Positions 1 to 64,000 of a stretch of DNA of 64,000 bases are shown piece by piece. The DNA is from Nemertoderma westbladi (Eukaryota; Animalia; Xenacoelomorpha): contig JAUCBJ010006704.1 of assembly GCA_032718475.1 (NCBI GenBank), positions 1 through 64,000 of the forward strand, read 5' to 3'. Each line of letters starts with the position of its first letter. The stretch's first letter is position 1. Made by a program: the position numbers and the translations under genes. The notes beneath the pieces are model-generated. The model did no database searches. It was not told the origin of the DNA and worked only from the letters and a program-made list of their open reading frames with translations.

Positions 1-199
1 CGCCACACTTTGAGGAGCCCAGACTCCGCACACAAACAGATTGTAATTAACACCTCCAACCTCGATCCACATGCTGTCCAGGTGACCATGTGATACTGTG
101 ACCTCTCATTTGATGCTCGATGGTCCAACCATGGAAGTGATAAGGTCGCCAGAAACCTCACGGATCTCATCATAGCGCTTAACCACTAGACCCCTAGAC

Positions 200-2830
200 T
201 TGCTGCTTAGTGGCATGTGATGTCGAGAACTCACCACCACAACCTCCACACCTCGCTGGAATACCTGGTGGGACTAAGGCATATCTGAGGGATATACCAT
301 CCCTAAACTCTTCAGCACTGAGATTCGTGTGGTCTATCACGGATGGCTGGGTGGTGAGCCAACCACCAGTCGCTGCCCGTTCAATGGTTCTACGGCAGCT
401 GGGTGGAAACTGATCAAGTGCTACATCTCATTTATCGAGGTAGGTTTCCTAGAGATGCTCCTTCGAGTCCTTGACTTCCAGTGCCATCTCTTGCACATGC
501 TCCAGCCTCTGGAGCGCTCTGTGCCCTAACGTACAGCATCGACTACCAGTGACGTCCCCTTGGCGAAAGTAGTTTTGGCTTGTTCACGGCAAAGCAGGGG
601 ATTGCCAATGCCGCCATGGTGGGCTGTGAGTTGAACACTATCTTCCTCGGCAGTCCTGAGCTGAGTACCAAAGAGAGTGGGCACGTCGCTTTCCTTGAAG
701 ATTGTGGACATCACATGGATGGCTGGCTTCATGAAGTCTGGTCTACGCACTCCACAGTTCCGCATCTCCACCAACGGGTGCAGCACTACCACACAGTGCA
801 TTCAAAAGATGCAAGACCTGCTGGCCTGTAATATCGACCTCTACGAGTGGGGGGAGTACCTGCCTGACATATGGTTCAAATTTGTCCTGGGACACATCCA
901 GCTGAGTCGTTTCCCCCCGAGCACATTGTGAACTGTGACACCAGGTTGTGACCTTCGGCATGGGTTTTGGGGTTGAGGTCCCACCACAATCCCTGTCAGT
1001 CACCATGCATACAGCAGAGCGGTTCATTCCGGCAAGGATCTTTTGCGGTTGAACATCTGTGCTATCTGCAGATGATTGATCTGCAGTTATCTTTGTTGAC
1101 TTCTTTAAGGCCTTTGATTCAGTCAGTCTCTCGCTCAAATATGTTCAGCATAATTTCATTATGGGATTGCTGATGAAATTACTGCAGCAATCAGTTCAGT
1201 ATGCGATGGTTCAAAACATTTGTGTCTACTGTCGATGGTGACACAGAACTATTTGAAGTATTATGGGGAGTCCTCCAAGGAGACACACTTGCGCCATTCT
1301 TGTTCATAATTGTGGTTGACTATGTTTTATGCATGTCCTTAGATCATCATAATGATGATGGGGTGATGGTAACTCCACCCATTGGCTCCAGAAGTCGAGG
1401 AAATCCTGCCATGTACTTAACTGATCTAGTATAACTATACTCTCAGAATCACTAGAGGGAGCCCAACGGCTCCTCGGCTCATTAGAACAGGGTGCTTCTA
1501 GTGTTGGTCTTTTTATTAACTCCAAAAAGAAGAACATTTTGACAGTTAACTTTGAAAGTCCCCAGCAAGTCTCTGACTGGATGAGCATAAGCTCAAAGGA
1601 TGGTATGCTTGAGCATATGGACGACTTCTGTTACCTGGGATCATGGATCCGGAAGTCAGGTGAAGACCTTCGAATATGTAAGGAAAAGGCATGGGCAACC
1701 TTGAATAGGCTTTTTAGGATTTGGAAGTCACAGATAATTAATCAGAAACTTAATGTCCGATTATTTAGAGCAGCAGTAGTTCCAGTACACCTCTATGGGA
1801 GTCCATGCTGGGCACTAACTGCTGAGGACACCAAATCTCTGGATGGCACATTCACAAGAATGCTACGCCTGGTTCATTGTGTAAAGTACAAATGCACACA
1901 TCTCCAACCACACACTATATAACATTGGAGGATTCTCATTGGTTGCCCCAGGCTTGACACTACAACAAAGTCGCCTCCATTTTGCAGGACATTGCTTTCA
2001 CCGTGAGTACCAGCCAGTGCATAATCTTCTGCTTTGGCAGCCCCATGGAGTGAATAAGCATGGTGGACCTGGACAGCCCATGACTTTCTTGAGACGCATC
2101 TTAAAGGACACTGGCCTTGAAGATGCGGATGATCTAGCAAATGTCATGGGTGCTGGGAGTTGTGGTGGCGTAATTTTGTCGACAAGCTGGCACAGCATTC
2201 TTAATAATGCAGATGCAGTGCAGCATGCCGATCCTAGTAGTAGTAGTAGTAGAAGCGATTGAACATCCACGCTGTGTTATCTGTGGATGATTTAAACCCA
2301 TTTGGGAACTTGGTGGAACAGCACTCTGTTTCAGTGATGAGTGCTTCAAACTCAGTGAACTCCCACATCCTGGTGCACCTTAGGATTGTCCTCTGCACGT
2401 CAGGGCTCTTCTTCAAGTCTGGTTCCCTCTGGAAGAGCAGCACAATGCAACACAGTGGGCGATCCGACGGCCAGTCGTCCCAGGTCAGCCCTCCAGTTTG
2501 TTAGTGATTAGGTCAACCACCTTTCGGCCCACGTTTCCCCCAGGAACGATACAGCATCTGCCTGGAAGTTGGGCGAGTCGAGAGTGATGGTATTCCCACA
2601 AGGGATTGGTGGAAGCCTTGGGGGATGTTAAGCCACACCCCACCGATCACGCCTTGCCTCACCTTGATCTGCTCAGTCGCTTTAGTGGGTGTCAAACGGC
2701 AATTGCCCACGGTGGTAACCAAGTGCGCTCTGAGGAATGTGCGGGCACTGACACTGGAGCACTGACACTGACAACGGACTCACCACATGCACAGATTGAC
2801 TGCCTGCTCCGAAAACTGGTGGAGGCATAA
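200..2830 (-). mobile_element. Degenerate CRE-like (restriction-like endonuclease type) non-LTR retrotransposon remnant, split by an RTE insertion at about 1060-2251
   Basis: Minus-strand fragments such as RAATGGWLTTQPSVIDHTNLSAEEFRDG (about 300-385) and QLTAHHGGIGNP (about 600-640) resemble the C-terminal half of CRE-like RT proteins and the copies at 33870-34845 and 36340-36850. Many stops; boundaries approximate. Confidence 0.55.
1060..2251 (+). mobile_element. Old 5'-truncated RTE-clade LINE (RT pseudogene) with (AGT)n tail
   Basis: Fragments DFFKAFDSVS, GVLQGDTLAPFLFIIVVDY, DFCYLGSWI, RLHFAGHC and LLLWQPHG are homologous to the RTE ORF at 49574-52620. Ends in tagtagtagtagtag at about 2235-2251. 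Confidence 0.85.
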
Positions 2831-2979
2831 CGATGGATTTATTGCACGGGTTTAAACAAGTTCCGGTAGAATTTTTTCGTAATATCAAAAATTATTTTAA
2901 AATTATTTATTACAGCTCTCTATTTTCAATAGATTTCTATTCACATTGGTATTATTATTAAATTAGTATATGAACTTAC

Positions 2980-3106
2980 ATTTGAATCCTCATCATGAAC
3001 TAGTTTCACAGATGATATTCTATCCCCCAAGAAATTCCCCAAGTTGCCATGGTGCGAATATTTACCCACAGATAAAGTTTTCTGGACACCGCCGTAGTCA
3101 CGTTTT
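2980..3106 (-). CDS. Crystallin-repeat gene exon 11
   Basis: Acceptor TTCACAG|A; KRDYGGVQKTLSVGKYSHHGNLGNFLGDRISSVKLVHDEDSN, then a strong GTAAGT donor. If unspliced it reads VSSYTNLIIIPM to a TGA at 2941-2943, with AATAAA near 2900. Confidence 0.85.
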
Positions 3107-6100
3107 CTGTGAAATAATATCGAAAAATTATTTTCCCAGGGGTAGTAAATCAGTTAGGGTTTAAAACATACCATACATGCAACCAAGTGAAAAATAAATA
3201 TTGCATTAACTTTGTGTTATAATAAATTTAAAATCTAGTAGCATTTAATATGTTGACAAATTAAATTTCATAATTAATAATTAAACTTCATAATAGAAGT
3301 TAGGAAAACAAATGCTGCGGTAGCTCTATCAAAAATGGATACCATCTGGAAATCAGATTTATCCAGGCACCTGAAGACTAAGTTCTTTCGAGCCACACAG
3401 TGGGAAGTGTATTTTTAAATGGGGGTGAGACCTGGACACTGGTTAAATCACTTGACCAACGAATTGAAGGTTGCTACACTAGAATACTAAGGGCAGCCCT
3501 AAACATCAGCTGGAGACAACACATGACAAACGCCGAGCTTTATGGTACAATACCACCTGTATCAACCACCCTCCTTGAACGCAGATTAAGATTCAGTGGG
3601 CAATGCTGGCGAAGGAAGTAAAGACGAGGTCATACCAGATCTACTTCTCTGGCAACCAACTCATGGAAAGCGTAGTCGTGGACGACCGGCCATAACATAT
3701 ATAGATCAACTTGAAAGGGATACTGAACTTGGGAGAAACGAAATTGCGACAACTATGGAGAATCGGGAAGCCTGGAAAGATCTCATTTCCACTGTCAGAG
3801 TTCGCTCGACCTACTTTAGTAGTAGTAGTAAATTAAATTTACTTTCTTCCAATTACAATAGTACCACTTATATCAGGACTGGTACCAGGTATCACGATTT
3901 AAAATTCATTTTAAACACTGACATACTGACTAACAGGGGGCTATTGTATATATATAAAATAAACAGGTAAAACCTGGAGTCTTACTCGGGTTAGTGTGCG
4001 ATGCATACCTGTATGTTGAGTAGATTTAATATATATTTGTGTTTTTTGTTTATGTTGTTTGTTTGTATTGTTTTGCGGTTTTTGATGGCCCTAGTGGCTG
4101 AGTACTATTTTGGGTGTTAATGTCCTGATTCTATGTTTTTTGTTAGTTTGTGGGGTGTAAGACTCGAGGTTTTTCCTGTTTATTTTATATTAATTTGTTA
4201 TTACAATGATAGTACACTGGAGTTAGTAACGTTTTCAGTAAATCAATTGTGCCATGGTATCCATAGGGCTACCGTTAAAAAATAGAAAAAACTGTAAGGA
4301 ACTTATTTTTACTAAACTTAGAAGAAGCCGCCTTCATTGTTAGTCATTTTGTTAACATTAAGATTACAAAACTCCTGAGAAATTAAGATTCCTTTCAAAC
4401 CACAGAAGTTCAATATAATAAGAAATATAACATTAATTCTCTGGATATATCTGTAAGTTATTTTCTTGATTTATGCTCTCTGAGGTGTGCAAAGAGTTTG
4501 GAAGAAACCAGCAGTCTCTGATGATGATCGTACTAAGGTGTAGTCCAGCAGTGGTCTGGAAATCATACCAGTTGAATATTTCCTTAAAAGTGGTGAGTTA
4601 ACTGTGTTTTCTGTGTATCTGTGTAGTCACAGCTGCTGCTGTGCAGCCTAAAGCACTGTTCTGCATGAGCCCTTACAATTGAGGAGACCAGATCCCCGGA
4701 TGCTTCATATACAAGAGATTGTTGTATAGGGAAGACAATGGTGGATATTCCATGGAGTAACTTTTTCCCAAAATATAGATCTGCTAGACTGTCACGGCCC
4801 TTGTATAAATAATACAGAATCAATTAAGAAATAATATACCGAATCATATGAATTTTGAACACAAGATGACATTGGTTTTTATTTCATCTCTAATCATACC
4901 ATATATGGTAATAGTTTACAGAGGGGTTGGCACTCCTCAGCTCAATAAATTGAGAGGGAGAATATTATAGGTTGTAAAGTAGAAACTAGTGCCAGTACAT
5001 GTATACAAGGTGATGTTGCCTTGGAGCACTTTGGGGTTTCATTGGATAAGTTATGTATGGCTAATGAAAAGGAAGCACTGGTTACTAGGGCTACTTGTAG
5101 ATTATTGTTTTAACTTATTACTGATTATTATTGATTGATTGATTAAATTTACAAGAATAATTTTTAAAGTTTGCAGTTGAGTTAATGGACAATAATGTGG
5201 GTGAAAGTTAACTAGTTGGAGATGAATATTAATGTGAATTCATTGAAAGGAAATTTTGGCTTGACAAAATATTTCCTTCTCTAATCCTATCTAGGTTAAT
5301 TCTTGTGGAAACGAGGCCATTTTGTAATACCGAAGCTCTAAAACTCGACTACAATAAAAGTAATATTTATATTTGTATACCTTACACATTGCTCTAGGCT
5401 CACAGCGTTCAAAGTAAAAAGCCTGACAATAGAAACATACATATATAAAGAATAAAGTAAAGTTATATAAGAATAAAGAATAAAGTTAATGGGTCTATAT
5501 AAATAAGGAAATTTATACTAATAAAATTGTATACTAAATAAAATCATTATAGCGAATATTTTTTTTAAATATTACTCAGATATAAGGTAACTTGATACTC
5601 ATGTACCATGTTGCGGAGACAATAGTGCCATGATTGTTTGCAAATTGTTACTACGCAATTACACCGTTTATATAGTTTTTTTATGTTTATATATATATTG
5701 TGCATTTAATTAATGTGTAATTGTGTTATTTTGTTTTTATAGTTGTTAATAACATACTTTATAACCTTGTGCTATAACAATTTCCTGGCTTCCACATGTA
5801 CAGTACAGATGTGGTGGCCCTCAGGTACTTTCCTTCGATGGTTGTTGCACGCTCATTGGAGACTGGACTTGACAAAACCACCGAACTTGGAAAGTTTATG
5901 GCTGGCATAGTAAGTTTGGGTGGCATTAATTCTCAAGTTCCCGATAAATTTGATTCTTTAAATAAAATCTATGTTCACATAAGTGAACTGAGATATATTA
6001 TTTTTTAAAAATAGGCATATAAATATATATAATTGCGACTAACTCTGCTAGTAACCATGTCCCTGAAGTAATTATGGCAGAAGAGATCCTGTCATGGAAT

Positions 6101-9100
6101 CCGAAGTCATGGAGATTGGGTTCGCTGTGATCCAAAGTAATAGAACCCCCACAGAAGTTGGGATGCTGAAAGAGTGCTATGTAGGAACCAGTACCATCTA
6201 GTGCGGTCAATGCCCTCACGCTAGGCAAATAGTAATAAAAATAATAATGTTGATGTTAATTACAATACAATAATGGGTTACAATAAACAATGTCTACGAA
6301 AAGTTAGAGAGTTACATGGTTACATTGAGTGTATGATCTTGGATTAAAGTTAAGTTGACTGCAAAGTGACCTATTTGGCAACATGTTGAACCACATTGAC
6401 TGAAGTTTAAATCCAGGCGGTTTCAATGTGTGGTATCTGGACATTGGGAACTTGGTGGATACCTATCGCGCGAGTAATAGTGGTGTAAGACCTCACATAA
6501 CGTTGAGTCGGTTTTAAGTGTGAGCTCTATATCAACCCACAAAGAGTGATATCTTCTCCCTCAGAGCTTATAGTCCCACTGCTCTCACCAGATGGGGGGG
6601 GGGGGGGTGTCTGGATGCATTAAAAATTCATCCCTCTCCAGGGGAAATTTGATGCAAATAGCTGATTACTCGCAAAAATAAAACTGTAACCTGTTCTATT
6701 GTGTTTAGTTTATTATTTTGGTTAAAATAACGTGCCACTGCAACCTGCTCCTTTCCCTAAATAGAGAATTTAACTTTGAGGTGGGATATCATTTCGCCAA
6801 GATGGGATTTTCGTCCAGTTCCCATCATGGTCTCACAGTCACATAATCAATCATGAATAAGTTCAAAACCAGACTCATCTGAGATGCAGATCCCAGCACT
6901 ATCCCCTCCTTGGAGAAGCTCACAGGAAGCATGCATGAGGGTTGATGCGAAAATATCTTGCCTCTATGACAAACTTGCTCAGTGACCTTCTGATGAAGTA
7001 TGACTCAAAACCTGAGTTCAGTCCCCAGCACAAATGCAGGTATGGTCTCGTGCTTCTAACTTCAGCAGCTATCTGTGTCACTCTCTCTGTGAGGTTTCCA
7101 CACTTCCCCCAAACACCCTCTAATCCTGGCATTCTCCCTTCTCTCCGCTACCACTATGATCGATAGCTCTATGTCGACCGATATTATTCACCTGGTTTTG
7201 ATGTAACTACCACTTCATGGACCATTACTAAGGGAAAATATACAGGGAAAATTAATTTACTTTAGATGGATGATATCATTCCCATCAGCTTTCTGGGCCT
7301 CAAACTAAATTACGCATATTCTAGAATTCCAACGTCACGCCACCTCAGTTCAAGGTCACTGAGACTGCTCACACTGCGGTAGAGACATACAAAAAGGCTC
7401 TAACAGGAATTGCTTTGCTAATTTCGCAACATTTCTGAAGTTTAGATATTATCAACCAATTAATGATATTCAATGTTTAAAATTACATTTTAAGAAATAA
7501 AGCTTTAATTTTTTTTAATATTTCAATTTTCGAATAAAAGTTCAAACTCCAAATCGTAATCTATCACTTTATAAGATGACAATTATTGTCTCTAATAAAA
7601 TACTCGTTATTGCTGGCTACTTGAAATGCTCGTTCTGTATTTTTATAAAAGTATCAAATATTTATGACGCTTAGATTATGAACTATGAAGTAAATAGTTA
7701 TATATTAAATTAATATATCTTCATATTGTATATTTTAGACTTGCAGCTACTAACCTTGAAATAGTATTATCCCGAGGACCACTTGTACCCCAGCTTATAG
7801 GCTCAGGGTAATCACCTGGTCCAATTACCGAAGGCCTTCCGCAAAAGTTATCCTCATAGATGATCCACCTTAATAAAAATAAATATGACATGACGAAATA
7901 AATTTAGTGAATGTCTAATGATGTTATACTGTATGTAAATGTTATATGTTATATGAGATACGAAGTAGAATTATGTCTAAACCTTTGTCAGCTACAAAGT
8001 TTGTAACCTACCCTTAGTCAGTTTAACATTGCTTTAGTTCCGCATCCAATATATTCATTCATGTCTGATACCTTTTGTGCCGGATTACTTACGTATTTAT
8101 TTTACTCGATTGAGAGTTATGTCCCATAATTTGAAAATTGAGACTGGAAGGTGGTTAAGGCTGTCGAGAGAGAACCGTGTGTGTCGCTGTGATAACCAAT
8201 CGGTGCAGACAGAGACACACGTTCTTAACTTCATTGTCCCAATTCCAAACCGTTTCGTGTTACCCCCTATTTTCACACTAATCTTATTTTTTTCATCATT
8301 ACCGGAATTTTTTCAGAGTAAGGAATTATGTATGTAATGTGTAAGTATATAGAGCGTGTTTTAGATAGTATGGATTAATTAAATTAGGTAAGAATATATT
8401 AGTTTGGATTATATTAATTAGGATTAAATTGTTTGTATTTGAAGTCATAATAACTGGACGATATTTTTTATTGCCGTAATTGTTTATTTGTAAATGGTTG
8501 TTTTGGTCTGTGTACGCGCTTTTGAAGACCTTTAGCAGTTTAACCTGCCAAAATTTATATGTCTTTTGATTCATAAATATACTTTAGAAGATGACAAATA
8601 TTTAATACCAATAAACACAACATTAGCAGAAGCCAGCCTAGTGCGCGTCCATTCACCCGCTGGATAATCCCGGGAGACTGGATTCTGTCGGCTTAGATTA
8701 TTATTGCAGTGAAGCTTACGGTATTGTATTATTCGATTGATCGTTAATAATTAATTTCTGACTAATATTATTCACTTTCGGGAAATATTAACCGTTCCTT
8801 TAGGACGTGGCGCTCTATCTAAGTAAACAGAGCTATGACTTATACTAATCACAACGGTAAGTCGGTAAGGCTTATGATTCACGTATGAGGCGCATTCTTT
8901 AGGAAATGCCTAGTTATCAGCCACAATCATGCACACTATCAGTAACACACAATACTGCTCACTAATTTGCCGACCGTCAATGAATTTTATCATATATAAA
9001 GAGAATAGCAACGGACCAATGTAGTGCTTATCAAATAGCATTGAATTCAATACACACCACAATAATATAAGTCGCAATCGCTATAAATATAACCCGCCTC

Positions 9101-12100
9101 TCTAACCTGTAGTGTATCAAGAAAATTGGGAAATTTGGGTTCTTTATAAATGTTCTCCAGATAATATTCAATCAACTGATATAAAATATGACAACAGTAA
9201 AAACATTAAGACGGTAGGTTAAGATATGATATATTGGAAGAGACGGTAACAATACCTGCAATATCCTACTGTAAAGTTTGTAAATCAAATCATAAATCCG
9301 ACCTTCTCACCAAAACAGTAAACTCTAAGCAAGCGAATATATTGCAGTATCGATCTCTTATAACCGGTGAGGCAGAAAACAGTCTACGAGCAGACAAACT
9401 TCGATAAAACAAATCCCGCGCAGCGAATCCTAAAATCAGGCTGACTCACTGACGGACTAAGGGGCTCGTATACTTTGCCGCGGTGTGATTTATATGGTTG
9501 GGCGAAGAGACGCTAGCTAGGTACAGGCAGAGATTTGGAGATGTCTAACTAGCGGGCAAAGCACAGTACGGACAAAGTTAATTTTATATATTTTGAGGTG
9601 TAAATAATTTCTAACGCGCGTGTGTTAATTCTGAACGGTCAAAACAGTTTTGCTCCTTCACATATATAATTACTGGGTACGGTGTGCATTTTACGAATAT
9701 TCTAATTTTATAACTTGTAGGTCCAATACTCACGAATGATAAGGTTCCTTCCCCTCTTGCGTATTTCCAGGACTCAAATTCAGGCATAAGGTTAATACTA
9801 CGCCCAGAATTCGGCAATTTTAGGTACCAGGTCCCTGATACTAAGAAGAGATGTGTTAGTTTACTACTGTAGGCGTACGGGTACTAATAGCTATCCTGGC
9901 TCCTATCTAGAATTTTAGTCACCCAGGTAGTCCGGGTAACTTCCTATTAGGGCGTTGGCGGGGACACGGTAGATGTTAGTATATCCCTAATAGCCTCAAT
10001 TTATTTGCGCCTAGTACGTAAACTGCCCTACCGCCCGAACGGTACAATCCCAATTCAGGTGAAAACACAGCAACCCCCTAACCTACAAGTTCTAATGCAA
10101 TGGACACTGTCGTACTGCAAATAGTCGCACACACACCTGTACTTAGCAAGAGTTAAGCGTACAGTTTGCTGCACCCTAACCAATGTGTATGCCTTGTACC
10201 GGTGTGCCTACGTCCTATCTGCGTACTAGTATCTGCCTGCGCTCTCTCTCCCCCCCGTAGGAATGTGAAGGTCTACTGTGGGTTTTCCTGAATCAAGACA
10301 GTACAGTCCCTATGATGTAATTTTGGGCTTACAGCGTGTCACTACGTCTACCTTTTGATCTTTTGGTCTTATACTTAGGTAGCAAGGATCGAACGCTGTC
10401 TAACCTTTCAGGCGATGGGCGAATAACTCTAAATGGTATTGCGGGTTGTCTCTCGTCTACATTCCCGTGATGTTCCCGTTCATTGCTGCGGCCCGATCTC
10501 TAGCCGGCCATCCTGTCCCTGAGTTTGTTCACCGTAGTGAATCCATAGTAAAACAGATAGAAAAGCTGAGAGAATATTCTGACTTTATTACAGAAGATTA
10601 TAATAATATGTACAATGTAATCTGAAATAAACTAAGCACAACAGAATATTGATAAGATAATCTGTGAAGTAGAAGTGAAATTGAGAGATTGATAACTAAT
10701 GAACAAATCGCACCTTTATATAGCAAATTTGTGCCGCAATCAATCGAGAAAATTCTCGATTGTTCTATAGATTCTAACAAGGTTTTAAAGATAGCTATTG
10801 GTCCAGCTAATATATAACTTGCACGACATTGGTTACAATCAAATAACTACAGCCTCATTGGTACAGACAAATGCAATTAATTTGTAGCGGTTAATTTAAA
10901 CGAGTTGAAATTCTGTACAAAAAATAATTCGCACTTACTAGGATTCGAACTCGATACCTACTACACATATAATTTCCAACGCTCTACCAACTGAGCTACT
11001 GAACCACTTGACCGATAGATGTACAAATGATAGAACCAATACGAATGAGAACTCAAAGCAATCTTTACAAAGTTAATTCGAATAAAATAAAAATTTTGAA
11101 AATCCACGGCATTTAGGGAATATAATTCTATATGATATGAAACAACAGTGATATGCACTGATGTGGACCGATAACAGTTATACGCTCTATAATCTTAAGC
11201 CTACTAATGTTTCTTCTAAAGTATGAAACGAATTAACTCTAGAGCCGGTGTTTCTGGCTTAGACAGCAATAACAACAAAGTATCAAGTAAAAACAGTAAG
11301 ACTGAACACTCTCCTTATGATCGGCCGAAAAGCTACACGTCGACAGGAAAAATCGCTCTGATTGGCTCAAGCCAAACAAAGAACCATGCGTCCAATGGCT
11401 GTTTCCATGTCAGCAACCAGCTGTTAGATGTCGTAATATGAATCATCACGGCTAAGCTGTGAAAGGTATTTGGTGCATTGTAGGTTTTTTGCCTTACCAT
11501 GTCCGCCAAAACACGTATATAGCAGAATGACTTTTATGTCCGTTAAAACACCTATAACGGTACCTTGCGGGCGAGGGGAATATATATACAATTAGAGAAC
11601 CTTTTTAGAGTATTCCAGCGCCTGGGGGGAAACTGGATTGCGAAGCAAAGGGGCCAGTTATATCCCACAGAAGCTTTTACACCGCTCCCAGAAAATGGGA
11701 TTTGTGTCTATGAAATATACAAAATCACAGTTTCTAATATACGTAAATACTCTAAACAGTTAGTCTTTTTTGCGCGGACGGCGTTTACGCAGTTTTTTAA
11801 AGCTAGCCAGAGTCCTTTTCTCTTTGGGGCGAGCCACTTTACAAGGAGGGCTATAACTCCTGGGTGAAGGGTGCAATATGATTGCATCAGAGGGTATAGG
11901 ATTATGGTCGGTGTATCCGCCAGTCGAAGTACCGGGTTGATTGACATCAACGTCGGGGGAGAGGGGTCTAACGGCTTTGAGAGCGCGTTTTAAGACAGCT
12001 GCTCTTACGGGTCCTTTACGAGTGGTCTGAACGAGAGCCGTGGGTGGACCATAGGCAGTCAGAAACCTCCGGGGTTTAATGGTTCTTTCCAACTCGCGTT

Positions 12101-15100
12101 CGCGGGCTCGGTATTCATAAGGCCGTCGATATACTTCCTGTAACTCGGGGTGTGAGTTAACAAATAAGTCTCCATAGTCCGGGTCCTGGCGGATATAATT
12201 GATTAAGCTATAGGAATGAAGGTCGCAAGGATTAACACTCCTGAGAAATTTGCGTACGAACTTGGTTGAAATACATTCTCCGACGCGCTTCAGTAGTTCG
12301 TAACTCGATATGCGTGATTTCTGTTCGACAGAAGCGAATAGATAAGTATGGAACGCATAAACTCCTTCGTAAGCGCGTCCAGGATAATAACGATGGCGCG
12401 AATCACAATGTAAATCAGCGTTCGCTTCCCAAGCTCTGATCTAACGTAGTGTGATCATTTCATCTAAGCTAATTCATCCAAATCGTGATTAAAAGGGCAA
12501 TCGAAACTGGCGTGTCCCTTTAGTTGACAGTGGTGACATTGAGTCATAAATTGAGGGCAAACCGCAAAGATATGCAAGTTATTGAGTCTGCAATATGCGC
12601 AATAAATTTCCATAGTCGGTTGTTCTTGGAAACAAGCTGGCAAGCCTGGAGGGTTCACGGTCCTCCTACTTAATCAGTACAATAATAATACGTTTTCGTT
12701 CGGGTAGGCCTATGTTTCCTTTTCACTTGTTCCCATCGTAGGCGACCTCATGCTCATCCCACCACGACCACGACCACCAGTTACGAGTTGGGTAGGCGTC
12801 TACCGGCAACCGGTAAGTAATTACGCGCCACACGACGTCATCCCGCCATCCGCCAACATTTATACCGGTTCGGTAAGCCTACCACCTACCGGCTGGCTAC
12901 CATCGCACCGTAGGTCTACCGCCTACGCCTACCGGTCAACCGGTAACGGCAGGCTACCGCGTACCGGTACAGCGGTACTCAAAGTCGTACCAGTCTGCCA
13001 GTATTGTCGTAATTGACAAATGCAGGATTAAACCGTAACCCGTTCCGGTACCGGTACCATATGCATCTGAACGACTGGACGGTTAATCTCATAGCATAGC
13101 TGCATAGGCCTACCGGTAGTCAGTGCGAAGTCGCCTGCGAACATGGCGAAATATTATATTTACTGCTAGGGCTAGGCTAGGACCTACCAGCCTACTGCTG
13201 TACTGACCTATGACAGTATGAAGATAGGCAGATAGGCCTACAGTGGTCAGGTAGTACCGGTCCGGTATGCCTACTACAGGCAGACAATCAGACAGTACTA
13301 GCAGTGCTAATTAATTACCTTAATTAAATCTTCAATTAGGTCATAATGTAGGTCCAAATTTAAAAATCGGCCTCCGTTAATCGATTTAGAAATAATTCAG
13401 GTACCTCCATGCCAAATATCAGAATCATTCATTGCGTTCCCTATGACAAGATAGCTTTTTCCTAAACCATGCGAAAACACGCAAATATAGCGCTCACATC
13501 GCACAAATACCATCTCGACACCCAATTTTTTGTATGAGCCTTCGCCATCCCTATATCTAACTTTTGTCCAAATTTTGTTTCGATTGATTAATAAATAACT
13601 GAGATATCGCTCTGGACACACACACACACACACACACTAACACACACACACACACACACACACACATTACGGTAATAATGGTCACTTATGTCAAAGACCG
13701 TGAACCAATAGGAACAGCGGACGTTGGTGTCCATGGGCGTATCGTGGTCTCTCGATGCGCATAACCGACAACGTTGCCTAGAAACATAGTTGGCATGTCG
13801 ATAATCGTACGCAGTGAGACACTGTGGACCTTGATACCATTCTATGATGTAGTCGTTGTCGCTGTTCCGGGCGCGATAGGCTGAATCTCCTCAGATTCTA
13901 GGCATATTGGTTCGTCTTCCCAGTCTGTTACGAATAGAATTTTCGTGATATATTTTCGGTTTATCGTTACGACTCCGCTGGGTATGATATTTAAATAGAA
14001 CCATTTCCCTTTCGGTGTCTACATCGTCCGTATCATGTAAATCGATAGGATGGCAGGTAGTTAGGAAGTCCATATACGTACCATTACGATGCGTATAGCG
14101 AGCGGTGAATTTTCGATAGTCCAATTCACGCGTAAGTTGCTCTTGGGACATCGGCGGTTCAATATAACGACCATCGTCCTCCGTAATGGTTGGATCGGCT
14201 TCACCGCGTATCAAGCTATCCACAAATGCTTGTAAAGGTAGAGTATATCGCTCCCTGATACCAAGATCATCTTATATCAACTCCGTCATATCTGCTATCT
14301 GAGTTTATTAATATTGTAATGAGTTTATGTTTAGGCGAGCGGGCGTCGCTGCCTACCTCTCTTCGCCCCGGACAGTGGGATTCTCAGCGCCGATGTACCG
14401 TCGTCGCGGTGTTTACGCCAACATGTAGCAACAGCAAGACAACGATAACCGGCACAAGTCACTCCACTGTCCGTCCCAAAGGCTTGAATCCACTTTAGGT
14501 TCTTTCTATAGGAGAGTTGGGCTACTTTCACAATTGCGACTAGCTACTGTAAACACACCTTAGCAGTAACATTCACTTACAAACGCACAAATTCCACACA
14601 ACTGTCACCAATTGTACACATACAGGCCATTTGTCCGTTAGTCAGTGCCTTCCAGAATGTCACGTTATTACTGTGTATCCTTGGATACTAACAGTGTGTT
14701 ATGTATTCTCTATGCTATGCAATGGGACAAGCTTTCTATTGTTCTTTTAACTTGCTTCTAATTCTAGCGTGGGTGTTACTATGGTGACATTATGGAATGC
14801 TAGCGGTAGAATTAGGGTAATTCTCATGCATACAGATCTGGGATGCTATTTAATAATAATTCTTTAATTGTCAATATCCTCTTTATGCATGATTTTATTA
14901 ATTTTATCGGCTATTGACTATATGTTGGAGATTCTCGCACTCTAATACTCTCAATAGGATGAATCTCCGCTCCCATGATCTATTAATTAATGGAATTTTG
15001 GGAATGTTATAAATTGTACAAAATGACAATTTATGAAATTCATTTAAAAATATGAATTTAAATTTATTCCCGTGAATTTTATTATTTGATGTTAAAATTG

Positions 15101-18100
15101 ACACAATTTTTATTCCAGAGCATGTCTGGGGACTGAGGATCTTTAATTCTATAAAATTGTCTTTTAAGAGTATCGGTAAGTGCTGCGATATCTTAATTGA
15201 CTAGAAATTTTAAAGTATCCGAATTTTACAGATTTTAATAGATATTAATTAATATTTAAGATGGGCACCGATTTATTCCAGAACTTGTCTGGGGACGTTA
15301 ACCATTGATTCTAGAATTTGTCTTTCAAGTATATCGGTGGGTGCCGCGATATCTTAATCGACTAGAATTACAGATGGTCAAAAGTTTAACAGATTTATTT
15401 GCGTTTTACGCTACTGTTAGAGGGACATCACGCTACTATATGTATTATTTAATATAAGGTAGAAGAGCAATATCGCACGAAGCAATGTCAGTGTGAAGAG
15501 GCAAGTCGTTTCCAAGGTCTACCCAGAGCTTGGTTTAGCCGAGACACGAGGATCTGAACTTTGCATTCCTAATACTCTGTATTAGATCCAATAATAGAAA
15601 ATACTAATATCAGTTCACAAAATAATAATAATGATTTTATAATTTGTTAATATATATATATATATAAACTTGTCAGTCTACTGACTTACAATCATTGAAA
15701 GCATACTACTAAGCTTCAGTAATTAACTTATTCAGTACTGCAGTAGGTGTTAAGCACCAAATCTTAAAAACTAAAAAAAACATTCTCTTTACCGGTATCA
15801 AACTGTCCATACACTAATGTGTATCTCTTACACTACCCCCCCACCAGTAGCGGAGCGTCTTGTAGGTTATATGACTTGATTTTAGGACGAAGGTTAAACT
15901 TAACAGTTTTCTTTTTTCGTTTCTTATAATCGTTTAGTGCTAAATCAAATGCCTTTTTGTATCCCCGAGTTGTTCGGTTATCAATATTTTGTTCAATTGG
16001 ATTGAAGAGTTTTATGTTGTTCTCTGGAACAAATTCAATGCGATTAGACCCGTAATAGTGGACAGGAATCTTAGGTATAGATGAGCATTGTTTGTTTTGT
16101 AAAGATGGTATTACTAATCCAGGCCACGTTGGATATCCATCTTCTTTAGCCATTACAACAAGTCCTGGTTTGAACGTATTTTCGCCATATTTTCTTGTTG
16201 TCATTACAGGTTCTTTGTTGTTTTTCATAGGTTTGATTTGTAAATGTGAGTTATTTGTAGTTGATTTCTCATCATTGTTTGATTTCTCATCATTGTTTGA
16301 TTTCTCATCATTGTTTTGGATGAAAGCTGGTTTGGTTCGGTCTATCGAAATCTTTTGAGTCCTTCCTTTAATTTCAACTGTTACAGTTTTTTCATCGCGT
16401 TCTAGAACAACATATGGACCAGTATATCGATCACTGAGTGAAGATTTGACGCGTTCATTTCTAATCCAAATGTTATTTGCAGTTTCAAGTGATTTTGGGA
16501 TATATGTTTTTTTATTGAATTGTCTCTCTGGGGCTCTATAGGAATCAATAGTTTTAAATAAATTATTCATATAGTCAGGAAGACTCTTTTGTTCATTTGT
16601 TTCGGTTGGCGCAAAAAATTGCTGGGGTAGATCGATTGTACCACCATATACCATTTGTGTTGCAGTATATCCATCAGGAGCAATACTATTGCGTAATCCA
16701 AGTAATACCATCGGTAATGTATCAACCCAGGAAGATGTGGTTGCATGACATCGTAGTGAATTTTTCAGAGTTCGATGAAATCTCTCTACAGCGCCATTGC
16801 ATTGGGGATGATAGGTTGTAGTTCTTTTTCTATTAATTCCAAGTGAATGCATTAATTCACTCCAAACAGCAGATTCGAATTGACTTCCCCTATCAGTTAT
16901 TAGTTCTCTTGGAACGCCGAATCTTGATATCCAATTAGTAATCATGGCTTTTGCAACTGATTCCGTGCTTATGTTATTTACTGGAATAACTTCAAACCAT
17001 CTTGTGAAACGATCAAGTATTGTAACCATATATTCGTATCCTCTAGATTGTGGAACTTTACCAACTATGTCTATATGTACTGTTTGGAATCTACCTGTAG
17101 TTGGAATACCACCAATAGATGATTTTGTATGAAGTGTTATTTTGCATTTTTGACAGCGCTGGCATTCACGGCACCAACGTCTAATATCTTTCCGCATTCC
17201 TGGCCAAATATATTTGCCTGAAACCATGTTTAATGTTGGTTTAGTACTTGTGTGAGCCAATTCATGCAACTGTTTAAATAGTTGAAATCGCATAATAGTA
17301 GGAACATATGGACGGAGATAATCCTTTGAGGCATCACAGACCAAAATCGAGTTTCAAATTTTCACTCGTTTTAGTGGTAGAGTTGTTTTCTGAAAAAATT
17401 GTGACAGTGTGGAGTCATTATGTTGTTCTTTAGCTAGTTTTTCATCAAATTCAACAGATATGTTACTGCAATCGCGAGATAATGTATCAGCTACTATATT
17501 GGCGGTGCCTGATACATGAGATATGTGGCAATTGAATTCGGAAATATAAGATAGCCACCTAGTTTGTTGCGGAGATGGATTTTTCATTGTTAGTGCATTA
17601 ATTAGTGGTTTGTGGTCAGTTTTAATGTCAAACTCAACAGAAATGAGCCATGAAAAATGTCGTAATGCAAGATAAATTGCAAGTAGTTCTCTGTCAAAGG
17701 TAGACTTCCTAGATTCAAGTTCAGTTAGTTTCGCAGAAAAAAAAATGCAAGTGGTTGTCTTTCACCATTTTTCAATTGGTTCAACACTACACCAACAGCA
17801 ACACCAGAGGCATCAGTTGTTAGTTCTAATTTTGCAGTTGAATCAGGAAATGCCAGTGTAACTGAGTTTTTTAACATTTCTTTCAAATCAAAGAAGGCTT
17901 TCTCAGCTGTATCATTCCATTCTAAAGGTTTAAGTTTGTTTGTTTTATCTACAAAACGAGTCAAATCTGTTAAAGGAGTTGCAACTCGTGAAAATCCAGG
18001 AATAAATCTGTGATAATAACCAGCCATACCAAGAAAACGTTTTAATGTCTTTATTGTGGTTGGTGTTTGAATTTTTTCTATAGCCTTAACGTTATCTAAT

Positions 18101-21100
18101 AATGGTTTTATTCCTGCACTGGAAATTTGAACACCAGCAAATTTTATTTCTGAACAGAAAAATTTGCATTTGTCTAGTCGTAATTTTAAACCAAGTTGTG
18201 TAAATCTATTTAAAATTATTGACAAATGTTGAAGGTGTTCTTCTTCATTCTTGCTTGCTAAAGTGACATCATCTTGGTATCCCCAAGTAAACTCTAAACC
18301 ATTGGTAGCGGAATCCATGAGTCTTTGGAATGTTGAACTAGCATTTCTCATTCCATATAACATCCGACGGAAAATAAACAAGCCAAATTGAGTTATTATT
18401 GCAGTCTTTTGTTGATCTTCGGGGTGAACTGGAATTTGTATGTATGCGGAGGCCAGATCGAGTTTTGAAAATACGGTACATCCTTGAAAACCACTCGGAA
18501 GGTCATTTAGGTTAGGCATTGGGTAACGATCAGGTACTGTTTGATTATTTAAGCCACGATAGTCACCACAAGCACGGAATGGTGTTGTTTTTGAGTTTGG
18601 TTGTTCTACTATATGCAAAGGGGATGCATAAGGTGATTCACCACGATAACATACACCAAGTTGTTCCCAATTTGTAAATATCTCTTTCGCTATTTGTAAT
18701 TTATTTCCATAAAGTCGGCGAGCTCTACAATAATATGGCGCGCCTTTTGTTATTATGTGATGTTCTACTTTGTGTTTGACAGGAGTGGATATGTTGATAG
18801 GAGTGAATAAGTCGGGATGGTTATTCAATAATCGCTTGACACTATCGCGATATTGATTATTTTCAATTGTAATATGACAAATATTAAAATCAATTGAATT
18901 AATTGAGTTTGAATTAGTTGCTGGTAAAGTTTGTTTTATGCTATCTGTAGATTTAGGTAAATTATCTGAAGAAATCAGTCGATTATTCACGCAATCGATG
19001 AGTAATTTTTCTTTTTTTAAAAAATCTATACCTAATATTGGTTTTGAAACATCGGCTACATAAAAGTTCCATGTGAATACTTTGTTACCAATATCAGGCA
19101 GGGTAAACATTAAAGATTGTATTCCATTAACTTTAATAGGAGTTTGGTTTGCTGCCTTTAAATTTATTTGAGGAGTTGGGCGAGTTTCTAATGTTGTATA
19201 ACTTAGAGGAAGTACACTACAATCACTCCCACTATCAGCTAAAAATTTGCCAATTGGATTTGCGGTCACAAAGATTGCATTTACTCCATCGCAGAAGGCC
19301 GCGGTCGCGGTGGAGTATTGGAGTTTCCCTGATGCTGAGGGAATCGGAAGTTATCTGGTTGTACCCAAGTGCAATTACCTGTACATTTTGTGGAATCCTT
19401 TCCAAATTTCCAGTGGTACCAGCACAATGAGGGAGTTTGGTTGAAAGAACGGGATTGGGAGTGTCCTCGGTAATATGATTCAGATCGATTTCTATACCCA
19501 GTGTCTCGGTCTGTGCTGGGATATCGTGAACGACCTCGTTCGTTTCTAGTTGATAGGGAATTAATAGCTTCAGATAGACGGTTGATTTCTTGAGTAATAT
19601 TTTGGCACCAGGCCTGCATCTCAGGTGGAGGATTAATGTTACTCTCTGTTTTGGGTTTAACAGTTACTTCATTTACTAAACTATGACTTGGCATATTTTC
19701 AGTCATACGATCTGCTATTTCAGCAAGTTTATCTATGGGGACACCGTCTATAGAAATCAATACAAGCCGAATTGGTTCTGGTAGGATTTCTAAAAATCTT
19801 AATTTAACAATATTTATGTTATTGGGTGCTAACCTCTGTAGATGTCGTAGTATTACGGATGGTTTCCGATCTCCAAGGCTTTGATCCTCTAGAAGTTTTT
19901 TCAAACGACGTTCTTCACTGTCGTCATAATATTTAATCAGACTTTCCTTAATTATATTAAAGCTGTCAGTAACCTGTGCCCCACTGTCAAATATGACATT
20001 AGTAGGAAGCACACGAAGTAAACTATTTTTCTTTATTGGTTCCGGGGTTTTATCGAGAATTTGCTCTATCTGGTCAAACCAAACATGGGTGTCTTTTTCA
20101 TAAAATTGTGGCAACTTGACCGTTTGAGTTTGGTGAGTCGAGAATCCTGCATCAGTACTGCTACTGGATAAATTTGGGACATTGCGTAAGCTTTGCTGAA
20201 CTTGATTAAAGGCTAGCTGTACAAACGTTTTATTTTGTTGCTTAAGTTCGTCTAGGATTTCTCCTTTAGTTTGTGGGGGTTGATATGATACATCTTCACT
20301 GTGTAGAATTTCAAGCACAGCTTCCAGTATAGACTTTGGCGCATTGTATATATCTGTAGACATTTCGGCTATTCTTTTATTGACTTACTGTATACTGACA
20401 TGACATACCTGGAGTTTAAATAGGCCCAATACGAATTAATCGCACTACCGGGCCAGCGTTCATCCTGCCGGTAATTTTGTGCTGGTACCAGGTTCGTTCT
20501 GAGTTCAGTTCAACATTCTGACATTCCAGCATTTACACCTAGGCCTAGTCGCTAGTCGTTGGCGTTGATGTTTAATATCTCGTCCGGGTCACCATTATTA
20601 GATCCAATAATAGAAAATACTAATATCAGTTCACAAAATAATAATAATGATTTTATAATTTGTTAATATATATATATATATAAACTTGTCAGTCTACTGA
20701 CTTACAATCATTGAAAGCATACTACTAAGCTTCAGTAATTAACTTATTCAGTACTGCAGTAGGTGTTAAGCACCAAATCTTAAAAACTAAAAAAAACATT
20801 CTCTTTACCGGTATCAAACTGTCCATACACTAATGTGTATCTCTTACACTCTGCCTACCAATAATACTTGAATATAGTAGTGGCTTTATTGTACTTTAAG
20901 AAGTACGGACATTTCATCTTACTGTAATCACGTATTTATAATATGATACGGACAGTAAGGAAAGAGAAAAAATTATTTCTCGCCGTCGCACTGAATATAT
21001 ATTATAAGTAATTACGTACGTAATAAACACTAATATATTGCACTAATCTACTAAATAATCACTAAAATAACATTATACTAAATAAAATTAAAGAAAACGA

Positions 21101-24100
21101 TTATAATAAAATTACATAATAATACATACATAAATATAAAATAAAAACAAATATAAAATGATATAGTCACACACCCACTCCATATGTTATTACGTTATAG
21201 AGTCCCTAGATATTTGTCGGATTAGGGAAGTGGTCGTAGGAAGAGTATCTTGCCTTCCATAGTTTCCGGACAGTTTTCGGTCTCTTTCCAGTAAACATAA
21301 ACGACCAGCTGGGCGATTGAGTTGTTGTGTTACTTTCTCCGCTCCCTTGGCCTGTCTAATCTCCGCCGGGGTAAGATGAGGAGGCCATTCTTCTTCTTCT
21401 TTACTTAAGAAGTCGGATCCACCTAACCAGCCTGGAGTATCTATTAGTTCTTGAGGAGTTGCTCCTCTGGAAACGATGTCGGCTGGATTAATCGTCCCAA
21501 GGCAATGTCTCCATTGATCTATATTGGAGTTAATATCGTCATTATCTGAGGAGTATGGTGTTCCCTCAGTTGGATCGTCTACATCACTGCTCTCCACTTC
21601 CCATTCCTTTACTTGGTATACCTGTTGTTGAGGTAATCTCTCTTTGAGAGTTCTACGGGAAGGGCCAGTGAAGTACCAACCTACTCTAGTTCTTACCGCA
21701 TAGGTTTGCAGTGGCTGCGGTTGAGCAGGCCGTTTCTCCAATGTCTCGAGCGCCTCATGCGCGTTTTGGCCAATGAGTATTTGCACTCCAGGATAATCTG
21801 TCTGGAATCGAGGTATCTTAAGATGTTGGATGCTCTCATCCTCGTCCCAATTATAAAGGTCTGCTTGGGTAGTAGCGAAGTTCTTTATAGCCACCATTTT
21901 TACTGACCTTATACTTTGTGCTCCTAATTTATCCTGGGGGGTGGACAACGCACCTACATAGTAATCTGCCGTTATGGTAGATTTCCAAACCTGCATAATT
22001 CCGGACATATTCAACTTAGTTTGGAATTTGGGTTGTCCAGCAAAGATATCTTCGGCTAGTTCTTGATCGATGAATGTTCCTGTGCTGCCAGAGTCAAGGA
22101 GGGCTTTCACTATGTAACTTTTGTTGGGACCGTGAACTCTTACTTGCACTACAGGAAATTCTCTGATTCCTACGTTGGAAGTTGGAGCTTTCCAAGATGG
22201 TTGTTTGGCATAAGTAGTTGGGGGAAACTCATTGTTGGTGTCCTTTTCATAAGTAAGTGCTCGATACACTGAGGTATTTATTAGGTAACAGGATTCGATG
22301 GCGTCGGAGAATTCGTCAGTATAGAATCCTTCCATCTCAGACTCTTGATCAGTGTCATTTACATCACTGAATTGGACATGTAGTTCGGGCTCACTTACCT
22401 GACTCGGGTTGTTTCGTTCGAACTCACTGTGTAACAAGATGTGATGTTTCGCGCCACACTTTGCACACTTTACGTCGGAGTAACAGGTTCGCCGTTGGTG
22501 TCCTGATCTGAGGCAATTATAGCATAACCGCTTATTCCACAGGACTGTACGTCTGTCTACAAGGGATTTCTTTAGAAATTCAGCACACGCACTCAAATGG
22601 TGGGGCCCGTCGCACAGCGCACATTTTGGTTTGATGTTACTCACCTTACCTTGGGTAACGTTATGCACTCTCGTTCTTTCTTCGGGCTTTCTTCCGTGAA
22701 TTCTCTTAGGAGACGTAGGAGGAGTTGTTGTTACCTGTTCTCTCCTGTCACTGGTTCGAGACTTGTATTTACTTACGTCTTTATAGGTCTTGTTGTCATA
22801 GTAAGATTTTGCTGTGTCTTTCCCGCTGTCCTCTTCTTGAGAAGCTTGGCTTTCGCCGTCGTCAGTATAACACACTGGTATTATCCTTCTCCTAGAAACG
22901 GGTTTCTCACTTACCTTATTTTCTGATGTTTTCTCTCTGGACTGCTTTATGAGTTGTAATTTTACTTCACTATCTAAGAAGGACATGAGATCAGCCATGG
23001 TAGGGCTTCGTCGTTGTTGTTCATTCATGTACAACACTTTCTTGTCCCAGCGCGTACATACTCCACCCTTTGGTAAAGTAGAGACTACGGCTCCAATAAC
23101 CATGGAACTCTGATATTCATGAGACTTACCTAACCAGTCCAATTGTCTACAGATTTCCTGAATTTCATCGGAAAACTCTATAATCCCGCTACTAAGGAAG
23201 TGTCGGGGGGCTACTAATTTTGCATACAAATACTTAGCTATGTTATCCTTGTTACCATACCTGATGTTTAATGTATCCCATACTTGTCGTAATCCTTCTG
23301 GATGTCCAATAAACTTTAACGCCATTAACCTGGGAGGTCCTTCCAAGCACTTGATGAGGAACCTAAGTTTCTCTCTGTTAGATAGCACAGAGTTCTGTAT
23401 GCTGTCTTTGTAATATTCATTGAAAGGTAACCATTTCATCTCATCTCCATTGAATTTGACGATCTCTCCCACTTTGACCGCTTGGCGGGCTTCTGTTCTA
23501 GCCATCTGACGCGTAAAGCTTTCTTGGGCCATCGTGTTATTCAATATGGAATTATCGGTGTATAAATTTCTCGGATCATTATCAGGTCTATAGGGAATAT
23601 CATTAACAACAGGTCTATAATCACCCTTAATAGGGTTTGCTATAGGAGTTTCTACTTCACTAGCAGTATAGATGCGTGTAGGCTCCACACCTTGCGCATG
23701 TAATACTTCAGACCTAACAGGTTGACACAATGTTACAGGGGGTATTGGTATGCCCTTTTGTATATTGACTAATTTGTCGCGTTCCAGCGCGATACTTTGC
23801 TGCACTTCTTGCAACTCTGCCCTACCTTCCCTTACTGTTCCCTTAAGTTGGTGGACAGTCTCCTGCATCTGTCCGAGCAGGAGGTTCATCCCCCGCCGTC
23901 CCTCCTCTACCCACTCAACCGCCGAAGCGGGAGTCGCCAACATTGTAGCGGGCTGACGCGGGACGACGGGAGACAAATCTTTGATTCCTCTGTCAATGCT
24001 CAGGACAGGGGTATTCGCATGGACTGTTCCATCGGGTACAGGTAGTGTAGTACTGTGTAAAGGGAATTTAGAGTTAAGCTCTGGAAGTGCAGGGGTCTCT

Positions 24101-27100
24101 AGCACAGGAGTGACTTTGGGAACGACAGGCCTAATTACTTCAGGCTCATCGACTATAGTAGGGAGTCTTTTGACCTGAATAAATTGTTCTATGGGTTCTA
24201 CACTACCTAAGTCTGTGCTAGTTAGTTGTCTTTTAACAGCTGGGGGCAAATCAGGCAATTTGTGACGGTAAGATGTTTTTCTACGCCTGCTTAGACGAGA
24301 TCTATTTCCTCCGCCTTCAGGATCGGTGGTTTCGCTTTCCTCCGATGAAGTATAGCCCTGGCATTTGGGAGTAGATTTTCTCATTATCTGCATGTGACTA
24401 GCAGTTAACTGTTTATTTATGTTGTCTTGCGTCTCTTGCAGCTTCTCCAACTCCAGTTGGGTAGTCTGCTCAGACGCTCTCCGTTCTGCTTCTGCTACTG
24501 CCTTTTTCGCCCTTGCTTCTGCTTCTGCCATGGCCGCCTTTGCTTCTGCCGCCGCTGCCTTTGCTTCTGCCGCCGCTGCCTTTCTTTGTATTTCTACTTC
24601 TGCCCTTGCTGCTGCCTCCTTTCTTTCTGCTTCGGCTTCTGCCATGGCCGCCGCCCTTTGTTCCTCTATCCGTCTTTTCTTTACTTGTTCTTCTTGGACT
24701 CTAACGAGGCGGAGTTTTTCATCAAATTTAGCTTGGTTTGCAGCTAACATTTCCGCATCGATTGCGTCCAACACAAGCTTGGTTCCTTCACTATTAGGGC
24801 GAAGTCCAGACAGTCGTCTCCTCAACTCTTCGTCTCCTATGAATCGCTGATAGTCTGACAGATAGATGTCAATGGCGTCTCTAGTTCGCGGCTTTTCTGC
24901 TGATGTTAATTCGCTTTCCACTTCGCTTTCCACTTGAGAAGAAGTGGCGTCGGTTGATTCTTCATAGGTTGGCCGTTCATCATAAACCGTATCCACCATC
25001 TTCGCTCCGCGTTCGGGTGTCCGCTCAGCAGTATCCAAACTACTGGAGCTATCGGGCCGCTGAGAACTAGGTTCTAGGCTAGGATGTTGCTGCTGTTTGA
25101 CAGCTGCTTCTTGATCCCGCTTGACTTGGGCCCGAGTACCGATGATAGACCTACGTTGTTCTACTAGCCTAGGGTCTGACACTACTACTGTAGGGATGGC
25201 CTTTTTGACAATAGTAGGTGACTTAGACTTGGATCTAGGATGTTCTAGACTTGGATCTGGGTCATTGATCTTTTTAAGACACTGTCTAACAGTCATTCTA
25301 ACACTTTCTAAGAGACTATCCGACAGTGATTGGGTTGTGTCTGACATGTTTGTTTACACAATTGAATGCCTACGGCTATAAATACAGTTAAAGCAAGTCT
25401 AGCAATTCAGTATCACTGTTAGCCTAATAATTAATTACCGATACTGCTACTCAGTGTAGCGTGATATATATATAATATATTAGAATACCGGTATGCTTAT
25501 AGTATATATATAAGTATTATTACAGACTAGGTTTGTCACAGAGTACCGGTATATAAATTTAGCACAAATATATATAAATATATAATAGGCCTATCGTGAA
25601 TACCGGTATACAGCCTACACTTATAGTATATATAAGTATAATTATGAACTAGAATTAATTACAGAATACCGGTATGATTTCAGCTAAAATTTATAGAAAT
25701 AAATATAATAAGCCTATGGCAAATACCGGTATGTCAATTATTTTAGAATAATTGAATTTCTGAATATTTAGGGTTACTTGGTTACTTTAACTTACTTTGT
25801 TACCGTTATTTAAGCAGTAGTCCAACTGATTTTGAGACCTAGTTGTTGTATGGCAGGCCTACTACTTATAAATCGTTTGAGTTGATTTATAATATATATA
25901 TACCCGTTAAAAGGGTTTTGTCTATATTTGAAATAAATGTTATTATTTCTGGGGGAGTCACTACACAGAAGCTGTGCGCTCTCAGTGAAGTGCTATTTAT
26001 GGGACACTAAAACAGATAATTCTAATTTACCTAAGTTACTTAATACTACAAATTACTTACGATATGGGTGAGATTAAATCTCTAATTAAACACAACAAAA
26101 ATATTACGTACGAAATTTTTAGGGTAATTTTACAGGAAGTCTACAAACCAGCCTAACAAAGGGTTAGAATTCTGGTTATTACAACGGACAGGGTACTACG
26201 GTATTTGAAACAATAAGTAGTAGTAAATATATTGCACTGTCCAGATAGGAAAATACCACCGCCTGACGACCTATAACCGTATCGCTATAGGTACTACGTT
26301 ATGTATCACGGAGTGTTCCTACCTAGAAGTTAATTACCGCGGACTACCAGATCCAGCGTGCCTATTAACCACTTTACAACACAAATTACCGCCTACACAC
26401 TAATTACTTCGGGAAGCACTGTACACTAAACCCTAAATTAGGTACAAGTAGTGGTACAACAAATAATCAGTAGTTAAATATACTTGAACAGTTAAAAGAA
26501 CCACGGCATCTGCTGGAGTGACCAGAGCACAAAGTCACCAGTCTTGTCCTACGCCAAGCAGCCCGTGTAGTACCGGGTTAATTTAACTATAACGGTATGT
26601 GTAACAAACACAATTACTGTAGGAATAAACTTGGGGACATGAATGTTGCGAATAATCGCATAAACTCTGAATAATAAATATTACGCTACCCGTACAGAAT
26701 ACTCAAACAAAATACAAACCAAACGCTGGCAGACTACCACCAAGCCTAAATAAACTACTGTATGTGCAGATTCCAAAACGGTTAGTTAGTATGCGTTCTA
26801 ACACGGTAGTACGACTTATTCTTTAAGAGGGGATTGACCTTACAGTTATGACTGCCCCAACTTACTAACTGGCACTTTATCAGACAAACTCTACACAAGC
26901 AGCAATCTCTTCAGACCTAATAATAGCTAGACAACAATCCAGCCTACAAAATATCTGAGTAATAACTATTACGGTATCTGAACAGACTACACAAACAAAC
27001 ACAAGCCAAAACGCTGGCAGAATACTGTCAAGCCTAAATAAACTACAGTATGTGCAGATTCCAAAATTGTTAGTTAGTATGCGTTCTAACACGGTAGTAC

Positions 27101-30100
27101 GACTTATTCTTTAAGAGGGGATTAACCTTACAGCAATGGCTGCCCCAACTTACTAACTGGCACTCTATCGGACAAACTCTACACACGCCGTAATCTCTCC
27201 AAACTCAACAACAATCAGACAGCAGCTAAGCCTACAATTATCTGAACAATCTGAGCAGACTTACACGTCTTCAGCTCAATATTAACTTACTAGTAAATAA
27301 ATCCGACAGAAATGAGTAAAATCTCAATAAAAAACCAGGGCTGCAGTCCCTGATTAAATACTAAGACCTACCGGTATACAATAATCAAAATCGAATAATA
27401 CTAATGTACTTATACTGGAAGTACCGGTTAGGACAGTTGGGCCTACGGACCTACAGAAGTACCGGTTCTGGCAGTTGGACCTACGGACCTACGGCAGTAC
27501 CGGTTCTGGCAGTTGGGCCTACTGACCTACAGAAGTACCGGTTCAGGTTTACCGGTTGACCGGTACTTTCAACTTTATTGCTTACTGCAATAAAGTCAAT
27601 AACTGTTATTGTACGCGCTTTTGAAGACCTTTAGCAGTTTAACCTGCCAAAATTTATATGTCTTTTGATTCATAAATATACTTTAGAAGATGACAAATAT
27701 TTAATACCAATAAACACAACATTAGCAGAAGCCAGCCTAGTGCACGTCCATTCACCCGCTGGATAATCCCGGGAGACTGGATTCTGTCGGCTTAGATTAT
27801 TATTGCAGTGAAGCTTACGGTATTGTATTATTCGATTGATCGTTAATAATTAATTTCTGACTAATATTATTCACTTTCGGGAAATATTAACCGTTCCTTT
27901 AGGACGTGGCGCTCTATCTAAGTAAACAGAGCTATGACTTATACTAATCACAACGGTAAGTCGGTAAGGCTTATGATTCACGTATGAGGCGCATTCTTTA
28001 GGAAATGCTTAGTTATCAGCCACAATCATGCACACTATCAGTAACACACAATACTGCTCACTAATTTGCCGACCGTCAATGAATTTTATCATATATAAAG
28101 AGAATAGCAACGGACCAATGTAGTGCTTATCAAATAGCATTAAATTCAATACACACCACAATAATATAAGTCGCAATCGCTATAAATATAACCCGCCTCT
28201 CTAACCTGTAGTGTATCAAGAAAATTGGGAAATTTGGGTTCTTTATAAATGTTCTCCAGATAATATTCAATCAACTGATATAAAATATGACAACAGTAAA
28301 AACATTAAGACGGTAGGTTAAGATATGATATGAAACAACAGTGATATGCACTGATGTGGACCGATATCAGTTATACGCTCTATAATCTTAAGCCTACTAA
28401 TGTTTCTTCTAAAGTATGAAACGAATTAACTCTAGAGCCGGTGTTTCTGGCTTAGACAGCAATAACAACAAAGTATCAAGTAAAAACAGTAAGACTGAAC
28501 ACTCTCCTTATGATCGGCCGAAAAGCTACACGTCGACAGGAAAAATCGCTCTGATTGGCTCAAGCCAAACAAAGAACCATGCGTCCAATGGCTGTTTCCA
28601 TGTCAGCAACCAGCTGTTAGATGTCGTAATATGAATCATCACGGCTAAGCTGTGAAAGGTATTTGGTGCATTGTAGGTTTTTTGCCTTACCATGTCCGCC
28701 AAAACACGTATATAGCAGAATGACTTTTATGTCCGTTAAAACACCTATAACGGTACCTTGCGGGCGAGGGGAATATATATACAATTAGAGAACCTTTTTA
28801 GAGTATTCCAGCGCCTGCGGGGAAACTGGATTGCGAAGCAAAGGGGCCAGTTATATCCCACAGAAGCTTTTACAGTCTGTATAATTTCAATTTGAATTAG
28901 TTATTCTGTGCCGTAAAATTATTTCTTGGAACAAATACGTCAATAAACATATATATATATAGGAGAATGAAAGATTAAAGGTTGAGATTGATTGATTGGA
29001 TTGCTCCTATTTTTACGATTTAATAACGTTTGTGAGAATATTATATTAATTTAATTATATTATATTATTATAGAATGTATTGTATAGAATGTATATAGAA
29101 TATATATATGTATAGAATATAATATATGTATAGAATGTATATCGAATGTACATAGAATGTATACAACGTATTTATTATTAATGTATCAAAAATTACTCTA
29201 GAGTAGGTAATTTACTATACTTGAGGACCGGAGACTGGAGACATACAAATTGTAAGTATGTATTAATTAATTTTAACGATATCAAATTGGTGAACCTATT
29301 ATTTGTTCTAGAATATTTTGATGGGGAGTGGAATATTGGTTCAATAATATTAGTATATTTTATTAGTTCATAGAATAATCTTATATACTCGGCACTGCAT
29401 GACAGCTGCGCAGTGAGATGCTAAGCAGGCTTAACAAATAAATATATCCACCACATGCATGTAGTCTACAATTGGCTTGCAGTGATGCAGCCTGCATTAA
29501 GAATGCTATGCCGGCTTGTCGAGAAAGTTGCGCCTCCACACCTGACTTTCGCGATATTATCCGCATGTTCAAGGCCAGTTTCCTTTAAGAGGCGTCTTAA
29601 GTCATGGGCAGTAATGAACCTTGCCTATTTACACCATGGGGCTGCCAAAACACAATATTGAGCAAAGCCTGGTCTTTGCGGCTAAAACAATGTCCTGCCA
29701 ATCGGAGGTGGTTATGTTCAAGTTTCAAGCTTGGGGGGGGGGGGGATGAGTCAGAGTCATTTCCAATATTATATGATCTCTGGTTATCAGTAAACTACTT
29801 GACAAAAGATAATTTTATTATATGAATGATACTCACCATCCACATTCCACTTTTATACTGGACACAGCGTTCTCAGTTTCAGTTCTGTCAAAAGTTCCCA
29901 CATCTGTGTCGCCATTTACAGTCATTTTGTATCCCTGGAAGTTTCGATCTGTGTAGAGAGTTATTTTTGGACTCGGGCAATCGCCAGACACTTCCTTCTC
30001 CAGAAGTTTTATTGAAGAAACAGCATCCCTACCCGGTGGGTAGAAAGCGTCCCAATATGGGTAGTACCCAGGGTTGAGTATTATTCTAGGTCCATTGAAT

Positions 30101-33100
30101 GTGTCCCTGAATAAAAAGAAAATTTTTGAGAAATCTAATTATTTAAATATTAAATTCCTTGGGGTAGGTTAAAACCCTAAAACTAAAATATTTAAAATTG
30201 AGAAATCACACTTTTTCTATAACATCGTAAGTAAAGAGATCTCTAGTAACACATTGCTCGTGGTTGATTCCCACTTTACTTTTGCTAACTTGGAACATGG
30301 CGTATTATTTTGCTTTCTTAGTAGAGCTTTTTCGATTTTCGAATTCGAGATTCCGTGTACGTACCGTACATCCCAGAAAACTCTTAAGATCACAAAAACA
30401 AGTTGATTTGGTAGTGATTTTTCATTATCAAACTTGCACTACTCGTTTCTTTCGTGGCCCACGGTGGTTCATACACCAAATTTATGTTATATTTTAATTC
30501 CATAATCTTGATCAACATCCAATAAAACTAAATATACCACAAATTTGTTTATTTTAGAATGCTACATAAATTTTTGCACAAAATATATTAGTGAAGTTTA
30601 AAAGAATGATACAAAAACAATAATATAAATTCCCGTTTGCGCTGTTGAATATCTCATACAATTTTAAGAAGATTCACGAAATCTCGATGTTTACAACAAA
30701 TCTGACGCATCAAACATCAACATCAAGATACTCAAGATACATATGAAATAAAAACAATTTCTAAAATGACACCCACTCCCTTTTTTTATGGAATAATGTT
30801 ACACCTGCCATTTAGTAGTACTAATAGTTATTGTTCTATTGTTGACACTTAATAATCGCTTTTGCATCCACTGTAGTTTACTTGTCAAGTTGTAGTATTT
30901 AGTTATTTTACCTAAACAATTCCCATTTTCCGGTACGAATGATTAAAGAATCTAGATTATTTTCCATTTTCCATGGACGCAAATCGCTGATCGAGTTTTG
31001 AGAAGAAACCCCCTCATCTGCGAAGTAAACACCTTGAAACATAATCAATCCACGCTGAAAAATAAAAAAAAAATATTTAATTTAACTTAATACCTTTAAA
31101 CCTATGCACAGTAGTTATTTTAATTTTATAATAGATAATAATTATTATATCTAACAAACTTTAAAAATATAATAGTTATAATTCGTTTTATTAAGTTAAC
31201 AATTGGGCTCTTTAGTGCATTAGAGAGCTAACCTAATGAGGAAGATGGCTGCCATCATTAGACAGACATTAGACAGTGTTTAGCCTACGGTAGTTGGCAG
31301 TGCAGTCTGCCAGTAGTCGTTGATAAGTTCGCAGATGGACGTCTGGTGTCTGGCTGTATGTCTACCTTGCCTATCAATGCAGCTTTGCATCGTGCAGCAC
31401 AATACTTTTTGCCGGAGCTCTTGCACCTAATTTGACCAGAGATGGACCGGAGCTGGAGATGCCAACTACTGCCTGAGTCAGATCCTTACCGTAGGCAGAT
31501 ATATGAAAATAATTGAGTCTCTGAGATTAATTCATTATTAGTAATTTCGGCTGTGGCAACGTCAGCACATCCTCAAAAACTAGAAATGTGAATTAATGAT
31601 GTTACGATGTGTAAGTCGACCTCAATGATCATCAATGGTACAATATGATTTATGCGTCACTCACTAACCTCTGTGATACGTGGCGCAACAGCGTCACCAC
31701 TAGATATTACATTATACATACAAATAACCATTAGTTGTAACACCTACCACCAGTTTAGTGGTGGTTTGAGCTCCTTTGCCCACCACCACCCCCATTCATA
31801 TAATCAAGAATAACATATGGAGCTTTGAATTCCGCATATATTATTATTATTAAACTAATAATCTTCAGACTGGCCCCCTATGTTGCCGGCCATCCACTAA
31901 ACTTTATATCCATCTAATTTTACATTTAATACCCGATAAACAAATATTATCTCTCTGGGCATAGTTAGAACCATGACGTGAATCGGCTCAAAATGCTCGT
32001 CTTTTCGAATTGGGTAGTGTGATGATAATTGGCTTCGCCACATCTTGTTTCTTCCACTCCATCCAACCATACCAATGCCCACTGGTGTAGGGGCTTTTGT
32101 TGTCTTGTCAATTTCCCTGGGCCCTGGGAAAAATTTCTTGTTGTTTGACCACAAAATTGTTTAGGTGAAAACTTATATTGGTCACTGAAAAACAAGTTCC
32201 GTAGTAGACTAATGACAGCTATCCAATGATTTGACTAGATACCAAAAGCAAGAATTTCCTAGTAGTATATATGTATATAATACTCACATTAGTATAGGGG
32301 GGGGGGGGGGGGGGGGGAAACTGGACGCAATAAAAATTCATCCCTCTCCCGGGGAAATTCGACGCAAATAAATGATGCTTACTCTCCAAAATAAAACTGT
32401 AACCTGTTCCATTGAGTTTAGTTTATTGTTTTGGTTAAAATAACGTGCCACTGTAACCTGCTCTTTTCCCTAAATTGAAATTTAACATTGAGGCGGGATA
32501 TTAATTCGCCAAGTCCTTACTGACTATATATTTAATATACATAACAAAATATTAAATTATCTTACAGGCGGTATAAAACGAATAAATGAAACTTTATCGT
32601 TTAGCTTGGTACTCCAACTTCCAGGTGAAGGATAAAGCCCAGGTTTCAGGATAACGTAATGACCACTCCTATGGTGTTCGTATAAAATCCAGGTACCACT
32701 GTAAATTCTGAAATATAAGATATGTAGGTGTACAAATTATAAAATTATTAATATGACATGCCAAACTGATATATATCTTGTATACCAAACTGCTAATATA
32801 TAATGTATCTTACTGCTACCAATATATAAATATATCGATACACACTACTACAACACAATCTGCAATAATTACTGGTTGATGTTCTTCACTTAGACTAGTC
32901 CATCGTAATAAAGATTGTGTCGGTAATATAAATAATAATAACATTAATTATTATTTATATAGCGCTGTTCTATGTGCTATAAAATAGTATACTAAAAACG
33001 ATTTTATTATTATTTCGCATTGGGGCTTTTTATTGGAAGTTGATAAGAAACTGGCCATGGCGTAGTGATTTCTCAGAAATGTTAGACTCAGCTTAGCCGG

Positions 33101-36100
33101 AAGTTTAGTTCTATTTTTTCCTACATTCCGATAGTTGCTCTTTATACAATAATCAAATATCTTAAATATAGATTCTAAGTTGTTATATGTGTTCATATAT
33201 TTGGGGAAACTGAAATATATCGAACGAGGATTCGATTCCTTAAGAAAAATAATAAGAAAACCGAAATCCCCATATCCCCATTTATTAGTTTTGACTATGT
33301 TACAATCAACAATTGTACTTTTGTGTACATGTTGAAGTAAATATACAAATATATTATTAATAATAATAATATATAAACTAACTTCAAGGATGAAATCTTG
33401 TCTTGCATTCCATTTTCAGAAAGCATACCATTGTGCACGTTTCCATAGTAAGTCAGGGCCTTTCCTTCATAATTGGGATGCTCAAATACTTCTATTTTCC
33501 CAAGTGCTCCATCTGTTTAAAGGATTTGCTCAGTGTTGATAAATTAAATTTGGATTTAATTAGCAGGGCCCATACAAACTTACATCATCTCCGACCACCA
33601 AAGTAAAAACGAACAAATAAATACAATGTATCGTACAAACTAAACAATTAGAAACAACCTAACTAATTAGAAACAAACCACCCTCTCACTCTGCATCTAA
33701 TCAGAGTGGGACTATCTGCTGAGAGTTGTCCCTACAACCAATGACGAGTTCGTCCCAATCTGGACTGCGCTCATCCATGATTATGTACCAGTAATTTTCG
33801 GTTTCCCAGTGCGTGGCGTGGAAGAGAAGTTATTATTACTCCTAGGGTCGGATTGGACTATGTGATCCTCGGATCCATCGAGAACTCGCAAGGAAAGCCT
33901 CGCTTGAGGGTACAGTGCCTTAGTCTCAAAGGTGATCCAGGATGGCACACCACTCCAAGTACCTGATCACATCGCCACTTTGAACCAAGCACTCAGGTCT
34001 TTCTGGAAGACATTGGAGTCCAGGTTTACCGAGAAGCGGGACAATGCACTGAGTGGTCTTTGAGGGTTGTGGCGGTGCACAATTGAACGGGCAGTCGATC
34101 ATAACTAACTAACTAACTGCTCAGCCTTCAATTCTAGACCACACAGACCTCAGTGCAGAGGAGTTCCATATAACCTAAATGGCCTTTTTCCTCCCACTCT
34201 GCCAGTGAGGTGCGAGGGTTGTGGAGGCGAGTTCTCCACTTCCCATGCTCTGAGCTGTAAGTCAGGAGGGATGATCATTAAATGCCATGATGAGATTTGT
34301 AGGGTATTTGGTGACCTGCTCGCATCCATAGAAGGGGCCTCATGCGTGGAACGCGAAGTAACCCTCGAATCTAAGTGGCCCCCACTTGGATAGGGATGGG
34401 ACTGCTGTCGGGGGTGTGACAGCTGTTTGGTTGCGTGGGGTGTGTGGGTTAACCAAAGGGTGGCGTCGTTTGAAGTTGCGATTATAAACGCGGATACCCT
34501 TGCAAACCGATCAACCGAATCACTTCTCGAGGAGCGCTGTTGGCATAAGAGCCGCTATTATCATTCCATCTGCGAAGAAAGGTGGATGTCGTTTACACCC
34601 CTCGTAGGAACCACAGGTGGCATATGGTGTCCGTAGACCCAAATACTAATAAAGCATATCACTGAGGTGCTCGTCCCCAAGCACCAGATGATGCGGGAAT
34701 GCAGACTACCCTGTGTGTTGGGAGGTGTACACTGCCAACTACAGTTTGCGCTTATGCGGTCGACGCCACTCTGCATCCGAGGAGGCCATAGATCCTGCCA
34801 AGGACTCGGGTTCACAGATGGCGCTGGTCTTCGTGGGTGAGACATCGAGGCCCAGTACTGAACATTGATAGAATATGAAATCCTAAATTACACAGTATAA
34901 TTCTTACATAATTAAAATCTACAGTTAATTCATCTGCTACGGTTGGATCTAGTTTATAAAATATTAATTATCTTCTAGATTGTTGTCGTTGATTGAATAA
35001 TCAAATAGAAGACTTTGTCAGCATTAAAAACAATAATGGAATGAGGTATGAGGAATACAGTTGTATAATTTTTAAGTCTAATTATTTAAATCTTATACTA
35101 GAAAATAGTTAATATCCTTATTAGAAACAAACAAACTAATTAGAAACAAATTAACCAATTAGACATAAACTAACCCGGTCCGTATAATGGTACTTCATCG
35201 CAGTTTATCCGCAATGATTGGACTTGATCATGGCCAACGGGTCTGATATCATCTACATAAAATCCGGGTTCAAGTCTAATTCTATTACCATGGAAATCGG
35301 AATCACTGTAAGTATGAATATTAAATTAATTTTTATTTTTCAATTTGTGCTATAAATACTATTTATTGCTCTCTAGATTTCACAGGTTCCAATTTGAAAA
35401 ATATTATTCTTTTATATACCATTTAGTTGTTTTAAACGGGAAATAAATCGAAATGGTGCCAATCAAATGTGGTGTACTTGAGGATCTAATGCCATGGTAA
35501 CCAAGGAACTATTTATATGACCATTTCATCCTCACATAAGTGTTCAGGGGAAGTCTTCAATAAATAAATTAAATTAAATTAATAAATAAACAACTATAAA
35601 ACACAAGTTGTAAACCTAAACCATAATATTAAATACGGTACAACTAATTATTATGCCACCAAATTCAGATGCAGTAGAATAATAGGATGTATAATACATA
35701 GTTAGTTTGATTTGATTGATTAAACGAAAAATTAAGTGATGGTAACATAAAAATATTTATTAAATAAATTTTCGGTAAACGTTTTTATATCTTTTCTGAA
35801 AAATGTATTCAATTAATTATATTATTTGAAGAGTTCCCATTGATACACTCACTAGTTGTATAAGATGAACAGAACTGTACTGTTACCATGGATACACTCC
35901 ACTAAAAATATATTACCTGAACAGTTCCCATGGATACGCTCCCGTGATAATAGCTGAACTGACTTTGTTATTAAACTTTCCTAAATCACGTCGACTATGA
36001 ACACCAGTATCTGGGTCATCTGCACTGATGATTTCGAAACGACCTTAAACGAAATGAAAATAAATTGAACATCTTTTTTTAATTGATGATGATGCGTATA

Positions 36101-38303
36101 ATATCCTCAAGGATAGTTAGATTAAATAATTAGTCATTGTAGCACATTTTAATTAAAATCAATAAGACATGTTAAAAACATAGTTAAATATATTTAAAAC
36201 AGAGTTAACATATGATGTGAATAAAAGGAATATTTATTAAATTAAAGATTAGTAGTAAATATGCACATTAAAAATATTATGCGTAATGAAAATATTACGC
36301 ATCAACCATCTTCAACTCATTAAAAATGATCAACTCATGCCCAAGATGAGGTTTACACCTCCCCACCCTGGAGACAGCTATCGCTGGCCTGCCCACAGCG
36401 CAGAAGCGCACAGTACGTCAGATATCTGAGAATAAATCCGGAGCCTGGCTTACCGTCCAACCTTCGACACTTGACCATGTGGATCTCGACCATGAGACTT
36501 TTAGGGACAACCTAGAGATCCACTATGGTTTTGCACCAGCTGGACTCGCACTCAAGTGCGATGGGTCTGAGGAGTCATTCTCGACTACCTACGATCTCAA
36601 CTGGAAAACCGGCGGTTTAGTGATGAGGTGGCACAACAAGGTCCAGGATGTTTTCGCCGACCTCATGTCGTTGGAGGCCCGACGGCATACGAGGTTGTTC
36701 TTTCCATAGGTCCCATTAACCGGGATGGTCAGGTCATTCGTGGGGTGTGCGCAGATATTGTGGCGTGCGGAGCTGGGTTAGTCAGAGGGAGGCATCATTC
36801 GACATTGCGATTGCAAACACCCCCTCTTTCGCCAAGCTAACCACTCTACCAGACGAATCAGTATAGGATGAAATTAAATAGCCTGCGTGGACACCGCGCA
36901 GGCCACTGGGTAGTCGATGGCAAAAAAATAATGTTTATTTTTAATTGTAATGATTTTGCATCCATCATTTCGTGGTTATCATCAAAATAGCCATGATCTT
37001 TTCATATCATTATTAAGCAGATATGTGCCACTGCTGTTCTTATAGTTAAATCTAAAATTGTGCTTTACGTGGATACTTCCAGAGAGCGCAGATAAGTTGG
37101 CATAATGTAACGAATATTGCTAGCAAATCGAAATTACAAGTAGCAGCGCCGAGTTTGGATCAATTTTAGGCCAAATTAAATTAATCAATATTTTTTTAAT
37201 ACCATTTACAAACCTCTAAATTTTGGATGTTCAAACAGCGTTATTCCCTGGGCAGGAAGCAGTAGAATAGAACTCATGCGGTCAGAATTTATAGGAAAAT
37301 GTTCTGAGTTGTATTTCCCAAATTCTAGAATGTCAATTCCACCATTGTATTCGTGTTCGTATAATATCCAACTGTAAAGAAAACATAACATTTTCTAGAT
37401 AAATATCCACTTTAGCTGGTTAACTATCAGTATGGCAGAATTCTTAATTACATGATTTGAGTGTAGCCACTCCCTAACGTGTTTGAGAAATAAATAAATA
37501 TAATTCGTAATTATTGGTCACTCAAGCTTCTACTTCAACTATTATTTAATTTGACACTTCTTTGGGATCTATACCAAACCTTCGACTGGACTGACATCAG
37601 GACCCCTGGTGTTTGAACCTAGAATGAGATTGATTAATAAGGGGAGGTAGATATTATTATCAGCTAAGGACATGAATTATAATCGTTGTAGTATTTTGAA
37701 CTACGTAGACCCGACGAAAACTACTCAGTCTGCTGTCAGTTGTCTTCTTTCAGATGCCTGCAGTCAGTTTTTTGCTGTCGGCATAAAGTTTAACCCGCTC
37801 AAACCGTAGTACTTTAAGAACAGGTATCCATTCAGGTGTACCAGTGTCTTTAAATGGTAATTTACGGAGGTGCTTGCTTATTAAGCTTTTGCCCTGGGGT
37901 GCAATGTATTACGAAAAACATTATCGGGGACCAGGGAAAATAGCTTGTATTTTTCTATATTGGTTTTAGGTAAAGAGAAAGACCCGTTAGCTCCTCTAAG
38001 AGATGTTACTAAGGGCCGACCAGAAGACCCATTAGCTGAGTAGGTAGTTTTATTTCTATTGTATATAAAATTTCCTTCTACTTACATTCCACATACAACG
38101 TTGACAGAAGATAATTTATCATTGAAATTGGCAGCTTTGATATCTGCGTAATTCAGGTTTCCATGTGCAACCAGTTTCTGTCCTGTCCATCCCGGGTCGG
38201 CATACAGCTCGATCATCGGTTCACAATCACAGACCTCATCCTCCTGCTGACACCCACCCAAACCTACAAGCATTAGAATTCCTACCAAGTATGTTAACAT
38301 CAT
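2980..38303 (-). CDS. Spliced gene for a secreted protein with 12 beta/gamma-crystallin Greek-key motifs (6 domains); 11 exons, 1737 nt / 579 aa assembled; may continue beyond 2980
   Basis: Exons 38086-38303, 37214-37371, 35917-36043, 35175-35305, 33383-33512, 32566-32707, 30912-31054, 29837-30106, 7755-7868, 6044-6220 and 2980-3106 join through GT-AG sites with matching phases (2,1,2,1,2,0,2,2,2,2) into one stop-free frame. It has repeated Y/F-x6-G ... (N/D)xxSS motifs and a hydrophobic N-terminus MMLTYLVGILMLVGLGG. Confidence 0.9.
3319..3830 (+). mobile_element. 5'-truncated copy of the young RTE LINE family
   Basis: Nearly collinear with the reverse complement of about 49575-50070 (DEVIPDLLLWQPTHGKRSRGRPAITYIDQLE); ends in a (TAG)n tail. 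Confidence 0.9.
3952..4190. mobile_element. MITE with about 34-bp terminal inverted repeats
   Basis: ATATAAAATAAACAGGTAAAACCTGGAGTCTTAC (3952-3985) matches the reverse complement of 4157-4190 with 2 mismatches. Confidence 0.65.
6044..6220 (-). CDS. Crystallin-repeat gene exon 10
   Basis: Acceptor GCCTAG|C; VRALTALDGTGSYIALFQHPNFCGGSITLDHSEPNLHDFGFHDRISSAIITSGTWLLA; donor GA|GTTAGT. Confidence 0.88.
6611..6800 (+). repeat. Dispersed repeat of about 190 bp, copy 1 (others at 32321-32511 and 53580-53780; inverted partial at about 54125-54200)
   Basis: Shared core AAAATAAAACTGTAACCTGTTCYATTGWGTTTAGTTTATT...TAACCTGCTC...TTCGCCAA; the copies sit next to G or C homopolymer runs. Confidence 0.8.
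7755..7868 (-). CDS. Crystallin-repeat gene exon 9
   Basis: Acceptor TATTAAG|G; WIIYEDNFCGRPSVIGPGDYPEPISWGTSGPRDNTIS; donor AG|GTTAGT. Phase-compatible with exon 8 across a 22-kb intron. Confidence 0.87.
8077..8350 (+). mobile_element. 3' fragment of a non-LTR retrotransposon (RTEX-like C-terminal zinc finger); its 3' UTR appears to be the target of the BEL-like element
   Basis: RLRVMSHNLKIETGRW...RENRVCRC...TETHVL. An AATAAA and (TA)n tail follow the BEL element at about 28942-28960. Confidence 0.6.
8511..11681 (-). repeat. 3' LTR of the BEL-like element (3171 bp; includes a 1906-bp segment absent from the 5' LTR)
   Basis: 8511-9232 and 11130-11681 match 27610-28874; the extra segment is bounded by the direct repeat ATATGATAT (9224-9232, 11130-11138). 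Confidence 0.9.
10932..11005 (-). ncRNA. tRNA-derived sequence (Pol III A and B boxes), not a functional tRNA
   Basis: GGTTCAGTAGCTCAGTTGGTAGAGCG...GAGTTCGAATCC: perfect D-arm (GCTC/GAGC), A box and B box, but the anticodon, T and acceptor stems do not pair. Confidence 0.7.
11760..12440 (-). CDS. Accessory reading frame of unknown function in the BEL-like element (226 open codons, no in-frame ATG)
   Basis: Manually translated stop-free: IRAWEANADLHCDSRHRYYPG...FLRSVNPCDLHSYS...KKLRKRRPRKKD*. Preceded by TTAG (possible acceptor); basic C-terminus. Confidence 0.5.
   Translation of the reverse strand: MRAWEANADLHCDSRHRYYPGRAYEGVYAFHTYLFASVEQKSRISSYELLKRVGECISTKFVRKFLRSVNPCDLHSYSLINYIRQDPDYGDLFVNSHPELQEVYRRPYEYRARERELERTIKPRRFLTAYGPPTALVQTTRKGPVRAAVLKRALKAVRPLSPDVDVNQPGTSTGGYTDHNPIPSDAIILHPSPRSYSPPCKVARPKEKRTLASFKKLRKRRPRKKD
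12464..12658 (-). CDS. Short ORF with two CCHC zinc knuckles
   Basis: CAYC-RLNNL-H-IFAV-C and CHHC-QLKG-H-ASFD-C. Confidence 0.5.
   Translation of the reverse strand: MNPPGLPACFQEQPTMEIYCAYCRLNNLHIFAVCPQFMTQCHHCQLKGHASFDCPFNHDLDELA
13340..13710. mobile_element. Microsatellite-containing non-autonomous element (Helentron/DINE-1-like) with (CA)n
   Basis: CATGCCAAATATCAG and CCAAATTTTG...GAGATATCGC motifs followed by (CA)n at 13616-13666 and a short hairpin. Boundaries approximate. Confidence 0.45.
13711..14270 (-). pseudogene. Second accessory reading frame of the BEL-like element, interrupted by one in-frame TGA (13891-13893)
   Basis: ORF 13891-14223 continues in frame after the stop as GDSAYRARNSDNDYIIEWYQGPQCLTAYDYRHANYVSRQRCRLCASRDH until it meets the (CA)n element. 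Confidence 0.4.
15580..15832 (-). repeat. Gypsy 3' LTR
   Basis: Direct repeat of 20596-20848; preceded on the minus strand by the PPT GGTGGGGGGGTAG (15833-15845), which also encodes the pol stop. Confidence 0.95.
15833..19329 (-). pseudogene. pol: Gypsy Pol (protease, RT, RNase H, integrase, PWWP) with one homopolymer frameshift (about 17737-17745) and one in-frame TGA (17354-17356)
   Basis: FLADSGS protease; RACGDYRGLN and YQDD RT; TTDASG and DRELLAIY RNase H; H..H..C..C zinc finger, HIDIVG / ITDRGSQF / VERFH catalytic DDE and GPY motif in integrase. Confidence 0.93.
19281..20363 (-). CDS. gag: Gypsy Gag (360 aa)
   Basis: VKLPQFYEKDTHVWFDQIE, LGDRKPS and the CWYHWKFGKDSTKCTGNC knuckle are typical of invertebrate Gypsy Gag. 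Confidence 0.9.
   Translation of the reverse strand: MSTDIYNAPKSILEAVLEILHSEDVSYQPPQTKGEILDELKQQNKTFVQLAFNQVQQSLRNVPNLSSSSTDAGFSTHQTQTVKLPQFYEKDTHVWFDQIEQILDKTPEPIKKNSLLRVLPTNVIFDSGAQVTDSFNIIKESLIKYYDDSEERRLKKLLEDQSLGDRKPSVILRHLQRLAPNNINIVKLRFLEILPEPIRLVLISIDGVPIDKLAEIADRMTENMPSHSLVNEVTVKPKTESNINPPPEMQAWCQNITQEINRLSEAINSLSTRNERGRSRYPSTDRDTGYRNRSESYYRGHSQSRSFNQTPSLCWYHWKFGKDSTKCTGNCTWVQPDNFRFPQHQGNSNTPPRPRPSAME
19282..19329 (-). promoter_or_regulatory. Predicted -1 ribosomal frameshift signal between gag and pol
   Basis: Slippery heptamer G GGA AAC (19329-19323), 5-nt spacer, then the stem TACTCCA/TGGAGTA; the -1 frame runs open into FLADSGS. Confidence 0.75.
20577..20594 (-). promoter_or_regulatory. 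Primer binding site, tRNA-Trp-like
   Basis: TGGTGACCCGGACGAGAT, 16/18 identical to the well-known tRNA-Trp PBS TGGTGACCCCGACGTGAT. Confidence 0.75.
20596..20848 (-). repeat. Gypsy 5' LTR (termini TG...TA)
   Basis: Minus strand reads TGTAAGAG...GGATCTAATA; followed by the PBS after 1 nt. Confidence 0.95.
21190..25347 (-). CDS. gag: BEL/Pao Gag-protease polyprotein with in-frame loss of RT and integrase cores (1385 aa)
   Basis: Coiled-coil N-terminus; DUF1759-like KFNGDEMKWLPF...EKLRFLIKCLEG; three BEL-type knuckles (CALCDGPH, CYNCLRSGH, CAKCGAKHHILLH); ALLDSGS protease; then only WRHCLGTINPADIVSRG...W..GSDFL...EWP and RPAGRLCLLE. Confidence 0.9.
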   Translation of the reverse strand: MSDTTQSLSDSLLESVRMTVRQCLKKINDPDPSLEHPRSKSKSPTIVKKAIPTVVVSDPRLVEQRRSIIGTRAQVKRDQEAAVKQQQHPSLEPSSQRPDSSSSLDTAERTPERGAKMVDTVYDERPTYEESTDATSSQVESEVESELTSAEKPRTRDAIDIYLSDYQRFIGDEELRRRLSGLRPNSEGTKLVLDAIDAEMLAANQAKFDEKLRLVRVQEEQVKKRRIEEQRAAAMAEAEAERKEAAARAEVEIQRKAAAAEAKAAAAEAKAAMAEAEARAKKAVAEAERRASEQTTQLELEKLQETQDNINKQLTASHMQIMRKSTPKCQGYTSSEESETTDPEGGGNRSRLSRRRKTSYRHKLPDLPPAVKRQLTSTDLGSVEPIEQFIQVKRLPTIVDEPEVIRPVVPKVTPVLETPALPELNSKFPLHSTTLPVPDGTVHANTPVLSIDRGIKDLSPVVPRQPATMLATPASAVEWVEEGRRGMNLLLGQMQETVHQLKGTVREGRAELQEVQQSIALERDKLVNIQKGIPIPPVTLCQPVRSEVLHAQGVEPTRIYTASEVETPIANPIKGDYRPVVNDIPYRPDNDPRNLYTDNSILNNTMAQESFTRQMARTEARQAVKVGEIVKFNGDEMKWLPFNEYYKDSIQNSVLSNREKLRFLIKCLEGPPRLMALKFIGHPEGLRQVWDTLNIRYGNKDNIAKYLYAKLVAPRHFLSSGIIEFSDEIQEICRQLDWLGKSHEYQSSMVIGAVVSTLPKGGVCTRWDKKVLYMNEQQRRSPTMADLMSFLDSEVKLQLIKQSREKTSENKVSEKPVSRRRIIPVCYTDDGESQASQEEDSGKDTAKSYYDNKTYKDVSKYKSRTSDRREQVTTTPPTSPKRIHGRKPEERTRVHNVTQGKVSNIKPKCALCDGPHHLSACAEFLKKSLVDRRTVLWNKRLCYNCLRSGHQRRTCYSDVKCAKCGAKHHILLHSEFERNNPSQVSEPELHVQFSDVNDTDQESEMEGFYTDEFSDAIESCYLINTSVYRALTYEKDTNNEFPPTTYAKQPSWKAPTSNVGIREFPVVQVRVHGPNKSYIVKALLDSGSTGTFIDQELAEDIFAGQPKFQTKLNMSGIMQVWKSTITADYYVGALSTPQDKLGAQSIRSVKMVAIKNFATTQADLYNWDEDESIQHLKIPRFQTDYPGVQILIGQNAHEALETLEKRPAQPQPLQTYAVRTRVGWYFTGPSRRTLKERLPQQQVYQVKEWEVESSDVDDPTEGTPYSSDNDDINSNIDQWRHCLGTINPADIVSRGATPQELIDTPGWLGGSDFLSKEEEEWPPHLTPAEIRQAKGAEKVTQQLNRPAGRLCLLERDRKLSGNYGRQDTLPTTTSLIRQISRDSIT
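26700..27250. repeat. Tandem duplication of about 288 bp in the BEL-like 5' leader
   Basis: AAACGCTGGCAGA...GCGTTCTAACACGGTAGTACGACTTATTCTTTAAGAGGGGATT occurs at about 26720 and about 27008. Confidence 0.85.
27421..27543. repeat. 38-bp tandem repeat, 3+ copies
   Basis: GTACCGGTT recurs at 27421, 27459, 27497 and 27535. Confidence 0.85.
27610..28874 (-). repeat. 5' LTR of the BEL-like element (1265 bp)
   Basis: Direct repeat of the two outer parts of 8511-11681; contains CCAAT boxes near 28552-28592. Confidence 0.92.
29400..29715 (-). mobile_element. Short 3' remnant of the old RTE family
   Basis: Reverse complement resembles about 1970-2230 (RLAGHCF, WQPHG, CCCATGACT). Confidence 0.6.
29837..30106 (-). 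CDS. Crystallin-repeat gene exon 8
   Basis: Acceptor ATTCAG|G; DTFNGPRIILNPGYY...RDAVSSIKLLEKEVSGDCPSPKITLYTDRNFQG...ENAVSSIKVECG; donor TG|GTGAGT. Confidence 0.9.
30912..31054 (-). CDS. Crystallin-repeat gene exon 7
   Basis: Acceptor TTTTCAG|; RGLIMFQGVYFADEGVSSQNSISDLRPWKMENNLDSLIIRTGKWELF; donor AG|GTAAAA. Confidence 0.87.
32321..32511 (+). repeat. Dispersed repeat of about 190 bp, copy 2
   Basis: High similarity to 6611-6800; follows a G homopolymer. Confidence 0.8.
32566..32707 (-). CDS. Crystallin-repeat gene exon 6
   Basis: Acceptor TTTCAG|A; IYSGTWILYEHHRSGHYVILKPGLYPSPGSWSTKLNDKVSFIRFIPP; donor |GTAAGA. Confidence 0.88.
33383..33512 (-). CDS. Crystallin-repeat gene exon 5
   Basis: Acceptor AAACAG|AT; GALGKIEVFEHPNYEGKALTYYGNVHNGMLSENGMQDKISSL; donor AA|GTTAGT. 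Confidence 0.88.
33870..34845 (+). mobile_element. Degenerate 3' end of a CRE-like non-LTR element (zinc finger + restriction-like endonuclease)
   Basis: CEGCGGEFSTSHALSCKSGG..IKCHDEI; GVWVNQRVASFEVAIINADT; CEERWMSFTPLVGTTGG. Confidence 0.7.
35175..35305 (-). CDS. Crystallin-repeat gene exon 4
   Basis: Acceptor TTACAG|T; DSDFHGNRIRLEPGFYVDDIRPVGHDQVQSLRINCDEVPLYGP; donor G|GTTAGT. Confidence 0.88.
35917..36043 (-). CDS. Crystallin-repeat gene exon 3
   Basis: Acceptor TTTAAG|GT; RFEIISADDPDTGVHSRRDLGKFNNKVSSAIITGAYPWELF; donor AG|GTAATA. Not in the ORF track. Confidence 0.88.
36340..36850 (+). mobile_element. Degenerate CRE-like non-LTR fragment
   Basis: SGAWLTVQP...ETFRDNL...CDG...KTGGLVMRWHNKVQDVFADL; homologous to 34130-34500. 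Confidence 0.65.
37214..37371 (-). CDS. Crystallin-repeat gene exon 2
   Basis: Acceptor TTTACAG|T; WILYEHEYNGG...SDRMSSILLLPAQGITLFEHPKFRG; donor G|GTTTGT. Confidence 0.9.
38086..38303 (-). CDS. Crystallin-repeat gene exon 1 (signal peptide + motif 1)
   Basis: MMLTYLVGILMLVGLGGCQQEDEVCDCEPMIELYADPGWTG...NFNDKLSSVNVVCG; donor AT|GTAAGT. Confidence 0.9.
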
Positions 38304-38861
38304 TTTATTCTTTGATGCCAACTTTTTAGTTTATAAGTTTAATTTCCAAGTTAAAATGTTAGGAAGGAAGGATATGAATCGGTTTTAGTAATTCCTTCTT
38401 TGAGGCACCATATGGCGTTTTTTGCACCTACACGGTAACAAAACGCCTTATTATTGATGTGCAACAATAAAGAAGCACTATAGAATACGAATCCTCAATA
38501 CATATGGCGTTTTTCGCAGCTATGGTACATATATTTGTATTACATAGATACAAATATTGAATTATAATGTTGTACATAGCTGGACAACGCCTTATTATCA
38601 TTGATCTGAGACTCAAGAAAAACAACATAATAGAAGATGACACATCGAATAAAATAAGTAACATATGGTATTTTAGTTTTAAGTTATTTATTGCAAACCA
38701 TTGGAATGCAATAACACTTATTCGTATGCCATATGCCATATGTTGCAGCATCGGTATTATGAGAAAGTATGAAAACTTCCGTGAAAAGTGAAAGTGAAAA
38801 CTTACATAATAATATAAAATAATATATCCCTAAATATTATATTTCATTATATGACATAATA

Positions 38862-39845
38862 TGTTAAAGCTTTGCGGCATAAATGTGACGTTTTTCTGTA
38901 ATACGCGAACAACTCTAAAACTGGCATTATATCGTCCGGAGATTTGAGAACGTATAAAACTTACGCCCTCTAGCGTATATTTTGGTACAGAGCTATAGTG
39001 ACGAAATCACCTGCCATTGGCCAGTGTTTTTTCTTTCTCCCGTAGCCTCTATGTTAATTCCCGGCCAATCAGCACAATTTTCACTTTGCAAGTTCTTGAG
39101 GCCTTGTTTACATATGAATATGTCGCAGTGCGACAAAATCATTCATTCTGACTTCTGCCCGAGACCATCCATGGCCAGACTGCCAGAGGGTTATCAACCA
39201 CAATATATTATCGCTTCTTTCACTCTTTACTGCACTCTGCACTTACGGCATACATCTGACTGCTGATTAAATGCCGGCACCGCATAATTTTATACTGTTT
39301 TATACTGTTATTCATTGTTATTTGGTAACGTATTTAATGGATGTTTATATTTGAAGAATATCGATAATTCCCCCTAACTTTCTTTATTATTGAGGTAAGC
39401 AGAATGGAACATTAGTAACAATTGCTTGGCTCAAATTACAGTGGTCTATATGAATTGTATGCTATTTCAGAACCCCAACGTAAGCGAGCTAAATTTCTCC
39501 TTATATATGAGTAAAATTGGTAACAGTCGGCAAATTAACGTGTTTCAGTATTATTGTCAGTAAAGTGAGTGTGAGCGAATAATTCTACATTCCTAAAAAA
39601 AGTAAAACCGTGATGTTCCACAACCCTCCGTTGTAATTAGTATAAGTCGTAACTCTGTCTGATATTTAAAGCGCAGCATCTAAAGGAACTGTTGATATTG
39701 CCCTGAAAGTAAGCATAGTTGATAAGCATAAGCATATGCCGCGCTAGACTGGCTTCTACTGTGGTCATATATTGTGCAGGCTGTCAGACAACATAAGACA
39801 CATAAATTAACAGGTTAAACTGTTAAAGGTCTAACAGCGCGAAAA
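38862..39845 (+). mobile_element. Diverged solo LTR related to the BEL-like element LTR, opposite orientation
   Basis: Begins TGTTAAAGCTTTGCGGCATA (LTR end, reverse complement: TGTAAAAGCTTCTGTGGGATA); shares the CCATTGG...GCCAATCAG block, CCGTTGTAATTAGTATAAGTC and CAGGTTAAACTGTTAAAGGTC; flanks TAATA/TGATA may be a decayed TSD. Confidence 0.7.
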
Positions 39846-40307
39846 TGATATAATATGTAATAAAAGGTAATAAAAAACAATAACATCAACAAACAACTGG
39901 AACGTACCGGTACTACAAGAGCACACTTGATCTGGAGTCAGCCTGCGAGTCAAGGATGCCCAGAAACCCCCTCCCCCGTACCGAATTCAGCTATATTTCC
40001 CCCTCATCCAATCAAGCTCGCTTTATTTGTGAGGTTGTTGTTGACCTTCTCTTTTGGCGACGTGGCAGGAGGTCTACGCTGCTCAGGGCCGGACTTGTAC
40101 GGACTTGGGGCAGTGGTGTGGGGCCTAGGCTCTACTGTTTGGGGTTTGCACATACGGCGCTAAGTACTTTTCACAGACAATACTAATACTAAACTAGGCC
40201 TTTATACTGAAAGACACATTTTCTCTCGTTTCCATTACTCTAAATTTTCAATCTATTTCTTGCAAATACCTTGCAAAGAAATCTGAAGGTAGATGTAAAT
40301 ATATTAT

Positions 40308-40592
40308 TAGGAAATGTGAGTCAGGAAATGTTTGGAATTTCCTATACATTTTTCCGGAAATTTCCTATACATTTTCCGGAAAGTTCCTTTTTAGTTTATT
40401 TAGCACATTCTTAAAACATAATATAATAGTAAAACACAAGTAGAGTAAACACTAGAAACATTAGGGATTCTTAGATGTGTTTAGGTGGTTCGTTGTCTTG
40501 TCTCTTGTGGTCGTAACTACGGATGAAATATACTTTCCGGAAATTTTCTGAATTTTCCTTGAAAAACATATTTCAGGAAACTCACATCCCTA
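40308..40592. mobile_element. Probable hAT-like MITE
   Basis: TAGGAAATGTGAGT ... ACTCACATCCCTA imperfect terminal inverted repeats with internal (T)TCCGGAAA subrepeats. Confidence 0.45.
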
Positions 40593-42033
40593 TGTCTTAA
40601 GACGTGGAAATGTGAAATTTGAAGCATGTGGGGCGAGCCACGAAAGTAAGCGAGCTTAGCATACGGGTACAACTAACTCAATCGGTGTGTCTGTTGTTCT
40701 GTTGTGTCCAATTTTAAACGTTAATAACTCAGCCGAATGTTAATGAAATTTAACCAAACTTAGTACACATGTAGTCTGGCCACAGTTTAGAAATTTTCCA
40801 AGTTGAATCTCCATGTGGCCTTTGAGAAGCTAAGATAATAGCAGTTAATTAGATAATTAAGTTGATTAAGGTATAAAGCAGCATTTTGTCTGCTGCTCTT
40901 TATTGGAAATTAATTATTTTCTAATATAAGATTTAAATAATTATATTTAAAAATATACAGTTGTAATCCCCATACTGCATTCCATTATAGGTTTTATAAA
41001 GTTCAAGTGATTTGCTTCAAGAAATCTGTTTTTAATTGGAGTAAAAGTAATTAAGTGATTAAAATACCCCTCAGCCGTCACTCTATACTCCCTATATACT
41101 CCAGCTAGCTCCCTTATTCCAAGTCATGATTGCTATTGCCCAGCCTAACTAGGAACCAGTCCAACCACCCCAGCTCACCTCTACTCAAAGGCAGCAATGT
41201 AATGAGCCAAACTAATAAGCCAGCTTTGTTATTGTGTTTAGCTTACAAAATGATTGGCCGAGTACTTAATCATGATTCTTTATATTATTTGGTTAAATAA
41301 TTTCGTTGAGGTGTTGACATGATAAAATCTCAGTATCAATACTATCGGCATAAGGTAAGTTTTATATTTATTACAAATTGGGTCGCCTCCACGCCTAAAA
41401 TATTTAATATATTACTTTATGAGTTTAACATGTTGCCAATAACATGAGTTTATTAAGTAAATTATATAACATGCTATCTTTAATTATTTTTGCTAGAAAT
41501 TTGTGCTGTTTGTATATTTGTGAATCGCTTCCAGTTGTATTTTGTGATATATTAAAAATAAATATAACATATTACTTTTAAAACACAAATTTTATGTTAA
41601 TACCTCTGATTTTCATCAATCTTGTGTGCGCCTTTGGGTTGGGGTGGTGCAGATTAAGAGGGAGGTTGAAGGGGGGGGGGGGGTCTTTATTCCCCTCTCT
41701 TTGATGTACTGGTGGTTGGTTAAATTTCTTGAATACCGAGTTTGTGATACAGTAGAATCGATCACTATTAATCTGTATATTATAACTAAGCCTCGTGCTG
41801 CACGAAGGCGCCACGAACTTGTTCCTGTTTACATCAATATAAAAACATCTGATCTAAAAATGCAAGAATCGAAAGTGAAAAAAATATAATTTTATAAGCT
41901 ACAAAAATATTTACTGTTTTTCACACAAAATTTTGAGTTTAATAAGTGGCAAAATTCAAATTTTCCATGTTCGGTTTCAGTTCGGTCGATCCCTATAGTT
42001 TTCCTAGGTGTCCGTGGAACCGTGGTGGGGGGC

Positions 42034-42068
<35 letters not shown>

Positions 42069-42434
42069 TACGGTCCAGAGCTACTGGACCTTGCTGCTAT
42101 ATTACAATATTATAAAAGTTATATTAATTATTATTAATAATATATATTATAATAATAATAATTACAATTATAGTTTAAGTGACTGAGTGGTGTATATTTA
42201 TTTATTGAAAATTATAATATAGAGAAATATTATAATAATAATAATTAATTATAATTATTTTGGGTATTTGTATTTATAAAATATATCAGATAATAAGAAA
42301 TTTGTACTAAGTACTTCACATACCCACAGAACCATTTTTACTTCGGAATATAAGAAAACAATATGTAAATAAATATATCCCTAACTATTTAAATGATATT
42401 AACTATATATTCGAATTAAATAAGTAGACGAGTG

Positions 42435-42940
42435 TTAAGCGAGTGAGTGAGGGAGTGAATTAAGAAACGGAGAGCCTGTGAAATACTGTACAAATCGTAC
42501 TGGTAACCTCTTTAGTGCATGCTGTCTGCAGCCTACAGGGTGTTGGCAGTGATTGAATGAGTGACACCGACTGTCCCCTGCATGGTACTGGTAACGGACC
42601 TTCTGTAAGTATCTTGTACTCCTATACAATGTGCATACCACTGGTCGAGCAAATACTTGTCAATCAGTTCTCTAGAACCAAAATGATGGTGAACTTGTAA
42701 TGCCAAGCCTAGTGTAGTTTGATTATATACTTTAGCAATATGGGAATGAATTGATTGTGAAATGCAAATTGACTCTTTAGAAATATTACCATTCGAAACT
42801 AATCGTGATATTAGTGAGAATAATGAACTGCTTGTGGATGATATCATGTTGTTGTATGATAAAGTATTCGAATTATTGTAGAACTTGCGATGAGATTCAT
42901 CTTCAAGTTGCTTTATTTCACACGTTATTTTCTGGACCAA
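42435..42940 (-). pseudogene. Fragment of a transposon-like ORF
   Basis: TTLGLALQVHHHFGSRELID resembles motifs of large unclassified invertebrate DNA-transposon proteins; short and degraded. Confidence 0.35.
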
Positions 42941-42977
42941 AGCGTTAAATTAGTTATCAATATAATTGGTTGAGGAA

Positions 42978-43132
42978 TACAATGAACGCACCACGTACAC
43001 TGAAAGCAAATAGCAAACAGGGTGACATGGTAGCGCTGGAATTTGAATATATCATCGACATCATCTGTATCCAAGAATATCAGATTTGTCATGAAGACAC
43101 TGCCATGAAGTACAATTACATTGGAAATGGAT
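42978..43132 (+). mobile_element. Fragment of the RTE endonuclease region
   Basis: TLKANSKQGDMVAL...DIICIQE...CHEDTAMKYN.IGNG matches 52298-52447 (minus strand). Confidence 0.85.
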
Positions 43133-43757
43133 TTTTACTGAAATTTTTCTTAATTTATGGGATAGCCTATTCGTGCAATACTTACTGGTACCTTAGTTAC
43201 TGTATAATGGTTTGGTGCAGTTTTCCTTGTGGTAGTTGGGTTGGGAGCACTACAATCGATTTGGTATTTCAATTTTTAATAGGCCTTAGTGCCTGCCTGA
43301 GTACTAACAGTGGCCCAAGTGGCCCAAAATTCTAGGTAGTATCTGAGGGAATAAGACCCCATTTCCTATTTTATTGTTTTCAGATTAATATCACAATCCC
43401 TCTAAAGTCGTGGTTGTCAAACATCATATAATTATATATTTGCAGGGGCATTTTCTGACATCTGTGCAATTTTGTTTAAAAATCTGATCATTTATCTGTT
43501 CATACCGGTAGGTACTAATTGGGGTTGGTTGCATTCAGTGGGGAATCATGTTTATGCATTTGTGGCTGATGGTAACATACAGGACCCAGGATCTACTGTA
43601 ATTTCCCATCTAGGATCTAGAATCAGTAATATCACACCAAGTCTCACAACTAGATAGAGCCCTGAATCTAAGTTAGTGTCTATGATGTAAGGTAGCACCC
43701 CTGGTTCCCAGCTGAGTTCCCCTTGAAACTAATATTATATTATATATATTGGTTTTC

Positions 43758-44250
43758 ACAGCTGGTTTCAGGTGGTTTACTGCTGCTTTCAGATGGATTC
43801 AGCTGGTTTCAGGTGGCTTACTGCTGGTTTCAGGTGGTTTCAGCTGGTTTCATGTGGCTTACTGCTGGTTTCAGGTGGTTTCAGCTGGTTTCAGGTGGCT
43901 TACTGCTGGTTTCAGGTGGTTTCAGCTGGTTTCAGGTGGTTTCAGCTGGTTTCATGTGGCTTACTGCTGGTTTCAGGTGGTTTCAGCTGGTTTCAGGTGG
44001 CTTACTGCTGGTTTCAGGTGGTTTACTGCTGGTTTCAGGTGGTTTCAGCTGGTTTCAGCTGGTTTCAGGTGGCTTACTGCTGGTTTCAGGTGGTTTCAGC
44101 TGGTTTCAGGTGGTTTCAGCTGGTTTCATGTGGCTTACTGCTGGTTTCAGGTGGTTTCAGCTGGTTTCAGGTGGCTTACTGCTGGTTTCAGGTGGTTTAC
44201 TGCTGGTTTCAGGTGGTTTCAGCTGGTTTCAGGTGGTTTCAGCTGGTTCA
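43758..44250. repeat. Minisatellite built from 10- and 11-13-bp units
   Basis: Mixed GCTGGTTTCA, GGTGGTTTCA and GGTGGCTTACT units. Confidence 0.95.
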
Positions 44251-45289
44251 GTATTTTAGTTCGTACCATAAAATTCTGCATCAGATGATATAATTTTTGA
44301 TTTAAATTATCACATTTAAATCATTTGATTTAAAAGAAATGCAGAAAATTAAATAAAACTGTGATTGAAATCAGAACATTGACGAATTCCAAGATAGCTC
44401 CTTTTTAAAGAATTCATTAAAAAGGCTCTATCTTAGAACTTCTATATGGTATCCTAAGATAGCGCCTTTCTAATGAATTTATTAGAATATGCTATCTCTA
44501 AACAGTTCCTGAGATATCGCCTTTTTAATGAAATTCATTAGAAAGGTGCTATCTTAGTTATCCTTATACTGTTTTAGAGATATCGCCTTTTTAATGAAAT
44601 TCTTTAGAAAGGCGCTATCTTAGAAATTTGTTGACCAATTACAGAAGTTCAATTTCTACAGTTTGTAAGGAAACTGAGATAAAGGACATAAGTAAAAAAT
44701 GTCAAAGTTTGCTTTGATAATTCTGAAATGAATATATCGTTTTCGATGTCGCTGAACACGATGAAACTAGTTATAAATACTATTTTTAGTAATGCAAACC
44801 CATTTTTGGTGCCATTCTAGTGCCCCAAAACGAAAAGTACAAGTAGCACAAAATTATAATTTAATATATTATAATTTGTAATTCAGAAGCTATACTGGTT
44901 TTCAAAGCCGCTGATCACGATACAACTCGTTTAAATCATTCGTGGTAACGCAACTATAATTTTTGCTACATGTCTGGTGGGACGATAAATACAAATAGCG
45001 TAAATAAACCCAACGTTAGATTAACGTTGGTGGTTTGCAGGGCAGTATGAGTTACAAATCTGTGTAGAACTTATGCATATTATTTCATTGTATTTAGGTA
45101 CTTTTAATATATTAATATGAAATTAAATATTATCGCGCTTGCTGTTACCTTTTATTGTTATTATTGTATTGTTACTTTTTTCTTTGAAATACTTTTTCAC
45201 CATCACCAAACCGAAATTTAGTGTTGCTTACTACAGTATATTGCTCTATAACCTTACTGCTAACAAACTCACCTAGAGATTCCAGATAT

Positions 45290-46393
45290 ACTGATAACCA
45301 CTCTTCTCCACATACTGTTGAAGTATAACCAGTATCCAATTTACCATGATTAAAATAATGTTTCTAGAATAAATGTCGACTGTTCTTCTTCGGGTTTTAA
45401 GAAACAGTGTTAGATATACATCTTTACCGACTATCGACTTTAAAATGCTCTTATCAACCGTCTAATAGCTATCAAGATGGGGGATCTTGATAGCTAGTAT
45501 TAGACGGTTGATAAGAGCAGTCTTTTTGAAAATGGTGTGGGGATTTACAACTTCGGCACAACATTTGTTGACCATCTGGATGCCTTGGATTAGATACTCT
45601 TCCATATCTCATGGACCTACCATTATACCTCTAACATACCGACCACGTGATGTAAAATAAACAGATTGTTCAGTTCATCATCACAGTCCTCCAGACCACC
45701 TTCCTCATATAAATAATCATTATCCTCACAAAGGAATGTAACCTCAGTCTCTTGCTTGACACGCACCGCAGTTGTACACCCACTATCGCCACCTGTAAAC
45801 ATTACCTTTGATTCCCCAAAGATACGTTTTAATATCGTCTTCAATTAATTCTTGATATATTAAATTCTTTTCTGTTGTTAGAGCAATTTTTCTCTCTGAA
45901 TCTGACAAATTCGCCTTATCTAGAAGCTCATAAGATAAAACTCCATCCCCAAAATCTCATGTCATATTCTTTGGCTTTATTATACTGTACCGTGTTTCAA
46001 ACTCAGTGATAAACTCATCGGAAATAGTGTCTACATCTTTATTCTTTAAATATTTAAACAACGAATAGGCTTCGTAAGCACAGTCGATTTTATCCTTTAG
46101 ATAAATTTCATCGAGTTTTCTAAGTAACGTTCTAACTTCTTTACCTTTTCGAGTCTTTAACTCCATCTGCATTTAGTTGTTCAATGAGTACCTCTAACGC
46201 GTTATCCTTAGCTTTCCTTGGTAAACACAACAATCAACAATATAGCTGGGGCTTGTCGTTTCTTTTCAATATCATTAACAAGTTTCAAAATCTTTAACTC
46301 CCGTTGCCACGTTATATAATCCGAACCAACACCTAATAAAGGCGGATTTTTATACGACCGCCCACCGGAAACATTAGTACTACTTTCAGCCAT
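45290..46393 (-). pseudogene. Degenerate gag-protease of a Copia-like (GalEa-like) LTR element
   Basis: YKNPPLL...YITWQRELK...KKRQAPAI; LDEIYLKDK...AYEAY; FITEFETRY; LKRIFGE; CRSCKSPHH knuckle; LDTGYTSTVCGEEW protease-like motif; frameshifted. Confidence 0.6.
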
Positions 46394-47603
46394 TATTTTA
46401 TTAGATGCGTTTAGGCCTACTAGGCCTACCTACCTATTGTCTGTTTATTTAGCGTGTTTATTAACACGCTCTGTTAACACGTTAAAGTATAAGATAGGAA
46501 ACGTACCTGCCATTTTCTGATGACACGTACTCGGACACCCCCCAGATTTTTCTACAAATCTTTATCATATTGCCTGAAATTTGAAACACAACTAGTTCAA
46601 GAAGCCGGAATTTTCGATTTTACCTTTAAATTAATTTTATAAGCGTTTTAAAAAAGTGTCTTTTGCGAAATCGCACCTTCAGTATCGTGGCCATTCTTCA
46701 CATTAGTCGTAATTTTTGTGACGGGATACGAGTTGGCAAAAGATCCCGACCGGTGTGTGTGTGTTTGAGTCAATAGAAAGCTTGCGTTGCAAGGATTCGA
46801 AATATGTAACAAAATATCATAGTTTGAATATCCCGCCACCAATATACTAGAATTTCCATATTATACTGTATACACACATGCATTTGGCATTAAAAACCTT
46901 TCCCGAAATGTATTCGTGCTGCCCAAGTACCGCGCGGAGGCTCCACAAAATATATCTTGGCAGAATTTATAAATTTATTGGCCTCCAAAATCGCTGAGGA
47001 CATCTGGTGGTTCACTAAATGGTGCCGCAATGCTAAGACTTCCCCTTAGTCATGTACCGACAAAATCATTAACAGCTACTACAGTGCGAGATAATTAATT
47101 TTAATTAATTTTAGTTAATTTTAATTAATTTTTAATTAAGTTAATTAAGTCAGTCCATTAAGTCAGTTAAAATCATTGGTATGGTGACTAAATACAGTAT
47201 GTTTTTAAATTTTCCATTTTGACAATATCAGCGACACCGAACAACTTTCAGTTTCACAAGGATTTAGTATTTATTTACCATTGAAATGTATTTTTTTATA
47301 TTATTTACAGATATTTTTACTATTTACAAATTTACAATAAAAATATTTCACAAACATTTCACAAGTTTTCTGTACCGGGTTTATAAACATTATAATATTA
47401 ATTCCAGCTAATTATTGGATGGGTATCAATTTATTGATTATAATTTATCTTCGAGGAACGCGTTTATATTTTTATACACGTAATTATTTACATTATCTAC
47501 AAATAAGAAGCAGTTTGATAATTAAACACAAGATGGCGTTGTTGATACACATTTAAGTTCTACTACTGATTATTATCCAAAGCAGCAGTTCAAAAACTGA
47601 TCA

Positions 47604-50600
47604 CTAGATGTCGTTGGTATTGGAGTTCTGGAATCTCTGTACATCAGATAGTCGGGCAAGAAACTGAAAGTAGAAATAGAAAAACTAAGTTAAATAAAAA
47701 AGAGATAAGAATGTAATTAAAATTTATACAGGAATACTACATAATATATAAATGTTTTTCACCCGTGTGATAAATATTTTTCACCCGGGTGATAAATGTT
47801 TTTCACCCGTGTGATAAATGTTTTTCACCCGTGTGATAAATGTTTTTCACCCGTGTGATAAATGTTTTTCACCCGTGTGATAAATGTTTTTCACCCGGGT
47901 GATAAATGTTTTTCACCCGTGTGATAAATGTTTTTCACCAGAGTGATAAATGTTTTTCACCCGTGTGATATATGTTTTTCACCCGTGTGATAAATGTTTT
48001 TCACCAGTGTGATAAATGTTTTTCACCCGTGTGATAAATGTTTTTCACCAGTGTGATAAATGTTTTTCACCCGTGTGATAAATGTTTTTCACCCGTATGA
48101 TAAATGTTTTTCACCCGTGTGATAAATGTTTTTCACCCGGGTGATAAATGTTTTTCACCCGTGTGATAAATGTTTTTCACCCGTGTGATAAATGTTTTTC
48201 ACCCGTGTGATAAATGTTTTTCACCAGTGTGATAAATGTTTTTCACCCGTGTGATAAATGTTTTTCACCCGTGTGATAAATGTTTTTCACCCGTGTGATA
48301 AAAGTTTTTTACCCGTATGATAAATGTTTTTCACCCGTGTGATAAATGTTTTTCACCCGTGTGATAAATGTTTTTCACCCGTGTGATAAATGTTTTTCAC
48401 CCGTGTGATAAATGTTTTTCACCCGTGTGATAAATGTTTTTCACCCGTGTGATAAATGTTTTTCACCCGTATGATAAATGTTTTTCACCCGTGTGATAAA
48501 TGTTTTTCACCCGTGTGATAAATGTTTTTCACCCGTGTGATAAATGTTTTTCACCCGTGTGATAAATGTTTTTCAGCCGTGTGATAAATGTTTTTCACCC
48601 GGGTGATAAATGTTTTTCACCCGTGTGATAAATGTTTTTCACCCGTGTGATAAATGTTTTTCACCCGTGTGATAAATGTTTTTCACCCGTGTGATAAATG
48701 TTTTTCACCCGTGTGATAAATGTTTTTCACCCGGGTGATAAATGTTTTTCACCCGTGTGATAAATGTTTTTCACCCGTGTGATAAATGTTTTTCACCCGT
48801 GTGATAAATGTTTTTCACCAGTGTGATAAATGTTTTTCACCCGTGTGATAAATGTTTTTCACCCGTGTGATAAATGTTTTTCACCCGTGTGATAAAAGTT
48901 TTTCACCCGTATGATAAATGTTTTTCACCCGTGTGATAAATGTTTTTCACCCGTGTGATAAATGTTTTTCACCCGTGTGATAAATGTTTTTCACCCGTGT
49001 GATAAATGTTTTTCACCCGTGTGATAAATGTTTTTCACCCGTGTGATAAATGTTTTTCACCCGTATGATAAATGTTTTTCACCCGTGTGATAAATGTTTT
49101 TCACCCGTGTGATAAATGTTTTTCACCCGTGTGATAAATGTTTTTCACCCGTGTGATAAATGTTTTTCACCCGTGTGATAAAAGTTTTTCACCCGTGTGA
49201 TAAATGTGTTTATCACCCGTATGATAAATGTTTTTCACCCGTGTGCTATAAAATGTATAATGTGAGATATAAAATAAGAAACAAACTTTGAATTGTTTCC
49301 TTATCTAATAATATTATAAATATTACATTATTTATTATCTGGACGGGACGTATTGTAGCCTATTAATCATGAATTACACGAAAATGTCAACCAAGGAACA
49401 AAAAAAGTAACTTTCTCTAATCCAAATTGTTTTCCCATTGGTCGAAACTGTAAACATTTAGGTTCTCAAAAATGGTTATATTACAGAAATTGCTTCATTG
49501 GGTGAATTTTTATAGCCTCTGAAACATTTGGCAAAATATTTCAAAATTTGCTACTTTCTATTACTTTTTATTATTATATGGTCGAGCGAACTCGGACAGT
49601 GGAAATGAGATCCTTCCAGGCTTCCCGATTCTCCATAGTTGTCGCAATTTCGTTTCTCCCAAGTTCCGTTCTTTCAAGTTGATCTATATATGTTATGGCA
49701 GGTCGTCCACGACTGCGCTTTCCATGAGTTGGTTGCCAGAGAAGTAGATCGGGTATGACCTCGTCTTTACTTCGCCAGCAGTGCCCACTGAATCTTAATC
49801 TGCGTTCACGGAGGGTGGTTGATACAGGTGCTATTGTACCATAAAGCTCGGCGTTTGTCATGTGTTGTCTCCAGCTGATGTTTAGGGCTGCCCTTAGTAG
49901 TCTTGTGTAGCAACCGAACCATCAATTCGTTGTTCAAGTGATTTAGTCAGTGTCCAGGTATCACCCCCGTATAAAAATACACTTTCCACTGTGGCTCGAA
50001 AGAACTTAGTCTTCAGGTGCCTGGAGAGATCTGATTTCCAGATGGTATCCATTTTTGATAGAACTACCCAAGCCTTTGCTTTCCTAACTTCTATGTCCTT
50101 TTTGCTACTCTCTATCCATGATCCAAGGTACTGGAAGTCATCGACCTTCCTTAGTTGATTATTATCAATGGTTGTCAAGTTTCCATCAACATTAAAGGTC
50201 ATGAATTCGGTCTTGGTAGCATTTATATGTAATCCAACCTCCTTAGCAGCCCTCTCCACTTTATTTAGTAGAAGCTGTGCATCTGCTAGCGTATTAGAGA
50301 GCAGGGCGATGTCATCCGCAAAGTCGGTGTCTGTGACTGTAGTTGCCGGATATCTACTACTTCAGCGTTCTTGAAGTGTGAATCCCAGATCTTCACCCTT
50401 TGTGGCCGTCCTCATTGCGTAATCCAGCACAATTACAAATAGTAATGGTGCTAATGTGTCACCTTGCAGTACGCCAGCCAGGATTGAGAAAAACTCAGTT
50501 TCACCCTCTGGTGAGAGTACCTGCGCTTCTGTGTCACAATATAGCAATCCAATGCCAGCAACAATTACTTCTGGTATTCCATAAGCTCTTAGGATTTCAA

Positions 50601-53600
50601 GCATTTTACCTCTATGGATGGAGTCGAATGCCTTCTTGAAGTCCACAAAAGTCATGACTGCGGGGAGATTCTTTGACTTAATTCCTTCAATCAGTCTCCG
50701 TAGTGCAAGTATCTGAGCTATTGTTGATCTACTTGGTCGAAATCCGTTTTGGCTCTTACGCAGTAGTTTCTCTATGTGAGGCCTAATCCTATATAGAATC
50801 ATTTTATTGTATATTTTGGCAGCTACCACAAGCAGACAGATCCCACGATAGTTTGTTGGTATGCCGAGGTCTCCTTTCTTGGGGAGAGGCTTTAGTTGAC
50901 CTTTAGTCCAAATTGGTGGTGGCTTTTCCCCTTTTAACATCCGGTTGCAAACATTCAATAATGGTCTATTTAGCACTCCGGTTTTCCATACCTCCGCTGG
51001 GATTTCATCTAATCCACTCGCTTTATTATTGGACATGCTTTTAATGCTTCTTTGGAGTTCGGCAGGTGTGAAGTCCCCTGTTTCTATAGGTAGTATCTTG
51101 TCATATATTTTCCTTGTAGGGCTGACCTCGATGTTTGGTGGCTGCCCAAGCAAGTTGCTGAAGTGATTTTTCCACTTCCCAACACGTTCTTCAGGACTAT
51201 CGGCTTTGAGGCGCCCCTTTGCACAACTTTTCCGACCAGATACCTCATTTACAGTTTGCCAGGCAAGTCTTGATTGTTGCTGTATGTGAGCAGTTGTAAT
51301 TGCTTCAGTTTTATCCTGTATGTACTTTTCCTGGCTGATGTTGTAGGCCAATTTAAGATCGTCTTTAGCTTTCTCAACCTTGTTAATGTTTTCGGTTGTT
51401 GGTTGTTCGGTTTTAACTTTGTAGGCTATCTTAAGATCTTCTCTCTTACAAGTAACCTCAGAGTTTTGCCATGGCACATACTGTTTTCGTTTAGGTTTCT
51501 GGGTGATATGCCTCTTAGCTGATTCCTTGTGGGCTGTTATTATATTCTGGTATATTGAATCGGTGGATTGGTCTTCATCCATTGACTGAAGTGCTTCAAA
51601 GCGGTTTTGAACTTCTACTGTATAAGCATACTTTACTGCATTGTCAGTTCTGAGTTTCTCCCAGTCATAGTTGATTTGCTTGCTTGTCCTGGGTTTGGTG
51701 GCTCTCAAACTGAGTCTGATCTCTGCAGTCACAATTCTGTGGTCCGAACCAATTAGGTTGAACGAGCTGTATGCCTCGCAGTTGATCATGCTATTTCTCC
51801 ACTTTTTGTTTATAAGGATGTAATCCAGTTGTGCTTTGGTTCCATTAGGGTATTGAAAGGTCCATAGCTTCCCCTTACTCTTTTCGAATGTGTTGTTTGT
51901 TGGTATCAATTCACATTCTTCCATTAGGTCTAAAAGTAAGTACCCATTTCTGTTAGAACTGGTGTTATAGGTGTAACCCTTGATGTCTTCTGGGCCAATT
52001 TGCGCATTCAGGTCACCAGCAATGACTTTAACATTGTGTTTCGGGATGTCCTTAGTAAGTCCAGTCAGTTCTTCATAAAACTTGACTGCTTGTTCTGGCT
52101 CTGATGCATTGGTTGGACTGTAGCAACATATAACTGTTGTCTTGGGATTCCCATGAAATGTTGCGATCATAGCCCTGGAATTTATAGATTCGATGTTGTT
52201 TAGGGTCTTAAGTGCAAATGGGCTTAGCAGAATTCCTACTCCACCAATTGATGCATTGGCCGAGTTCCTTACTGCTGAGCTTGTTACTAACGTCCATCCA
52301 TTTCCAATGTCATTGTACTTCATGGCAGTGTCTTCATGACAAATCCGATGTTCTTGGATGCAGATGATGTCGATGTTATATTCCATTGCCAGAGCGACGA
52401 TGTCACCCTGTTTGCTCTGTGCTTTCAGCGTGCGTGCGTTCATTGTAGCAATCTTTAGTGTCTTTTTACATTTCAACAAGTTGGTTCTTCTTTCTTCTCT
52501 GTCTTCTGTTCCAGTAGCCAATTTATCGACCCCAGCCTGGTGTACCACTGAGGGACGCGGTCCTTGTTGACCCAGGCGACGACCGAGCCGGTATTTCTCC
52601 TGGAGGGTTCTCATACTCATATCTTTCAGGTGCGGGAGTAAACCGCTTGTGGTCGCAACTCCTACAAGCGTCTTCGCAGTAGGTCGCCGTTGGTTGATTA
52701 CCTTCCGCCGACCTTGTCAGCATTTCTAGCCGTTGGTTGATTACCTTCCGCCTATCCATGGCCTACAGCCCTGCTGCCGACTGTAGGGGTCCATTTGTTA
52801 CACCCTGAACCAAGTGTGCCTCCTGGGTTAGGTTACCTAACACTGGTAGAGGAGCATCCAGTATAGACAGGGAGGGGCTTGTATCATCTCTAATGCAGAT
52901 GCGTATCAAGCCTTTGCCTTCAATGGTGCCCTAGGCGCTATAGCCCTCAATGACTTATTTAGTTGACGGGGCTGAACCAACCCACTCTTGATCAACTAAA
53001 TAATGAATAGGCTATGCTTATCGGGCCTGCCCTACTGGGCTGACAGCTACAGGTAGTACCACATTACTGCCATAGTGGTAGCAGGATCTGGGGACCTGAC
53101 CTTGGGAAGTTTATGTGTCTTTTTTCTCTTAATAATCACATGTCTAGGTCAATAGAACAGTAAAACATTTCTCTTTGGCCTTCCTACTCACGATTACAAA
53201 GGTCACTTCATCTAATATCTTGTGATTTATATATTTTTTTAAAATTTCAAAAAAAATAGATACACCCTTGCGAATTTTGTAATTCCGTTACGAAAATGTT
53301 CTATTTTTCTTGGCATTACAAGTTCTACTACCATCAGATATTTAATGTTCAATAATCTCTGCATTGGTTACAAGAGCTACCATTTCACCAAGCAGTGGAA
53401 TATCTGCAACGTCACAGAAGGCTACAAACAGTGTAACGGAATTACATATCTTGGTAACGGAATTACACTGTGTAACGGAATTACTTATCCCATTGATTAG
53501 TTATTTGAATATTGCGGGTTATTTAAATACAGACGGGGCCCTTGGATGTTCTGCATCACTACTGCATTAAGGTTAGGGACTGGAGGCAATAAAAAATCAT

Positions 53601-56600
53601 CACTCTCCAGGGTAAATTGGACGCAAATAACAGTTGATTGATTACTCTCAAAAATAAAACTGTAACCTGTTCTATTGTGTTTAGTTTATTGTTTTGGTAA
53701 AATAACGTTCCACTGTAACCTGCTCCTTTCCCTAAATTGAGAATTTAACATTGAGGTGAGGCGGGATATTGATTCGCCAAGGCGGATTTTGCGTCGAGTT
53801 CCCCCCCCCCCCCCCCCCCCCCTGTCTCACGGTCCGATGGTATCACTAACGTATTGTATATGCAGCTGCATTTTACATGCATGTATACATATATACATGT
53901 ATATATGTATATGTACGTATTGTATATATATATGTATTGTATATGGTAGAAACTTTTGCACTGTAATTCCGAGACGTTTATTTACGTTTGGTTTAGTATT
54001 TTGGTTACACTCAACCTCAATTAGTTAATCCAATTAAAACTTCCAAACTGCCATGCTCATGCAGTGGTACAAGACATTATAGACACCCTAACAAAACTAC
54101 CACAGCCAATCAATATCGTTAGTTCTTGAGATTTTAAGGGCAAGGAGCAGGTTACAGTGACTAGTTATTGTAACCAAAACAATAAACAAGAGTCAATATC
54201 TAGCACGGGTTATTGCACTATATTTTTGCTAGTAATCAAGTACTCGGCTGTAATTGGATGGTTACTGGTGGTTGTATCTCTGTTTTCCTAGGTTGTGGCA
54301 GGTCTGTTAGGCTGTATTCAATGATTTCATGAAATGGTAGCTCGGTAGGCCTATGACAAGCCTACACAGCTACATACAGCCCTAACCCGAAGTTAGGCTG
54401 CTATAATCGAAGAAATTTTGCTCAAATTCGTAAATTAAAAGTTTTACAGTTTTGCAGTGTAAATTAGGTTAAAAATTCGCACCGTAATTCCGTGACGTTT
54501 AGTTTTGTAATTCCCGTTACGATCAGAAACCTTGAAACTAGAAATTGTTAAATTTATTAATTATAATAGTTTAATGAAAGTGAGCAGCAAATATTAGGAA
54601 GTACTACAAGTAAGTTTTACAACTCAAATTTGCATCCAATTCGCAGCAATTCTTGTTTATAAAACACCAGTTTTTTATATTCGTTTTGCCGTGTAATTAC
54701 CGTGACGATTTTTTAAACAACAAATATACAGTAATGAAATTAAATTTTGACTAATTTTTCGATTTCCATAACTAAATATAGAATTGTCTTTCCCCTCACA
54801 CCAGTCCCATTGAATATACTTTTGAGGAAGATACATTTCCACAAAGAGTTTCGACAGCATTAATGCGAAGATTATCGAAGCCGGATAAGCTAACGAAAAC
54901 CCCAAATGTTTCGAACCAATTTTGGAAAAACAAAATTTTCTAACATCGAACATGAAAACATACTAAAGGAGTTAAATAAATTGTAAGTGAAATTATCACA
55001 ACCTGACGGACGGTTTGCCAGTCTCCATGACGACCTTGTGGGACCCCTTCCTGAATCAGAAGGTAATTCGTATCTGTTTACGATCACAGACCGCTTCACT
55101 CGCTGGCCAGAGGTAATTCCTCTGGAGAAGGCCACCACTGAGTCCTGTGCCCGTGCACTCATTAGGCACTGGATTGCTCGATTTGGTGTTCCAATCGACA
55201 TTGTCTCAGATCGCGGCTCCCAATTCACTTCGCACTTGTGGTCGAAACTATATCAACTTCCAGGCATCTCTGCCTCGTCCACTACAGCCTACCACCCTCA
55301 GGCTAACGGTATATGTGCCGTCAACTTAAGCTGCCGACCTTGTTTACGACACAGCTCTACACCTCCCAGGGGAATGTCTACAGCGCGGATCTCCTACTGA
55401 ACCTCTGTGTTACGGTATATGGCGCTGTATCCATAATATTAGTCATCATGCAGTATGCAATATTAGTCCGTTATGCAGTATGCAATATTAGTCCATTATG
55501 CAGTATGTAATATTAGTCCGTTGTGCAGCATGATATTTTAGATAAGGCATAATAACGCAGTGGTATTTAGGTAAGGAAGTTAAAACGCCCATATATTTTG
55601 CATCCATTCATTTTGTATAGTATGTAGCTCTACCTACGTAATTTTGTATTAGGTTATATGTAGATAGTTCCAGGGTAAGTTTATTCGGACCCTGGATTCC
55701 GTGCTTGCTGATATTAGCTTTAGTAGGGCTAGCATATAGGGACGCCGTCCTGGCCATTCAGCAGCCAGAGACGTGAACCATTACCATATATGGTAATAAT
55801 TCGAGGAAAGGGAGCAAATAGGGCTACAATCCGGCCTCCTTATTGGACTAGCTGCTTCCAGGTTGGTCTAGTGCTAGCACGGACTGGAGAGCCAATAAGA
55901 AAGCGATTGAGTCACCCTATTGCATCATCCCATCCGGATCACCTATAAATTGGCGGTGTGCCGGTAGAGCCTATCATCAATCTGTCACATGATACACCCC
56001 TGTTACAATTTACTTGCTGAGCTGTCTCTAATTTTGTATTTTTCTGCAATTTGCTAATTTTGATTAATTTCTTGGAATGATTTGCTAGTGCGATTACTTT
56101 GCTTGTGTTTCTCAATTAATTCCTTCGATTACTGCTAATTACAACTGAACTATGATTTCTACCTTTTGATTAATGGTTCTATGTGATTCTTTTCTGCGCA
56201 ATAATCCTAAGGGATTCCTGAGACTGTCAGACTTTGTGATTTGCATGCGCCGCTACGGTAGCTATTAGCATCATGAAGGGCTAAGGTGCCAGTGGGCGGT
56301 GGGCGCATCGGGGGGTTGAGCGACTAGGAGAGAGCGGAGGATTCAAAGCGGGCAACGCTGGCCAGAGTCACCGTTGCGGGCGGGTAACTTGCACTGCGGC
56401 ACGCAGACCGATCGCCGGTACAGCAATTAGGGGGCTGATGATCCAGGTTTTGTCTCTATTTAGTATTAGGGGGGGCAGGAATTGGGTTAGTTAGGAATCC
56501 TAGATGTACCCGGGAGAGGCCTGCGCGTATTAAAACGTTGAGTGTGGAGTACGAGTAGTGAATTGCACAATTGTAAACTGTGATTTCTAACGCTGATTGG

Positions 56601-59600
56601 TGTGTTATTGAAGTGTGCCTAAGATTACGAATGCTTAGATAGGCGCTCTTTTCCTTTGATTGATTTCTATTTCTTAGTTACAATAATTAGTTATTGATTA
56701 GGTCAAAGTAATACGGCAAATTAGGCTATTACTAGCGAAACCTGTTGCGTGATAAATTAGAATTACGTATTCTGGAACTCTTAGTAATTAGTACGCTGTT
56801 AAATATTTGTGACTGTAATTAATTAGTAAAAAATTAAGAATTAGTACGCAGCATAGCGGAGAGTAGCTAAGGTAATAATTAGTGTACTGTAAACTATTCA
56901 CGCTGAGCGGTTATTTGCATTAGCGGACAATCAGCTAGAACGCACTATTCGGTACGCACGATACGCTAGTAAATTTGCTGGCCTAAAGCCAGTCGCGGGC
57001 AGTTTTAGACCCGGAGTGGTATTATCCACGTAGAAACAGATACTGTACCATTTTGATATTTTAAATATTCTCGCATTCACACATTACGTTAGGGAACCTC
57101 CAGTATTCGCGATTAGAAAGACGTAGGTAATAGCGTGCTTTAATAGTGATAAAATTAGGCGTAAGAATACTCTGAGTGCAAGGCCTCTCCTCTCGCACTC
57201 GTCTTAAGTAAGCTTAGGGAGCCGACTCGGGTTTATTGTTTTGGTTATTCCCGCGTGGCTCATAGATTCGAACAGTTAGCTCTCTATCGAGCGATCGGTA
57301 GAGAAAGGAACAAGCGATTTTGCAGGAGTAGTGTAAAATTAGTAAAATATATTAGTGGACGGCAGATTAGCGCCATCTAACGGTAAGTAGCGGTTTTGTA
57401 TTTAGCAACCCTTACAATTTAGTAATAGCACGCTCCTGATCCCCTTTACTTAACAGTAGAGCAGTCTTTGTGTCTTATTGGTTAGACGAGAACTTATTAG
57501 GTTGGCAGAAGGATATTAACAGGTATTGGTCTGTTCAACAGTTCTGCTGTTAGTATAGAGGTCGCGGTTGTTTATCACTCTGGATAACGAATTCCTGCTA
57601 CGTCTACAGACTGCTATGCCCGCTATGACTGCTATCTCCCTCCGCCTTTCAACTATCTTGGCCAACGACATGAAAGCTTTCAAAACCACTTATCATCATC
57701 ACCTGGAATCGTTAATGTTCGAGTAGACAACAATGGTAAAAACAAGATTCCGTCTCTGTTGGCAGACTCAAAGTAGCGTTTAAATCACAGTTTTCGACCA
57801 CAGCTCCAAATCCACAGCTGCCAACAGCTACACCCACACCAACAAACCCCTCACCGGCTCCAACCCCAGCAACATTGGAACCCCAACAAGTATCACGTTC
57901 AGGCCGTATCATAAAGCTTCCACACTATTACGGGTTCCAGGCATCATCGCTTCAGTGCCCTCCGCTGGGGGGAGCCATGAGGCGACCCTGGAACTAGAAC
58001 ATGCTAGGTTTCCCAGATAAGGAATCTGGATATGTTTCTAGGCAACACAACAAACAATTATTCTTATAGCTAGCTAGATCATTAAATTAAATAATTAACA
58101 ATTATTACATATAATAATATATAAATATATAATAATAATTAAATAATAATAATACAATAAATTTAGCTCACGCTAAAAGACCAACTGGTATATATATATA
58201 CCTGGCATTTCACCTGCCGGGACGTTACGTATGTTCCCAGTACAGTGTACAAAACTCAAAGGAGACATACCGTTGGAGGGAGTCAACACGTCTGTATATT
58301 GATAGAATTATAATGTATTATTTTATACTATATTGTATAGTACGACATTATACTACAATATAATGGTGTTGGTATGGGATTGATAAAAAACGAAACGAAA
58401 CGAATATTTCATATGATTTGTAAAAACGAAACGATTACGAAACTAAGTTTGAAAACGAAACGATTACGAAACTAAGTTTGAAAACGAAACGATTACGAAA
58501 CTAAGTTTGAAAACGAAACGAAATTGAAATTTCATTAGTTTCGTTTCGTTATAACATCCCCGGTTGAAAGAGCATCCAAATAGATATCGTCAGTCAATAA
58601 TTAAGCAACAGAAAGGTAGAAATTTAAGAATAAAGATACGTATTACATGGGAAAAAAAGTAGGACTTTTCAATATTCTCTTGAACCTTTATTCACATAGC
58701 TGGCGCTCGGTATATAAATAAAATACCCCGAGAGCGAGAATAGTGAAACAGTTATACGTCTTTTCCCAAGTAATTAAACAACATATTATATTGTGTATAA
58801 TGTACCTTTATCTCACTTCGGTCCCTCGTTTCAATATTTCCATATTTATTTATTATAAATCATTCAAATTATCAAACATTAGATAAAATAAAAATGGGTA
58901 TTCACTTTTGATTTTTTGTGGCTAAGAGTTTCCAAAGATATTTTAGTTCACCAACAAATACCAAACCAGCTCACATGGAGCTACTTGGAGCCTCTATTTT
59001 ATCAACGTGAGCCTGACCTTAGGTACCATCTATACTTACTTCAGGACAGCGGACACCTTTCCGATCAATAAAATCTTTGAAGGCCCGCGCCCCGTGCATA
59101 TTGACCAATTGCTCATCTAAATCAAACATTTTCTCTTTAATTTCGTTATCAATGTCATTCTCAACTCCTGGAGGGGGCTGCATCGGCTACAAACAATATA
59201 AAAATTAAAAGGAAAGTTTCTTATTATAAAGGAGGATCTGTGTAGATAGAAGATGTGACACGTGTCGGATCTTGTACACCAAAATGATATCTACGACTGT
59301 AAAATTGGTTTCCTACAATTATTATGGCTGAACTTTGAGCGTAAAACTGCGGAAACAACCAGAAGGATCCTTTCTCTTGGCTGTTACCTGTAGGGAAGGG
59401 ATGGGCGGCTAAATAAAAACTTAAATTAAAAACTTAAACTTAATTTAGTTAGTTAATCACTAACTGTATAATAATCTTCACTATCCAACCCTTTCTTAAT
59501 TAATCCCCCAGTATCACGCAGGTTACAATTACATCAGGTTGGGTTATGGAGAATTTAAAAGTTAACGAAAACTTGTTATATTCCGTTTCTGAGGCTCGAA

Positions 59601-59857
59601 CTCAGTACATTCCGGTTGGAATACCGACGCCCTAACCACCTTGGAAAATGAACCTGTCCATGCAATACGTACCTTAGTAGGGTCACGCTTCACCCATGTT
59701 CGGGGGGGAAGGTACCACGCGCCGTATGTCATCTTGGGTGGCTTCCGGTCCTCCGATTTCGGAATGCGGTCCACTTCTGTACCGTTCGATTCCGGAACTC
59801 CGTCGGAAACCCTCAGCTCTTCCGGAATCGTATTCATGTCAACAACTCGGATTGGAA
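47604..59857 (-). CDS. FAM47E: FAM47E-like gene, last three coding exons (59673-59857, 59040-59186, 47604-47663)
   Basis: Spliced frame ...KMTYGAWYLPPRTWVKRDPTK|PMQPP...DEQLVNMHGARAFKDFIDRKGVRCPE|FLARLSDVQRFQNSNTNDI* reproduces the FAM47 C-terminal signature (YGAWYLxPxxW ... HGxxAFKDFIxxxGxRxPxFL). All junctions are GT-AG and in phase. Upstream exons lie beyond the window. Confidence 0.82.
47747..49245. repeat. 22-bp tandem satellite, about 68 copies
   Basis: Unit TAAATGTTTTTCACCCGTGTGA, very homogeneous. Confidence 0.97.
49566..53110 (-). mobile_element. Near full-length RTE-clade LINE (APE endonuclease + RT), recently inactivated
   Basis: ORF 50362-52620 (IATMNARTL, IQE, GDLNA, LDYIL, SDHR; DFKKAFD, GVLQGDTLAP); in-frame TGA at 50362 followed by TDFADD; 5-bp insertion near 49915; (TAA)n tail. 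The 5' boundary is approximate. Confidence 0.92.
53580..53780 (+). repeat. Dispersed repeat of about 190 bp, copy 3
   Basis: Similar to 6611-6800 and 32321-32511. Confidence 0.8.
54990..57975 (+). mobile_element. Degenerate Gypsy integrase remnant split by a solo LTR
   Basis: DLVGPLP...DRFTRWPE...VSDRGSQF...YHPQANG; ADLVYDTALHLPGE; after removing 55408-57582 the frame continues PTEPLDNEFLLRLQTAM; later SRSGRIIKLP and the PPT GGGGGGAG near 57967. Confidence 0.85.
55408..57577. mobile_element. 2170-bp solo LTR
   Basis: TG...CA termini; TSD CTCTG at 55403-55407 and 57578-57582; excision restores the host integrase frame; no long ORF. Confidence 0.85.
58376..58560. mobile_element. MITE with internal 29-bp tandem repeats
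   Basis: GGGATTGATAA..CGAAACGAAAC versus GTTTCGTTTCGTTATAACATCCC inverted termini; GATTACGA recurs at 58433, 58462 and 58491. Confidence 0.6.
59584..59654 (-). ncRNA. tRNA-derived (SINE-head-like) sequence
   Basis: GGTGGTTAGGGCG A-box-like part and a perfect T-arm CTGAG-TTCGAGC-CTCAG; the acceptor stem does not pair. Confidence 0.55.
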
Positions 59858-59892
59858 CTACAGAATAAAGTAGTAATTGCCGAACTGCAGAT

Positions 59893-62800
59893 GGTGAACT
59901 TCATTAACTGAGTATGTTCACTAAACAAACTCAGTTAATGAACAAACTCAGTTAATTAACATACTCAGTTAATGAACAAACTCTGTTAATGAGCATACTC
60001 AGTTAATGAACAAACTCAGTTAATTAACATACTAAGTTAATGAACAAACTCAGTTAATGAACATAAACAGCTAATGAACAAACTCAGCTAATGAACATAC
60101 TCAGCTAATGAACATACTCAGTTAATGAACATACTCAGCTAATGAACAAACTCAGTAAATGAACAAACTCAGCTAATGAACATACTCAGTTAATGAACAA
60201 ACTCAGATAATGAACATACTCAGTTAATGAACAAACTCAGTGAATGAATATACTCAGCTAATGAACAAACTCAGCTAATGAACCTACTCAACTAATGAAC
60301 ATACTCAGTTAATGAACATACTCAGCTTATGAACAAACTCAGCTAATGAACATACTCAGTTAATGAACATACCCAGCTAATGAACAAACTCAGTTAATAA
60401 ACAAACTCAGCTAATGAACATACTCAGTTAATGAACAAAAACTTAGTTAATGAACATACTCAGTTAATGAACATACTCAGCTTATGAACAAACTCAGCTA
60501 ATGAACATACTCAGTTAATGAACATACTCAGCTAATGTACAAACTCAGTTAATAAACAAACTCAGCTAATGAACATAATCAGTTAATAAACAAACTCAGT
60601 TAATGAACATAAACAGCTAATGAACAAACTCAGTTAATAAACAAACTCAGCTAATAAACAAACTCAGTTAATGAACATACTCAGTTAATGAACAAACTTA
60701 GTTAATGAACATACTCAGTTAATGAACAAACTCAGTTAATAAACAAACTCAGCTAATGAACATAATCAGTTAATAAACAAACTCAGTTAATGAACATACT
60801 CAGTTAATGAACAAACTTAGTTAATGAACATACTCAGCTAATGAACAAACTCAGTTAATAAACAAACTCAGATAATGAACATAATCAGTTAATAAACAAA
60901 CTCAGTTAATGAACATACTCAGCTAATGAACAAACTCAGTTAATAAACAAACTCAGTTAATGAACATACTCAGTTAATGAACAAACTTAGTTAATGAACA
61001 TACTCAGCTAATGAACAAACTCAGTTAATAAACAAACTCAGCTAATGAACATAATCAGTTAATAAACAAACTCAGTTAATGAACATACTCAGCTAATGTA
61101 CAAACTCAGTTAATAAACAAACTCAGCTAAAAAACAAACTCAGTTAATGAACATACTCAGTTAATGAACAAACTTAGTTAATGAACATACTCAGTTAATG
61201 AACATACTCAGCTTATGAACAAACTCAGCTAATGAACATACTCAGTTAATGAACATACTCAGCTAATGAACAAACTCAGTTAATAAACAAACTCAGCTAA
61301 TGAACAAACTCAGTTTATAAACAAACTCAGCTAATGAACATACTCAGTTAATGAACATACTCAGCTAATGAACAAACTCAGTTAATAAACAAACTCAGCT
61401 AATGAACATAATCAGTTAATAAACAAACTCAGTTAATGAACATACTCAGTTAATGAACAAACTTAGTTAATGAACATGCTCAGTTAATGAACATACTCAG
61501 CTTATGAAAAAACTCAGCTAATGAACATACTCAGTTAATGAACATACTCAGCTAATGAACAAACTCAGTTAATAAACAAACTCAGCTAATGAACATAATC
61601 AGTTAATAAACATACTCAGTTAATGAACAAACTCAGATAATGAACATACTCAGCTAATGAACAAACTCAGATAATGAACCTACTCAGCTAATGAACATAC
61701 TCAGTTAATGTACAAACTCAGCTAATGAACATACTCAGTTAATGTACAAACTCAGCTAATGAACATACTAGTTAATGATCAAACTCAGTTAATGAACATA
61801 CTCAGTTAATGAACAAACTCAGATAATGAACATACTCAGTTAATGAACAAACTCAGTTAATGAATATACTCAGCTAATGAACAAACTCAGCTAATGAACC
61901 TACTCAACTAATGAACATACTCAGTTAATGAACATACTCAGCTTATGAACAAACTCAGCTAATGAACATACTCAGTTAATGAACAAACTCAGATAATGAA
62001 CATACTCAGTTAATGAACAAACTCAGTTAATGAATATACTCAGCTAATGTACAAACTCAGCTAATGAACCTACTCAACTAATGAACATACTCAGTTAATG
62101 AACATACTCAGCTTATGAACAAACTCAGCTAATGAACATACTCAGTTAATGAACATACTCAGCTAATGAACAAACTCAGTTAATAAACAAACTCAGCTAA
62201 TGAACATAATCAGTTAATAAACAAACTCAGTTAATGAACATACTCAGTTAATGAACAAACTCAGATAATGAACATACTCAGCTAATGAACAAACTCAGAT
62301 AATGAACCTACTCAGCTAATGAACATACTCAGTTAATGTACAAACTCAGCTAATGAACATAATCAGTTAATGTACAAACTCAGCTAATGAACATACTAGT
62401 TAATGATCAAACTCAGTTAATGAACATACTCAGTTAATGAACAAACTCAGATAATGAACATACTCAGTTAATGAACAAACTCAGTTAATGAATATACTCA
62501 GCTAATGAACAAACTCAGCTAATGAACCTACTCAACTAATGAACATACTCAGTTAATGAACATACTCAGCTTATGAACAAACTCAGCTAATTAACATACT
62601 CAGTTAATGAACAAACTCAGATAATGAACATACTCAGTTAATGAACAAACTCAGTTAATGAATATACTCAGCTAATGAACAAACTCAGCTAATGAACCTA
62701 CTCAACTAGTGAACATACTCAGTTAATGAACATACTCAGCTTATGAACAAACTCAGCTAATGAACATACTCAGTTAATGAACATACTCAGCTAATGAACA

Positions 62801-64000
62801 AACTCAGTTAATAAACAAACTCAGCTAATGAACATAATCAGTTAATAAACAAACTCAGTTAATGAACATACTCAGTTAATTAACAAACTTAGTTAATGAA
62901 CATACTCAGTTAATGAACATACTCAGCTTATGAACAAACTCAGCTAATGAACATACTCAGGTAATGAACATACTCAGCTAATGAACAAACTCAGTTAATA
63001 AACAAACTTAGCTAATGAACATAATCAGTTAATAAACATACTCAGTTAATGAACAAACTCAGATAATGAACATACTCAGCTAATGAACAAACTCAGATAA
63101 TGAACCTACTCAGCTAATGAACATACTCAGTTAATGTACAAACTCAGCTAATGAACATACTGAGTTAATGAACAAACTCAGCTAATGAACATACTCAGTT
63201 AAAGAACAAACTCAGTTAATGAACATACTCAGTTAATGAACAAACTCAGCTAATGGACATAACCAGTTAATGAACAAACTCAGCTAATGAACATACTCAG
63301 CTAATGAACATACTCAGTTAATGAACATACTCAGCTAATGAACAAACTCAGCTAATGAACCTACTCAACTAATGATCATACTCAGCTAATGAACATACTC
63401 AGTTAATGAACATACTCAGTTAATGAACATACTCAGTTAATGAACAAACTCAGCTAATGAACATACTCAGTTAATGAACAAACTCAGTTAATGAACATAA
63501 TCAGTGAATAAACAAACTCAGCTAATGAACATACTCAGCTAATGAACATACTCAGTTAATGAACAAACTCAGCTAATGAATATACTCAGATAATGAACAA
63601 ACTCAGTTAATGAACATACTCAGTTAATGAACAAACTCAGCTAATGAACATAATCAGTTAATAAACAAACTCAGCTAATGAACATTCTCAGCTAATGAAC
63701 AAACTCAGTTAATGAACAAACTCAGTTAATGAACATACTCAGTTAATAAACATTCTCAGCTATTGAACATACTCAGTTAATGAACATACTCAGTTAATGA
63801 CCATACTCAGTTAATGAACAAACTCAGCTAATGAACATACTCAGAAAACGAACAAACTCAGATAATGAAAATACTCAGTTAATGAACAAACTCAGTTAAT
63901 GAACATACTCAGTTAATGACCATACTCAGTTAATGAACAAACTCAGCTAATGAACATACTCAGATAACGAACAAACTCAGATAATGAAAATACTCAGTTA
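59893..64000. repeat. 17-bp tandem satellite (>4 kb, runs off the window)
   Basis: Unit GAACA(A/T)ACTCAG(T/C)TAAT with recurrent variants. Confidence 0.98.

What the first reader, a model, noticed from the sequence alone, without database searches (positions are those of the whole stretch)
15935..16174. Gypsy integrase fused to a C-terminal PWWP histone-reader domain
Seen: after the DDE core, the GPY motif and a repetitive linker, the integrase continues in frame with FKPGLVVMAKEDGYPTWPGLVI...IPVHYYGSNRIEFVPENNIKLF...YKKAFDLAL, then a basic KKRKKK. This fits the PWWP pattern (G-x-V-x-AK-xx-GYPxWP ... V-x-aromatic-aromatic-G ... C-terminal helix). The three aromatic-cage positions (Y and W of GYPTWP, Y of VHYYG) are kept. 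Known: PWWP domains of LEDGF/HDGF, DNMT3 and NSD bind H3K36me2/3 nucleosomes in gene bodies. HIV integrase uses the LEDGF PWWP in trans, and chromoviruses carry a chromodomain at this same integrase position. Inference: this lineage may encode its own PWWP tether in cis and target transcribed gene bodies, which fits this copy lying in an intron. I do not recall such a fusion being described, but cannot check the literature.
Basis: partly seen in the sequence, partly recalled or inferred. Interest (0 to 1): 0.9.

Follow-up and report, generated by a model that had tools for sequence, protein, structure and literature searches.

The report
Retrotransposon integrase with built-in PWWP reader
A Ty3/Gypsy jumping gene carries a PWWP chromatin-reading domain inside the tail of the enzyme that inserts it into DNA, two distantly related proteins show the same fusion, and the domain would likely tether insertion to methyl-marked nucleosomes, much as HIV does by borrowing the host protein LEDGF.

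Summary
The fusion is real. A young 5.27-kb Ty3/Gypsy element (identical LTRs, 5-bp target duplication, CsRn1-type Gag and primer site) has an integrase frame that runs on into a PWWP domain (Pfam 38.3 bits, cut-off 25.6). The domain sits inside the element's native tail. Two proteins about 35% identical show the same fusion (P0131 clearly, P0001 in part), with PWWP better conserved than its linker. It is absent from 120 of 120 listed integrase relatives. So it is an old, retained module, not a chance read-through. The likely role is an in-cis nucleosome tether for integration. H3K36me specificity is untested: three aromatic cage residues are kept, but the LEDGF M15 and E49 positions, which affect specificity, are changed. 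The copy does lie in an intron, but nested in a high-copy repeat inside a PWWP-less BEL/Pao element, so this says little about targeting. This copy's pol has a stop and a frameshift. Eight literature searches found no description; one key supplement was unreadable. The scan's notes held no earlier report of it.

The parts
15929..16174 (-). PWWP domain in the integrase tail (residues 394-475); cage residues Y407, W410, Y433; E404 and R438 at the LEDGF M15 and E49 positions
   Evidence: Pfam PF00855 38.3 bits; PDB alignment; model pLDDT 83 with five strands and a helix; Foldseek top hits all PWWP
15833..15928 (-). native integrase C-terminus after the PWWP: basic stretch, RVxF-like motif, DAPLL.GG end; the stop codon abuts the 3' LTR
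   Evidence: matches the end of PWWP-less relative P0121, 12 of 25 identical; motif counts; stop position
16175..16321 (-). low-complexity linker with an 18-bp tandem repeat (16261-16316)
16322..17353 (-). integrase: HHCC zinc finger, DDE core, GPY motif, SH3-like end
17354..19350 (-). protease (DSG), reverse transcriptase (YQDD) and RNase H (DAS); interrupted in this copy by a frameshift near 17737 and a stop at 17354-17356
   Evidence: run contigs differ from the window at both places
19281..20384 (-). gag with the CsRn1-type CX2HX9CX3C motif (19371-19424); overlaps pol in the -1 frame, with a slippery heptamer at 19323-19329
   Evidence: motif definition from PMC2582038
20596..20848 (-). 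5' LTR, 253 nt, ends TGT...ATA
20577..20594 (-). primer-binding site, 11 of 12 bases matching the CsRn1-like tRNA-Trp PBS
   Evidence: against PMC2582038 section 6
15833..15845 (-). polypurine tract (overlaps the last integrase codons)
15580..15832 (-). 3' LTR, identical to the 5' LTR
15575..15579 (.). 5-bp target-site duplication (second copy 20849-20853), in a very high-copy host repeat
   Evidence: empty-site joints and flank depth
8511..28874 (-). context: outer BEL/Pao-type LTR element without PWWP (LTRs 8511-11681 with an insertion, and 27610-28874; 99.6% identical) into which the Gypsy element is nested
   Evidence: DUF1759 in ORF 21190-25353
7869..29836 (-). context: predicted 22-kb intron of a host beta/gamma-crystallin-domain gene

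Best explanation
This is a CsRn1-like Ty3/Gypsy retrotransposon whose integrase carries a PWWP domain inside its C-terminal tail, and the domain likely tethers the integration complex to methyl-lysine-marked nucleosomes, most likely H3K36me2/3. Shown: the element's anatomy, the in-frame PWWP, its position between the SH3-like end and the ancestral tail motif, the same fusion in two proteins about 35% identical, and three kept aromatic cage residues. Inferred: an ancestor captured a host PWWP coding sequence once. Selection kept it. After proteolytic release of integrase from Gag-Pol, the PWWP on its flexible linker would bind a histone methyl-lysine in its cage and nucleosomal DNA with nearby basic residues, and would so bias insertion. 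This would do in cis what LEDGF/p75 does in trans for lentiviral integrase. The window's own copy cannot make this protein as assembled, because its pol is interrupted upstream.
For: PWWP above Pfam's cut-off in all three fusion proteins: window 38.3 bits, P0001 45.4, P0131 53.4. P0131 has 129 aligned integrase residues at 43% identity before its PWWP. Pairwise identity is 38-45% in the PWWP against 10-30% in the linker and 13-29% in the tail, as expected under selection on the domain. Window and P0131 integrases are sisters (SH 0.89 among 98 rows; 94/84 among 26 of those 98 rows). Y, W and F/Y cage residues and LEDGF K14 are kept in all three, K39 in the window; all three domains have more K+R than D+E. 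The position is the one where chromoviruses carry a targeting chromodomain (PMC5053271 passage). LEDGF PWWP binds H3K36me3 nucleosomes through cage plus DNA surface (PMC3663649 passages). DNMT3B also has a basic residue at the E49 position (alignment).
Against: No binding or insertion-site data. LEDGF M15A, H48A and E49A lose mark specificity, and these positions are E/F/S, N and R here, with no acidic residue in that loop, unlike DNMT3B. W21 and F44 are also core residues, so keeping them may reflect folding only. LEDGF K16 and K56 are D and N in the window. The only insertion seen is nested in repeats and shares its intron with PWWP-less elements. P0001 shows only the last integrase motif, so it is weaker evidence than P0131. 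One clade of the three PWWPs is neither shown nor rejected (70/81), and the integrase sister pair falls just under the tool's support threshold. No listed run contig bridges the linker repeat, so the reads do not independently join integrase core and PWWP.
Confidence: 0.55

Rival explanations
1. The PWWP is a mark-blind DNA or nucleosome anchor. It raises chromatin residence and integration efficiency without steering insertion to a particular histone mark.
For: The specificity positions M15 and E49 are changed in all three fusion proteins, and E49 is a conserved Arg. LEDGF cage mutants lose specificity more than affinity. Abstracts in the listing report DNA binding by HRP3 and Drosophila P75 PWWP domains (PMC6547440, PMC11910589; listing only). 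Of 88 PWWP-less tails, 38 carry an [TLS]R[SYCT]GR motif that the window and P0131 tails lack; if that motif is a generic nucleosome anchor (recalled likeness to LANA, untested), PWWP may have replaced it.
Against: The cage residue Y18, whose LEDGF alanine mutant still binds but loses specificity, is invariant in all three proteins at 35% overall identity. Basic DNA-contact positions are only partly kept.
Confidence: 0.25
2. The domain reads a methyl mark, but its use is not gene-body targeting: it reads another mark or methylated heterochromatin and so sends the element into repeat-rich safe havens, or acts at another step such as particle assembly or protection from silencing.
For: The one insertion seen lies in a very high-copy repeat within another retrotransposon. 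PWWP structures in the list include an H3K79me3 complex. Abstracts in the listing report H3K36me2/3 in heterochromatin (PMC11076809, PMC8860380; listing only).
Against: The insertion is also inside a predicted host intron. The closest solved relatives, LEDGF and the HDGF family, are H3K36me readers. The domain is attached to integrase, not Gag.
Confidence: 0.15
3. A neutral passenger: host PWWP sequence was captured by chance in this copy or family, or the join is an assembly artefact.
For: The window copy's pol is broken. No listed contig bridges the linker repeat. The fusion is rare: 0 of 120 listed relatives.
Against: The same fusion occurs in two independent proteins about 35% identical. 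The domain is more conserved than its flanks. It lies inside the native tail and between identical LTRs. The PWWP stretch is covered without gaps by one contig each in runs X1 and X4, from two studies.
Confidence: 0.05

Closest known systems
Chromoviruses (Ty3/Gypsy with a C-terminal integrase chromodomain, e.g. MAGGY)
   Same: A Royal-family methyl-lysine reader fused in cis at the integrase C-terminus, described as steering integration (passages in PMC5053271, and bioRxiv 10.1101/2021.11.30.470311; the primary paper, Gao et al. 2008, was seen only as a citation).
   Different: The element has CsRn1-type marks. Chromodomains of MAGGY read H3K9me; PWWP domains typically read H3K36me.
CsRn1 clade of Ty3/Gypsy (CsRn1, PwRn1, AgCR-1 to -14)
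   Same: CX2HX9CX3C Gag motif, tRNA-Trp-type PBS, TGT...ATA LTR ends, -1 gag/pol overlap, DSG, YXDD, DAS and GPY motifs.
   Different: Described members have a 4-bp target duplication and no chromodomain. This one has 5 bp and a PWWP. No RT tree with named CsRn1 members was built.
Lentiviral integrase with host LEDGF/p75 (PSIP1)
   Same: A PWWP domain linked to an integrase; LEDGF is the best PDB sequence match.
   Different: LEDGF acts in trans through an integrase-binding domain; here the PWWP is element-encoded and covalent. Cage positions M15 and E49 differ. Targeting is shown for LEDGF and untested here.
Transposon-chromatin reader fusions surveyed by Grau-Bove et al. (bioRxiv 10.1101/2021.11.30.470311)
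   Same: Recurrent capture of chromatin readers by transposons: 823 gene models, mostly PHD and Chromo (passages).
   Different: The passages read name no PWWP fusion. Their Supplementary Table 6 and Fig. 5d could not be seen and might list one.

Membership tests
PWWP domain (PF00855) | profile score above the curated cut-off | tested here: met
   38.3 bits in the whole ORF and 41.4 in the tail alone, cut-off 25.6
PWWP domain (PF00855) | five-strand barrel followed by helix | tested here: met
   model pLDDT 83, all 42 listed Foldseek rows PWWP structures, TM 0.55-0.69. The model used an alignment with 7 host PWWP proteins, so it is not independent; the single-sequence model failed (pLDDT 37.8)
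H3K36me-reading PWWP (LEDGF/HDGF type) | aromatic cage Y18, W21, F44 | tested here: met
   Y407, W410, Y433; kept in P0131 and P0001
H3K36me-reading PWWP (LEDGF/HDGF type) | fourth cage residue M15 and flanking H48/E49 | tested here: not met
   E404, N437, R438 in the window; F/S at 15 and N, R in the other two. DNMT3B also departs at these flanking positions, so this does not exclude binding
H3K36me-reading PWWP (LEDGF/HDGF type) | basic DNA-binding surface (K14, K16, K39, K56, K73-K75) | tested here: inconclusive
   K14 and K39 kept, K16 and K56 not; basic residues at the helix start but the register is ambiguous
H3K36me-reading PWWP (LEDGF/HDGF type) | measured binding to H3K36me2/3 nucleosomes | not testable with these tools
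   needs a binding assay
Ty3/Gypsy LTR retrotransposon | LTRs, PBS, PPT, target duplication, order PR-RT-RH-IN | tested here: met
CsRn1 clade | Gag CX2HX9CX3C motif | tested here: met
   Gag residues 321-338; definition in PMC2582038
CsRn1 clade | tRNA-Trp-type PBS and TGT...ATA/AAA LTR ends | tested here: met
   11 of 12 PBS bases; TGT...ATA
CsRn1 clade | 4-bp target-site duplication | tested here: not met
   5 bp here against 4 bp in all elements of PMC2582038; filed as CsRn1-like only
CsRn1 clade | RT/RH/IN phylogeny groups it with named CsRn1 members | not tested
   no named reference sequences were held
Chromovirus | chromodomain at the integrase C-terminus | tested here: not met
   no Chromo hit at E <= 1

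The most novel reading that the evidence does not exclude
A lineage of CsRn1-like retrotransposons has internalised a LEDGF-like tether: a natural integrase with its own H3K36me reader that sends insertions into transcribed gene bodies, the active-chromatin counterpart of the chromoviruses and a convergent in-cis version of the HIV-LEDGF strategy.
Probability: 0.4. Interest if true: 0.85.

Novelty: new variant of a known kind. Interest (0 to 1): 0.72.

Why it matters
The self-encoded histone reader described for LTR retrotransposon integrases in the papers read here is the chromodomain, linked to heterochromatin. A PWWP would add a reader class tied to transcribed chromatin. A Drosophila insertion study asks what draws LTR elements to active genes, and reports no data for a link to fly LEDGF (PMC10018349 passage). 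A family with and without a built-in PWWP makes that question testable by comparing insertion maps in one genome. The domain is small and can be assayed alone. Its altered cage could also show how a captured reader changes specificity.

Tried and rejected
No whole genome is held for this window, so copy number, insertion-site statistics and dN/dS among copies could not be computed. A single-copy depth baseline was not obtained, so read depth over the element (about 50-270 in internal bins of X1-X3) gives no copy number. No RNA holder was listed; this says nothing about expression. A search for full-length Pol proteins with the PWWP (887-2530 aa) found none among 31 candidates (weak evidence). 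DNA-locus scans found no relative: metagenome contigs 0 of 74 and 0 of 115 pattern matches, viral contigs 0 of 155, so the DNA around P0001 and P0131 is unseen. The ESM Atlas gave only ordinary integrase clusters for the window protein; no Atlas answer was obtained for P0131. The single-sequence fold failed. The 28 substitutions classed from the run contigs are too few, and mix private changes with alleles, to test selection (22 further rows were not shown). The hairpin after the slippery site is not more stable than shuffles (z -1.55, 17 of 200). Third-position GC does not set the PWWP apart from the rest of the element. The PWWP donor is unresolved: among 8 host PWWP proteins held, P0009 (PWWP plus NAD-binding domain; the name GLYR1/NPAC is recalled) scores best, 45.5 bits against 31.3 or less, while LEDGF is the best single-domain PDB match, and the tree is open. 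P0002 was rejected as a repetitive false hit with no PWWP. The journal version of Grau-Bove et al. was not found under two ids recalled from memory. No complex prediction was run, because a methylated histone or nucleosome cannot be given as partner.

Full report
Observation. The minus-strand frame 15833-17353 encodes 506 residues without a stop. Pfam finds the integrase zinc finger, the rve core and a PWWP domain at residues 399-475, 38.3 bits against a cut-off of 25.6. The best matches among solved structures are the PWWP domains of LEDGF/PSIP1 and the HDGF family. A single-sequence fold failed (pLDDT 37.8). With a 10-sequence alignment that included 7 host PWWP proteins, the model had pLDDT 83, five strands and a long helix, and every listed Foldseek match was a PWWP structure. 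That model leans on its alignment and is not independent proof.

The element. It spans 15580-20848 on the minus strand. Its 253-nt LTRs are identical, it has a 5-bp target duplication, a primer site one base after the 5' LTR, and a polypurine tract that overlaps the last integrase codons. The Gag motif CX2HX9CX3C, the primer site (11 of 12 bases), the TGT...ATA ends and the -1 gag/pol overlap fit the CsRn1-like elements of PMC2582038 (passages and section 6 read). That paper reports 4-bp duplications and no chromodomain, and I built no RT tree with named members, so I call it CsRn1-like. The host was not determined; an invertebrate animal is an inference from the named relatives.

State of this copy. 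Pol is interrupted by a frameshift near 17737 and a stop at 17354-17356, so this copy as assembled would not make the integrase. Contigs of runs X1, X2 and X3 (two samples, two studies; one may be the source of the window) differ from the window at both places. The breaks are therefore private to this copy or assembly errors. One contig each in X1 and X4 covers the whole PWWP without gaps. No listed contig bridges the 18-bp linker repeat (32 pieces shown, 12,527 not shown), so the reads do not by themselves join core and PWWP.

The fusion is a family trait. A full HMMER scan of 1.84 billion representatives with the last 126 residues gave 10 hits; 1 of 10, P0001, has the last integrase motif, a linker and a PWWP. 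A profile search gave 2 hits among 1827 candidates: P0001 and P0131. P0131 has the end of the catalytic core, the GPY motif and the SH3-like end (43% identical over 129 residues), then a PWWP of 53.4 bits. Both are single-member clusters without organism or fetched DNA. Pairwise identity is 38-45% in the PWWP, 10-30% in the linker and 13-29% in the tail. The window and P0131 integrases are sisters: SH 0.89 among 98 rows and 94/84 among the 26 closest of those rows, just short of the tool's threshold. The three PWWPs form one side of a weak branch (70/81), and P0131 with P0001 is supported (95/91). Among 264 integrase relatives, the 120 listed carry no PWWP by precomputed domains or by my profile (best E 0.19); 144 were not listed. 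The closest one, P0011, ends before the tail, so its state is unknown.

Where the domain sits. PWWP-less relatives end in a short linker and a basic motif; 52 of 88 tails hold an RVxF-like motif. The window keeps that motif after the PWWP, and its last 25 residues match the end of PWWP-less P0121 at 12 positions. So the PWWP was inserted into the native tail. This argues against read-through into stray host DNA.

Would it read H3K36me? In LEDGF, M15, Y18, W21 and F44 form the cage. M15A, Y18A, H48A and E49A mainly lose specificity, W21 and F44 are also core residues, and basic residues bind nucleosomal DNA (PMC3663649, passages). All three fusion proteins keep Y, W and F/Y. Position 15 is E, F or S, and position 49 is R in all three. 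DNMT3B also has a basic residue there but an acidic one two places before, which these lack. K14 and K39 are kept in the window; K16 and K56 are not. A methyl-lysine pocket is thus likely, and the mark is uncertain.

The intron argument. Exon-like frames of a beta/gamma-crystallin gene flank the region, with an in-frame donor at 29836 and acceptor near 7870; no RNA confirms this. The Gypsy element lies in a very high-copy repeat, inside a PWWP-less BEL/Pao-type element, inside that 22-kb intron. One nested insertion among PWWP-less neighbours is no evidence of targeting, for or against.

Mechanism. Shown: anatomy, fusion, position in the tail, retention in divergent proteins, three cage residues. 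[quoted passage not shown] I put 0.55 on a methyl-mark tether, most likely H3K36me2/3; 0.25 on a mark-blind anchor; 0.15 on another mark-dependent use; 0.05 on a passenger or artefact.

Comparison and novelty. It works like a chromovirus integrase, which carries a chromodomain at the same place (PMC5053271, passages), and like LEDGF-tethered lentiviral integrase, but it is neither. Eight searches bearing on novelty listed no paper describing an integrase-PWWP fusion: 7 of 8 listed; 30 of 36; 2 of 2; 22 of 23; 8 of 11; 40 of 905; 0; 13 of 14. Most rows were judged from titles, term counts and abstract starts. I read passages of bioRxiv 10.1101/2021.11.30.470311 and its section 17, of PMC10018349 and of PMC12147562 (nothing relevant). 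The 2026 preprint on adenine-methyltransferase retrotransposons, a lead from earlier finding e1-9703972, shows no occurrence of PWWP in the listing (listing only). Subscription journals, Repbase and Dfam were not searched. The scan's own notes held no earlier report.

Verdict. Observation confirmed; interpretation partly supported. A new variant of a known kind: a reader-bearing Ty3/Gypsy integrase with a reader class not found described, retained over long divergence, and directly testable. Interest 0.72.

Noticed in passing
integrase tails of P0011-P0130; window 15833-15928: Of 88 PWWP-less integrase tails of 15 aa or more (from 123 proteins examined, 97 with the SH3-like end located), 52 hold an RVxF-like motif (shuffles mean 4.2, max 10) and 38 an [TLS]R[SYCT]GR motif (shuffles mean 0.08). 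The window keeps the RVxF-like motif after its PWWP. Recalled, untested: RVxF is the PP1 phosphatase docking motif and RSGR resembles the LANA nucleosome acidic-patch anchor, so this integrase group may recruit PP1 and grip nucleosomes by short motifs.
   Followed up: partly
P0098: A Lasius niger pol protein has an MSL2-CXC domain (56.9 bits) after its integrase; either another captured chromatin/DNA-binding domain or a gene-model fusion with a host gene.
   Followed up: no
window 2941-38330, minus strand: Host gene with a likely signal peptide and repeated beta/gamma-crystallin domains over at least nine exon-like frames; 2 of 9 pass Pfam's cut-off, 6 match weakly, 1 not at all.
   Followed up: partly
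window 8511-28874: Young BEL/Pao-type element with 1.26-kb LTRs (99.6% identical), a 1387-aa Gag-protease frame, an apparent internal deletion of most of pol, and unannotated minus-strand frames at 11760-12440 and 13891-14271 with no Pfam hit.
   Followed up: partly
window about 15300-15579 and 20849-21100: The target of the Gypsy insertion is a host repeat with summed contig depth near one million in three runs, and many empty-site joints; its class was not determined.
   Followed up: no
window 16035 (integrase residue 440): The window copy differs from the contigs of all four runs by one amino-acid change in PWWP strand 4, so this copy is not fully typical of the family.
   Followed up: partly
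window 50362-52716 (-), 54987-55400 (+), 47748-49253, 59922-64000: A LINE-like endonuclease-RT frame, an integrase fragment of another LTR element, and two tandem-repeat arrays.
   Followed up: no
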